Position numbers and translations under genes: made by a program
The notes under the pieces: model-generated
What the model was told of the DNA's origin: nothing
Seen by the model: only the letters and a program-made list of their open reading frames with translations
Databases searched by the model: none
Source: Candidatus Magasanikbacteria bacterium RIFOXYC2_FULL_40_16
GTDB lineage: Bacteria > Patescibacteriota > Patescibacteriia > Magasanikbacterales > UBA922
Assembly: GCA_001783185.1 (NCBI GenBank)
Contig: MFQY01000042.1
Span: 553 to 41,473 of the forward strand
Direction of reading: 5' to 3'
DNA: 40,921 bases
Shown here: piece by piece, positions 1 through 40,921 of the stretch
Layout of the letters: the number at the start of each line of letters is the position of its first letter
How positions within the stretch are numbered: position 1 is the first letter of the stretch

Positions 1-76
1 TGGCCAGTCAAAAAGATGAAGTGGATGAGAGAAAGAGAGAGATAATCGACGTCTAGTAAGACGCGGTTTGCACGCG

Positions 77-107
77 GGGCCGGGCTATCAACAGCCGGCC
101 CTTTTTT
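77..107 (+). terminator. Intrinsic terminator of an upstream gene mostly outside the window
   Basis: GC stem GGGCC(G)GGCT / AGCCGGCCC followed by T6. Confidence 0.7.
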
Positions 108-111
108 ATAA

Positions 112-214
112 CAACTAAAATAATAATCAATATTCACTCATTCTCACTTTTGGTTCCGAGGTATTTGCCTGTTGTGGCAAATAAATCCGTGAATATTGAT
201 TATTATTATAGTTG
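112..214. repeat. 103-bp MITE-like segment with 26-bp terminal inverted repeats
   Basis: CAACTAAAATAATAATCAATATTCAC (112-137) vs GTGAATATTGATTATTATTATAGTTG (189-214), 1 mismatch; inner hairpin TATTTGCC/GGCAAATA. Confidence 0.7.
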
Positions 215-240
215 AAAAAAAAGTAATCCTTTGTTAGTAT
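212..240 (+). promoter_or_regulatory. Putative sigma70 promoter for trmD (near-leaderless mRNA)
   Basis: TTGAAA-17-TAGTAT with TGn extension; ATG 10 nt downstream. Confidence 0.45.
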
Positions 241-249
241 ATACATAGT

Positions 250-951
250 ATGAAATTCAACATAGTCACAATTTTTCCGGAAATAATCTCAGATTACGCT
301 TCAGAGACTATTTTAGGGCGCGCGCAAAAAAATAAATTGATAAAAGTGAACGCGGTTAATTTACGCGATTTTGCCGATGATAAACGCAGAACCATAGATG
401 ATACCCCGTATGGCGGAGGAGCCGGTATGGTGATGAAACCGGAACCGATTTATAAAGCGCTTAAGCGCTTGGGCGCTTTAAAGCTGGGGCAAAAGGCAAA
501 AGGCAAAAGGCAAAAGTTAACTATTTTACTTTCGCCGAGAGGGAAGCAATTTGACCAGCGGATGGCGGAGAAGTTTTCTAAAATGAAAGAAATAACTTTT
601 GTGTGCGGGCGTTATGAGGGGATTGACCAGCGTGTTACGGATTATATGGTGGATGAAGAAATTTCCATCGGACCTTATGTTTTGGCCGGCGGAGAACTCG
701 GCGCGCTTATTATAATTGAAGCAGTCGCGCGCTTAATCCCAGGGGTGCTTGGTAATCCGGAATCTCTTTTGGAAGAGAGTTTTGCGATTCAAGAGATTAA
801 AAAAAGTGGTCAAGTGGTCAAGTGGTCAGGTGGTCAAGTGGAGTACGCGCAATACACTAAGCCGGATAAGTTTAAAAAGTGGAAAGTGCCGGAAGTGTTA
901 TTAAGCGGTAATCATGCTGAAATTGAAAAGTGGCGAAAAGGCAGTAACTAA
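250..951 (+). CDS. trmD: tRNA (guanine37-N1)-methyltransferase
   Basis: Motifs DDTPYGGGAGMVMKPEP, LLSPRG, CGRYEGIDQRV, SIGPYVLAGGE, VPEVLLSGNH. Confidence 0.97.
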   Translation: MKFNIVTIFPEIISDYASETILGRAQKNKLIKVNAVNLRDFADDKRRTIDDTPYGGGAGMVMKPEPIYKALKRLGALKLGQKAKGKRQKLTILLSPRGKQFDQRMAEKFSKMKEITFVCGRYEGIDQRVTDYMVDEEISIGPYVLAGGELGALIIIEAVARLIPGVLGNPESLLEESFAIQEIKKSGQVVKWSGGQVEYAQYTKPDKFKKWKVPEVLLSGNHAEIEKWRKGSN

Positions 952-957
952 AATTTT

Positions 958-1818
958 ATGTCAAAAAAATCAGGACAAGATTTTGAACCACCGAAAGAGG
1001 CGGAAAAACAAGTAAAAAACGCTTGGCTTTTTGATGTTGATGGGGTTATAACCGATCCACAAGAGAAAAAGGTTTTAGAGGAGGGATTGTTTGAGCAGAT
1101 AATCAGCCGGCTTGAAGCCGGAGAACCGGTGGCGTTTAACACTGGCAGGGATTTGGGTTTTGTTCAGGAAAAGGTGATAGATGAATTATTAAAAAGAACG
1201 GACAAGAAGAAATTACAAAACTTATTTGCCGTGGCGGAAAAAGGCGCGTTGTGGGCGGCTTTTGGGCCGGACGGAAGAGAAAAAGAAAGTATAGACGAAA
1301 GTATTTCCGTGCCGGAAGAAGTTAAGAATAGAGTCAGAGATTTGGTAAAACAAAAGTTTTCCGACTGTATGTTTTATGATGAAACGAAACGGACAATGAT
1401 TTCAATAGAAATGAATCATAATGGCGATTTGGAAGAATTTAGTGTCAAAAGAGAAGAGTTGCTGGAAGATTTAAAAGATATTTTTCAAGAGTTAGGACTG
1501 GACGGCAGGTGTATAATTGATTCGACGATAATATCCACCGATATTCAGTCAGTTGGCGTTGGCAAGAATTTGGGCGCGACCAGATTTTTGGAATGGCTTG
1601 AATCAAGAGGAATCACGGCGGAGAAATTTTTTTGTTTTGGCGATTCAAAATCCGATTTGGCCATGGCCGAGGAAATACACAGACAAGGCGAGGATGTGGA
1701 GTTTGTGTTTATCGGAGACAGAAAATGTGTAGTCGGTAGCAGGGTGGGATTTGAAGTAATTTGTCCGGAAGATAGGCATGGCAAAGGCACTTTGAGTTTT
1801 TTAAAAAATAATAAATAA
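958..1818 (+). CDS. HAD-superfamily hydrolase (IIB/Cof-like)
   Basis: Motif I FDVDGV, motif II NTGR, conserved Lys (GVGK), motif IV FGDSKSD. Confidence 0.8.
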   Translation: MSKKSGQDFEPPKEAEKQVKNAWLFDVDGVITDPQEKKVLEEGLFEQIISRLEAGEPVAFNTGRDLGFVQEKVIDELLKRTDKKKLQNLFAVAEKGALWAAFGPDGREKESIDESISVPEEVKNRVRDLVKQKFSDCMFYDETKRTMISIEMNHNGDLEEFSVKREELLEDLKDIFQELGLDGRCIIDSTIISTDIQSVGVGKNLGATRFLEWLESRGITAEKFFCFGDSKSDLAMAEEIHRQGEDVEFVFIGDRKCVVGSRVGFEVICPEDRHGKGTLSFLKNNK

Positions 1819-1835
1819 TAATTAATATTAATTAT

Positions 1836-2906
1836 ATGACAGAAAAATTCTGGTCGGAATTTAAACCAAGGGATGACGCATCGTCTCTGATTATAGAAAA
1901 TTTTTTTAAGTCGCTTCGAGACGGAGAGTCGATTGAAATAACCGAAGAAGACAGGGAAAAATATGGGTTATTGGTGACAGGTCCGATTAGCGAGGACACA
2001 ATGAAGTTTAGTGTTGAAGGGTCAAGAGAACTTAATGAAATACAGCAAAAAGCCAAGGATTTTGTCGGCCGATATATAAAAAAATTTGTGGAAGATGTAA
2101 ATAAAAAAAATGAAAAAGAAGGTAAAAAACAAATGGAAGATTGGCCGAAAATAAATATAGCTGATGTTAAGGTAATGGATAATGGCGAGTGTAATATCGT
2201 TGCCAGAACGGGCGAGACTAGCTATGGACGGGTAGTAGCTTTTAAAGGTGAAGGATTGAGGAAAGCGTATGATGATTACGCAAAAGAATATTCAGTTTCC
2301 GGAGAGGAAATCTTACCATTTGAAGAATTTGAAAGATTGTTTATGCCTAATGTGCCGGCGGTTTCCACATTGATAATGACAGCGGATAATAATATTCTTT
2401 TAACCAAGAGAAGCCCGCGAAAGGTTTCAAGTTATGAGGAGGCATGGCATTTGCCAGCAGGTTATTTGGATAATAAAGATAAGAATGAAAGAGGAGAAGT
2501 AGACCCTTTTATCGCGGCAAAACGGGAAATAAATGAGGAAGTTGGGCTGACAAAAGAACAAATTGATGATTTGGTATGTTTGGGAATAATGCGTAATCGC
2601 GATGGCGGGATTAACGAATTTCTTTTTGTGGCGAGAACGACAATGAGAAGCGATGAGATAGTTGATAAAAATATTAAAGTTGGCGAATCAAGATTATTAC
2701 TTCATCCTAAGGATATTGATGGCGATGTGCGGCCGAGGAAATTGATAAAGTCGGGTAAAATATCAACTGTTTTGCCGGCTTTGTTAAAAATAGATGAGGT
2801 TTTTGGAAAAGATAAGAAGGGGGAACCTGGTCCGGAATTGACAGTTCCATCATCAAAAGCGCTATTCTTTTTGGTTGATAAATTGTTGAAAAAAATGAAA
2901 AGTTGA
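1836..2906 (+). CDS. Nudix hydrolase domain protein with long N-terminal region
   Basis: WHLPAG...AAKREINEEVGL Nudix box preceded by ILLTKRS strand. Confidence 0.75.
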   Translation: MTEKFWSEFKPRDDASSLIIENFFKSLRDGESIEITEEDREKYGLLVTGPISEDTMKFSVEGSRELNEIQQKAKDFVGRYIKKFVEDVNKKNEKEGKKQMEDWPKINIADVKVMDNGECNIVARTGETSYGRVVAFKGEGLRKAYDDYAKEYSVSGEEILPFEEFERLFMPNVPAVSTLIMTADNNILLTKRSPRKVSSYEEAWHLPAGYLDNKDKNERGEVDPFIAAKREINEEVGLTKEQIDDLVCLGIMRNRDGGINEFLFVARTTMRSDEIVDKNIKVGESRLLLHPKDIDGDVRPRKLIKSGKISTVLPALLKIDEVFGKDKKGEPGPELTVPSSKALFFLVDKLLKKMKS

Positions 2907-2951
2907 TTTTTAACTTATCCCCACTATCCCCACAGGGGTGATTTTAAGGGC

Positions 2952-2980
2952 TTGACAGCTTTTGGGGTTTGTACTATAAT
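2952..2980 (+). promoter_or_regulatory. Consensus sigma70 promoter of the 16S rRNA gene
   Basis: TTGACA-17-TATAAT perfect match. Confidence 0.85.
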
Positions 2981-3330
2981 GCTCACACAATAATATTTCA
3001 CAATTTAATATTTCCTTAAGCCTTAAACAGGGAACTGGGGAGAGAGAAGAGCAACTCAGATTGGGTTTCTCTTTTTTCTTATCACAATTCAAAATACATA
3101 CAACATATGAGTTATGGTGTGTGTATCATGAATCATGATAGACGCCCTTTACAATTTACAGGTAACAACAAATTTCCACAAAATAAATGTGATAAAGACG
3201 ATCCAATCTAAGAAATTAGATTTGTAGAACGTCTATTCCAAAACAAGAATCAAAACCTTCACAAAATGTTCGTATTGAACATAAATTGAGAAGGATTCAA
3301 TTCTCTACAATATTATGCTTGCATAATATT

Positions 3331-4919
3331 TTTATTGAGAGTTTGATCCTGGCTCAGGATGAACGTTGGCGGCGTGTCTAAGGCATGCAAGTCGTGCGAT
3401 CGGTCCAGTCCTACTTTGTAAATGTTTTACGGTATAGCAAAATTTAAGCCGCGAGGCGCCTTACGGCTCCAGACGGTGCTTTACTAAAAAACGTTGCCAG
3501 AGCAGGACTGGATACGGAGCGGCAAACGGGTGAGTAACACATTAGTAATCTACCTTCGAGACGGGGATAGCTCATCGAAAGATGAATTAATACCCGATAG
3601 TCATGGGGGGACAAAAGTCATTCCCATGTAAACCTACGGGGCTCGGAGAGGAGCTTATGTCTGATTAGCTAGTTGGTGGGGTAATGGCCTACCAAGGCTC
3701 TGATCAGTAGCAGGCGTGAGAGCGTGACCTGCCTCACTGGGACTGAGACACTGCCCAGACTCCTACGGGAGGCTGCAGTCAAGAATATTCCGCAATGGAC
3801 GAAAGTCTGACGGAGCGACGCCGCGTGCAGGAAGAAGCCCTTCGGGGTGTAAACTGCTTTTATATGGGAAGAATTCGTGACGGTACCATATGAATAAGAG
3901 GTTGCTAACTCTGTGCCAGCAGCAGCGGTAATACAGAGACCTCAAACGTTATCCGGATTCATTGGGCGTAAAGCGTCCGCAGGTGGTTTGTAAAGTTAAT
4001 GGTTAAATCCCGGAGCTTAACTCCAGGACTGCTGTTAAAACTCACAGACTCGAGGTTGGGAGAGGCAAGCGGAATTCTCGGTGTAGTCGTAATAAGCGCT
4101 GATATCGAGAAGAACACCAAAGGCGAAGGCAGCTTGCTAGAACATACCTGACACTCATGGACGAAAGCGTGGGTAGCGAATGGGATTAGATACCCCAGTA
4201 GTCCACGCCCTAAACTATGTGCACTAGATATTGGAAGTATCGACCCTTTCAGTATCGTTTAAAAAAGCTAACGCGTTAAGTGCACCGCCTGGGGAGTACG
4301 GCCGCAAGGTTAAAACTCAAAGGAATAGACGGGGACCCGCACAAGCGGTGGATCATGCGGTTTAATTCGACGATACGCGGCGAACCTTACCTGGGCTCAA
4401 CTACTAGCTGCAAACTACCCGAAAGGGAAGTTGCCTTCGAGGGTGCTAGATAGGTGCTGCATGGTTGCCGTCAGCTCGTGCCGTGAGGTGTACCCTTAAG
4501 TGGGGTAACGAGCGCAACCCTCGTTGTGTGTTAAATTGTACACGCAAGACTGCCTGCGCAAGCAGGAGGAAGGTGGGGACGACGTCAAATCAGCATGGCT
4601 CTTACGTCCAGGGCGACACGCATGATACAATGGTTGGTACAACGGGTAGCGAAGCCGTGAGGTGTAGCCAATCCCTAAAAACCAATCCCAGTTCGGATTG
4701 AAGGCTGCAATTCGCCTTCATGAAGTTGGAATCGCTAGTAAACGCGCATCAGCCACGGCGCGTTGAATACGTTCTCGGGTCTTGTACTCACCGCCCGTCA
4801 TACCACGAAAGTTGGCAGCACCCGAAGGCCCTTTATAGGGACCAAGGTGAGGTCAGTAATCAGGGTAAAGTCGTAACAAGGCATCCGTAGCGGAAGCTGT
4901 GGATGGATCACCTCCTTTC
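3331..4919 (+). rRNA. rrs: 16S rRNA gene, not followed by tRNA or 23S (ends approximate)
   Basis: AGAGTTTGATCCTGGCTCAG at 3338, ACTCCTACGGGAGGCTGCAG, ATTAGATACCC, AAACTCAAAGGAAT, AAGTCGTAACAAGG, 3' GGATCACCTCCTTT. Confidence 0.99.
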
Positions 4920-5120
4920 TGGAGTACATTCTTTCGGAAGAAAGAATAGATATCCCGACTTAGTCGGGATAACAGACATTGATCCTTTCTGGATCAGGAT
5001 TAGTAGACGTTTTTTACCCCGTAGTGAGCTTTGCTCTACTACTGGGCAATTGTCTTTATCACATTTATGGTGTGGAACCATGCGCCACAAGGGTGCATGG
5101 CTAAAAATACCTGAATTTTA

Positions 5121-5144
5121 AATTACCCCCGGAAAGGGTTTTTT
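5121..5144 (+). terminator. Possible weak terminator after the 16S trailer
   Basis: Short CCC/GGG stem followed by T6. Confidence 0.35.
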
Positions 5145-5178
5145 GGTTTATATTATATAATTATCCACATACCGGAAC

Positions 5179-5207
5179 TTGACAGGTTTGCTGATATATG
5201 ATACCTT
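5179..5207 (+). promoter_or_regulatory. Putative sigma70 promoter preceded by a perfect DnaA box (5161-5169)
   Basis: TTGACA-17-TACCTT with TGn; TTATCCACA at 5161. Confidence 0.5.
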
Positions 5208-5213
5208 TAATTT

Positions 5214-5354
5214 AGATAAGGTTTGCAAAAACCGAGTCGAGATGTCTGGTAGCACCTGTTACCACAACATTTCCTCGGAAATCTTATTACATCGGGGCCT
5301 AAGACATCTGTCAAAGGCCCCTTTAAAATTTATACGGGAAAACCGTATTTTTTG
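5214..5354 (+). ncRNA. Candidate structured ncRNA of unknown family
   Basis: Lies between a promoter and terminator ATACGG-GAAAA-CCGTAT-T-run; long nested hairpin 5216-5287 and second hairpin 5294-5321; no convincing ORF. Confidence 0.45.
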
Positions 5355-5464
5355 TTTTTTTAAAATCACTTGACCCCCACACTATGTATAATGTAAGATG
5401 TAGCATATAACATGTGCATTACTAAATGTTTTCATGTTTTAATGTTTTAATGTTTAAATGTTTT

Positions 5465-6010
5465 ATGTCACTCAATCGTCTAATCAATCTAGCCAGAAGG
5501 ACGGGGGATAGGCTAATAGTTCATCAGCCTGAAAAAGGCGAGGATATTGTAATTATGGATGTTGATGAATATGAGTTGCTTTTGAATGAAAGACGTGATG
5601 TCAGAAATTTATCTGATAAGCAATTGCTTGACCAAATTAATCGTGATATTGCCATTTGGCGGGCTAATGAAAAACTTGAGGAAGATGAGGATTTTTCTGA
5701 TTTCAGCGAGAAAGAGGATGATAATTGGTTTAGCGCCGGCAGTGTTTTAGGTGGTCGTTTTGGTGAGTCGGAAGAGGACATGCTTGAAGAAGAGGACGAA
5801 GAGATTGAGGATATGGATGGATTTTTTGATTTGAATGAGGTGGAAGGGGACGTTTTTCCGGAAGTTGAAACCAATAAAAATGCTGAAGAATTAGCCAAAA
5901 ATGAAGAACCAAAGATAATACACGAGAGACCGATCGGGAGCAGTGATGAAATTTGGGAAGAGGAGTCTTTAGGTGGTGACGAGCCGGTTTTTTATGAAGA
6001 GCCGGTTTGA
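5465..6010 (+). CDS. Hypothetical protein: Phd/YefM-like N-terminus and very acidic C-terminal tail
   Basis: Start placed at ATG 5465 after a TGTTTTAA array; LINLARRTGDRLIV...IVIMDVDEYELLL pattern; D/E-rich remainder. Confidence 0.7.
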   Translation: MSLNRLINLARRTGDRLIVHQPEKGEDIVIMDVDEYELLLNERRDVRNLSDKQLLDQINRDIAIWRANEKLEEDEDFSDFSEKEDDNWFSAGSVLGGRFGESEEDMLEEEDEEIEDMDGFFDLNEVEGDVFPEVETNKNAEELAKNEEPKIIHERPIGSSDEIWEEESLGGDEPVFYEEPV

Positions 6011-6058
6011 CACCTGACCACTTTACCACCTGACCACTTGACTACTTGAGCACTCAAC
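6011..6058. repeat. Octamer tandem array (CACTTGAC-like x6)
   Basis: CACCTGAC CACTTTAC CACCTGAC CACTTGAC TACTTGAG CACTCAAC; reverse complement family of the GTGGTCAA array in trmD (806-841). Confidence 0.8.
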
Positions 6059-6136
6059 CCTATGGTGTTTAGTTAGTAAAATGATCACATGGTTGGGTAA
6101 GTAATGATTATCCCCAAAAGTCCCCAAGTAAAGCAC

Positions 6137-6165
6137 TTGACTAATATTTAGACTTGGTGTATAAT
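6137..6165 (+). promoter_or_regulatory. sigma70 promoter for tuf-rpsJ
   Basis: TTGACT-17-TATAAT. Confidence 0.75.
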
Positions 6166-6305
6166 TGGCAACATCAATTAGATATGCACAAGTGCTTTGT
6201 TTTAAGGCGCTTTGCGTATTTTTAAATTATTTTGTAAATTAAAAGAATCCGCTGGATTAAAAAACTGTTGTGACCACTCATAACAGTGCGGGAAAAAGTA
6301 TTAAT

Positions 6306-7496
6306 ATGGTAGACTTTGACCGTTCAAAGCCTCATGTGAATGTTGGTACCATTGGCCACGTTGACCATGGTAAAACCACATTAACAGCCGCAATTTTGAA
6401 AGTTGCCGCTGCTCACGGTTTGACAGCTCAAACCAAAGATGTAGATCAGATTGATTCTGCGCCTGAAGAAAAAGCGCGCGGTATTACAATTGCTACAGCT
6501 CATGTTGAATATGAAACCGAAGCCAGACACTACGCCCACGTTGATTGTCCGGGCCATGCGGATTATGTTAAGAACATGATTACGGGCGCCGCTCAAATGG
6601 ATGGCGCAATTTTGGTTGTCTCCGCTGCTGACGGCCCAATGCCTCAGACTCGCGAGCACATCTTGCTTGCCCGCCAAGTTGGCGTGCCTTATATCGTAGT
6701 CTTTTTGAACAAAGTGGATCAGGTTTCTGACCCGGAATTGATTGACCTTGTAGAAGAGGAAATCAAGGATTTGTTAAAGAAATACGAATTCCCTGGCGAT
6801 ACTACTCCTATTATTCGCGGTTCAGCTTTGAAAGCTCTTGAGAACCCTTCCGATGCGGAAGCGAGTAAGCCGGTTATGGACTTGTTAAAAACTTTGGATG
6901 AATATATTCCTACACCAGTACGCGAACTTGATAAACCATTTATGATGCCAATTGAAGATGTTTTCTCAATTGAAGGACGTGGCACTGTAGTAACAGGCCG
7001 TATTGAACGCGGTGTTGTTAAAGTGGGCGAGGAAGTTTCCATTGTCGGTATGCAAGCCGAACCAATGAAAACAACCGTTACCGGAGTTGAAATGTTTAAT
7101 AAAAATCTTTCTCAAGGCCAAGCTGGTGATAATGCTGGTGTGTTGCTTCGCGGTACAAAGAAAGATGAAGTGGAACGTGGTATGGTTCTTGCCAAGCCGG
7201 GTTCAATCACCCCTCATACAGAGTTTGAAGCTAAAATTTATGCTCTTACCAAAGATGAAGGTGGTAGACATAAGCCATTCTTTAAAGGTTATAAACCGCA
7301 ATTTTATATCAGAACTACTGATGTAACCGGCGACGTAACTCTTCCTGAAGGAACAGAAATGGTAATGCCTGGAGATACTATTGATCTAACAATCAAGCTT
7401 ATCGTTCCGGTAGCTTTGGAAGAAAAGATGAGATTCGCTATTCGCGAAGGCGGAAAAACAGTTGGAGCCGGCGCGGTAACAAAGATTATTAAATAA
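6306..7496 (+). CDS. tuf: Elongation factor Tu
   Basis: [44 protein letters not shown]; start at ATG 6306. Confidence 0.99.
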
Positions 7497-7509
7497 ATAA
7501 AATTCCGAA

Positions 7510-7538
7510 CCCGCCCCCCGACTGAGTCGGGGGGCGGG
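7510..7538. repeat. GC-rich palindrome of the CCCGACT-N-AGTCGGG family
   Basis: CCCGCCCCCCGACT-G-AGTCGGGGGGCGGG; relatives at 4951, 13387, 17726, 34290. Confidence 0.75.
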
Positions 7539-7564
7539 GGCGGGAAGCTCTTTGGAATTAAATT

Positions 7565-7915
7565 ATGACAGCTACAAAAACAGACAAAAAAAATCAACAA
7601 ACAGAATCAAATCAAAAAATAAGAATCAAGATTTGCGCATACGACAATAAGATTATTGATATTGCGACAAAAACCATTATCAATACGGCTGAACGCAACA
7701 ATGCAAAAGTGGTAGGCCCGGTGCCTTTGCCAACCGCGAAAAAGAAGTTTACGGTTAATCGCGCGACTTTTGTTCACAAAACAGCCGCGGAACAATATGA
7801 GATTCGTGTTCACAAGAGATTGATTGATATTTTGGACGCAAACCCTAAAGCGATTGACGCTCTTATGAGTTTGAATTTACCGGCTGGTGTTGATGTTGAG
7901 ATAAAAATGTCATAA
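7565..7915 (+). CDS. rpsJ: 30S ribosomal protein S10
   Basis: KIRIKICAYD, GPVPLPT, HKRLIDI, LPAGVDVEIK. Confidence 0.97.
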   Translation: MTATKTDKKNQQTESNQKIRIKICAYDNKIIDIATKTIINTAERNNAKVVGPVPLPTAKKKFTVNRATFVHKTAAEQYEIRVHKRLIDILDANPKAIDALMSLNLPAGVDVEIKMS

Positions 7916-7947
7916 AAATGCTTGAAAAGTTAAGCTTTTGAGGGCAC

Positions 7948-7976
7948 TTGACAGAAAAATTAAAATAGTGTAAAAT
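7948..7976 (+). promoter_or_regulatory. Internal sigma70 promoter upstream of rplC
   Basis: TTGACA-17-TAAAAT in a 376-bp rpsJ-rplC gap. Confidence 0.7.
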
Positions 7977-8291
7977 TAGCGCACAAGAAAAATAAATGCC
8001 GTAAACAAATTAGATAAGATTTCTCGGCTTAGTCGGGTAAAAAACATCTAGTAAGAATATAGGCATGAGAGGAAAAAGCAACCAAAACAAACTACAATAA
8101 AGGCCCAACCACGAAAATTGCCTTTGGTGGCTCACTCGTGGCAAGAAAATGGCTAGAAGGTAGTACTAATCATAAATTTAAACAGATTTATTTATAAAAT
8201 TTAAACAGATTTACTCTGTCTAAATCAATTATTATTTATTCTGTCTAAATCAATGAATAGGGTTGTCTTCTGGCTTTTTTAATATAATGTT

Positions 8292-9056
8292 ATGAAATTT
8301 ATTCTTGGTACAAAAATTGGAATGACGCAATTGTTTCGAAAAGATGGAACAGTAGTTCCGGTTACTCGCGTTAACGCGGGTCCTTGCGTTGTTGCCCAAG
8401 TTAAAACAGACAAGAAGGATAATGTTAATTCTATTCAGGTTGGTTTTTTTGAACAAAAGAAATTTCGTCTAAATAAAGCGGAACAGGGTCATTTAAAAGA
8501 TTTACCAAGCGTAAGAATACTTAGAGAATTTAGAAGCGAAAATGAAGTCGGTCTTAAAAGAGGTGATAAATTTACCGTGGAAACCTTTGCGCCGGGTGAA
8601 AAAGTAAAGGTAACAGGCTGGTCAAAAGGAAAAGGTTTTCAAGGTGTAGTTAAAAGACATCATTTCCGAGGCGGTCCCGCTTCTCATGGTCATAAAGATA
8701 ATTTGCGTATGCCGGGAAGTATTGGAGCCGGCGGAGTGCAAAGAGTATTTAAAGGAATGCGCATGGCTGGTCATATGGGCGATGCTCAAGTTTCTATAAA
8801 TAATTTGGAAATAATTGAGGTTTTTCCGGAAGAGAATATTCTCGCGATTAAAGGCGCTGTACCGGGAGCTAAAGGAAGTTTGTTATTGATTTCTACTCCT
8901 GAAGGGGATATTAAAGTAGAAGTTGAAAAATCGAAAAAAGAAGTTGAGCCCACAGGTGAGGGAACACTCATCCCGATTTCACATCGGGACGAAATCCCGA
9001 CCGATGCCGAGAAAGTAAAAGAAGAAGCGCCGGTTGGGGCTGAAGAAAAAAAATAA
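8292..9056 (+). CDS. rplC: 50S ribosomal protein L3 with acidic C-terminal extension
   Basis: GTKIGMTQ, SKGKGFQGVVKRH, GPASHG, MAGHMG, KGAVPG. Confidence 0.97.
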   Translation: MKFILGTKIGMTQLFRKDGTVVPVTRVNAGPCVVAQVKTDKKDNVNSIQVGFFEQKKFRLNKAEQGHLKDLPSVRILREFRSENEVGLKRGDKFTVETFAPGEKVKVTGWSKGKGFQGVVKRHHFRGGPASHGHKDNLRMPGSIGAGGVQRVFKGMRMAGHMGDAQVSINNLEIIEVFPEENILAIKGAVPGAKGSLLLISTPEGDIKVEVEKSKKEVEPTGEGTLIPISHRDEIPTDAEKVKEEAPVGAEEKK

Positions 9057-9084
9057 TAAATTAATGATGACAGATTTAAAAAGT

Positions 9085-9717
9085 ATGGCAAAAGCAGTGA
9101 TCTACAATATTCAAGGCAAAGAAAGTGGTTCAATTGAATTGAATGATGAGGTTTTTGGCGTTAAATCAAAAATGTCAGTGATTCATCAAGTTTATCTTGC
9201 TTTGATGGCCAATGCTCGCGAACCTTGGGCTCATACAAAAAATAAGGGCGAGATTCGCGGTGGCGGAAAAAAACCTTGGAAACAAAAAGGCACCGGTAGA
9301 GCGCGTCATGGATCTATTCGTTCACCGATTTGGCGAGGTGGCGGCGTGACATTTGGTCCTTTGAATATCAGAAATTATAAACAAAAAGTTAATAAAAAAA
9401 CAAAAAGGACTGCCGTGCGTATGTGTCTTTCCGATAAGGTTGTTGATGGTAAATTTATTGTGTTGGAAACTTTGCCTACAGACGGCAAAACAAAAGCCAT
9501 AGCGCAATTACGCGCGATATTGCCGGGTTTGAAAAAGACTACTTTGTTGGTGACGCCAAAAAATGATGAGACAATACAAAGAGCGACTAACAATATTCCT
9601 ATGTTGGATTTACAGACAGCGTCAGATATAAATGTAATTGATTTGTTACATCATCAGTATGTTATAACGACAAAAGACGGTGTAAAGGAATTAGAACAGA
9701 GATTAAACAAAGATTAA
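9085..9717 (+). CDS. rplD: 50S ribosomal protein L4
   Basis: GGGKKPWKQKGTGRARHGSIRSPIWRGGG; start at ATG 9085. Confidence 0.96.
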   Translation: MAKAVIYNIQGKESGSIELNDEVFGVKSKMSVIHQVYLALMANAREPWAHTKNKGEIRGGGKKPWKQKGTGRARHGSIRSPIWRGGGVTFGPLNIRNYKQKVNKKTKRTAVRMCLSDKVVDGKFIVLETLPTDGKTKAIAQLRAILPGLKKTTLLVTPKNDETIQRATNNIPMLDLQTASDINVIDLLHHQYVITTKDGVKELEQRLNKD

Positions 9718-9730
9718 ATAAATAAACTTT

Positions 9731-9816
9731 GCGGTAAGAGTCGCAGTAGACCAACGGGATCCTTCGCTCGGTCGCTTCACTCCCAACCGCTCAGGATGAC
9801 AAATTTATATAGTATG
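9731..9816 (+). repeat. Ribosomal-operon leader repeat, copy 1 (before rplW)
   Basis: AGACCAACGGGATCCTTCGCTCGGTCGCTTCACTCCCAACCGCTCAGGATGACAAATTTATATAGT-ATG. Confidence 0.9.
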
Positions 9817-10275
9817 GGTTTACTTGATAAGCTAAAAAAGAAAGATAAAATTGAAAAAGAAACAGATTCAAAAAAATCTGCTGATGTTAAAGTTGAAGAA
9901 AAAAAGAAAGATAAAATTGAAAAAGAAACAATCAAGAAACCGGAAGTGAAAAAGGAAGAAAAAACAGCAAGCAAAACCAATCCGTTGAGCCATATCTCAA
10001 ATAAGATATTGGTTAAACCGTTAATCAGTGAAAAAGCGGCGATTGGCGAACAGGAAGGGCTTTATGTTTTTGTCGTTAGCAAAGACGCTAATAAATATCA
10101 AATAAAAGAAGCGGTAAAGGAAGTTTATGGAGAGACGCCGGAGAAAATCAGAGTGGTAAATGTTGAAGGCAAGAGAACTTATGGTGGAAAAAGAGAGGGT
10201 AAAAGACAGGACTGGAAAAAAGCATTTGTGAAAATGCCAAAAGGCAAAACTATTAATATTCATGAAGGTGTTTAA
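9814..10275 (+). CDS. rplW: 50S ribosomal protein L23 with long Lys/Glu-rich N-terminal extension
   Basis: KPLISEKA, YVFVV, ANKYQIKEAV, WKKAFV; lies between rplD and rplB. Confidence 0.93.
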   Translation: MGLLDKLKKKDKIEKETDSKKSADVKVEEKKKDKIEKETIKKPEVKKEEKTASKTNPLSHISNKILVKPLISEKAAIGEQEGLYVFVVSKDANKYQIKEAVKEVYGETPEKIRVVNVEGKRTYGGKREGKRQDWKKAFVKMPKGKTINIHEGV

Positions 10276-10278
10276 AAT

Positions 10279-11124
10279 ATGGGAATAAAGATATACAAAC
10301 CAACTACCCCGGGAAGACGTAAAGCAAGCGTCCAGGATTTTTCTGATATCACAAAAAAACATCCGGAGAAAAGTCTTACTGTGATCTTGAAAAAGAATTG
10401 CGGCCGTAATAATACCGGCAGAATTACTGTCAGACACCAAGGTGGCGGATCTAAAAGACTTTACAGAATAGTTGATTTTAAAAGACAAAATTTTGATGTC
10501 GCGGGAGAAGTGATTGCGATTGAATACGATCCTAATCGCGGTTCAAGAATTGCTTTAGTTTTGTTTACAGATAATACAAAATCATATATTATTGCCGCGG
10601 AAGGAATGAAAGTGGGCGATAAAGTATTATCTTCTCAAAAAAAGATTGAAGCGGTTCCGGGAAACAGAATGCCGTTAAAATATATTCCTGTAGGTTTATT
10701 TATTTATAATATTGAATTAACCCCGGGTAAAGGCGGACAAATCGTCAAAGGCGCCGGCACTGCGTCACAGTTACAAGTATTTGAAGCCGGTATGGCGCAG
10801 TTGAAGCTTCCGTCAGGAGAAATAAGAATGGTCAGCGAGGATTGCGCTGCCACTGTTGGTAGAATAAGCAATCCGGATTTCAAATTAGTTAGATTGGGTA
10901 AAGCCGGCAGAATGAGACACAAAGGAATAAGACCAACCGTAAAAGGAAAAAATATGAACCCGGTTGATCACCCGCATGGTGGTGGAGAAGGTCACAGTCC
11001 GATCGGTCTTAAAGGCGGTCCAAAGACCCCTTGGGGCAAGAAGGCTCTTGGTGTTAAGACAAGACAAAGAGGCAAATGGAGTGATAAGTTTATAGTTAAG
11101 AGAAGAAGAGGAAAAAATAATTAA
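10279..11124 (+). CDS. rplB: 50S ribosomal protein L2
   Basis: [36 protein letters not shown]. Confidence 0.99.
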
Positions 11125-11134
11125 TTAATTTTAT

Positions 11135-11455
11135 ATGTCAAGAAGTTTAAAAAAAGGCCCTTATACTGATGAAAAGTTGATGAAAAAGGTCAAAAAAGCG
11201 CTGGCTACAGGCGACAAGAAATCAATAAAAACTTGGGCGCGCGCGTCTACTATTACTCCGGAAATGGTGGGTCTTTCTTTTGCCGTGCATAACGGAAGAG
11301 ACTTTTTGAATGTTTATGTTGATGAAAATATGGTTGGACATAAACTGGGTGAGTTTTCTTTGACAAGAAAATTTGTAAAACATGGTGGTAAGATGCAGAA
11401 AGCGCAGGAAAAGGAAGAAAACGCCGCCCCTGCTGTCCCCGCTAATAATAAATAG
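11135..11455 (+). CDS. rpsS: 30S ribosomal protein S19
   Basis: [25 protein letters not shown]. Confidence 0.98.
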
Positions 11456-11466
11456 ACTGATTTAAT

Positions 11467-11973
11467 ATGGATAAATTACAAACAAAAGCGACAATAAAAG
11501 GACTGAGAGTGGCTCCAAGGAAAGTCCGTCTGCTGATTGACCTTATTCGCGGTATGCAAGTTGATAGAGCTATTGAACAGCTGGAAATTTCAAAAAAAGA
11601 CGCTGCTCGCGAAGTTCTTAAATTATTGAAATCAGCGATAGCCAATGCTCGACATAATCATCAATTAAAGACAGAAACTTTGGTAATCAAAATTGCTTTT
11701 GTTGATGGTGGAGCGACTTTACACCGATGGACGCCTAGAGCTATGGGCAGAGCAACCCCGATCAGAAAAAGAACCGCTCATGTTACTTTAATTTTGGAAG
11801 GCGAGGTTGATGAAAAGGCGGTTAAGAAAGTTTCCACCAAAGGCGGATCCGCCTCTGGCGGAAAGGTTGGTAAAGAACTAGTTAAAAAAGAAAAAAAAGA
11901 AATTGAAGAAATAAAAGGAGAAAATACTGATGTTAAGACCTCGACAACCAAGAAGGCAAAAAATAAAAAATAA
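11467..11973 (+). CDS. rplV: 50S ribosomal protein L22 with charged C-terminal extension containing a palindrome insert
   Basis: APRKVRLLIDLIRG, KSAIANA, PRAMGRA. Confidence 0.96.
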   Translation: MDKLQTKATIKGLRVAPRKVRLLIDLIRGMQVDRAIEQLEISKKDAAREVLKLLKSAIANARHNHQLKTETLVIKIAFVDGGATLHRWTPRAMGRATPIRKRTAHVTLILEGEVDEKAVKKVSTKGGSASGGKVGKELVKKEKKEIEEIKGENTDVKTSTTKKAKNKK

Positions 11974-11999
11974 ATAATTAAGTAAACAGATTATAATTT

Positions 12000-12698
12000 A
12001 TGGGACATAAAGTTCATCCAAGAATTCACAGAATACAAGTTATATACACTTGGGATTCAAGATGGTTTGGAAAGAAAAAATATGCTAAGTATGCGGAACA
12101 GGATGTAAGCATCCGTGAATTTTTGATGAAAAAATTTAAAGACGCCCATATTGATTCTATCGGTGTTGAAAGAGGACCGAAGAATATGACAGTTACGGTA
12201 TTTGCGGCCAAGCCGGGATTTATTATTGGTCGGGGCGGACAAGGTCTTGAAGATTTGAGAAAAGAAATTGAAAGAAAATATTTACAAATGTCTTTAAAAG
12301 TTAAATTGAATATTCAGGAAGTTCATTCACCGGCTTTGTCAGCTTCTGTGATTGCGCAGACTGTTGCCGCTGAAATTGAAAAACGCATGCCTTTCCGCAG
12401 GGTGATGAAACAATCAATTGAAAAAGTTATGAAAGCGGGCGCGCAAGGCGTGAAGATTTGTTTGTCAGGCCGTTTGAACGGAGTTGACATTGCGCGTACG
12501 GAAAAATTATCGGCCGGAAAAGTGCCGTTAATCACGCTTAGAAGCGATGTTGATTATTGTCTGTATGAGGCTAACACCACTTATGGCAAGATTGGCGTGA
12601 AAGTGTGGGTTTATCATGGAGAAATTTTTGGAAGAAAAGATAAATTTAGCAAGACGGAAGAGCCGGAAAGCAAAGAAAATAAAGAAAAAAGAAAATAA
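12000..12698 (+). CDS. rpsC: 30S ribosomal protein S3
   Basis: MGHKVHP, KPGFIIGRGG, SGRLNGVDIAR, TTYGKIGVKVW. Confidence 0.98.
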   Translation: MGHKVHPRIHRIQVIYTWDSRWFGKKKYAKYAEQDVSIREFLMKKFKDAHIDSIGVERGPKNMTVTVFAAKPGFIIGRGGQGLEDLRKEIERKYLQMSLKVKLNIQEVHSPALSASVIAQTVAAEIEKRMPFRRVMKQSIEKVMKAGAQGVKICLSGRLNGVDIARTEKLSAGKVPLITLRSDVDYCLYEANTTYGKIGVKVWVYHGEIFGRKDKFSKTEEPESKENKEKRK

Positions 12699-12707
12699 TA
12701 ATTTTAT

Positions 12708-13118
12708 ATGTTATTGCCAAAAAAAGTAAAACATAGAAAATGGCACAAGCCAAGAAGGAATAACAAAGGTGTTGCGACAAGAGCAAATACCGTGGCTTTT
12801 GGCAGTTTTGGTCTTAAATCAATGGATAACGCCTGGGTTACATCAAGACAAATTGAATCCGCGCGCCGTGTTTTAACAAGATATGTCAGACGTGGAGGTA
12901 AAATTTGGATTCGTATTTTTCCTGATAGACCGGTTACAACCAAAGGCAACGAAATGCCTATGGGAAAAGGCAAAGGTACGCCAGATCATTATGTTTGCAC
13001 TGTAAAACCGGGTACTGTTATGTTTGAAATGGCCGGAGTTTCGGATGATAAAGCAGTAGAGGCTTTAGTATTGGCAGGGCATAAATTACCTCTAAAAGCT
13101 AAAGTTGTTAAGAAATAA
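12708..13118 (+). CDS. rplP: 50S ribosomal protein L16
   Basis: MLLPKKVKHRK, QIESARR, KIWIRIFPD, MGKGKG. Confidence 0.98.
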   Translation: MLLPKKVKHRKWHKPRRNNKGVATRANTVAFGSFGLKSMDNAWVTSRQIESARRVLTRYVRRGGKIWIRIFPDRPVTTKGNEMPMGKGKGTPDHYVCTVKPGTVMFEMAGVSDDKAVEALVLAGHKLPLKAKVVKK

Positions 13119-13129
13119 ATTAATGATGT

Positions 13130-13324
13130 ATGGATATCAATGAAATCAAAAATAAATCTATAAAAGATTTAAAAGAATTATTGGAAGAAAAAAGAGGAAA
13201 ATTGCGCGATATGCGTTTTAATGTAAGTAGCGCGCAGATAAAGAATGTCAGGGATTTAAGAAAAAATAGAAAAGATATCGCTCAGATTTTGACATTAATA
13301 AATACGCAAAATAAAGAAGTTTAA
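13130..13324 (+). CDS. rpmC: 50S ribosomal protein L29
   Basis: 64 aa, RKDIAQILT, located after rplP. Confidence 0.92.
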   Translation: MDINEIKNKSIKDLKELLEEKRGKLRDMRFNVSSAQIKNVRDLRKNRKDIAQILTLINTQNKEV

Positions 13325-13340
13325 TTAAAATAATCCAATT

Positions 13341-13438
13341 GAGTGGAAAGAGCAGAAACAGACCAACGAGATCCCTCGCTCGGTCATCCCGACTTAAAGT
13401 CGGGACTCCCGACCGCTCGGGATGACAGATTTTATATG
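13341..13438 (+). repeat. Leader repeat copy 2 (before rpsQ) with nested TCCCGACTTAAAGTCGGGA hairpin
   Basis: AGACCAACGAGATCCCTCGCTCGGTC[ATCCCGACTTAAAGTCGGGA]CTCCCGACCGCTCGGGATGACAGATTTTAT-ATG. Confidence 0.9.
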
Positions 13439-13708
13439 AATACTAAAAAAAGTGAAACAACTAAAAAGGAAGTTACACGCCGACAGTTTGAAGGTGAGGT
13501 GGTTAGCGTTGTGGAAAATAAGACTATTCATGTATTGGTTAAGACAAAGAAAATGCATCCTAAATACAAGAAGCAGTATCTTACACACAAAAAATACGCT
13601 GTCCACGATGAGGCTAATACGGCAAAAGTTGGTGATGTGGTTTTGTTTCAGGAGTGCAGACCGATTAGTAAGACAAAAAAGAATAGATTAATAAAAGTAA
13701 TAAAATAA
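13436..13708 (+). CDS. rpsQ: 30S ribosomal protein S17
   Basis: [24 protein letters not shown]; start at ATG 13436. Confidence 0.96.
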
Positions 13709-13720
13709 TTAAGTGTATCC

Positions 13721-13830
13721 GCGCGGTAAGAGCAGAGCAAAACAACGGGATCCCTTCCCGCCATCCGGCGGGACAGGCCGTTCGGTCGCTCCGCTTCCAA
13801 CCTCTCGGGATGACAAATTTAAATGGTATG
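13721..13830 (+). repeat. Leader repeat copy 3 (before rplN) with nested TCCCGCCATCCGGCGGGA hairpin
   Basis: CAACGGGATCCCT[TCCCGCCATCCGGCGGGACAGGC]CGTTCGGTCGCTCCGCTTCCAACCTCTCGGGATGACAAATTTAAATGGT-ATG. Confidence 0.9.
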
Positions 13831-14199
13831 ATTCAACACAGATCAATGTTAAAAGTAGCGGATAATACAGGCGCGAAAAAGCTGATGTGCATTCGTGTGC
13901 TTGGTGGTTACAAAAAAAGATATGCGCAACTTGGCGACATAATTACTTGTTCTGTAAAGGAAGCCGTACCTCATGGTATGGTAAAGAAGAGTGAAATTGT
14001 TCATGCTGTTATTGTGCGTCAAAGAAAAGAGAAAAGAAGAAAAGACGGCACATATATAAGATTTGATGAAAATGCGGTTGTGATTATCAATAAGAAAGAC
14101 AAAGAACCGAAAGGGACGCGTATTTTTGGACCGGTTGCCCGCGAATTGCGCGCTAAAGGATATAAAAAGATTATTTCTCTGGCTCCGGAAGTGCTTTAA
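13828..14199 (+). CDS. rplN: 50S ribosomal protein L14
   Basis: [39 protein letters not shown]. Confidence 0.99.
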
Positions 14200-14299
14200 A
14201 TAGGCATTAGCTGTCAGAATATATAGGGATTAGTCATTATTAAATATTATTAAAAATATAACTAAATATTCTAAACGCTAAACCCTAATTGCTAAAAAT

Positions 14300-14617
14300 A
14301 TGAAAATAAAAACAGGGGACAATGTAAAAGTATTAAGTGGAAGAGATCGCGGTAAAACCGGCAAGGTTATTCAGGTTTTGAAATCTAAGAAAAACGGTCA
14401 AAATTATGCGGTTGTTGAGGGTGTTAATTTGAGAAAGAAACATCTTAAAACACGAAAGGCCGGAGAAAAAGGGCAAACGATTGAATTATCTTTTCCGATT
14501 CATATCAGCAATGTAATGGTTATTGATTCAAATACAAAAAAGACAACCAGAGTAGGGTATAAAGTGGAAGGCAAAGAGAAGAAAAGAATTTCAAAAAAAA
14601 GCGGTGAATTTATATAA
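14300..14617 (+). CDS. rplX: 50S ribosomal protein L24
   Basis: IKTGDNVKVLSGRDRGKTG, VEGVN, PIHISNV. Confidence 0.97.
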   Translation: MKIKTGDNVKVLSGRDRGKTGKVIQVLKSKKNGQNYAVVEGVNLRKKHLKTRKAGEKGQTIELSFPIHISNVMVIDSNTKKTTRVGYKVEGKEKKRISKKSGEFI

Positions 14618-14723
14618 AAGTTTATAGCCAATAGTTCATAGCCAATAATTTGATAAAATGCGATATAAGTGAACTAAGTAAAGTAACCTATTGGCTATTG
14701 GCTCCGAACTAATAACTATTATT
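14618..14723. repeat. Spacer with inverted heptamer arms (TAGCCAA/TAGTTCA ... TTGGCTA/GAACTA)
   Basis: Same family at 16008-16116, 21468-21500, 27613-27696, 40011-40047. Confidence 0.8.
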
Positions 14724-15269
14724 ATGAAATCAGTATTATACCAACAATATAAGAAAGAAATTGTGCCGGCTCTTAAAAAAGAGTTTGGATACAAAAATGT
14801 AATGCAAGTGCCTAAATTGGAAAAGGTGGTTATTAATGTTGGTTATGGAAAACACGCAAAAGAAAAAAATTATGTTGAACACGTGGAAAAAGTTTTGTCG
14901 GCGATTTCCGGACAGAAGCCGATTCATAATAAATCAAAAAAATCCATTTCAAATTTTAAAATCAGGGAAGGGATGAGTATTGGCGCGTCGGTTACTATGC
15001 GTGGTAATAAAATGTATGATTTTGTTTACAAATTGGTAAATGTAACTTTCCCGCGTATCCGCGATTTTCGCGGTATAAATCCGAAAGCTTTTGATCATCA
15101 AGGTAACTATACCGTAGGAATAAAAGAACAGTTAGCCTTTCCGGAAATTACATCAAGCATGGTTGATATAATTCACGGATTGGAAATCACCTTTGTAATT
15201 AAAGGCGGAAATAAAGAGCAAAATTTTTCATTATTAAGCAAGATGGGTTTCCCATTTAGGAATAAATAA
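14724..15269 (+). CDS. rplE: 50S ribosomal protein L5
   Basis: VPKLEKVVINVG, SGQKP, FKIREG, PRIRDFRG; start at ATG 14724. Confidence 0.97.
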   Translation: MKSVLYQQYKKEIVPALKKEFGYKNVMQVPKLEKVVINVGYGKHAKEKNYVEHVEKVLSAISGQKPIHNKSKKSISNFKIREGMSIGASVTMRGNKMYDFVYKLVNVTFPRIRDFRGINPKAFDHQGNYTVGIKEQLAFPEITSSMVDIIHGLEITFVIKGGNKEQNFSLLSKMGFPFRNK

Positions 15270-15287
15270 ATAATTAATAAAATAATC

Positions 15288-15375
15288 GAGCAATAAGAGC
15301 AGAATTAGACCAACGAGATCCCTCGCTCGGTCGCTCCGCTCCCAACCGCTCGGGATGACAGATTTTAAATGTATG
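15288..15375 (+). repeat. Leader repeat copy 4 (before rpsN), closest to consensus
   Basis: AGACCAACGAGATCCCTCGCTCGGTCGCTCCGCTCCCAACCGCTCGGGATGACAGATTTTAAATGT-ATG. Confidence 0.9.
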
Positions 15376-15558
15376 GCAACTCAAGGACAAATAGCAAAAT
15401 CAAAAAGAAAACCGAAATTTAGCACTAGAATTGTTAGACGTTGTTGGAAATGCGGAAGAAAAAGAGGCTATATTAGGCACTTTAATTTATGCAGAATTTG
15501 TTTTAGAGAACTGGCTAACGAAGGCAAGTTGCCCGGGGTAAGGAAGTCAAGCTGGTAA
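15373..15558 (+). CDS. rpsN: 30S ribosomal protein S14, Zn-binding type Z
   Basis: RCWKCGR...[10 protein letters not shown]...PGVRKSSW, 61 aa. Confidence 0.97.
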
Positions 15559-15562
15559 TAAC

Positions 15563-15600
15563 CATTAAAACATAAAAACATTAAAACATAAAAACATTTA
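15563..15600. repeat. Octamer array CATTAAAA/CATAAAAA
   Basis: Same array near 22765-22800 and 24191-24213; reverse complement at 5426-5464. Confidence 0.75.
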
Positions 15601-15612
15601 GAAAATTATATT

Positions 15613-16002
15613 ATGATGACAGATCCAATCGCAGACATGTTAACACGCATAAGAAACGCGCAAGCAGTTGGCAAAAAAACTGTTGATTTAGCTTTTTCCA
15701 AATTGAAAATGAGCATCAGCAAGATTTTGGTTGAGGAAGGCTATATTAATAAAGCGGAAAAAGTTGACAGCAATCCGCCGGTTTTGAGATTGGAACTGAA
15801 ATATATCGGTAAAAATCCGGCTATACAGTCTATTAAGCGCGACAGCACGCCTGGACACAGAAAATATTGTAAATCAGATGAATTACCTAAAGTTTTGAAT
15901 GATTATGGTATCGCTATTCTCTCCACTTCAAAAGGGCTGATGACAAATAAACAGGCTAGAAAAGAGTCGGTTGGAGGAGAATTAATCTGTTCAGTATATT
16001 AA
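15613..16002 (+). CDS. rpsH: 30S ribosomal protein S8
   Basis: MTDPIADMLTRIRNA, EEGYI, ILSTSKG, GGELIC. Confidence 0.98.
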   Translation: MMTDPIADMLTRIRNAQAVGKKTVDLAFSKLKMSISKILVEEGYINKAEKVDSNPPVLRLELKYIGKNPAIQSIKRDSTPGHRKYCKSDELPKVLNDYGIAILSTSKGLMTNKQARKESVGGELICSVY

Positions 16003-16116
16003 TTAACAAGTTTATAGCCAATAGTTCATAGCCAGTAGATTTAAGAGAAAAAGGCGAAAGAACTAAATAAATTAACAAACTGTTGGCTCAGAACTATGAA
16101 CTAAGAACTATTATAT

Positions 16117-16665
16117 ATGTCACGTATAGGCAAACAAATTATAGCAATTCCAAGCGGGGTAGAGGTCTCTGTAAAAGAAGGCAAAGTTTTTGTTAAAGGA
16201 CCAAAAGGCCAATTGGAGCGTGAACTGCACAAATTGGTTACTGTTAATATCACTGATAATAAAGTTACGGTTGATGTTGTAAATAAAGAATCAAAATTAG
16301 AAAGATCCCTTTGGGGCACATTTGCCGCTCATATAAAAAATATGGTGCTGGGTGTAACTAAAGGATTTAAGAAACAACTGGAAATAAACGGCGTAGGTTA
16401 TAAAGCTGCCATGCAGGGCAAAGATTTGAAGCTTGATGTTGGTTATTCCAATCCGGTAATTTATAAGATTCCGGAGAAAGTAACCGCTTCCGTGGAGAAA
16501 AATATGATTAGTTTGGAGAGCGCGGATAAAGAATTGTTGGGCAAAGTCGCCTCAGAAATAAGAGTTATTCGAAAACCTGAACCTTATAAAGGCAAGGGAA
16601 TTAAGTATGTTGAAGAAACCATCAGACGTAAAGCCGGCAAATCAGCTGCTAAAGCGGCCGCATAA
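16117..16665 (+). CDS. rplF: 50S ribosomal protein L6
   Basis: MSRIGKQ, VKGPKG, GVGYKA, RKPEPYKGKGI. Confidence 0.98.
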   Translation: MSRIGKQIIAIPSGVEVSVKEGKVFVKGPKGQLERELHKLVTVNITDNKVTVDVVNKESKLERSLWGTFAAHIKNMVLGVTKGFKKQLEINGVGYKAAMQGKDLKLDVGYSNPVIYKIPEKVTASVEKNMISLESADKELLGKVASEIRVIRKPEPYKGKGIKYVEETIRRKAGKSAAKAAA

Positions 16666-16679
16666 ATTAATATTATTTT

Positions 16680-17048
16680 ATGAGAAATATAAAAACAATC
16701 AAAAAAAGCAGACGACACGCCAGGATAAGGGCGATGCTTTCCGGTACAGCCGAAAGGCCGAGATTACATGTATCCAAAACTTTAACCGGGCTTTATTTGC
16801 AATTGATTGATGATAATGCCGGTAAAACTCTTGCGAGCGTAAACAGTAAAAAAGATTTGCCGAAAAAAGGAGATGCCGGTGAGAGAAAAGCTAAAGTGGC
16901 GCAAAGTTATTTGCTGGGCAAAGTTTTAGCTGAAAAAGCATTGGCTGCGGGAATTAAAGCGGCAGTATTTGACAGAGGAGGAAACCGATATCATGGAAGA
17001 GTAAAAGCGGTAGCGGAAGGCGCGAGAGATGGAGGACTTGAATTTTAA
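16680..17048 (+). CDS. rplR: 50S ribosomal protein L18
   Basis: GTAERPRL, FDRGGNRYHGRVKAVAEGAR. Confidence 0.98.
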   Translation: MRNIKTIKKSRRHARIRAMLSGTAERPRLHVSKTLTGLYLQLIDDNAGKTLASVNSKKDLPKKGDAGERKAKVAQSYLLGKVLAEKALAAGIKAAVFDRGGNRYHGRVKAVAEGARDGGLEF

Positions 17049-17088
17049 TAATTAAACATAATCCGAATCGGATTATAATATTTGAAGT

Positions 17089-17670
17089 ATGGAAAAGAGA
17101 AAAGGTAAAGGCAGAGGAAAATTCAAAAAAGAAAAACCGGAGTTTGATCAGCAGATTGTTGATTTAGCCCGTGTTACTCGTGTCACAAAAGGTGGAAAGC
17201 AACTTAGCTTTCGCGCTTGTGTTGTGATAGGCAACCGAAAAGGCAGAGTTGGTTATGGTGTTAAGAAAGGAAAAGATGTTCAGATTGCGGTGGATAAAGC
17301 GGTTAATCAGGCAAAGAAATATATGATTACTGTGCCGATTAACAGAGGTACCATACCGCACAGAGTGGAAGCTAAATACGGCGCAGGCAGAGTTTTGATT
17401 AAACCGGCCCCGCTTGGTTCCGGTATTATTGCCGGCAGTTCCGTCAGAATCGTTTTGGAACTTGCGGGCGTACCAAATGCTTCAGCTAAGATTATGAGTA
17501 AAACAAATAATAAAATTACCAATGTAAAGGCTGTGTTTGAAGCATTGCAGAAGTTTAAACCATTGAGATTTAAAAAGTTTATTAAGAAGGATGAAGTCAA
17601 AACCGAGGAAAAAACGGAAGTTAAAAAACCGTTCACAAAGAAAAAAGAAAATAAAATAGATAATAAATAA
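17089..17670 (+). CDS. rpsE: 30S ribosomal protein S5
   Basis: RVTRVTKGGK, GRVGYG, KPAPLGSGIIAG. Confidence 0.98.
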   Translation: MEKRKGKGRGKFKKEKPEFDQQIVDLARVTRVTKGGKQLSFRACVVIGNRKGRVGYGVKKGKDVQIAVDKAVNQAKKYMITVPINRGTIPHRVEAKYGAGRVLIKPAPLGSGIIAGSSVRIVLELAGVPNASAKIMSKTNNKITNVKAVFEALQKFKPLRFKKFIKKDEVKTEEKTEVKKPFTKKKENKIDNK

Positions 17671-17680
17671 TAAATTAACC

Positions 17681-17780
17681 TGGTGGCAAGGGTAGCGATA
17701 GACCAACAAGATCCTTCGCTCGGTCGTCCCGACTAAGTCGGGACTCCCAACCGCTCAGGATGACAGATTATAAAGTTATG
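17681..17780 (+). repeat. Leader repeat copy 5 (before rplO, at the usual rpmD position) with nested GTCCCGACTAAGTCGGGAC hairpin
   Basis: AGACCAACAAGATCCTTCGCTCGGTC[GTCCCGACTAAGTCGGGA]CTCCCAACCGCTCAGGATGACAGATTATAAAGTT-ATG. Confidence 0.9.
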
Positions 17781-18221
17781 GTTATAAATTTACATACAAT
17801 TAAACCTGCCCACGGGTCAAGGAAAAGAAGTAAAAGAGTTGGCCGTGGCAATGCCTCTCAAAAAGGGACTACTGCCGGACGCGGTATGAAAGGTCAGAAA
17901 GCCCGTTCAGGCGGAAAAAAAGGTTTGGCGGTTAAGGGTTTTAAGAAATCATTTCAAAAAGTACCTAAGGTGCGTGGTTTTAGAAGTCAAAAACCGAAAA
18001 AACAAACTGTAACTTTATCAATTTTGGAAAGAATCGCAAAAAATGGCGATGTGGTGACCCCTAGATATTTAAACAAAAAGGGTGTAATAGATAATTCACA
18101 GAGCGGGGTAAAAGTGGTGGCCACAGGCGAATTAAAGAAAAAAATTACTTTAAGCGGTTGTGTTGCCAGCAAAAAAGCGGTTGAAGCTATTGAAAAAGCC
18201 GGTGGAAAACTAGAGTTTTAG
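17778..18221 (+). CDS. rplO: 50S ribosomal protein L15
   Basis: KRVGRG, TAGRGMKGQKARSG, AIEKAGG. Confidence 0.96.
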   Translation: MVINLHTIKPAHGSRKRSKRVGRGNASQKGTTAGRGMKGQKARSGGKKGLAVKGFKKSFQKVPKVRGFRSQKPKKQTVTLSILERIAKNGDVVTPRYLNKKGVIDNSQSGVKVVATGELKKKITLSGCVASKKAVEAIEKAGGKLEF

Positions 18222-18247
18222 GTTTTGGCTATTAAATAATTTATCTT

Positions 18248-18334
18248 GGTGATTAAGGTTGTGTTAAACCAACGAGATCCCTCGTTCGGTCGTTTCACTC
18301 CCGACCACTCGGGATGACAAATTTAAAAGGTATG
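18248..18334 (+). repeat. Leader repeat copy 6 (before secY)
   Basis: ACCAACGAGATCCCTCGTTCGGTCGTTTCACTCCCGACCACTCGGGATGACAAATTTAAAAGGT-ATG. Confidence 0.9.
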
Positions 18335-19600
18335 TGGGAAAAATTAAGAAAAATTTGGAATGTAAAAAGTTTAAGAAATAGCATACTATATGTACTTGGT
18401 ATGCTTATTATTTTTCGTTTGGTGGCGCATATCCCGATGCCGGGAATTGATCGGGAAGCATTAAGCGGATTTTTAGCGGGGAATCAAATTCTTGGTCTTT
18501 TAAATGTGTTTTCCGGCGGGACGATTGAGAATTTTTCTTTAGTAATGATGGGTATTGCTCCATACATCACATCTTCCATTATATTTCAGTTGTTGACAAT
18601 GGTGGTGCCGAGTTTGGAGGAATTATCAAAAGAAGGTGAGTCAGGACAGCAAAAAATAAACATGTATACCCGTATAACGACTGTGCCATTGGCGCTTTTG
18701 CAAGCTTATGGTTTTATAAAATTATTGAATAACTCGCAACAGGGTATGTTGGGTGATTTGACAACGGTCAGATTGGCGTCAATGATGTTGTTTGTCACCG
18801 CGGGTACAATATTTTTGATGTGGATCGGCGAATTAATTACAGAAAAGAAAATCGGTAATGGAATCTCGTTGCTTATCTTTGCCGGTATAGTTGCTTCATT
18901 GCCAACAGCGATAAGAAATGCGGTTGTAAATTACAATCCGTCTGATTTGACGACCTATTTGTTGTTTGCGGGAATTGCGGTTGCGACAATAATTGGAGTT
19001 GTTATTATAAATGAAGGACAAAGAAATATTCCAATCAGTTATGCCAAACAGGTTCGTGTTGGGCAAGGCGGGGCGAAAAGTCATTTGCCGCTTCGCGTTA
19101 ATATGGCCGGAGTTATTCCGATTATCTTTGCCATTTCAATCGTTTTATTTCCTTCAATGGTGGCGCAATTTTTTGCCGGTAATCAGGGATGGTTGGGAAG
19201 AGTGGCGATTAGCACAATAAATTTGTTTCAGAATCAATTATTTTACGGAATGATTTATTTCTTATTGGTATTTGGTTTTACATATTTTTATACGGCGGTT
19301 ATTTTCAATCCGGAAAAGATCGCGGAAAATCTACAAAGACAAGGTGGTTTTATACCGGGTATTCGCCCGGGAAAACAGACGGAAGAATATTTACAAAAAA
19401 CAATGACCCGTTTGGTATTTGTTGGCGCTTTATTTTTAGGCGCGATTGCGGTTCTCCCGCTTCTTATGCAGTTGGTGACGAATTCTCAGGCGTTGGTGTT
19501 TGGCGGCACGAGCCTTTTGATCGTAGTAAGTGTGGCAATAGAGACAACCAAACAAATTGATTCTCAGCTTACGGTTCATGAATACGACGGAATTAAATAA
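18332..19600 (+). CDS. secY: Preprotein translocase subunit SecY
   Basis: MGIAPYITSSII, WIGELIT, GNGISLLIFAGI, AGVIPIIFA, FIPGIRPG, GGTSLLIVV. Confidence 0.98.
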   Translation: MWEKLRKIWNVKSLRNSILYVLGMLIIFRLVAHIPMPGIDREALSGFLAGNQILGLLNVFSGGTIENFSLVMMGIAPYITSSIIFQLLTMVVPSLEELSKEGESGQQKINMYTRITTVPLALLQAYGFIKLLNNSQQGMLGDLTTVRLASMMLFVTAGTIFLMWIGELITEKKIGNGISLLIFAGIVASLPTAIRNAVVNYNPSDLTTYLLFAGIAVATIIGVVIINEGQRNIPISYAKQVRVGQGGAKSHLPLRVNMAGVIPIIFAISIVLFPSMVAQFFAGNQGWLGRVAISTINLFQNQLFYGMIYFLLVFGFTYFYTAVIFNPEKIAENLQRQGGFIPGIRPGKQTEEYLQKTMTRLVFVGALFLGAIAVLPLLMQLVTNSQALVFGGTSLLIVVSVAIETTKQIDSQLTVHEYDGIK

Positions 19601-19611
19601 TTTTGAATAAT

Positions 19612-19648
19612 AAAACGCTCCGTTCTTCAAAAAACGGGGTGTTTTTTT
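19612..19648 (+). terminator. Intrinsic terminator after secY
   Basis: AAAACGCTCCGTT / AACGGGGTGTTTT stem followed by T-run. Confidence 0.7.
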
Positions 19649-19737
19649 GCTCAAAAAGGGTACTAAACCTGATTTGCCAAAAAGAATATTACTTGCTATT
19701 ATATTTATAGTTAATTTAGTTATAATTGTCATATATT

Positions 19738-20019
19738 ATGGGCTTTTTTTCTTCCCCTTCCGACAAGTATTCTCAAGAACTTAAACACTTGCCAGTTGAG
19801 GATTTTAAAAGAATTTTTCGTGGTTTGAAAACAAAATCTTTATCTCAAGATGAGGAAGATTTGGCGCATAGAGAATTGGAAAAACATATAACAAACGATG
19901 GAAAAATATCCATGCGCAATGTGTATAACACGATACATAGTTTGAAAAATAAGAAGATGATAAGCTTGAACGACGAGGAGGATTTAATGGGAGCGTTTGA
20001 AGATTATTTTAACAAATAA
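19738..20019 (+). CDS. Hypothetical protein (93 aa)
   Basis: ORF fills the secY-adk gap; TATAAT at 19721 upstream. Confidence 0.6.
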   Translation: MGFFSSPSDKYSQELKHLPVEDFKRIFRGLKTKSLSQDEEDLAHRELEKHITNDGKISMRNVYNTIHSLKNKKMISLNDEEDLMGAFEDYFNK

Positions 20020-20020
20020 T

Positions 20021-20614
20021 ATGAAAAAAGTGATTATTTTAATGGGAGTTCCGGGAAGTGGAAAAGGAACCCAGGCGGAATTATTGGCGAAAAAATTCGG
20101 CTATGGCCATATTTCTACCGGCAATCTTTTAAGGAAACTCGCCACCGATCCGGAAGCTGATCGGGAAGATAAAGAAAAATTGGAAGAGATGAAAGCGGGG
20201 AGATTGGTTGATAATGAATTGATTTATAAATTGGCATTTGCGGAAATGGAGAAGTTTTTTTTATTGAATAAGGGCGTAATTTTAGACGGAGCCATAAGGA
20301 CGATTGAACAGGCGGAAAGATTCCAAAGATTTTTTGAAGAGAAGGGGATGAATGATGATATGGTCGTGATTGATGTGAATATATCCGATGATGTCAGTTT
20401 GGAAAGGTTGATGCACAGGAAAGAAACTTCAACCGCGATGCGAGCTGATGACAATTTGGAGATTATGAGAAAAAGAATTCAGGAGCAGGGGAATGAGGCT
20501 ATCAAACCGATTTTATATTTTTATGAAAGTTTAAAATTATTAAGGAGAGCGCATGGCGAGAGATCGATTGAAGACGTGCAGGAAAGCATTGTGAAAATTT
20601 TGGAAGAATTTTAG
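20021..20614 (+). CDS. adk: Adenylate kinase (short, LID-less type)
   Basis: GVPGSGKGTQ, HISTG, ILDG, RADD; lies before map. Confidence 0.88.
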   Translation: MKKVIILMGVPGSGKGTQAELLAKKFGYGHISTGNLLRKLATDPEADREDKEKLEEMKAGRLVDNELIYKLAFAEMEKFFLLNKGVILDGAIRTIEQAERFQRFFEEKGMNDDMVVIDVNISDDVSLERLMHRKETSTAMRADDNLEIMRKRIQEQGNEAIKPILYFYESLKLLRRAHGERSIEDVQESIVKILEEF

Positions 20615-20637
20615 GTGTTATATTTTTATCGCGGACT

Positions 20638-21462
20638 ATGTATATCAAAAAAGATGAAGAAATAAAAAAGATAATTGAAGGGGGCAAAATTATCGGGAGT
20701 ATTTTGGAAGAGCTGTCAAAAATGGTAAAGCCCGGCATTAGTGCGTTGGAAATAGATATACAAGCTGAAAAATTAATTATAAAAGCGGGGGGGAAGCCCG
20801 CTTTTAAAGGTTATAAATCGCATCCGAAAGACTTGCCGTTTCCGACGACGATTTGCGCTTCTCTTAATGAGGAAATCGTTCACGGCATTGCGACCAAGCA
20901 AAAGATTTTGAAAGAAGGCGATATTTTTAGTATTGATATTGGGATGGAATGGCCGGTTGGCAAGATACAAGATACAAACAACAAGAAACAGAAGGGTTAC
21001 TTTACTGATACGGCAGTGACAGTAATTGTGGGAAACGTCCCGGAGAAGGTTAAACAGTTATTGAATGTAACAAAAAATGCCTTGGAGATCGGAATAGAAC
21101 AATGCCAGGCTGGTAATAATATTTCTGATATTGGCAAGGCGATTGAGAATTATGTAAAACCGTTTGGCTACGGTATTGTCCGCGATTTGGTCGGCCACGG
21201 CGTCGGTCATGCGGTCCATGAAGAACCGCGCGTACCTAATTTTTATGATAAAGAAGTGGAGTCTTGGAGGCTTGAACCGGGAGTGGTAATCGCGATTGAG
21301 CCGATGATTACTTTGGGAGGACATGAAATAAAAACCGCCGAAGATGGCTGGAGCATATCTACCGCTGACAACAGTTTAAGCGCCCATTTTGAGCATACGG
21401 TTATTATCACGGAAAATGGACCGATAGTGGCGACACGCCGGCCGAGCGAAATAAATAATTAA
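20638..21462 (+). CDS. map: Methionine aminopeptidase type I
   Basis: SLNEEIVHG, DIG..GYFTD, GHGVGHAVHEEP, IEPMI, SAHFEHT. Confidence 0.97.
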   Translation: MYIKKDEEIKKIIEGGKIIGSILEELSKMVKPGISALEIDIQAEKLIIKAGGKPAFKGYKSHPKDLPFPTTICASLNEEIVHGIATKQKILKEGDIFSIDIGMEWPVGKIQDTNNKKQKGYFTDTAVTVIVGNVPEKVKQLLNVTKNALEIGIEQCQAGNNISDIGKAIENYVKPFGYGIVRDLVGHGVGHAVHEEPRVPNFYDKEVESWRLEPGVVIAIEPMITLGGHEIKTAEDGWSISTADNSLSAHFEHTVIITENGPIVATRRPSEINN

Positions 21463-21490
21463 TCAATCTACTGGCTAAGAACTATTGGCT

Positions 21491-21856
21491 ATGAACTATT
21501 TAGGTATCGATTACGGCAAAAAGCGCATTGGTTTAGCCTGGGTCCAAGAAGGTTTGGATGTAGTTTTGCCATTTGGGGTGGTAAAAGATATTGATGAACT
21601 GGCTAAACTGATTAAAAAAGAAAAAATTGATAAAATAGTTGTTGGTCTGCCAATCGGATTGGATGGAAAAGAAAATGAAAACACAAGGCGGGTAAAAAAG
21701 TTTGCCGATGAATTAAAAAATAAAATTAATTTACCGATCGAGTTTGAAGATGAGAGGTTTTCTTCAAGACAGGCCGATAGTATGGGCGGGGATGTCAGTC
21801 GTGATGAAAAAGCGGCGATGGTTATTCTTTCCAGTTATCTGGAAAGAATAGGATAA
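21491..21856 (+). CDS. ruvX: RuvX/YqgF family RNase H-like nuclease
   Basis: LGIDYGKKRIGLA, VVGLP, DERFSS, DEKAAMVIL. Confidence 0.92.
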   Translation: MNYLGIDYGKKRIGLAWVQEGLDVVLPFGVVKDIDELAKLIKKEKIDKIVVGLPIGLDGKENENTRRVKKFADELKNKINLPIEFEDERFSSRQADSMGGDVSRDEKAAMVILSSYLERIG

Positions 21857-22010
21857 AGTATTTAGTATTTGGTATTAAGTATGTAATTGCGGTTAATATT
21901 TTTTAGATTAAATAAGAACTTGAATGTTTTGGTTTAAAAACAATTAATAAATAACATGAATCAATTCAAAATATACTTGATACTTTATACTTAATACAAA
22001 ATACTGGCTT

Positions 22011-22778
22011 ATGGAATCAATCGTGCTGGCGCGGCGGGATTTCAGGGAGTTTGATCAGATTATAACGCTTTATACAAAAGAGCGGGGTAAGATAGAACTT
22101 CTCGCGCGCGGGGTAAAAAAAATGGAAAGTAAAAATTCGGCTCATTTGGAGCCGTTTTCTTACTTGTTCGCGGAAGCGATTGAAGGTAAGGAAATTGATC
22201 ATTTGACGAGAGCTGTACCCATCAATTTTTTCGCTAAGATTAGGCAAAATTTAGACAAAAGTTTGGCTACTGGATTTATTGCGTCTTTTTTGGAAAAAAA
22301 TACGGAGGTGAATCAACCCGATAAAAATGTTTATGAAATATTTTTAAGCTGGCTTAAGTTCGCGGAAAAAACCGAGAAATTTAATTTTATTTTAGTGGAC
22401 GCGTTTGTGATAAATTTATTTTCCGCGCTGGGATTTTATCCGATACTTGAGCATTGCGTCGTTTGCGAGAAAGAATACAAGGAATTGATAAAAGAAAATT
22501 TATTGAATAAAAAAAGCCTTGGTTTTTATTTTGCCGGCGGGGGAATAATTTGTCCGGTTTGCCGTGATAAAAAAGATTACGCGGGCGAACAGATTATAAA
22601 TTGCGGTTTAAAAGAAATCAGCAATCTGCAAGTTTTGTTAAAAAATAATTGGCAATTGATAAATGAATTTGATATGGAAAAATCGGAGCAGACTAAACTT
22701 CATAAATTGATTTACGAATTTGTTTTATTTCATTGCGAGAAGAAAGTTAGTGATTGGGGCTTAACATTAAAGCATTAA
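22011..22778 (+). CDS. recO: DNA repair protein RecO
   Basis: EFDQIITLYT..GKI...ARG OB fold; CVVC...CPVC Zn motif. Confidence 0.9.
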   Translation: MESIVLARRDFREFDQIITLYTKERGKIELLARGVKKMESKNSAHLEPFSYLFAEAIEGKEIDHLTRAVPINFFAKIRQNLDKSLATGFIASFLEKNTEVNQPDKNVYEIFLSWLKFAEKTEKFNFILVDAFVINLFSALGFYPILEHCVVCEKEYKELIKENLLNKKSLGFYFAGGGIICPVCRDKKDYAGEQIINCGLKEISNLQVLLKNNWQLINEFDMEKSEQTKLHKLIYEFVLFHCEKKVSDWGLTLKH

Positions 22779-22899
22779 AACATAAAAACATTAAAACATA
22801 TTTTTGCTAAATAGGTTCTTGTCAAGCGTCTAGAAAAGTGGTATTGTTGTAATAATTCAAAATAAATACTTAATACATAATACTAAATACTTAATACTT

Positions 22900-24189
22900 A
22901 TGCTCATAAAAGACATCTCAAAATACGCGGGTCAAGAGTTTGAAGTCAAGGGCTGGTTATATAATAAGCGGTCATCCGGTTCAATCGCTTTTTTGGAATT
23001 GCGCGATGGTTCTGGCTTTGTCCAAGCTGTAGTAGTAAAGGCTGGCGTTGGCGAGGAGACCTGGGCTAACGCGGAAAAATTGACCCAAGAGTCATCTTTG
23101 ATTGTAAAAGGTAAAGTAAGTAAACATCCTAAACAAGAAGGCGTGTTTGAATTGCAGGTTTCTGATATTCAGGTGGCACAGATTGCAGAAGAATATCCAA
23201 TCACTAAAAAAGAACACGGCCCGGATTTTTTATTGGATAATCGTCATCTTTGGTTGCGTAGTAAAAAACAATGGGCGATTCAGCGCGTCCGCGATATTGT
23301 GATTTCCGCAATTTATGATTATTTTCACGAGAAAAGTTTTATTAAAATTGATACACCGATTATTACTCCCAATGCTTGCGAGGGAGCGACGACTTTGTTT
23401 GGGATTCAATATTTTGATGAGGGTGAGGTATTTTTATCGCAATCCGGCCAATTATATTTGGAAGCGGCAGTTATGTCCGTTGGTAGAGGGTTTGATTTTG
23501 GACCGACTTTCCGTGCGGAGAAGAGCAAGACTAAACGCCATTTGACTGAATTTTGGATGATGGATGCCGAGGCCGCTTTTGTGGAGCATAATGAAAATAT
23601 GGACATACAAGAAGGAATGATTAAGTTTATTATAAAAAGATGTTTGGAAAAGTGCCAAGAAGAGTTGACTATTTTAGAAAGAAATCAGGAACCGTTGAAA
23701 AAGTTATTGAATTTGCCGTTTGTCCGTTTGACTTACAGCGAGGCGATGGAAAAACTTCATTCTTTAGGTTCGGATATTAAGTTCGGCGAGGATTTGGGCA
23801 ACGATGATGAGGGGCTTTTGACGCAGAATTCGGATGTGCCGGTATTTATTCATAAATGGCCGAAAAGCATTAAACCGTTTTATATGAAGCGTGATTCGGC
23901 TAATCCGGATTTGGTTTTGAATGATGATTTGATCGGGATTGAAGGGGCGGGAGAGATAATCGGCGGATCACAGCGCGAGGATGATTACGAAGTTTTGAAA
24001 GCGGAGATTGAAAAAGAGGGTTTGAAAGGTCCGGAATATCAATGGTATCTTGATTTACGCAAATATGGTTCAGTTCCGCATTCCGGGTTTGGATTAGGAT
24101 TGGAGAGAACAGTTGGTTGGATGTGCGGAGCGCAACATATTCGTGAAACGATTCCGTTTCCGAGATTGATAAATAGGGTCAGACCGTGA
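22900..24189 (+). CDS. asnS: Asparagine--tRNA ligase
   Basis: FLELRDGSG, RHLWLRS, LSQSGQLYLE, FRAEKSKTKRHLTEFWM, DLRKYGSVPHSGFGLG. Confidence 0.96.
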   Translation: MLIKDISKYAGQEFEVKGWLYNKRSSGSIAFLELRDGSGFVQAVVVKAGVGEETWANAEKLTQESSLIVKGKVSKHPKQEGVFELQVSDIQVAQIAEEYPITKKEHGPDFLLDNRHLWLRSKKQWAIQRVRDIVISAIYDYFHEKSFIKIDTPIITPNACEGATTLFGIQYFDEGEVFLSQSGQLYLEAAVMSVGRGFDFGPTFRAEKSKTKRHLTEFWMMDAEAAFVEHNENMDIQEGMIKFIIKRCLEKCQEELTILERNQEPLKKLLNLPFVRLTYSEAMEKLHSLGSDIKFGEDLGNDDEGLLTQNSDVPVFIHKWPKSIKPFYMKRDSANPDLVLNDDLIGIEGAGEIIGGSQREDDYEVLKAEIEKEGLKGPEYQWYLDLRKYGSVPHSGFGLGLERTVGWMCGAQHIRETIPFPRLINRVRP

Positions 24190-24220
24190 TCATAAAAACA
24201 TTAAAACATTAAAATAAACG

Positions 24221-24284
24221 CTCCCCCTATAAGGGGGAGTTGGAGGGGGTCTGGACCCCACCTAGCCTCCCCTGTTAGGGGAGG
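24221..24284. repeat. REP-like doublet (two inverted CTCCCCCT-N3-AGGGGGAG units)
   Basis: 24221-24251 and 24254-24283 are near reverse complements, each self-palindromic. Confidence 0.7.
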
Positions 24285-24302
24285 AAATATTAAAGTAATT
24301 AT

Positions 24303-24338
24303 AAAACCCGCCAAAGCGTAACGCTGAAGCGGGTTTTT
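24303..24338. terminator. Bidirectional terminator between asnS and the pentapeptide gene
   Basis: AAAACCCGC...GCGGGTTTTT with inner AGCG/CGCT stem. Confidence 0.7.
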
Positions 24339-24413
24339 GGTTGGCCGGGAATGGCCATTCCTCCTTTATTATCTTGGCTTGTAGCCGGCGGCAACCGCGT
24401 CCATGTGACGACC

Positions 24414-24941
24414 TTAATCAAGGTAGGCATTTTCCAAGTTTAATGCCTCTGAAAGCTGTTTGGCGTTGACGAATTTGATTTTCCTAAGATCAGTATGGTA
24501 GAGAGTTGCTCCACAGAAATCTGCTCCCACAGCGGTCGCTTCTGCTAAGCAGGCCTCTTCCAGGTTGGCATGGCTGAGAATTGTTTTGGAAAGGGTTGCT
24601 CTTTTTAGATTTGCCCCCCTCAAGATGGCGCCTTCCAGATTAGCCCCGCTAAGAATTGCTCCTTGAAGTTTCGCTTTTACCAGCCTTGCGTTCTTAAGAT
24701 TAGCCCCGTTAATGTCCGCGCCCCGAAGGTCGGCCTCATCAAGATTGGCTTCCTCAAGATTGGCTTGCGCCAGGATGGCTCCGGTGAAGTCCATGTTTTG
24801 GAGGTCCATTCTTGAGAGGTCAAAGCCTCTTAGGTTCGCCCGTATGAGCTTCGCGTTGTAAAGTCCGGTCAGCCCCTCTTTTGATGTGATGACCGTAATC
24901 CCCATTTCTTTTAGTTTTTTCTCTGTTTCTTCGCGGTTCAT
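24414..24941 (-). CDS. Pentapeptide repeat protein
   Basis: Tandem A(N/D/I)LxG repeats (ANLEE ANLDE ADLRG ADING ANLKN); AAGGAG SD upstream. Confidence 0.92.
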   Translation of the reverse strand: MNREETEKKLKEMGITVITSKEGLTGLYNAKLIRANLRGFDLSRMDLQNMDFTGAILAQANLEEANLDEADLRGADINGANLKNARLVKAKLQGAILSGANLEGAILRGANLKRATLSKTILSHANLEEACLAEATAVGADFCGATLYHTDLRKIKFVNAKQLSEALNLENAYLD

Positions 24942-24989
24942 CGGTTACGTCTCCTTTTTTGCTCGAGCCATTTTGCTAAAGACAACTCA

Positions 24990-25040
24990 AAATTAACACT
25001 TTTTATCGCGGTTGTCAAGCAGTCTATTGTATGTTAAAAT
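24990..25040. promoter_or_regulatory. Back-to-back promoters sharing TTGTCAA (aspS on +, pentapeptide gene on -)
   Basis: + TTGTCA(25012)-17-TAAAAT; - TTGACA(25018-25013)-17-TAATTT. Confidence 0.45.
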
Positions 25041-25136
25041 AAGCTTTATAAAAGCCTAAAAAGCTTATCGGCTTGCAAAGCCGACGAGGTTATTTGCCTT
25101 GTAAGCTTTTTAAGCCTTGTAAGCTTTTTAAGCCTT

Positions 25137-26918
25137 ATGTACAGAACACACACTTGCGGAGAATTGACCGCAAAAAACAAAGGGGAAGTAACTTTATCCG
25201 GTTGGGTTCATAAGCGCCGTGATTTGGGCGGGGTTATTTTTGTTGATTTACGCGACCGCTACGGCATTACTCAAGTCGTATTTCACCCCGATAAGGTGAG
25301 TAATTTTTCCGTGGTTGAAGGTTTAAAATATGAATATATTATCAAAGTGACCGGCAAAGTAGTTAAGCGCGGAAAAAAATCAATGAATAAAGAATTGCCG
25401 ACCGGCGAAATAGAAGTTATGGCTAAAGAAATTGAAGTATTAAGCCAGGCTAAACCGATGCCTTTTGAAATTTTTGATGCGCACAAACAAGAGGAGGATG
25501 AAGATTTACGTTTGAAATACAGGTTTTTGGAAATTCGCCGGGAGAAATTAAAAAATACTTTGTTGTTTCGCGCCAGAATGCTCAAGGTAATCCGCGATTT
25601 TATGGATAGCCATAATTTTGTTGAATTAGCCACCCCGATTTTAACCGTGTCATCACCGGAAGGGGCGAGAGATTTTTTGGTGCCGAGCCGGTTGCACCCG
25701 GGTAAATTTTACGCCTTGCCACAGGCTCCGCAACAATACAAACAGCTTTTGATGGTGGGTGGAATGGACAGATATTATCAAATCGCGCCTTGTATGCGCG
25801 ATGAAGATCCGCGCGCCGACCGCAGTCCGGGCGAGTTTTATCAGCTTGACACAGAAACAAGTTTTTTGACCTCGGATGAATTTTTTGAGTTGATGGAACC
25901 GCTTTTTGTTGAACTGACGGAATTTGCCGGCAAGAAAATCAAAGAACAGCCTTTCCCCAGAGTTCCATATAAAGAGATAATGGAAACCTACGGTAGCGAC
26001 CGGCCGGATTTGAGATATGATTTAAAAATTAAAGATGCCAGTGAGTGGGCGAAACAAACCGGATTTAAGGTTTTTAATGAGGCAAAGTTTGTGCGCGCTT
26101 TGACAATACCGGACGGAGCCAAATTTACCCGCAAAGAAATTGATGATGAATTTACTGATGTCGCTAAACGCGCCCACGCCAAAGGCTTGGCTTGGATGAA
26201 GTTTGTTGAAGGAAAATTTGACGGAACAATCGTAAAGTTTTTTTCCGAACAAGAGTTAAAATCTTTACAAGGCTTGTTAAGCCCTGAAGAGGGAAGTATA
26301 GTATTTTTTTCCGCCGGTGATTGGAGTGTTTCCTGCACTTCGTTGGGAGCTGTTCGCTCTCTTGCCGCCAAAAAATTAAATTTAGCTGATAAAGATTTGA
26401 TTGCTTGGGCATGGGTGGTTGATTTTCCCATGTATGAAAAAAGAGAAGAAAATGGAGAGATTTCCACCAAAGGCGGACCAGCCTCTGGCTGGGATTTCGG
26501 GCATAATCCTTTCTCTATGCCGAAAGGAGGCAAAGAAGCCTTAGATGGAAAAGATCCGTTGGAAATTTTAGCTGATCAATATGATATTATTGCCAATGGT
26601 TTGGAAATATCTTCCGGCGCGGTCAGAAATAAAGACCCGGAAATAATGTATAAAGCTTTTAAGATTGCCGGGTATGACAAAAAAGCCGTTGACGCGAAAT
26701 TCGGACATATGATAAAAGCTTTTGAGTATGGCGCCCCCCCCCACTGTGGTTTTGCCCCGGGGATTGAACGTCTGGTTATGCTTTTGACAAACGAAGATAA
26801 TATTCGCAATGTGGTGCCTTTTCCTAAGAACCAAAAAGCGGAAGAGCCGATGATGGGTAGTCCATCTGATGTGAGTATTGAACAACTTAAGGAACTAAGT
26901 ATAAAGTTGGATTTGTAG
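25137..26918 (+). CDS. aspS: Aspartate--tRNA ligase (likely discriminating)
   Basis: MYRTHTCGEL, RRDLGG (Leu rather than the His typical of non-discriminating enzymes), PEGARDFLVP, FYALPQAPQ, GAD insert, YGAPPHCG. Confidence 0.96.
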   Translation: MYRTHTCGELTAKNKGEVTLSGWVHKRRDLGGVIFVDLRDRYGITQVVFHPDKVSNFSVVEGLKYEYIIKVTGKVVKRGKKSMNKELPTGEIEVMAKEIEVLSQAKPMPFEIFDAHKQEEDEDLRLKYRFLEIRREKLKNTLLFRARMLKVIRDFMDSHNFVELATPILTVSSPEGARDFLVPSRLHPGKFYALPQAPQQYKQLLMVGGMDRYYQIAPCMRDEDPRADRSPGEFYQLDTETSFLTSDEFFELMEPLFVELTEFAGKKIKEQPFPRVPYKEIMETYGSDRPDLRYDLKIKDASEWAKQTGFKVFNEAKFVRALTIPDGAKFTRKEIDDEFTDVAKRAHAKGLAWMKFVEGKFDGTIVKFFSEQELKSLQGLLSPEEGSIVFFSAGDWSVSCTSLGAVRSLAAKKLNLADKDLIAWAWVVDFPMYEKREENGEISTKGGPASGWDFGHNPFSMPKGGKEALDGKDPLEILADQYDIIANGLEISSGAVRNKDPEIMYKAFKIAGYDKKAVDAKFGHMIKAFEYGAPPHCGFAPGIERLVMLLTNEDNIRNVVPFPKNQKAEEPMMGSPSDVSIEQLKELSIKLDL

Positions 26919-26925
26919 AATTTTT

Positions 26926-27612
26926 ATGAAGATAAAATTGGAACAGTTTTCTGGCCCTTTGGATTTATTGCTTTCATTGATTAAAGATAATGAATTGAAT
27001 ATTACCGAGCTTGCCTTGTCGGAAATCACGGAGCAGTATTTAAAATATTTGGATAAATTGGAAGACAATCGGGCGGAAGAATTGGCGGATTTTTTGGTGA
27101 TTGGGACGAGATTATTATATTTGAAATCGCGGTTATTATTGCCACAATTCGGTCCGGAAGAGGAAGAAGGGCCGAGTCTTGAAGAACAATTAAAATTATA
27201 CAAGACCTTTGTGGATTTAAGCCGGAAAGTAAACAAGCTTTGGAATTACAAAGATAGGAGCGTGTTTCGAGTTGAACCACCAAGAAAAGCAGAGAGTTTT
27301 GTCGCTCCGGTAAATTTGGACAAGTCGGTTTTATATGATAATATGGTGCAACTGTTGAACAGGCTGAAACCATTGAAACCGTTGCCGGAAACAAGAATTG
27401 ACAAAGCGATTTCGATGAAAGAAAAATTGGATAAAATTAGAAATATATTAAAGAAAAATAAATCAATTAATTTTCTTGAATTGCTGGAAAACGCGAATAA
27501 TAGAACGGAAGTGATTGTAAGTTTTCTGGCTTTGCTTGAGTTAGTTAAGCAAAAAGCGGTTATTTTAAAACAGGAGGCGACTTTTGCCGATATAGCAATT
27601 GAGAGGGTATAG
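26926..27612 (+). CDS. scpA: Segregation/condensation protein A
   Basis: FSGPLDLLLSLI, ITEQYL, KSRLLLP, FLALLELVK. Confidence 0.93.
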   Translation: MKIKLEQFSGPLDLLLSLIKDNELNITELALSEITEQYLKYLDKLEDNRAEELADFLVIGTRLLYLKSRLLLPQFGPEEEEGPSLEEQLKLYKTFVDLSRKVNKLWNYKDRSVFRVEPPRKAESFVAPVNLDKSVLYDNMVQLLNRLKPLKPLPETRIDKAISMKEKLDKIRNILKKNKSINFLELLENANNRTEVIVSFLALLELVKQKAVILKQEATFADIAIERV

Positions 27613-27696
27613 TAGTTCACAGCCAATAGTTCATAACCAATAGTTTATTTTTATTCAAATTATTGGCTATTGGCTCCGAACTATTAACTATAATAT

Positions 27697-28233
27697 ATGG
27701 ATTTACAATCTCAAATAGAATCAATATTGTTTGTGGCCTCTAAGCCGTTGAAGTTTAGCGTAATCGCCAAAGCGGTTGGCGTTGGCGTCGGGGAGGTGGA
27801 AGAAGTGATTGAGGTTTTAAAAATGAAATATAATAATGATTCCGGAATAAATATATTGCAGTTGGGTGATAGCGCGCAAATGGCGACAAATCCCAAAAAT
27901 GTTGATGTGATTGAAGGTTTTATGAAGGATGAAATTGCCGGTGAATTGACTAAAGCGCAATTGGAAACCCTTACGGTAATAGCATATAGACAACCGATAA
28001 CCAGACCCGAACTTGAAGTAATCAGGGGAGTTAATTGCGCTTTGATTATACGAAATCTTTTAATGAGGGGGTTAATTGAGGAATTGGAAGATGAAGAAAA
28101 GATAGTGCCGGTATATAGGCTTTCTTTTGAAGCATTGAGGCATTTGGGCATAAGCGATGTGAAGGAGCTGCCTGATTATGCCGGTATGAGTGAACATGAG
28201 TATATTAAACAAGTTATTGAGGGAGAAAAATAA
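27697..28233 (+). CDS. scpB: Segregation/condensation protein B
   Basis: IESILF, LETLTVIAYRQPITRPELEVIRGVN. Confidence 0.95.
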   Translation: MDLQSQIESILFVASKPLKFSVIAKAVGVGVGEVEEVIEVLKMKYNNDSGINILQLGDSAQMATNPKNVDVIEGFMKDEIAGELTKAQLETLTVIAYRQPITRPELEVIRGVNCALIIRNLLMRGLIEELEDEEKIVPVYRLSFEALRHLGISDVKELPDYAGMSEHEYIKQVIEGEK

Positions 28234-28253
28234 TTTTTGCATTTTTTTGATTT

Positions 28254-29315
28254 ATGAATAATACCCCCTTTTTTGGACCGGAAAAACCGGCTGATAAAAT
28301 CGGTTTTTTTTGGAAATTTATCGCTGTTGTGTTTGCGGTGGTGGCGGTATTTACGATATCGGTTTTTACAAATAAATTAGAGTTTACATCTGAGTTGAAT
28401 GAGATTTCTTTAGTGATGGAAAAAATGGACGAACTGGCTAAAACCGATGAGGTTCAGGCGGGCGGGGATGTTGTTGTAGAACCGATTAAAATACCAAAAT
28501 CGGAAATACCAAAATTGGTTGGCAAACTCAAAAATAGTGACGAGTTTACAGCGCAAGGGATAATTGTGAAAGATCATAAGAGCGGGGCGTTATTGTACAG
28601 TAAAAATGAATATGAAAAAAGATCTATCGCCAGTATAACGAAATTAATGAGCGCGTTGGTTTTACTGGAAAAAAATCCGGACTGGGATAGCACGGCGACA
28701 GTGATAGGGGATGATTCCATGGATACGCATATGTATGCCGGGGATGTTTATACTCTTGATCAATTATGGCATGCCGCTTTGGTTGGTTCATCCAATAAAG
28801 CGATATTGAGCTTGGCAAACGCGTTGGATTGGCCATCGGAAGCATTTGTTGAAAGAATGAACCAAAAAGCGAGAGAACTTGGTATGACAGAAACAAATTT
28901 CATTGAACCTACCGGTCTTGACGAGGGTAATCAGTCAAGCGCAAGCGATTTGGTAATTCTTTTGAATAACGCTTTGCAAAATGAGAAAATTAAAGAAGCG
29001 CTTAAAACAATTGAGTATAATCTATACTCGGAGCAGAGAGGCAAAGAACATCATATGTGGAATACAAATTGGCTGTTGCTGGGCTGGGTTGAAAATGACT
29101 TTGAAGAAGTGATTGGCGGAAAAACTGGATATACTAACGCGGCCGGTTATAGCTTTGTTGTGACTGTAAAAAATAGAGATGGGAATATGGTAGATATAGT
29201 GGTGTTGGGTACAGGCGAACATGAAGACAGATTTACTGAGGCCAGGGATTTGGCTAATATGGTATTTGAGAGTTATCAATGGCCCACGAAAAATGGCGAT
29301 AGCCTTTTTGAGTGA
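28254..29315 (+). CDS. D-alanyl-D-alanine carboxypeptidase (peptidase S11), membrane anchored
   Basis: ASITKLM (SxxK), SSN (SxN), GGKTGYT (KTG); N-terminal transmembrane helix. Confidence 0.9.
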   Translation: MNNTPFFGPEKPADKIGFFWKFIAVVFAVVAVFTISVFTNKLEFTSELNEISLVMEKMDELAKTDEVQAGGDVVVEPIKIPKSEIPKLVGKLKNSDEFTAQGIIVKDHKSGALLYSKNEYEKRSIASITKLMSALVLLEKNPDWDSTATVIGDDSMDTHMYAGDVYTLDQLWHAALVGSSNKAILSLANALDWPSEAFVERMNQKARELGMTETNFIEPTGLDEGNQSSASDLVILLNNALQNEKIKEALKTIEYNLYSEQRGKEHHMWNTNWLLLGWVENDFEEVIGGKTGYTNAAGYSFVVTVKNRDGNMVDIVVLGTGEHEDRFTEARDLANMVFESYQWPTKNGDSLFE

Positions 29316-29421
29316 GCCACGAGACGAAAGGAAGTGAGTTTTTCGTGGCCGTAAATATATGTTAATGGCGCCATCTCGTGGCAAGCCACGAAAAGCTTCG
29401 CCTCGTGGCAAGCCACGAAAA
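29284..29421. repeat. Cluster of CCACGA/TCGTGG palindromic units
   Basis: CTCGTGGCAAGCCACGAAAA twice (29375, 29402) plus further half-sites; relative at 8109-8145. Confidence 0.7.
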
Positions 29422-29440
29422 ATGCGGAATGATGAATAAT

Positions 29441-29470
29441 AAAAATTACACGATTAGTCGTGTAATTTTT
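29441..29470. terminator. Bidirectional terminator
   Basis: AAAAATTACACGA-TTAG-TCGTGTAATTTTT between convergent genes. Confidence 0.7.
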
Positions 29471-30446
29471 ATTGAATAGTGAGTAATACTATCTCCGGAG
29501 GATTGAAGAGACGGAGACGAGCGCCGGATTCATTAGCGCCACTGGTGACGAAAAGTTTTGAACCATTATATTCAACCAAACCCTGATACCACGCGTGCGG
29601 GAGGTCGGTTTCTATTGTGCCGGCCGGTCCGATAAAAGGCAAGCGGACTTGTCCGCCATGAGTGTGTCCGGACAAGACCAGATCTATACCATGTTTTGAT
29701 GCTTCATAAATAGCGGTTGGATTATGTATAAGCGCTATAATTGGCAGTTCCGGATTTTCCAATTTTGCTTTATCCAGACTCTCGTAGTTTACAGCGTCAA
29801 TTAAAAATTCATCTCCGCCGAATAATAGAAAAGATTCGCCATTTACCGTTATTTTTTCTGTTTCGTTAATAAGATAACGAACGCCAAGATTTCTCATAGC
29901 TTGAGCAATTTCAGCGCTTTTGTTAGGCAGTTTAAAGCGTTTTTTTATATCAGAATCATATAAACCAACGCCATATTCATGGTTTCCGTGCACAGCATAG
30001 GTTGGTATTTTTTTAGCCACTTGCCCCAGCGGTTTGAGATAGTCAATACGGTTATCATCTTTATAATTGCCGAATGTATGGTCGCCGTCGACAAAGACTA
30101 AATCAGGATTTAAACTTAAAATTAAGTCCGCTATTCTCTGGGTATCACTTTCCTTATTAAAATCACCGACATGTATATCTGATATTAGGGCTATTTTGAG
30201 AGGTTTTTCCAAGCCGGGCAAATCAATTATTTGGCGGTTTACGGTCAGTAAATTTGGTTCTACAAAAGAACCGTAAAATAAAAAAAAGGTACCAATTAAA
30301 AGTGTGGCGGCGAAAAGCGCTGACTTATTTTTGTTTTTATATTCCCATGATTCAGGGTGTTTCCGTCTGTGATACAATAAAATAACCGCCGGCAACACGG
30401 TTGCTGAAACACAAGCAATTATTACGATATCGTAAAATAAGTCCAT
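29469..30446 (-). CDS. Membrane-anchored calcineurin-like metallophosphoesterase (YkuE/YaeI-like)
   Basis: SDIH, GDH, GNHE, HNP, SGHTHGGQ; two N-terminal TM helices; start at MDLFY (30446). Confidence 0.9.
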   Translation of the reverse strand: MDLFYDIVIIACVSATVLPAVILLYHRRKHPESWEYKNKNKSALFAATLLIGTFFLFYGSFVEPNLLTVNRQIIDLPGLEKPLKIALISDIHVGDFNKESDTQRIADLILSLNPDLVFVDGDHTFGNYKDDNRIDYLKPLGQVAKKIPTYAVHGNHEYGVGLYDSDIKKRFKLPNKSAEIAQAMRNLGVRYLINETEKITVNGESFLLFGGDEFLIDAVNYESLDKAKLENPELPIIALIHNPTAIYEASKHGIDLVLSGHTHGGQVRLPFIGPAGTIETDLPHAWYQGLVEYNGSKLFVTSGANESGARLRLFNPPEIVLLTIQ

Positions 30447-30452
30447 AGATAG

Positions 30453-30534
30453 TGCCGACGGTGGGAATCGAACCCACATGCCTTGCGGCACACGATTTTG
30501 AGTCGTGCGTGTCTGCCAGTTCCACCACGTCGGC
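30453..30534 (-). tRNA. tRNA-Leu(CAA)
   Basis: Acceptor GCCGACG/CGTCGGC, anticodon arm CACGA-CTCAAAA-TCGTG, long variable arm, GGTTCGATTCC T arm; CCA not encoded. Confidence 0.95.
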
Positions 30535-30535
30535 A

Positions 30536-30784
30536 TTATTTTATTGATTCTTTAAGCATTAATTTTATCATTCGTTTTCCTTGGGTTGTTTTTAAATATT
30601 TTTCTCGTCTGATAGTGTCCAATTTTACACAAAAAGCTTCATAATATATCAACTTTATAGGTCTGTAGTTTTTAGTAGCCTTTACCTTCCCTCGGTTATG
30701 CTCAAGCATTCGGCGTGTTAAATTATCTGATCTTCCGGTATAAAGTAGATTATTTGAAAGTTTAATAATATAAACGTAATACAT
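30536..30784 (-). CDS. Small GIY-YIG nuclease (82 aa)
   Basis: YYVYII...LYTG.S.NL.RR..EHN.G...T...RP.KLIYYE.F......RREK.LK. Confidence 0.88.
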   Translation of the reverse strand: MYYVYIIKLSNNLLYTGRSDNLTRRMLEHNRGKVKATKNYRPIKLIYYEAFCVKLDTIRREKYLKTTQGKRMIKLMLKESIK

Positions 30785-30789
30785 ATTTA

Positions 30790-30935
30790 ACGATTTTGCC
30801 CCAGTAGTAGAAGCTGTTGCTTCACTACGGGGCACCATGTATTGAGCTTTGCTCTAGTACAGGGTGAGTCGTGCGTGCCCCGCCATGTACTGAGCTCTGC
30901 TCTAGTATATGGTCTGCCAGTTCCACCACGTCGGC
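30790..30935 (-). pseudogene. Duplicated 5' half of tRNA-Leu interrupted by three short hairpin insertions
   Basis: Segments 30790-30798, 30867-30877 and 30913-30935 together reproduce 30492-30534 exactly. Confidence 0.85.
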
Positions 30936-30961
30936 TAAAAAGCATATTTGGCGACAGACCC

Positions 30962-30990
30962 ATTATAGTTTATTTTGTAAATTTTGTCAA
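30962..30990 (-). promoter_or_regulatory. Consensus sigma70 promoter upstream of tRNA fragment, GIY-YIG gene and tRNA-Leu
   Basis: Minus strand TTGACA-17-TATAAT followed by GC-rich GGGTCTGTCGCC. Confidence 0.8.
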
Positions 30991-31009
30991 TTTAGTGTAT
31001 ACTGAAGTC

Positions 31010-31780
31010 ATGACAAAAATAATCTCAGTAGTCAACCAAAAGGGAGGCGTGGGAAAAACAACCACCGCCATGAATTTGGCCGCTTTTTTAGCTGAGCTGG
31101 GCAGTTTTGTTTTGCTTGTGGATATGGACCCGCAGGCGAACGCCACCAGCGGTTTGGGACTTCAGAGAGAGGATGTGAAACACGGAATTTATGAAGCTTT
31201 GTCTGGTCAGAAACGATTTCATGATATTGTTTTTAATACCGGCCACACCGGTTTACGCATCGCGCCTGCAACTGCTAATTTAGCCGGAGCGAATATTGAA
31301 TTGGTTGATGTGGAACGCCGGGAGCATCAATTATTAGATTTATTGGAAGAAGCAAGACATGCTTACGACTATATAATTATAGACTGTCCGCCATCTTTGG
31401 GTCTTTTAACAATAAACAGTTTAGTGGCGGCGGATGAGCTTTTGATACCGGTGCAGGCGGAATATTACGCGCTTGAGGGTTTGGGACAGCTTTTGAATAC
31501 TATTCAATTGATACAGGAACATATAAAACCGGAATTAAATATTTTAGGCGCGGTTATTACCATGTTTGATAAAAGAACCAGATTGTCGGAAGATATTATG
31601 AATGAATTGTATAGATATTTTCCGGATACGATTTTTAGAAGCATTATACCAAGAACCGTCAGATTGGCGGAAGCGCCCAGTTTTGGCAAGACGATTTTAC
31701 AATATGATCCAAACGGAAAGGGAGCAAAAGCTTATGAAAGATTGGCGCGTGAAATTTTAGAAAAACACAGTAATTATTAA
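31010..31780 (+). CDS. parA: Chromosome partitioning ATPase ParA/Soj
   Basis: NQKGGVGKTT, DMDPQANAT, IIDCPPSLG, PVQAEYYALEG, LAEAPSFG; start at ATG 31010. Confidence 0.96.
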   Translation: MTKIISVVNQKGGVGKTTTAMNLAAFLAELGSFVLLVDMDPQANATSGLGLQREDVKHGIYEALSGQKRFHDIVFNTGHTGLRIAPATANLAGANIELVDVERREHQLLDLLEEARHAYDYIIIDCPPSLGLLTINSLVAADELLIPVQAEYYALEGLGQLLNTIQLIQEHIKPELNILGAVITMFDKRTRLSEDIMNELYRYFPDTIFRSIIPRTVRLAEAPSFGKTILQYDPNGKGAKAYERLAREILEKHSNY

Positions 31781-31789
31781 TAGTAAATT

Positions 31790-32653
31790 ATGCCTTTAGG
31801 AAAAGGATTAAGTTCTTTGATACCACAAGGTGGGCTAAGAAAAACATTTAGAAGAGAAACCGGCGACAAAAATGATAATGATCATAATAGAATTTGGCAT
31901 ATTCCGCTTAGTGAAATAACACCGAATGCCGAACAGCCACGTAAAGATTTTTCCCATGAAGATCTTGAGGATTTGGTGTCTTCAGTCAAAAAACATGGCG
32001 TATTACAGCCAGTGATAGTTACGGAAAAAGAGGATGGCGGTTATGAATTGATAGCCGGAGAACGAAGATTCAGGTCTTCACAAATAGCGGGCTTGCCGAC
32101 AATTCCGGCGATTGTGCGTTCCGCGACAACTCAAGAAAAACTGGAATTGGCTTTGATAGAAAATGTGCAAAGACAGGACTTGAATCCGATTGAGGAAGGT
32201 TTCGCTTACAAGAGATTGATAGATGAATTTAATCTAACCCAGCAAGAAGTGGCTGAACAAGTGGGTAAGAGCCGTCCGGCAGTGGCAAATATGGTTCGTT
32301 TGCTTGATTTGCCTGAAGAAATCCAAAAAGCTTTGGTTGATAAAAAAATTAGCGCTGGCAAAGCCAGAGCTTTATTGGGCTTGAAAGACGAGAAAGAGCA
32401 GATGAGAGTTTTTAAGAGTGTAATTGGGGAAGAAATGACTGTGCGCGAGGTGGAGATGGAGGTTTATGGCAATCCGGAAAAATCGAGAAAAGGTTCGGTC
32501 AGGAAAGACCCGAATATTATGGCGCAGGAAGAATTGCTTGAAGATAGATTTGGGACAAAAGTGACGATTACTCAGAAAGGAAAAAATGGCGCGATTACAA
32601 TACATTTTTCATCTAAAGACGAACTAAAGCGTTTATTGCAAGAACTCGCTTAG
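31790..32653 (+). CDS. parB: Chromosome partitioning protein ParB/Spo0J
   Basis: LGKGLSSLI, QPRKDF, YELIAGERRFR, ENVQRQDLNPIEE, HTH GKSRPAVAN. Confidence 0.96.
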   Translation: MPLGKGLSSLIPQGGLRKTFRRETGDKNDNDHNRIWHIPLSEITPNAEQPRKDFSHEDLEDLVSSVKKHGVLQPVIVTEKEDGGYELIAGERRFRSSQIAGLPTIPAIVRSATTQEKLELALIENVQRQDLNPIEEGFAYKRLIDEFNLTQQEVAEQVGKSRPAVANMVRLLDLPEEIQKALVDKKISAGKARALLGLKDEKEQMRVFKSVIGEEMTVREVEMEVYGNPEKSRKGSVRKDPNIMAQEELLEDRFGTKVTITQKGKNGAITIHFSSKDELKRLLQELA

Positions 32654-32654
32654 T

Positions 32655-34130
32655 TTATTTTTTAGGCAAGACGGATTTAAGCCAGCCGGTCAGTCTGGTT
32701 TTTTTGTTTTGTGATTTTATATGATCTCTGGCTGTGTGTGTTTTGGTAAAGTCAATCCAGTCCGGGTTTGGCCCTTTTCTGTTTTTATCAACGATAATTT
32801 CTACTACATCTCCATTTTGTAACGGAGTGTCAAGACTGGCGATTTTTTCATTTATTCTGGCGCCGTTGCATCGGTTGCCGATGTCAGTATGTATATGATA
32901 AGCAAAATCAACCGGAGTGGCATATTCAGGCAAATCAATCACGTCGCCTTTAGGAGTAAAGACAAAAATTCTTGATTGTAAAAAATCAACTTTGATTTCT
33001 TCCAAGTCAGACATTTTATTTAAAATATCTTTTTGGATTTCCGCCAATTCTTTTACCCATTGTATTTCTTTGGCCGGCAGACGCGAGCCTCTTTCATCAT
33101 AATGCCAATGCGCGGCCACACCATATTCTGCTTCCTCATGCATATCATGCGTTCTGATTTGGAATTCTACCAGTTCTCCGTGTTCATCAAAAACAGTAGT
33201 GTGCAGAGATTGATAGCCGTTCGGTTTAGGTTGTGAAATATAATCTTTAATTCGGCCTTTCAGTGGTTTCCATATTTTATGGAGGATGCCAAGAGTGGCA
33301 TAACAGTCGGCGATGGTCGGCACGATTACTCTGATAGCGATAACGTCATATACTTTATCCGCGTCATTTTCTTTTCTGAGCAATTTTTTATAAAAGCTGT
33401 ATAATCTTTTATTTCTTCCTTTCAAATCAATAATTTTTATATTGGCATTGGCAAGTTCCATTTTTGACACTTCCTGTATTTTTTGCAGGGATTTTTCTTT
33501 TCCTCTTAATTTTTCTTCCATTAATTTTTTAACCCGTTCATATTCTTTCGGGTAAACATATCTGAATGCCAAATCTTCCAGTTGGCCTTTCATTTCAGCG
33601 ATTCCAAGGCGGTTGGCGATCGGGGCGTAAATTTCCAAACTTTCCAGCGCGATGCGATATCTTTTTTGTGGAGGCAGAGAATCAAGCGTTTGTAAATTAT
33701 GGATTCTGTCAGCGAATTTTATTATCATAACCCGAATGTCTTCGGCCATAGCGATAAACATTTTTCTCAGATTTTCAATATATCTTTCAACACCGCGATA
33801 TTTGAGTTTGCCCAATTTTGTGATACCTTCAACCATTTTTCTGATTTCGCTGCCGAAATTATCTTCAATTTCCTGCAAAGTTATATGTGTATCTTCCGGA
33901 ACATCGTGAAGAAGAGTGGCGGTAATAATCACAGGGTCAATGCGCATATCTGCCAAAATATGAGCAGCGGCCAATGGGTGTGTAATATAAGGTTCTTTTG
34001 ATTTTCTGAATTGTCCACGATGAGCGTCGTCGGCAAAATTAAAAGCCAAGCGGACAATATCCAAATCAGACTCAGGGCTGTAAGTCTTTATTTTTTCAAC
34101 TAGGGAGTCAATTGTCTGTTTTTCTCTCAT
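32655..34130 (-). CDS. rel: Bifunctional (p)ppGpp synthetase/hydrolase (HD-SYN-TGS), C-terminally short
   Basis: PYITHP, LLHDVPED, IKFADRIHN, YQSLHTT, EFQIRT, VFTPKG...TPVDFAYHIHT. Confidence 0.92.
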   Translation of the reverse strand: MREKQTIDSLVEKIKTYSPESDLDIVRLAFNFADDAHRGQFRKSKEPYITHPLAAAHILADMRIDPVIITATLLHDVPEDTHITLQEIEDNFGSEIRKMVEGITKLGKLKYRGVERYIENLRKMFIAMAEDIRVMIIKFADRIHNLQTLDSLPPQKRYRIALESLEIYAPIANRLGIAEMKGQLEDLAFRYVYPKEYERVKKLMEEKLRGKEKSLQKIQEVSKMELANANIKIIDLKGRNKRLYSFYKKLLRKENDADKVYDVIAIRVIVPTIADCYATLGILHKIWKPLKGRIKDYISQPKPNGYQSLHTTVFDEHGELVEFQIRTHDMHEEAEYGVAAHWHYDERGSRLPAKEIQWVKELAEIQKDILNKMSDLEEIKVDFLQSRIFVFTPKGDVIDLPEYATPVDFAYHIHTDIGNRCNGARINEKIASLDTPLQNGDVVEIIVDKNRKGPNPDWIDFTKTHTARDHIKSQNKKTRLTGWLKSVLPKK

Positions 34131-34320
34131 AATTAAATTTAGCTTTTTAGCTTGTAGCTTTTTAGGGTACGAACAATCAAATAATTAATTCAATATCACC
34201 TAATAAGCTAAAAAGCTAATAAGCTACAGCTTGGTTTATACTTTATATCCTTTTTCGTCTTTTGGCAAGACCGGCTCTCCTAAAATAAAACCCCCTCGAC
34301 TAAGTCGGGGGGTCTGGATG

Positions 34321-36855
34321 TTATTTTTTCTTTTTCTTTTTGGCTTTCTTTTCTTCAATCAATCTAAGTGCCAGCTCAAGCGTCATTTCCTCTGGCTGGG
34401 TGTCTTTTGGTATGGGAGCAAAAGTTCTCGTACCGTTTGAGATATAAGGTCCGTAAGGTCCATCAAGCACTTGTATCGATTTTTTAGTTTTCGGGTCTTC
34501 ACCTAATTCTTTTAAGATTGAAGCTTTTTTTCTGGTTCGGGTTTTCTTTTCCTGGGCGTAGAGTTCTTTAGCTTCTTCCAGTGTTATCGTCAATATATCT
34601 TTATCTTTTGGTATGGATCGGTAGTCTTCACCTTTTTTAAGGTATGGGCCGAAACGGCCTACGCTGGCGGTAATTTTTCCCCCGTCAATTTCCCCGATGT
34701 TTAGAGGGAACGAAATGATTTTTTTTGCCTGTTCCGCGTTTATATTATCAATATTAACACTGGCTCCAATGGGGAGTTTTTTTGGCCCATAAGTTAAGGA
34801 TACTTTTTTGGCTTTTTTCTTTTCATCATCTTCTCCCAGTTGTAAATAAGGGCCGAATCGTCCGGTTCTTTGGGTTATATCTTTTCCGGTGGCCTCATCA
34901 GTGTAAATCACTTGTGGTCCGGATGGTTTTGACAGCAATTCCATGGCTGATTCTATATTTAAATCCGCCGGCGCCAGTGAATCGGACAGGGAACAAGTAT
35001 TATTTTCGCCACCCGCTCCTCTTTGCAAGTAAGGACCATACTTACCTGATCTGATGATTATTTCCTGATTGGTATTTTTGTCTTTGCCGACCACGATATC
35101 GGGATAGGTCTCATCTTGTGAGGCTTTTTCAATATGGCTGTGAAATTTTTCTTTATAAAATTCTTTTATATAAGGATGCCATTTTTCTTTTCCAATGGCA
35201 ATTTTATCCAAGTCATCCTCCATTTTAGAAGTAAAATTTACATTGACAAGATTGTCAAAATATTTTTGCAGATAATAATCAACAATCATGGCGGTATATG
35301 TCGGAATTAAAGCGTTATTGATTTTTATGACATAATCTCTTTCAACAATTGTGTCTAAGATTGTCGCGTAAGTTGAAGGGCGTCCGACACCTTCGGATTC
35401 CAATTTTTTGATTAAAGACGCTTCTGTATATCTTGCCGGAGGTTGAGTGATGTGTCCGTCAGGCTTAACCGATTGCGCTTCCACAACTTGTTTTTCTTTC
35501 AGGTTTGGCAGGGTGATTTCTTGGTTTTCCAATTGCGCTTCCGGATCGTCGCTTCCTTCCACATAAGCGCGTAGATATCCGGCAAATTCAATTTTTTTGC
35601 CTTTAGCTTCAAAAATCGCTTTTTCCACTTCTATTTTTACATTTAAACTTATCATCTGGGCGCTTTTCATTTGTGAAGCCACGGTTCTTTTCCAGATTAA
35701 ATCGTATAACGCGCTTTCTCCGCCGTCCACTTCTTTTTGTACCTGGCTAGGATGTTTGAAAATACTGCCGGCCGGACGAATTGCTTCGTGGGCTTCTTGG
35801 GCAAGTTTTGATTTTGATTGATAATTTTTTATTTCTTCGCTGACATATTCTTTGCCGAATTCCGCGGCCGCTTCTCGAGCGGCGTTGATTGCTTGTGAGG
35901 AAAGACTTACAGAATCGGTGCGCATGTAAGTTATATAACCATTTTCATAAAGAGATTGAGCGGTTCGCATAGTTTGTTTCGCGCTCCAACCTAATTTTCT
36001 ATGCGCTTCTTGTTGTAAAGTGGAGGTAATAAAAGGCGGGTAGGGGTGGGTCTGATAAGGCTTTTCGCTGATTTCAGAAATAGTCCACGGCTTGGATGTC
36101 AAAAGTTTTTCTGCCAATTCTTTAGCTTGTTTTTCACCCAGTAAAATAAAATTTTCCGGTTTTTTTAGTTTTCCGTTATCTGAATCAAAGTCTTTGCCGG
36201 CGGGAATCGGTTTAGTCTCGTATTCAGTTAATTTTGCTTCAAATTTTTCATTACTGGAAGACAAAATCGCCAACAAATCAAAGTACTCGCTGGATTTGAA
36301 TTTTGCTCTTTCCAATTCTTTTTCCACGATTAAATGCACGGCTACCGATTGCACTCTTCCTGCGGATAATCCGTATCTGACTTTTTTCCATAAAAGGGGG
36401 GACAATTCGTAGCCGACAAGCCTGTCTAAAACACGGCGCGCCTGTTGCGCGTCCACCAGGTTTATATCAAGTCCACGCGGGTTTTTAATGGCGTCTTCTA
36501 TCGCGGTTTTGGTGATTTCATGAAATACCAGCCGTTTCACTTTTTCCGGTTTTATTTTTAGAAGCTCCGCCAGGTGCCATGAAATCGCTTCTCCTTCGCG
36601 GTCCTCATCAGTCGCGAATAGGATTTCATCGGCGTCTTTGGCTAGTTTTTTAAGTTCTGCGACTTTTTTCTTTTTCCCGCTCGGTATTTCATACATCGGT
36701 TCAAAAGTGCCGTCTTCTATATTTATGCCCATAGAGCTTTTTGGCAGATCTCGGACATGCCCAAAAGAAGACTCCACTTTGAAGCCGTTTCCCAGGAATT
36801 TTGTGATGGTTTTAGCCTTTGTCGGGCTCTCCACGATTACGAGTTTGTTTGCCAT
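34321..36855 (-). CDS. topA: DNA topoisomerase I with Topo_C-type repeats and basic tail
   Basis: LVIVESPTKAK, ATDEDREGEAI, SAGRVQS, ITYMRTDS, GRPSTYA; repeated GRFGPY. Confidence 0.97.
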   Translation of the reverse strand: MANKLVIVESPTKAKTITKFLGNGFKVESSFGHVRDLPKSSMGINIEDGTFEPMYEIPSGKKKKVAELKKLAKDADEILFATDEDREGEAISWHLAELLKIKPEKVKRLVFHEITKTAIEDAIKNPRGLDINLVDAQQARRVLDRLVGYELSPLLWKKVRYGLSAGRVQSVAVHLIVEKELERAKFKSSEYFDLLAILSSSNEKFEAKLTEYETKPIPAGKDFDSDNGKLKKPENFILLGEKQAKELAEKLLTSKPWTISEISEKPYQTHPYPPFITSTLQQEAHRKLGWSAKQTMRTAQSLYENGYITYMRTDSVSLSSQAINAAREAAAEFGKEYVSEEIKNYQSKSKLAQEAHEAIRPAGSIFKHPSQVQKEVDGGESALYDLIWKRTVASQMKSAQMISLNVKIEVEKAIFEAKGKKIEFAGYLRAYVEGSDDPEAQLENQEITLPNLKEKQVVEAQSVKPDGHITQPPARYTEASLIKKLESEGVGRPSTYATILDTIVERDYVIKINNALIPTYTAMIVDYYLQKYFDNLVNVNFTSKMEDDLDKIAIGKEKWHPYIKEFYKEKFHSHIEKASQDETYPDIVVGKDKNTNQEIIIRSGKYGPYLQRGAGGENNTCSLSDSLAPADLNIESAMELLSKPSGPQVIYTDEATGKDITQRTGRFGPYLQLGEDDEKKKAKKVSLTYGPKKLPIGASVNIDNINAEQAKKIISFPLNIGEIDGGKITASVGRFGPYLKKGEDYRSIPKDKDILTITLEEAKELYAQEKKTRTRKKASILKELGEDPKTKKSIQVLDGPYGPYISNGTRTFAPIPKDTQPEEMTLELALRLIEEKKAKKKKKK

Positions 36856-36879
36856 AGATAATTGGTTCAGTCTAGCTGA

Positions 36880-38328
36880 TTATTTGATTTTTGTCAACCC
36901 CGCCTTCTGCGGGACAAGCCCTCGCCATGTTGCGGACAACATTGGTCTGATTTCTCCGCTTAAAAATATTGAACCGGTGATAAGTAGTATATCATTTTTT
37001 TTGATTTTTTTCATGGACCACGCCAGCGCGTCTTTGGGTTGGAGAAAAATTTCCGATTGTTTTTGCAGATTATTTTTTGCGAATTCTTTTTTTATGGTTG
37101 CCGGGTTGGCGGTTTTACGAAAGAGATTGGCGGTATTTCTGGTGATGGAAATTGATTTTGGCTTTAATTCTGATAAGGTCATAACCATTTTACTCCATTT
37201 TTTATTATCGGAAAAGCCAACCAAGATATGCACACCCCTTTTTTCTTTTTTAACCAATTCTTTAATAAAATTGGCGGTGGAATTAATTTTATCTTCATTA
37301 TGCGCGCCGTCCAAGATAATTTTATTATGAAATAATTCCAGACGCATTATTTGTTTGGTATTTAGCAGGGCTTTTTTTATAATAGAATTTTTTATGTTCA
37401 AGGATTGGGCTATTTCAATGGCGAGAATTGCATTTTCTATCTGATGTCTGCCTGGAGCCTTTATTTGATATTTTTCATTTTTATACTTAAAAGTACTGCC
37501 GTTTAATCCGTAATCCGTCCCGACCGCGGTCGAGTCCCGACCGCGGTCGAGTCCCGACCGCGGTCGATGATCCTCGATTGTCGCAAATCGGGAGATCCTC
37601 GATTGTCGCAAATCGGGATAATCCGTAATTTTGTTTAATTCTGTTTTTTGTTTTTTCGCTTCCGCCTCTATTATCTTTAATATTTTTTTATCTTTTTCCG
37701 CAGTAAATACTTTACAGCCGGTTTTGATGATGCCGGCTTTTTCGCGGGCGATATCCGCTTTTGTCGGGCCGATAAGTTCTTCGTGATCCAGACCGACATT
37801 CGTGATAATCGCTATATCGGTTTTAGGTATGACATTGGTTGAATCAAAACGACCGCCACAGCCCGCTTCTATTACCGCCCATTCAACTTTATTTTGGGCA
37901 AAATAGAGCAGACCGATGGCGGTCAGAATTTCTGAATAGGAGATTATACTATAGCGGCCGATTCGGATGTGTTTTTCCAAAGCGATTTTTATTTTATTTA
38001 TTATATCGACAAATTCTTTATTGGACATTTTTTGAGCGCCGATTTTCCAACGCTCGGTTATTTTGGTCGGGTGGGGGGATTGCATACTTCCCGTCTTATT
38101 TCCGGCTGTTTCTAGAATGGAATGAAGAAAAGCCGTCATGGAGCCTTTCCCACTGGTGCCGGTTATATGTATATAGTGTGGTATTTTATTTTGTGGATTT
38201 CCCAATATTCCCAAAAAATAATTCAGCCTGTCTAAGCATAGCCGGGAGCGTTTGGTTCCAGGCGATGATTCTTTAAGGGAGATATTTATAAGTGAAATTA
38301 AAAATTGTTCGGCTTCTTTAAAATTCAT
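36880..38328 (-). CDS. folC: Folylpolyglutamate synthase/dihydrofolate synthase with 34-aa repeat-derived insert
   Basis: HITGTSGKGS, EAGCGGRFDSTN, GLDH, IAREKAGIIK, LDGAHN, TGSIFL. Confidence 0.88.
   Translation of the reverse strand: MNFKEAEQFLISLINISLKESSPGTKRSRLCLDRLNYFLGILGNPQNKIPHYIHITGTSGKGSMTAFLHSILETAGNKTGSMQSPHPTKITERWKIGAQKMSNKEFVDIINKIKIALEKHIRIGRYSIISYSEILTAIGLLYFAQNKVEWAVIEAGCGGRFDSTNVIPKTDIAIITNVGLDHEELIGPTKADIAREKAGIIKTGCKVFTAEKDKKILKIIEAEAKKQKTELNKITDYPDLRQSRISRFATIEDHRPRSGLDRGRDSTAVGTDYGLNGSTFKYKNEKYQIKAPGRHQIENAILAIEIAQSLNIKNSIIKKALLNTKQIMRLELFHNKIILDGAHNEDKINSTANFIKELVKKEKRGVHILVGFSDNKKWSKMVMTLSELKPKSISITRNTANLFRKTANPATIKKEFAKNNLQKQSEIFLQPKDALAWSMKKIKKNDILLITGSIFLSGEIRPMLSATWRGLVPQKAGLTKIK
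37517..37618. repeat. 102-bp in-frame insertion: 3x17-bp plus 2x25-bp palindromic units
   Basis: (GTCCCGACCGCGGTCGA)x3 T (GATCCTCGATTGTCGCAAATCGGGA)x2, with TAATCCG on both sides. Confidence 0.9.
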
Positions 38329-38331
38329 ATT

Positions 38332-39420
38332 TTAAGCGCATAAAACAAACATCATTGAACCAAGGTTTTTTATCTTACCAGATAATTCCAATAATGCAAG
38401 CGATCCGCTTACGGCGTTACCGGGTAGACCGCTTTTTTTGACAATCTCGTCTATGTGTATCGGTTCCTGGGATAATATTGAAAGAATTGTTTGTTCGGCG
38501 TCATTGGTCTGCCCATTCACAGGCTGACTGGTTATACGTATTTTTTTAAGGTTATTTGGGATGTTTAGCACACTTATTATATCTTCCGCCTCTGTGGTTA
38601 GATGACAGCCTGTTTTTAATAGTTTATTTACGCCAGTTGAGTTGGGAGAGGTGATATTTTGTGGAATGGCAAACACCTCGCGGCCGTCGTCAAGAGCGCA
38701 TTGAGCGGTTATAAGAGCGCCTGATTTTTCCGCGCCTTCTATTACCAAAGTGCCTAAGCTCATGCCGGCGACGATGCGGTTTCTTTCCGGAAAAGTATGG
38801 CGGTCAGGTTCGGTCCCGGGGGGATATTCTGATATTAGAGCTCCGCCGGATTCAATGATTTTTTCCGATAAATGTTTGTGACAATCGGGATAAACATTAT
38901 TTTTGTTTATTCCGCAACCCAGCACGGCGATTGTTCTTCCGCCGGCTTCAAGCGCCGATGAATGGGCGATGCCGTCAATCCCGAGCGCCAGTCCGCTGAT
39001 AATTGTTAAACCGGCTCCGGATAACTTAAATGCCAAATTTTGCGCGATTTGTTTTCCGTAGGGGCTGTATTTTCTTGGTCCGACAATCGCCAGCGGGTAA
39101 TTGATTTTTTCCAAATTTCCTCTGACAAATAAGCAGAATGGCGGATCATATATTTCTTTTAAAAGCGGGGGATAATCATCATCATCTCGCGTTATACAGC
39201 GGATTTGTTCAGCTTCAAGTGTTTGCAGTATTTTTTCTTCACTAACATCTTTTCTCCATTTTAAAAAATCATTTATCGTGTTATCGCGCCAGTTAAGTTT
39301 TTTTAAGTCTTCAAATTCCGTTTGCCAGACATTTTCTAAATTATAAAACGCTCCCAATAAATCTTGGTAGCGTTTGATGTTCATTTTAGGATAATGGGCG
39401 AGCAGAATTTCTTTTTTCAT
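38332..39420 (-). CDS. dprA: DNA processing protein DprA
   Basis: YPPLLKEIYDPP, AIVGPR, ISGLALGIDGIAH, FPERNRIVAG, SGALITA; C-terminal winged helix. Confidence 0.95.
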   Translation of the reverse strand: MKKEILLAHYPKMNIKRYQDLLGAFYNLENVWQTEFEDLKKLNWRDNTINDFLKWRKDVSEEKILQTLEAEQIRCITRDDDDYPPLLKEIYDPPFCLFVRGNLEKINYPLAIVGPRKYSPYGKQIAQNLAFKLSGAGLTIISGLALGIDGIAHSSALEAGGRTIAVLGCGINKNNVYPDCHKHLSEKIIESGGALISEYPPGTEPDRHTFPERNRIVAGMSLGTLVIEGAEKSGALITAQCALDDGREVFAIPQNITSPNSTGVNKLLKTGCHLTTEAEDIISVLNIPNNLKKIRITSQPVNGQTNDAEQTILSILSQEPIHIDEIVKKSGLPGNAVSGSLALLELSGKIKNLGSMMFVLCA

Positions 39421-39429
39421 ACGCCTGAT

Positions 39430-39972
39430 TTATAACAAACGGAGGACTTCTTCTTTGGCGGAGACTAGCGTTTTTTCCAAAGTTCTTTTTTCAAATAAGC
39501 CGAATTTGTCTAAAACAAATTTAGAAATATTTTTCATTTTTTTTTCGTTGGCGGACGCGATGCCGACCCGCACCCTGTGAAAATTCTGGCTTTTAATATA
39601 TTCCATAATTGATTTAACTCCGTTATGTCCGGCAGGCCCGCGGTCCAGTTGGGATTTTATCTGCCCCAGCGGTAAATCTTTATCATCGTGGACGACGATA
39701 ATATCCCGGCTGGTTATCTTGTAAAAATGAGCGATAAGCTGGACAGCTTGCCCCGATTGATTCATATAAGTCATCGGTCTCGCGAGAATTATTTTTTCGC
39801 CATTGATAACACATCCGCATATTTCCGCATTGAATTTTTTGCTTAGCTCCCAAGATTTGGCGCCGTATTTTTCCAATTCTTTTTTTAAGCAATCCAAAAC
39901 CATGAAGCCGACATTGTGGCGGGTTTTTTCATATTTTTTTCCCGGATTGCCTAATCCCACAACCAATTTCAT
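39430..39972 (-). CDS. pth: Peptidyl-tRNA hydrolase
   Basis: VGLGNPG..Y..TRHNVGF, PMTYMNQSG, VHDD.DL, GHNGVKS. Confidence 0.97.
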   Translation of the reverse strand: MKLVVGLGNPGKKYEKTRHNVGFMVLDCLKKELEKYGAKSWELSKKFNAEICGCVINGEKIILARPMTYMNQSGQAVQLIAHFYKITSRDIIVVHDDKDLPLGQIKSQLDRGPAGHNGVKSIMEYIKSQNFHRVRVGIASANEKKMKNISKFVLDKFGLFEKRTLEKTLVSAKEEVLRLL

Positions 39973-40047
39973 ATATTTTTATTAAATTTAATTTATATTT
40001 TTATTTATGTTTTACTATTGGCTCTGAACTATGAACTATTGGCTATT

Positions 40048-40921
40048 TTACCTTTTCATCTTCTTTAATCTTATTATAATTGGCGAAGCGAAAAAATCAA
40101 ACTGCTCGCGGAATTTATTTTTTATAAAGTTGACATAAGAATAATGCAGAGAAGTTCGGTATTTAATCGCCAGTTCAATCACGGGCGGGTTTATGTTGAT
40201 TTGCCTGATGCCCATAATTTTAGGATTTCGACTGCCTTTATCGCGGGACGGCTGGTGTTTGCTGACTACCTCTTTCAAAAAGTATTCCAGCGTTTTTACG
40301 GGGATTTCCGTGTGGCGCGCTTGCCATGCCCTTATGAGTGTAGGCATTATTTTATGAATTCCATATCCGGTTTTTCCACTGACAAAAATTATCGGCGCAA
40401 AATCCAGGTGAGGGAAGTATGAATAAACCATTTTTTCCACGAGATGGCGTTTGGTGTCGCTGTTGTCTTCAGACAAATCCCACTTGTTTACCAATAATAT
40501 TACGCTTTTAGCTCTTTTTTCCAGTAGGCCGCCAAGTTGCATATCTTGGCTGGATATTATTTCATTTCCATCAATCACAAAAAGGATAATGTCGCTTTTT
40601 TCGGCAATGTCTATGCTTTTTTGGATTCCCGCCCGCTCCAATTCTCCGGAAACTTTTGTTTTGCGTCTGATGCCGGCGGTATCAACAAAGGTTATATTTT
40701 GGACGGCGTCTTTTTTACCAACCTTATATTTATAAACAACATTGGTATCAAAAGGTTCACGGGTAGTGTGAGGCAATTCGTTGACGATAACCCTGTCTTC
40801 GCCGATTATTTTATTAAAGATTGAAGATTTGCCGGCGTTTGGTTTGCCAATTAAGCTGACTCTGATAGACTGATAGTCCTTTTGAACCTTTGGTCTTTTT
40901 TTGGCTTTTTGCAAAATATTA
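40048..40921 (-). CDS. der: Ribosome biogenesis GTPase Der/EngA, C-terminal part (5' end outside window)
   Basis: Second G domain GKPNAGKSS, DTAGIRR, NKWD, then KH-like domain with NPP and F.F...PI. Confidence 0.88.
   Translation of the reverse strand, partial: NILQKAKKRPKVQKDYQSIRVSLIGKPNAGKSSIFNKIIGEDRVIVNELPHTTREPFDTNVVYKYKVGKKDAVQNITFVDTAGIRRKTKVSGELERAGIQKSIDIAEKSDIILFVIDGNEIISSQDMQLGGLLEKRAKSVILLVNKWDLSEDNSDTKRHLVEKMVYSYFPHLDFAPIIFVSGKTGYGIHKIMPTLIRAWQARHTEIPVKTLEYFLKEVVSKHQPSRDKGSRNPKIMGIRQININPPVIELAIKYRTSLHYSYVNFIKNKFREQFDFFASPIIIRLKKMKR

Follow-up and report, generated by a model that had tools for sequence, protein, structure and literature searches.

A short non-coding cassette stands directly before about 18 housekeeping genes in this 970-kb genome (G000), in 14 full and four short copies, and all 18 copies lie in sense orientation and adjoin a start codon. 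We lean towards reading the cassette as a mobile or duplicative non-autonomous repeat that is kept at start codons, where it would present stems followed by an unpaired AU-rich initiation region.

Copies, position and orientation

The window, the whole 40,921-nt stretch of DNA analysed here, contains six full cassettes and a remnant upstream of rplD, all on the + strand. The first-pass annotation had described a consensus common to six spacers, and the alignment bears this out, with 47 invariant columns and 65 % mean column identity. The solo 3′ module GATGACAGATTTAAAAAGT (9066–9084) precedes the rplD ATG at 9085; it lacks the upstream stem, is matched by the model only at an E value of 0.17 and is either a remnant or a minimal form. 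Full cassettes of the short form precede rplW (9731–9813, ATG 9814; 5′ extension, core and 12-nt tail; 77.6 bits), rpsN (15290–15372, ATG 15373; 85 bits; nearest to the consensus) and secY (18248–18331, ATG 18332; 80.8 bits). The full cassettes of rpsQ (13343–13435, ATG 13436; 89.3 bits, fold z −3.76) and rplO (17683–17777, ATG 17778; 93.8 bits, fold z −2.73) carry an apical nested hairpin (TCCCGACTTAAAGTCGGGA and TCCCGACTAAGTCGGGA, respectively), and that of rplN (13723–13827, ATG 13828; 50.9 bits) carries a 23-nt hairpin, TCCCGCCATCCGGCGGGACAGGC, inside its 5′ arm.

The ATG of the ATGACA motif falls, as originally noted, at 9067, 9796, 13810, 15355, 17760 and 18314, in each case 18 nt upstream of and in frame with the gene ATG (9085, 9814, 13828, 15373, 17778 and 18332), and the six N-terminal peptides are the same as those first written down; the gap of 14 nt given for rpsQ (13422 to 13436) was also recovered. 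The ORF list places the starts of rplW, rplN, rpsN, rplO and secY at the upstream ATGs. The rpsQ cassette has an 8-nt tail and an out-of-frame upstream ATG whose TGA stop overlaps the gene start (ATGA). Repeat, pattern and model searches agree that the window holds no further copy, as had been stated. The cassettes do lie in the ribosomal protein cluster, but they are not confined to it, since 11 copies (eight full and three short forms) are found on other contigs.

A covariance model run against the genome returned 14 matches of 50.9 to 93.8 bits, the next match scoring 27.4 bits. A pattern for the core without its tail returned 13 sites, and downstream of every one an ORF of at least 40 codons begins with its ATG at d = 14 to 20, where d is the spacing from upstream ATG to gene ATG; of the 18 copies, 14 have d = 18 and the other four have 14 or 20. 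Scanned genome-wide, orientation and distance to the start codon are not random, in keeping with the first-pass annotation, and the pattern is far beyond chance.

The cassettes are 65 to 105 nt long, have no frame open across all copies and are 69 to 92 % identical to one another within the genome (median 81 %). Each copy stands singly; no tandem arrays were seen, and a direct-repeat search found no tandem family. From their translated N-termini, we take eight of the downstream genes to encode L4, L23, S17, L14, S14, L15, SecY and L36; the others encode S4, S7, AtpC, SecD, GreA, RecA, a ferredoxin, a cyclophilin, a GT4 glycosyltransferase and an NTP transferase. Before rplD, greA, recA and the ferredoxin gene, the 3′ module is retained with the stems lost or replaced. 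Neighbours in the same operon that lack a cassette include rplB, rpsS, rplV, rpsC, rplP, rpmC and others.

Architecture, predicted folding and initiation context

The cassette comprises an outer stem (AUCCY/RGGAU), an inner stem (CGGUCG/CGACCG), optional nested hairpins and, after the stems, a conserved AU-rich tail (GACARAUUUWAAAUGU). TCGGTC and GGATGACA persist as invariant blocks despite the divergence between copies, and GGAUGACA is likewise conserved. Nested hairpins add inserts of 12, 14 or 23 nt, those of 23 nt standing at differing places in different copies. The ATCCC/GGGAT arms first seen by eye are real and their closing pair covaries, being C-G in eight and U-A in five of 14 rows (the 14th is misaligned); in 77 distinct modules of relatives, the outer-stem closing pair is C-G in 40, U-A in 33, U-G in one and C-A in three. 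Across the alignment, 90.4 % of cells pair, compared with 24 to 52 % when the partners are slid. In 13 of the 14 copies, the minimum-energy fold leaves the tail and the AUG unpaired, and most folds place the A and U of the GGATGACA ATG in outer-stem pairs.

A fold z of −2 or below was obtained for eight of 14 sense copies compared with five of 14 antisense copies, and short forms fold no better than shuffles (z of 0.48 for rpsN, 1.11 for rplW and 0.09 for rpsD). An inner-stem C-A mismatch occurs on the sense strand in five of 14 copies, where the antisense strand would read G-U. Because of these mismatches, and because U-G is not commoner than C-A in the outer stem, the pairing may reflect a DNA-level palindrome rather than RNA structure. 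On contig C65, a different hairpin, TGTCATTCCCGC...GCGGGAATGACA, stands with a similar tail before another gene (d = 16).

No Shine–Dalgarno (SD) signal was detected upstream of 701 ORF starts, where G reaches at most 17 % at every position from −25 to −1, in line with the scarcity of SD motifs remarked on earlier; nor did the cassette tails contain a GGAGG-like motif. GT occupies positions −2/−1 at 43 of the 701 general starts compared with 13 of 18 cassette tails, so the tail is not merely native context. In a consensus scan, none of the cassettes contained a promoter-like or terminator-like site on the + strand; promoter-like sites numbered 29 in 9.4 kb, compared with 25.2 ± 4.4 in shuffles, and none lay at a cassette. 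At gathering thresholds, the only Rfam matches in the window were 16S rRNA and one tRNA, and a search of positions 9000–18400 up to E = 5 gave no relevant match. The genome encodes RNase Y, RNase III and RMMBL (RNase J-like) domains; no RNase E/G was detected.

Distribution among relatives and the wider repeat family

Among the secY loci of 80 relatives (1.35 Mb), nhmmer returned no cassette match at E ≤ 1e-3, and across 60 relative genomes the top model score was 34.2 bits, compared with at least 50.9 for the 14 copies in G000. In the nearest relative (locus L010, SecY 86 % identical), the secY spacer is 17 nt long (script measurement) and has no cassette, and in the comparison with empty spacers suggested at first pass all seven of its orthologous spacers were short and cassette-free. 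Metagenome contigs carry 12 identical copies and 11 further cores before other genes. In sister strains, cassettes precede genes that, judging by their first residues, are presumably rpsC (L178 and L180), groES (L133) and rpsN (L167); rpsC carries a cassette in L178 and L180 and none in G000. Between L178 and L180, 298 of 300 nt upstream and all 67 nt compared downstream match, but only 84 of 95 nt do so across the stretch holding the cassette, where all 11 differences fall inside the unit, several in the tail. This concentration suggests that the unit, tail included, was exchanged or replaced. On the sequences compared, the cassette is lineage-restricted, and with copies only 69 to 92 % identical its spread is probably not very recent; TCGGTC, GGATGACA and similar invariant blocks could mark host-level function instead.

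Of 107 family genomes, 53 contain a broader pattern, GATCCYTC...YCRGGATGACA, and none contains its reversed control. This family-wide repeat often forms inverted pairs, TGTCATCC...GGATGACA, 90 to 280 nt apart, resembling terminal inverted repeats. It has no general tie to start codons, and the GGATGACA ATG is also conserved in many members that precede no gene. Judged by its sequence, the cassette is a specialised subfamily of this inverted-repeat and hairpin family ending ...GGATGACA, which has spread through Magasanikbacteria. The same genome also holds composite arrays of ~300 nt.

The cassette resembles a MITE in being small, non-coding and multicopy and in having both filled and empty sites among relatives. 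It has a right-hand terminus only, the left-hand inverted terminus being absent, and a TGTCATTGCGAGG-type sequence lies upstream of only two copies, both on contig C8. A target-site duplication is not clear-cut: by eye, an ARA direct repeat of 3 to 5 nt can be placed at both ends of five of the seven 5′-extended copies, with boundaries unfixed in AT-rich, diverged spacers. Among the matches listed, no autonomous element of insertion-sequence size had these ends. Searches for the Y1_Tnp domain (PF01797) gave no match in G000 (86 % complete) and a match in only one of four repeat-rich relatives (G091), which had no flanking modules, so that this search linked no transposase or RAYT to the cassette.

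Interpretation and comparison with known repeats

Under the mobile-repeat reading, the repeat would multiply by transposition or site-to-site copying, and its copies would land in AT-rich spacers directly 5′ of start codons, in sense orientation only. The cassette would most likely be co-transcribed with its gene as a modular mRNA leader, in which GC-rich stems followed by a single-stranded tail would leave the true AUG exposed in an organism without an SD signal; such exposure would allow the cassette to be tolerated before essential, highly expressed genes. It may also help the gene by keeping structure further upstream from interfering with the initiation region, or serve as a 5′ stem shielding the downstream cistron from RNase J after RNase Y cleavage. 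Two of the options in the first-pass annotation, a portable initiation or processing module and a mobile element targeting start codons, both fit and are partly supported by the empty sites in the nearest relative, the differing genes occupied in sister strains, the divergence of L178 and L180 inside the cassette and the lack of an SD signal, and together they form the best reading; a third, a shared 6-aa N-terminal tag, is disfavoured by the upstream ATG being out of frame in four of 18 copies.

Selection by the host offers a different and, in our view, rather unlikely account, in which a single trans-acting factor, be it protein, ribosome or small RNA, would bind TCGGTC, GGAUGACA and the tail as a cis-regulatory RNA or DNA site and so co-regulate a housekeeping regulon, the site having spread by selection and recombination, not self-mobility. 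Strict position and orientation agree with this, as do the genes served (nearly all translation, secretion, ATP synthase, recombination or chaperone), the invariant blocks that persist between diverged copies, the 3′ module retained without its original stems and the similar tail behind another hairpin on C65. However, all seven orthologous sites are empty in the nearest relative, sister strains differ in the genes occupied, operon neighbours such as rplB, rpsS and rplV are cassette-free, and the carriers include non-housekeeping genes (GT4 glycosyltransferase, NTP transferase, cyclophilin lipoprotein); variably placed nested hairpins would disrupt a fixed binding site, and no candidate factor was found. 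Ribosomes might alternatively load at the internal AUG of GGAUGACA, yielding a 6-residue extension (MT[DN]xxx) or, when out of frame, a short uORF with termination–reinitiation, which we consider improbable. Of the 18 copies, 14 have the upstream ATG in frame, and the four out-of-frame uORFs (rpsQ, rpmJ, the cyclophilin gene and atpC), which stop after five to eight codons, all end at or a few nucleotides from the true start: ATGA overlaps occur in rpsQ and the cyclophilin gene, the rpmJ TGA ends 2 nt before the ATG and the atpC TAA ends just past it. As stops are frequent in AT-rich sequence, four such stops are weak evidence, and the frame follows from the fixed 12-nt tail with no selection on frame required. 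The same ATG is conserved where family members precede no gene, and its A and U are paired in most folds, whereas the downstream AUG is unpaired. The downstream ATG also suits usual N-termini, S4 and S7 aligning to Pfam profiles from residue 3 and translated L36 beginning MKVRAS, which we take to be the usual L36 start. Hand-over by termination–reinitiation has also been proposed for mycobacterial MIRUs; a review gives these a coupled internal ORF, at −4 nt spacing, where they insert at start codons (PMC12548453).

It seems very improbable that the cassette acts at the DNA level, as an internal promoter, terminator, attenuator or recombination site, and not as an mRNA leader. ATGACA is similar to the −35 hexamer TTGACA, the tail is AT-rich and the palindromy is strand-symmetric; yet, apart from the lack of + strand promoter-like or terminator-like sites in the cassettes, a −10 element 17 nt past ATGACA would sit in the unconserved codons 2 and 3, no U-run directly follows the stem, and six promoters or terminators within 9 kb of ribosomal protein operons are implausible. 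Metagenome assemblies can collapse or mis-join repeats, and the first-pass annotation had named an assembly artefact as grounds for rejecting the pattern. We give an artefact or chimera almost no weight, as short-read contigs assembled independently from other runs cross the cassettes without a single difference (X10 at 12984–13531, 14973–15554 and 17687–18400; X11 at 14185–15592; X12 at 9586–9820, 13258–13452 and 17609–17804), and the 12 identical copies on metagenome contigs also speak against it.

The closest described analogues of the cassette are the mycobacterial MIRUs and Neisseria REP2. MIRUs (mycobacterial interspersed repetitive units) were reportedly described by Supply et al. in 1997. 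They are described as mobile elements whose insertion at start codons does little damage to expression (PMC3184786, PMC12548453), with a coupled internal ORF at −4 nt spacing (PMC12548453). Both elements are short (40 to 100 bp), lie in intercistronic operon spacers oriented with the flanking genes and have filled and empty sites. The ends of the MIRU internal ORF overlap the flanking stop and start, whereas the cassette has no ORF along its full length, any frame being broken by nested hairpins (12, 14 and 23 nt), and ATGA overlaps occur in only two of 18 cassettes. MIRUs also often form tandem arrays, whereas cassettes are single; the two share no sequence similarity and belong to different phyla. 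In N. meningitidis Z2491, REP2 stands before 14 genes (PMC3184786). REP2 and Borrelia IR-A/IR-B resemble the cassette in lying directly upstream of genes, in lacking terminal inverted repeats and in having two internal stem-loops and an initiation region supplied by the repeat (PMC3184786). REP2, however, is 120 to 150 bp long with a reported promoter, ribosome-binding site and ATG, whereas the cassette has no promoter-like site or SD and mostly occurs within operons.

MITEs and REP/REPIN elements (Correia, ERIC, BIME) are likewise small, multicopy, palindromic, intergenic and nested or mosaic, and the wider GATCCYTC...GGATGACA family shares their inverted pairs. Typical ones lie in both orientations, mostly after genes or between convergent genes, whereas the cassette is sense-only, at a start codon in 14 of 14 full copies, with a single terminus and no RAYT or transposase linked to it by the Y1_Tnp search. 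In 5′ stabiliser stem-loops, intercistronic processing in RNase Y/J organisms and synthetic insulators such as RiboJ, a stem-loop is followed by an unstructured initiation region before the AUG. The cassette has this architecture, in a genome with RNase Y, RNase III and RNase J-like domains, as a functional analogy only; it matches no ribozyme or other Rfam family.

A bolder form of the mobile-repeat reading, which we hold to be doubtful, would make the cassette a portable leader that spreads by itself: a mobile module acting at the RNA level, inserted precisely at start codons and bringing an SD-independent initiation signal. That signal, consisting of the stem, GGAUGACA and the 12-nt AU-rich tail, would be recognised by the reduced ribosomes found in candidate-phyla-radiation bacteria, and the cassette's spread in ribosomal protein operons might uncouple and boost translation or stabilise the top-expressed cistrons. 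If so, it would provide a natural handle on start-codon choice in SD-less bacteria and a naturally evolved counterpart of synthetic insulator parts.

Cassette copies across the genome

Within the ribosomal protein cluster, the first-pass annotation had described a cassette (a repeat of 65–105 nt made up of a 5′ extension, a stem core and an AU-rich tail) in which the ATG of an internal ATGACA lies 18 nt 5′ of the gene ATG. Reading the sequence from 8800 to 18600 bore this out for rplD, rplW, rplN, rpsN, rplO and secY, each in frame and with the six hexapeptides as first given; ahead of rpsQ, GATGACA stands 14 nt before the ATG, also as claimed. The repeat finder recovered the known copies (families D1 to D4 and D10) and no additional one within the window, in agreement with that annotation. 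Alignment of the six full window copies gave 47 invariant columns, and a profile of these copies, searched against the whole genome (G000; 970,672 bases, 65 contigs, 40.6 % G+C), added eight full copies (E≤1e-9) to the set, along with four weaker matches (E≤0.1): three short forms and one on contig C9 that adjoins no start codon. A covariance model built from the 14 full copies scored these at 50.9 to 93.8 bits in the genome, the next match reaching 27.4 bits.

With the short forms that precede greA, recA, a ferredoxin gene and rplD included, the total is 18 sites, and the orientation and placement reported for the window hold genome-wide: all 18 are in sense and terminate at a start codon. 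In 14/18 copies the internal ATG lies 18 nt from the gene ATG; the spacing is 14 nt for rpsQ, and 20 nt for rpmJ, the cyclophilin gene and atpC. A pattern lacking the tail (TCGGTC...CYYCCRACC...GGATGACA) found 13 sites in the genome, every one with an ORF start at 14 to 20 nt; the 14th full copy was missed because of a long nested insert. As read from their N-termini, the downstream genes encode L4, L23, S17, L14, S14, L15, SecY and L36; Pfam adds S4, S7, ATP synthase epsilon and a SecD–PPIase fusion, as well as GreA, RecA, ferredoxin, a cyclophilin lipoprotein, a GT4 glycosyltransferase and an NTP transferase. A simple ORF caller put the starts of cassette genes 18 nt too far upstream, and gene callers will do the same, which calls for caution in annotation.

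Assembly artefact, a possibility raised by the first-pass annotation, is contradicted by Logan contigs from other studies' sequencing runs (X10, X11 and X12), which span cassettes with zero differences; 12 copies identical to those of the genome were present on metagenome contigs. Hairpins of 23 nt (TCCCGNC-loop-GNCGGGACAGGC) are nested at varying points among the copies: at the apex in some, within the 5′ or 3′ arm in others. A hairpin of this type, TCCCGACTTAGTCGGGA, also lies at 4952–4968, just past the 3′ end of the 16S rRNA, and CCCGAC...GTCGGG-type hairpins number 93 in the genome.

Gain, loss and turnover among relatives

The secY loci of 80 relatives, each with ribosomal protein cluster sequence of up to 10 kb, returned no nhmmer match at E≤1e-3, and the best covariance-model score among 60 relative genomes was 34.2 bits. 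The nearest relative (L010, SecY 86 % identical) supplies the empty sites for comparison: the spacers before rplD, rplW, rpsQ, rplN, rpsN, rplO and secY all lack the cassette and are short and AT-rich. Together, the null result in the 80 loci and these seven cassette-free spacers rule out a conserved orthologous leader.

On metagenome contigs, the tail-free pattern gave 50 matches in 49 stretches, of which 27 are chance occurrences in GC-rich contigs and 23 are genuine cores in AT-rich contigs (12/23 identical to copies of the genome, 11/23 new). By inspection, an ATG follows all 23 genuine cores at a distance of 12 to 22 nt; the script missed two of these starts, one ORF being cut by the contig end and the other being short. 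N-terminus reading revealed new cassette sites before rpsC (L178 and L180), groES (L133) and rpsN (L167); rpsC carries no cassette in the genome studied here, and the rpsN cassette is common to L167 and this genome. Loci L178 and L180 are identical at 298/300 positions upstream and 67/67 downstream, compared with 84/95 in the cassette window. All 11 differences in that window fall inside the cassette unit, several of them in the tail; the unit turning over thus begins with the 5′ extension and reaches the last base ahead of the ATG.

The tail itself might be merely native upstream sequence, as by our own count the native L010 spacers match it at 9/12 positions before secY, 9/12 before rplD and 8/12 before rplN. 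We reject this as the whole story because the tails of different genes agree better with one another (10 to 11 of 12, by eye), because GT at −2/−1 is found in 13/18 cassette tails and is rare in general starts (43/701), and because the L178 and L180 tails differ between identical flanks. The tail-like L010 spacers may be remnants of lost cassettes.

The cassette is the start-codon subfamily of a wider repeat family, GATCCYTC...YCRGGATGACA, present in 53 of 107 family genomes; the reversed control pattern was found in none of the 107. Copies of the wider-family repeat are often paired in inverted orientation at a spacing of 90 to 280 nt, resembling the ends of small inverted-repeat elements. 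Of the 47 generic modules in the genome, 15 adjoin a start, comprising every full cassette (14) plus the short form at the ferredoxin gene. Among 56 modules sampled without bias from relatives' loci, a sense ORF start lies 2 to 30 nt away in 13 and on the opposite side in six, a bias too weak to extend the start-codon association to the whole family; the strict tie therefore belongs to the subfamily. An earlier count, accepting any ATG, GTG or TTG ORF, gave 12/35 relatives' modules. Covariance-model matches before starts in relatives are a biased sample, since the model includes the tail and ATG. A RAYT/REPIN link was rejected: PF01797 is absent from the genome and, in that of one relative (G091), is present but without a flanking module. 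No autonomous element was found, the transposase search covering PF01797 in this genome and four repeat-rich relatives.

Contigs C2, C9, C12, C13, C20, C22, C27, C29, C36, C41, C49, C52, C56 and C60, all outside the window, together carry about 18 composite arrays of ~300 nt, with nested hairpins, outer inverted repeats (AACTCATAGCGAGTTT) and inner modules (TGTCATTACGAG...CTCGCAATGACAG); one module is common to the arrays and the cassette.

Folding, translational context and neighbouring repeats

The proposed helices leave 90.4 % of cells paired, compared with 24 to 52 % for slid partners, and the pair closing the outer stem in 77 distinct relatives' modules is C-G in 40, U-A in 33, U-G in one and C-A in three. 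The palindromy of the cassette is certain; given the C-A mismatches (on the sense strand, in the inner stem of 5/14 copies) and the alternative pairings, a specific sense-strand RNA fold is putative, and the pairing may operate in RNA or in DNA. Measured against shuffled sequences, folding energy reached z≤−2 in 8/14 sense copies vs 5/14 antisense copies. A single defined RNA fold was rejected, as short-form z values lie near 0 (rpsN 0.48, rplW 1.11 and rpsD 0.09) and three pairings compete: AUCCC/GGGAU with the inner stems, GUCGUCCCGA/UCGGGAUGAC, and the 5′ extension with GCUCCCAACCGC. In the minimum-energy fold, the tail and true AUG are unpaired in 13/14 copies.

The 3′ end of the 16S rRNA retains the anti-Shine–Dalgarno (anti-SD) CCUCC, the loss of which is described for part of the Parcubacteria (PMC9297842). 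Across 701 ORF starts, the share of G stays at or below 17 % throughout positions −25 to −1, and T makes up 73 % at −1; this scarcity of G indicates that SD motifs are not used. Pairing of the cassette with the 16S 3′ end is, by eye only, at chance level. A consensus scan detected no promoter-like or terminator-like site in any cassette, which led us to reject a promoter or terminator reading. Known ribozymes, r-protein leaders and tRNA-like elements were likewise rejected: there is no relevant Rfam match over 9000–18400, even at E≤5, and at gathering thresholds the whole window yields only 16S rRNA and one tRNA. Genes for RNase Y, RNase III and two proteins with RMMBL (RNase J-like) domains are present in the genome (86 % complete), where no RNase E/G was detected. 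In organisms with an RNase Y/III/J toolkit, a 5′ stem shields a processed cistron from 5′ exonuclease.

The rplO–secY spacer is at least 60 nt long in 31/79 relatives, and 20 of these 31 fold at z≤−2, with sequences that are unrelated by eye. Structured inserts immediately before start codons may thus be a general trait of the lineage. Loci L011, L012, L014, L048, L050, L068, L069 and L079 have unrelated hairpin-forming repeats of their own in this spacer, that of L048 being a GGATCC...GGATGACA hairpin 12 nt 5′ of the secY ATG. Outside the window, on the + strand of contig C65 (ATG ~22968), a different hairpin, TGTCATTCCCGCGACTGCGGGAATGACA, and an AT-rich tail of 10 nt stand ahead of an ORF start, at a distance of 16 nt; the arrangement hairpin–ATGACA–tail–ATG thus recurs with another stem.

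Further repeats were observed in the window. A second family occupies spacers before rplE, rplF and other genes (14608–14723, 15998–16115, 21449–21503, 27603–27695 and 39989–40050), with inverted sets of ~7-nt units (TATAGCCAATAGTTCATAGCCAATA ... TATTGGCTATTGGCTCCGAACTA) reaching to a few nt before the ATG, and is reminiscent of the heptamer direct repeats known from intergenic regions of Beggiatoaceae (PMC4679880). An AT-rich repeat with 8-nt periodicity, AACATTAAAACATAAAAACATT (families D5, I1 and I2; 15560–15606, 22762–22800 and 24188–24218, inverted at 5419–5465), occupies the pre-rpsH spacer and recurs elsewhere on both strands. GC-rich palindromes lie within the C-terminal extensions encoded by the 3′ parts of rplV (11831–11864) and rplC (8960–9000). 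The rplV palindrome (GGCGGATCCGCC core) shows a depth spike of 84 to 840, compared with ~8 in adjacent bins, in 4/4 metagenome runs, so it is a widely shared repeat within coding sequence. Inverted octamer runs of the AGTGGTCA type (804–841 and 6011–6054; family I5), 92 % complementary over 37 nt, flank the 16S rRNA gene (3331–4918) and may form a long-range processing stem or represent another repeat family.

A repeat proposed to be kept at start codons

The best-supported reading is that the cassette is a non-autonomous repeat that multiplies within the lineage and is kept only directly 5′ of start codons, in sense. We propose that it persists only there because it would bring a working initiation region with it, namely stems followed by an exposed AU-rich tail. 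The host may gain insulation, uncoupling from the upstream cistron and 5′ protection. A shared 6-aa N-terminal tag, another option of the first-pass annotation, is disfavoured because four copies are out of frame, because family members with no gene behind them conserve this ATG too, and because the A and U of the internal ATG pair in the stem. In these four out-of-frame copies, the short ORF from the internal ATG stops at or beside the true start, so upstream-ORF coupling, which would link that ORF to the true start, keeps a small probability. The main rival to a repeat retained at start codons is a regulon-type binding site.

Repeats placed exactly at start codons are uncommon, the described cases being MIRUs and Neisseria REP2. 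MIRUs are intercistronic repeats of 40 to 100 bp with filled and empty sites and ORFs overlapping the flanking genes, and the REP2 repeats of Neisseria and IR repeats of Borrelia directly precede genes and bring along a promoter, RBS and ATG, as described in PMC3184786. The review PMC12548453 places MIRU insertions at start codons, with a coupled internal ORF at a spacing of −4 nt. By analogy, the cassette would resemble both in its manner of working; however, unlike MIRUs, it has no through-ORF and forms no tandem arrays, and, unlike REP2 and IR, it carries neither promoter nor SD. Given this likeness without the defining features, we file it as a variant of start-codon-adjacent intergenic repeats. 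A titles-level search of the literature on CPR translation initiation, MITEs and REPs found no description of such repeats in the phylum.

The cassette occupies the cell's most conserved operons, and the organism retains an anti-SD yet has no SD motifs upstream of its genes. If the cassette acts on translation or mRNA stability, it would be a small natural system in which to study how uncultivated bacteria carry out SD-independent initiation and intercistronic processing; if it is merely tolerated, it still marks the places in which a streamlined genome of 1 Mb can take up selfish DNA.

What the first reader, a model, noticed from the sequence alone, without database searches (positions are those of the whole stretch)
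30453..30990. GIY-YIG nuclease gene inside a duplicated tRNA-Leu locus whose dead copy carries three hairpin insertions
Seen, in minus-strand order: perfect promoter (30990-30962), tRNA-Leu 5' half, 5 nt, GIY-YIG ATG (30784), stop, 1 nt, complete tRNA-Leu(CAA). The 43 nt at 30492-30534 recur without substitution across 30790-30935 but are split by insertions. Two abut in the anticodon loop: GCCCCAGTAGTAGAAGCTGTTGCTTCACTACGGGGC (30798-30833) and ACCATGTATTGAGCTTTGCTCTAGTACAGGGT (30834-30865). A relative of the second, CCCCGCCATGTACTGAGCTCTGCTCTAGTATATGG (30878-30912), lies in the D arm. There is no integrase, and the 5' half is duplicated rather than the usual 3' att end. Three insertions with no point mutation suggest insertion outpaces substitution here. 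Inference: a minimal selfish nuclease element that uses a tRNA promoter and may generate or mobilise short palindromes.
Basis: partly seen in the sequence, partly recalled or inferred. Interest (0 to 1): 0.85.

Follow-up and report, generated by a model that had tools for sequence, protein, structure and literature searches.

The report
Selfish nuclease cassette in tRNA gene
A tiny nuclease gene has lodged itself between a leucine tRNA gene and its promoter, leaving a hairpin-riddled partial copy of the tRNA upstream, and the same odd cassette recurs beside many tRNA genes in many bacterial phyla, which points to an undescribed kind of selfish DNA.

Summary
On the minus strand lie a 12/12 promoter, three exact blocks of tRNA-Leu(CAA) nt 1-43 split by three palindromes, an 82-codon GIY-YIG ORF, and the intact tRNA one base after the stop. 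Contigs from four other runs support the structure.

It is an insertion. A same-genus genome keeps the same promoter 19 nt from the tRNA, and another keeps an ORF-less remnant.

It is not a one-off:
- In this 0.97 Mb genome, 5 of 8 GIY-YIG genes abut a tRNA, each with a hairpin-riddled pseudo-tRNA.
- 13 of 35 tRNAs have a nearby partial copy.
- Of the 80 closest homologues in a species-level genome collection, 54 have a same-strand tRNA within 130 nt, including outside Patescibacteria.
- A genome of another family carries the same design at tRNA-Leu(CAA), built from its own tRNA sequence.

The protein belongs to the uncharacterised UPF0213/Slx1-like minimal nucleases and is under purifying selection (dN/dS about 0.1).

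Best reading: a homing-like, tRNA-targeted selfish nuclease cassette that uses the tRNA promoter. Dispersed palindromes sit at stem-loop apices of the displaced tRNA copy. Whether the nuclease moves them is open. I found no published description.

The parts
30962..30990 (-). Sigma-70-type promoter of the tRNA-Leu transcription unit, now 400 nt upstream of the tRNA
   Evidence: 12 of 12 consensus match with a 17-nt spacer. The same promoter sits 19 nt upstream of tRNA-Leu in the empty allele of G002, and also in G001 and L140.
30936..30961 (-). Leader between the promoter and the pseudo-tRNA (26 nt)
   Evidence: Sequence read. It is not alignable with the G002 leader.
30912..30935 (-). Pseudo-tRNA block 1 = tRNA-Leu nt 1-24, exact
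   Evidence: the repeat finder D2, 24 of 24.
30878..30911 (-). Palindrome 'hpC' inserted at the D loop / 3' D-stem boundary (34 nt, edge ambiguous by 1 nt)
   Evidence: 87% alike to hpB. Related copies lie on C62 and C26, next to pseudo-tRNA-Asn and pseudo-tRNA-His.
30865..30877 (-). Pseudo-tRNA block 2 = tRNA-Leu nt 24-36, exact
   Evidence: the repeat finder D5, 13 of 13.
30834..30864 (-). Palindrome 'hpB', the first of two abutting hairpins in the anticodon loop
   Evidence: copies at C62:5231-5257, C62:5317-5343 and C26:6002-6023.
30799..30833 (-). Palindrome 'hpA', the second of the two abutting hairpins. It belongs to a dispersed family
   Evidence: copies or part-copies on C63, C15 (two), C5, C9, C1, C21, C53 and C42:5569-5598; contexts. 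The hpA+hpB pair recurs in the opposite orientation in pseudo-tRNA-His and pseudo-tRNA-Asn.
30790..30798 (-). Pseudo-tRNA block 3 = tRNA-Leu nt 35-43, exact. It ends where the anticodon stem closes
   Evidence: block (35, 9 nt).
30785..30789 (-). 5-nt spacer before the start codon, with no Shine-Dalgarno-like sequence
30536..30784 (-). GIY-YIG nuclease ORF: 82 codons plus TAA, of the minimal UPF0213/Slx1-like type
   Evidence: PF01541, E=4.5e-14. PDB 1zg2, E=5.2e-05, and 1ywl. Conserved Y5, Y15, G17, R25, H29 and E61. dN/dS 0.10-0.12 against the nearest relatives.
30535..30535 (-). Single base between the stop codon and the tRNA 5' end
   Evidence: The spacing is the same in G024, G001-Glu and G014-Ser.
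30452..30534 (-). Intact tRNA-Leu(CAA), the only one in the assembly
   Evidence: ARAGORN; Rfam RF00005, 57.7 bits.
31010..31780 (+). parA (context): a divergently transcribed neighbour whose link to tRNA-Leu(CAA) is conserved across the order
   Evidence: Pfam AAA_31, E=5.8e-65; synteny in 10 of the 10 relatives fetched.
29472..30446 (-). Metallophosphoesterase gene (context) downstream of the tRNA
   Evidence: PF00149, E=1.3e-17. It is also downstream in G002.

Best explanation
The locus is one copy of a recurrent, tRNA-gene-targeted selfish cassette. An 82-aa nuclease gene of the Slx1-like minimal GIY-YIG type sits inside the tRNA-Leu(CAA) transcription unit, between the tRNA's own promoter and the tRNA. 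It is flanked upstream by a partial duplicate of the target (nt 1-43) and downstream by an intact tRNA. That it is an insertion relative to an empty allele is shown.

Inferred: the ORF is transcribed from the tRNA promoter, and the tRNA is freed from the co-transcript by normal 5' processing one base after the stop codon, so the host keeps its only tRNA-Leu(CAA).

Inferred: the cassette spreads by nuclease-initiated recombinational repair (homing-like gene conversion). The tRNA sequence on both sides serves as the homology arms. This is why the upstream fragment always matches the resident tRNA and why related nucleases occupy the same tRNA in different lineages. The cassette is lost again by deletion, leaving empty sites or ORF-less remnants.

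The three palindromes belong to dispersed GC-rich hairpin families that occupy the apex of DNA stem-loops (D, anticodon and T loops) of the non-functional tRNA copy. They break the 43-nt direct repeat into blocks of at most 24 nt. Whether they are moved by this nuclease, are its cis-acting sites, or are independent colonisers is not settled.
For: Insertion and turnover:
- G002 (same genus) has promoter, 19 nt, then tRNA-Leu, with no ORF and no fragment.
- G001 has the promoter, an 11-nt 5' fragment, a hairpin and about 70 nt, but no ORF.
- G002 also lacks the ORF at Glu(UUC): the gap between the upstream gene and the tRNA is 286 nt against 1110 nt here. It is empty at Asp (gap 43 nt against 443 nt). 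G001 is empty at Asp and occupied at Glu.

Recurrence in this genome:
- 5 of 8 PF01541 hits abut a same-strand tRNA (Leu, Glu, Asp, Ala, Ile).
- All 5 have a hairpin-riddled pseudo-tRNA beside them.

Recurrence in the order (68 small ORFs, 64 of them in the tree):
- 25 of the 64 have a same-strand tRNA within 115 nt.
- All 25 lie outside one well-supported clade of 30 that has none. The label needs 8 changes against a shuffled mean of 20.3, and 0 of 500 shuffles were as low.

Recurrence in wider samples:
- 16 of the 29 best phylum-sample loci have a same-strand tRNA within 130 nt.
- 54 of the 80 closest homologues in genome contigs do (42 downstream, 12 upstream). My own estimate of the chance expectation is under 1 of 80. 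The 54 include Bacteroidetes, Flavobacteriales, Chloroflexota, Omnitrophota, Bdellovibrionales, Melioribacteraceae and Actinobacteria records.
- The same fragment-plus-hairpin layout is seen in six of these.

Site-specific lineages:
- Our protein and the G024 Leu(CAA) protein are sisters (100/92).
- The three nearest relatives in genome contigs (72, 71 and 59% identity) all sit upstream of tRNA-Leu(CAA).
- A Glu(UUC) trio forms a clade (94/83).

The fragment tracks the resident tRNA:
- Ours is 43 of 43 identical to our tRNA, including the 3 positions where G002 differs.
- The G024 fragment matches its own, different tRNA-Leu: exact blocks nt 1-36 and nt 35-43.

The protein is functional: dN/dS is 0.10-0.12, and the motif residues are conserved.

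Promoter: the only strong promoter is the conserved tRNA promoter.
Against: - An 82-aa protein has no DNA-binding domain beyond the nuclease fold, unlike characterised GIY-YIG homing endonucleases. Long-target sequence recognition is therefore doubtful.
- The restored tRNA is identical to the presumed target, so the occupied allele is not obviously immune to cutting.
- In several loci the duplication extends into the 5' leader (Asp, His, Ile, Chloroflexota). In one close relative there is no fragment at all (L142). The fragment is therefore not obligatory.
- The Leu(CAA) lineage is old (49-72% identity) and under purifying selection. This also fits a host function.
- G002 has 6 of 40 tRNAs with nearby partial copies, some with double hairpins, yet no tRNA-clade GIY-YIG gene.
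- No cleavage, transfer or transcript was observed.
Confidence: 0.6

Rival explanations
1. Nuclease and palindromes form one system. The Slx1-like nuclease is structure-specific and cuts at the apex or base of DNA stem-loops and junctions. tRNA genes are hot spots for this. The cuts drive insertion of double-hairpin palindromes, and occasionally of the nuclease gene itself, with partial duplication of the target. The hairpins enclosed by the retained tRNA stem form a three-way junction that serves as its cis site.
For: - In 30 of 36 tRNA-linked loci inspected by eye, the exact 5' block is followed at once by GC-rich stem-loops. In at least 14 of them there are exactly two in tandem. The loci were chosen for tRNA adjacency, and some for having a block.
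- The breaks fall inside the anticodon triplet or in the D/T loops, and the fragment ends where that arm closes.
- The layout is the same in non-Patescibacteria records.
- The hpA+hpB pair occurs in both orientations relative to the tRNA.
- An identical 23-nt hairpin occurs in G000 (C26:5792-5814) and in the G024 cassette, although the parA match between those genomes is only 68% identical.
- No Y1/RAYT transposase was found in the genome (the genome is 86% complete).
- The hairpins are strand-symmetric, as expected for DNA-level palindromes: summed fold energy is -493 (sense) against -486 (antisense) over 15 loci.
- The prokaryotic minimal GIY-YIG proteins cluster with Slx1 (PMC1564403, passages read).
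Against: - G002 has double-hairpin pseudo-tRNAs but no tRNA-clade ORF, although it does keep a paralogue of the other clade.
- Many hairpin copies lie in ordinary intergenic spots or look like terminators. Of 429 GC-rich hairpins, only 48 lie within 400 nt of a tRNA (10.9 expected).
- The hairpin sequences differ between the orthologous Leu cassettes.
- There is no consistent target-site duplication.
Confidence: 0.25
2. A domesticated or host-beneficial gene. The small nuclease serves tRNA-locus maintenance, repair or RNA processing, and the pseudo-tRNA with hairpins is a structured leader that regulates it.
For: - dN/dS is 0.10-0.12.
- The gene persists at parA/tRNA-Leu(CAA) in several lineages.
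- A fusion of a Slx1-like domain to a TrmH tRNA methyltransferase is noted in PMC1564403 (passage read).
- Hairpin-regulated expression is known for T4 homing endonucleases (PMC2988022, passages read).
Against: - Presence and absence vary among congeners at three loci.
- Many different tRNAs are targeted, and the ORF lies on either side of the tRNA.
- Copy number ranges from 0 to 13 per roughly 1 Mb genome.
- ORF-less remnants and stop-containing copies exist.
Confidence: 0.08
3. Coincidence of independent processes. tRNA flanks duplicate by replication slippage, neutral copies are then colonised by unrelated palindromes, and a GIY-YIG gene happens to sit in the same permissive spot.
For: - Partial copies with and without hairpins occur without any ORF: tRNA-Ile(UAU) nt 36-74 with no hairpin, plus the His, Asn and Val loci, and six loci in G002.
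Against: - A rate of 54 of 80 homologues beside a tRNA cannot be coincidence.
- The ORF spacing is identical (stop, then 1 nt, then tRNA) in separate lineages.
- The proteins cluster by tRNA.
Confidence: 0.05
4. Assembly artefact: the repeated tRNA half and the hairpins were mis-joined in a metagenome assembly.
For: The window comes from a 65-contig draft, and short-read contigs in other runs break at the repeat.
Against: - Contigs from other runs bridge the junctions with 0-1 differences.
- The same architecture is found in dozens of unrelated assemblies.
Confidence: 0.02

Closest known systems
Free-standing GIY-YIG homing endonucleases of T4-like phages, especially SegB in the T4 tRNA gene cluster (PMC2988022, table and passages read)
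   Same: A GIY-YIG nuclease gene with no intron, lodged among tRNA genes. It is inherited preferentially by break-induced gene conversion ('intronless homing'). Its expression piggy-backs on host signals and is often gated by RNA hairpins.
   Different: Seg proteins carry DNA-binding modules, whereas this one is a bare 82-aa domain of the Slx1-like branch. SegB lies between tRNA genes and is not flanked by a partial copy of its target. It has no loop-apex palindromes. It is phage-borne rather than chromosomal.
Mobile endonuclease ORFs in fungal mitochondria that insert into a gene and bring or leave a duplicated gene end (the Allomyces atp6 case is recalled and was not read here; listings show partial-duplication reports in mitogenomes)
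   Same: The element interrupts an essential gene but keeps it intact through a duplicated gene segment, leaving a dead partial copy beside it. In several cases the ORF is a GIY-YIG ORF.
   Different: Those targets are protein genes, and the duplicated part is the 3' end. Here the target is a tRNA, the duplicated part is usually the 5' part, and the host is a bacterium.
Mitochondrial double-hairpin elements and repetitive hairpin-forming elements (PMC2800124, passages read)
   Same: Short GC-rich palindromes, often two in tandem, form dispersed families. They insert in intergenic DNA and in structural RNA genes, and they show presence/absence differences between close relatives with no known transposase.
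   Different: Those are organellar. No preference for stem-loop apices of tRNA gene copies is reported in the passages I read, and no consistent link to a nuclease gene.
Insertion sequences in rRNA genes of CPR bacteria, some encoding GIY-YIG proteins (PMC11270868, passages read)
   Same: The phylum is the same. The insertions are not introns, lie at the top or base of stem-loops of a structural RNA gene, and sometimes carry a GIY-YIG ORF. Many are short and ORF-less.
   Different: Those interrupt rRNA genes and stay within the functional gene. The paper's main text holds no occurrence of 'tRNA' (find). Here the functional tRNA is kept intact by duplication.
Integrase-mediated genomic islands at tRNA genes
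   Same: They target tRNA genes and restore them through a duplicated tRNA segment.
   Different: Islands duplicate the 3' end and carry an integrase. Here the 5' part is duplicated, the element is about 400 nt, and no recombinase lies on the contig.

Membership tests
GIY-YIG nuclease superfamily (Pfam PF01541) | Match to the domain model above the curated cut-off | tested here: met
   52.9 bits against a cut-off of 22.6, E=4.5e-14, covering residues 1-70.
GIY-YIG nuclease superfamily (Pfam PF01541) | Conserved motif residues: the two Tyr motifs, Arg, His and the metal-binding Glu. The assignment of roles is recalled | tested here: met
   Y5, Y15, G17, R25 and H29 are invariant, and E61 is at least 90% conserved, in 15 tRNA-linked homologues. 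All are present in the window's protein.
UPF0213 / prokaryotic Slx1-like minimal GIY-YIG proteins | A stand-alone domain of about 80-110 aa with no auxiliary domain | tested here: met
   82 aa, and Pfam finds only PF01541. PMC1564403 describes this cluster as the minimal variant (passage read).
UPF0213 / prokaryotic Slx1-like minimal GIY-YIG proteins | Sequence similarity to solved UPF0213 proteins | tested here: met
   1zg2, E=5.2e-05, and 1ywl, E=0.0025. These are the only PDB hits.
UPF0213 / prokaryotic Slx1-like minimal GIY-YIG proteins | Lack of the C-terminal Asn typical of the UvrC/I-TevI branch | not tested
   I made no alignment with UvrC or I-TevI. The criterion comes from PMC1564403.
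Free-standing homing endonuclease gene | Presence/absence polymorphism at a defined site, with an intact empty allele | tested here: met
   Empty alleles in G002 at Leu and Asp, and no ORF at its Glu locus. A remnant in G001 at Leu.
Free-standing homing endonuclease gene | Related nucleases occupy the same target in different genomes | tested here: met
   Leu(CAA) in G000, G024, L140, L141 and L142. Glu(UUC) in G001, G013 and G015.
Free-standing homing endonuclease gene | A DNA-binding module that reads a long asymmetric target | tested here: not met
   The ORF is 82 aa and holds the nuclease domain only.
Free-standing homing endonuclease gene | Cleavage of the empty allele and biased inheritance | not testable with these tools
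   This needs biochemistry or genetics.
Integrase-type tRNA island | A tyrosine or serine recombinase gene next to the tRNA, and a 3'-end direct repeat | tested here: not met
   The PF00589 hits lie only on C2, C31 and C26, with none on C42. The repeat here is the 5' 43 nt. Serine recombinases were not searched.
Group I intron in a tRNA anticodon loop | A ribozyme core and a single tRNA split into two exons | tested here: not met
   Rfam at E<=1 finds only the tRNA. The downstream tRNA is complete.
REP/RAYT-type palindromes | A Y1 (IS200/IS605-like) transposase in the genome | tested here: not met
   There are 0 PF01797 matches in G000, which is 86% complete, so absence is not proven.
Double-hairpin / repetitive hairpin-forming elements | Tandem GC-rich stem-loops in dispersed, related copies with insertion polymorphism | tested here: met
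   Families hpA and hpB/hpC. The CCATG..CATGG family is shared with G024. The hairpins are absent from the G002 allele.

The most novel reading that the evidence does not exclude
The uncharacterised UPF0213/Slx1-like minimal GIY-YIG proteins, at least this large clade, are the engine of a previously unrecognised minimal mobile system found in many bacterial phyla. An 80-aa structure-specific nuclease attacks the apices of DNA stem-loops extruded by tRNA genes. This seeds the insertion of double-hairpin palindromes and of its own gene, and it creates the partial tRNA duplications that let the host survive. If so, tRNA genes are being continuously remodelled by a nuclease-palindrome partnership rather than by integrases.
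Probability: 0.25. Interest if true: 0.9.

Novelty: new variant of a known kind. Interest (0 to 1): 0.8.

Why it matters
This result would give a first biological role to a very large family of small bacterial nucleases with solved structures but no known function (UPF0213/YhbQ-like). It also defines a compact, easily recognised cassette: tRNA fragment, loop-apex hairpins, 80-aa nuclease, intact tRNA. The cassette recurs in Patescibacteria and in records labelled Bacteroidetes, Chloroflexota, Omnitrophota and others.

It explains why over a third of the tRNA genes in this reduced genome carry a dead partial copy beside them. It offers a bacterial counterpart to the mitochondrial double-hairpin elements, whose mobility mechanism has stayed unknown.

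In practice, such cassettes are a source of mis-annotated pseudo-tRNAs and of contig breaks in metagenome assemblies.

I found no description of the tRNA link. My full-text searches reach only the open-access library, and supplements were not read.

Tried and rejected
Dead ends and rejected readings:
- The search for related loci with two alignments failed for lack of a conserved stretch.
- NCBIfam and PHROGs gave no family.
- Rfam gave nothing but the tRNA, so I dropped the group I intron, riboswitch and known-leader readings.
- No RNA holder was listed for the stretch. Expression therefore could not be examined.
- The contigs laid showed no joint corresponding to an empty allele. Contigs drop rare variants, so this says nothing about polymorphism within the population.
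- I looked for target-site duplications at the hairpin insertions. Both Leu cassettes could have a 2-nt 'CA' on each side, but the Glu, Ser and Cys cassettes show none. I dropped this.
- I tested whether the hairpins look like RNA-level structures, by G-U asymmetry and by sense against antisense folding. There was no asymmetry.
- I tested co-occurrence using one negative genome. G002 lacks tRNA-clade GIY-YIG genes, yet 6 of its 40 tRNAs have nearby partial copies, against 13 of 35 here. The result neither supports nor excludes a link, with n = 2 genomes.
- By eye, the short continuation after the hairpins carries a mismatch or indel in 4 of the 6 anticodon-type cassettes of the order, while the 35-36-nt 5' blocks are exact in all 6. 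In L141 and at the Asp locus the 5' block is itself mutated. I give this little weight.
- The model of one staggered cut giving a long target duplication was rejected, because several duplications run into the leader.
- Structure prediction, complex prediction, the two large protein searches and the protein atlas were not used. The PDB sequence hits sufficed.
Full report
**1. The observation**

Read on the minus strand, the region holds these elements in order:
- A TTGACA-17-TATAAT promoter at 30990-30962, the only 12-of-12 match in the kilobase scanned.
- A 26-nt leader.
- Three exact pieces of tRNA-Leu(CAA): nt 1-24 at 30935-30912, nt 24-36 at 30877-30865 and nt 35-43 at 30798-30790.
- A 34-nt palindrome between pieces one and two, at the D-loop/D-stem boundary.
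- Two abutting palindromes of 31 and about 35 nt between pieces two and three, inside the anticodon.
- Five bases, then an 82-codon ORF from ATG 30784 to TAA 30538-30536.
- One base, then the complete tRNA-Leu(CAA) at 30534-30452 (ARAGORN; Rfam).

The ORF is a GIY-YIG domain (PF01541, E=4.5e-14).

Logan contigs from four runs not flagged as possible sources carry the same joins with 0-1 differences. A 1931-nt contig covers 30489-31200, a 418-nt contig covers 30477-30894, and a 304-nt contig covers 30708-31011. These are contigs, possibly from related campaigns, and no long reads were available.

**2. It is an insertion**

The window lies in a 0.97 Mb, 65-contig, 86%-complete genome of 40.6% G+C. 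Its GIY-YIG protein's nearest relatives are in records named Candidatus Magasanikbacteria. The link between parA and tRNA-Leu(CAA) is conserved in all 10 relatives that I fetched.
- In G002 (same genus) the same promoter lies 19 nt from the tRNA, with nothing in between.
- In G001 (same genus) the promoter is followed by an 11-nt 5' fragment, a hairpin and about 70 nt, then the tRNA, with no ORF.
- The two copies of the 5' part in our genome share all three bases at which G002 differs. The duplicate is therefore of this lineage's own tRNA.
- At two further loci G002 lacks the ORF. At Glu(UUC) the gap is 286 nt against 1110 nt here. At Asp it is 43 nt against 443 nt.
- G001 is empty at Asp and occupied at Glu.

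**3. It is one of many**

In this genome:
- It has 8 PF01541 matches. Five abut a same-strand tRNA: Leu-CAA, Glu-UUC, Asp, Ala-GGC and Ile-GAU.
- Each of the five has beside it a partial tRNA copy interrupted by GC-rich hairpins.
- With at least 14 nt exact, same strand, within 400 nt and other tRNAs masked, 13 of 35 tRNAs have a nearby partial copy. BLAST with a different threshold gave 12.
- Several of these have no ORF (His, Asn, Val and others).

Across 31 genomes of the order:
- I collected 68 small GIY-YIG ORFs and put 64 in a tree. I dropped three fragments and one weak hit (L091, L093-L095).
- 25 of the 64 have a same-strand tRNA within 115 nt.
- All 25 lie outside one starred clade of 30 that has none.

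In wider samples:
- In a phylum sample, 147 of 201 genomes match a profile of the tRNA-linked clade at E<=1e-10, and 16 of the 29 best loci have a same-strand tRNA within 130 nt.
- Among the 80 closest homologues from one genome per species, 54 do: 42 with the tRNA downstream and 12 with it upstream.
- The 54 include records labelled Bacteroidetes, Flavobacteriales, Rikenellaceae, Melioribacteraceae, Chloroflexota, Omnitrophota, Bdellovibrionales and Actinobacteria. Labels of metagenome bins may be wrong.

**4. The design is conserved**

Where the tRNA is downstream, the upstream region usually begins with an exact copy of the tRNA from nt 1. The copy stops either within the anticodon (nt 33-36) or in the D loop (nt 12-27).
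- It is followed at once by GC-rich stem-loops, often exactly two in tandem.
- It then resumes the tRNA for a few bases, to about where that arm closes.
- It then runs 5-30 nt to the ATG.
- The stop codon lies 0-10 nt from the tRNA in the tightest cases.
- I saw this layout in 30 of 36 loci inspected by eye. These loci were picked for tRNA adjacency, and some for having a detectable block, so the fraction is not an unbiased estimate.
- The exceptions were L142 (no fragment), L064, L098, L117 and L125 (another whole tRNA upstream) and L116 (a diverged fragment).

The most telling case is G024, from another family of the order. At the same parA/tRNA-Leu(CAA) site it has nt 1-36 of its own, different tRNA-Leu. 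Two hairpins unrelated to ours sit at the same anticodon position. Then come nt 35-43, 5 nt, the ATG, and a stop codon one base before the tRNA. Its protein is the sister of ours in the tree (100/92) at 49% identity.

The three nearest relatives (72, 71 and 59% identity) also sit upstream of tRNA-Leu(CAA). Two have differently broken fragments and one has none.

**5. The protein**

The only solved relatives by sequence are two UPF0213 proteins (1zg2 and 1ywl). These are the bacterial 'Slx1-like' minimal GIY-YIG domains of Dunin-Horkawicz et al. (PMC1564403, passages read). That paper treats them as putative repair enzymes. The only tRNA connection among the 12 of 18 matching places shown by the find is a fusion of this domain to a TrmH tRNA methyltransferase.

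The motif residues are conserved across 15 tRNA-linked homologues. dN/dS in the Leu(CAA) lineage is 0.10-0.12. The gene therefore encodes a working protein. It is too small to hold a separate DNA-binding domain.

**6. The palindromes**

- hpA, hpB and hpC belong to dispersed families.
- The hpA+hpB pair recurs in the opposite orientation in the T loops of a pseudo-tRNA-His and a pseudo-tRNA-Asn.
- Another double hairpin of G000 (C26:5792-5837 and C62:4855-4900, the latter in the D loop of a pseudo-tRNA-Asn) shares an identical 23-mer with the G024 Leu cassette.
- The genome holds 429 GC-rich perfect hairpins with stems of at least 7 bp. Of these, 48 lie within 400 nt of a tRNA, against 10.9 expected. 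Some are probably terminators.
- The inserts fold equally well on both strands. This fits DNA palindromes.
- No Y1 transposase was found.
- Against a strict link to the ORF: G002 has no tRNA-clade GIY-YIG gene but still has 6 of 40 tRNAs with partial copies. One is a near-complete tandem tRNA-Arg(CCU) copy with a double hairpin in its D loop.

**7. Interpretation**

Shown:
- An insertion polymorphism.
- Strong, clade-specific and cross-phylum linkage to tRNA genes.
- Target-specific protein lineages.
- Purifying selection.
- A conserved cassette design.
- A fragment that matches the resident tRNA.

Inferred:
- Transcription from the tRNA promoter.
- Release of the tRNA by normal 5' processing.
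- Spread by nuclease-triggered recombinational repair, with the tRNA sequence as homology on both sides.
- Loss by deletion, giving empty sites and remnants.

I put 0.6 on this homing-like selfish-cassette reading. I put 0.25 on the bolder version, in which the nuclease is structure-specific and itself drives the hairpin insertions and the duplications. I put 0.08 on a host function, 0.05 on coincidence and 0.02 on artefact.

**8. Comparison and novelty**

The nearest known things are:
- T4 SegB, a free-standing GIY-YIG endonuclease in a tRNA cluster (PMC2988022, table and passages read).
- Mitochondrial mobile ORFs that duplicate part of their target gene (recalled).
- Mitochondrial double-hairpin elements (PMC2800124, passages read).
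- Non-intron insertions in CPR rRNA genes, some with GIY-YIG ORFs (PMC11270868, passages read). That paper's main text holds no occurrence of 'tRNA'.

None combines a bare Slx1-like domain, a partial tRNA duplicate and loop-apex palindromes. Six full-text searches found no description of the link. The library is open-access only, and supplements were closed.

I rate the finding a new variant of a known kind, with high interest.

Noticed in passing
window 4953-5102: An intergenic island with no ORF of 80 aa or more, packed with palindromes: a TCCCGA..TCGGGA-type hairpin, a chimera with hpA-like outer arms and an hpB-like centre, and a member of the CCATG..CATGG family that also sits in the G024 Leu cassette.
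   Followed up: partly
G000 C55:800-1320 (locus L008): tRNA-Ile(GAU) is preceded by two tandem pseudo-copies in which the whole anticodon arm is replaced by one hairpin. The GIY-YIG ORF starts 1 nt after the tRNA. A third pseudo-fragment follows the ORF, and its T stem differs from the resident tRNA by paired changes, as if it came from another tRNA-Ile.
   Followed up: partly
G000 C21:7274-7312: A perfect 39-nt copy of tRNA-Ile(UAU) nt 36-74 lies 46 nt downstream of the gene, with no hairpin and no ORF. This duplication also breaks in the anticodon loop.
   Followed up: no
G000 C21:6024-6057, C1:13851-13884, C53:35155-35167: Copies or half-copies of the hpA palindrome lie in stretches that look protein-coding. 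This recalls in-frame palindromic elements of other reduced genomes. I did not check reading frames.
   Followed up: no
G000 C26:4416-4919: One of only three tyrosine recombinase genes in the genome lies about 800 nt upstream of tRNA-Arg(UCU) and of the hairpin-riddled pseudo-tRNA-His / tRNA-His pair.
   Followed up: no
G000 C22:6750-7500 and C1:3200-3650 (loci L001, L004): The GIY-YIG genes of the other, non-tRNA clade are also flanked by GC-rich palindromes and short direct repeats of a different family (GTCATTGCGAGG-like). The link between hairpins and small GIY-YIG genes may therefore be wider than the tRNA-linked clade.
   Followed up: no
L084 (G009:C6) and L077 (G010:C42): These are tRNA-like genes in which the anticodon arm is replaced by a TCCCGA/CCCCGA-type hairpin whose loop still looks like an anticodon loop. 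ARAGORN calls one 'tRNA-???(ttaa)'.
   Followed up: no
L140 versus L141 (Ca. Magasanikbacteria records): The hairpins of the two orthologous Leu cassettes differ by a paired change in one stem (GAGAC..GTCTC against GAAAC..GTTTC), which hints at selection or conversion that keeps the palindrome. In the list, Ser, Leu and Tyr tRNAs (the long-variable-arm class) are conspicuously frequent targets.
   Followed up: no
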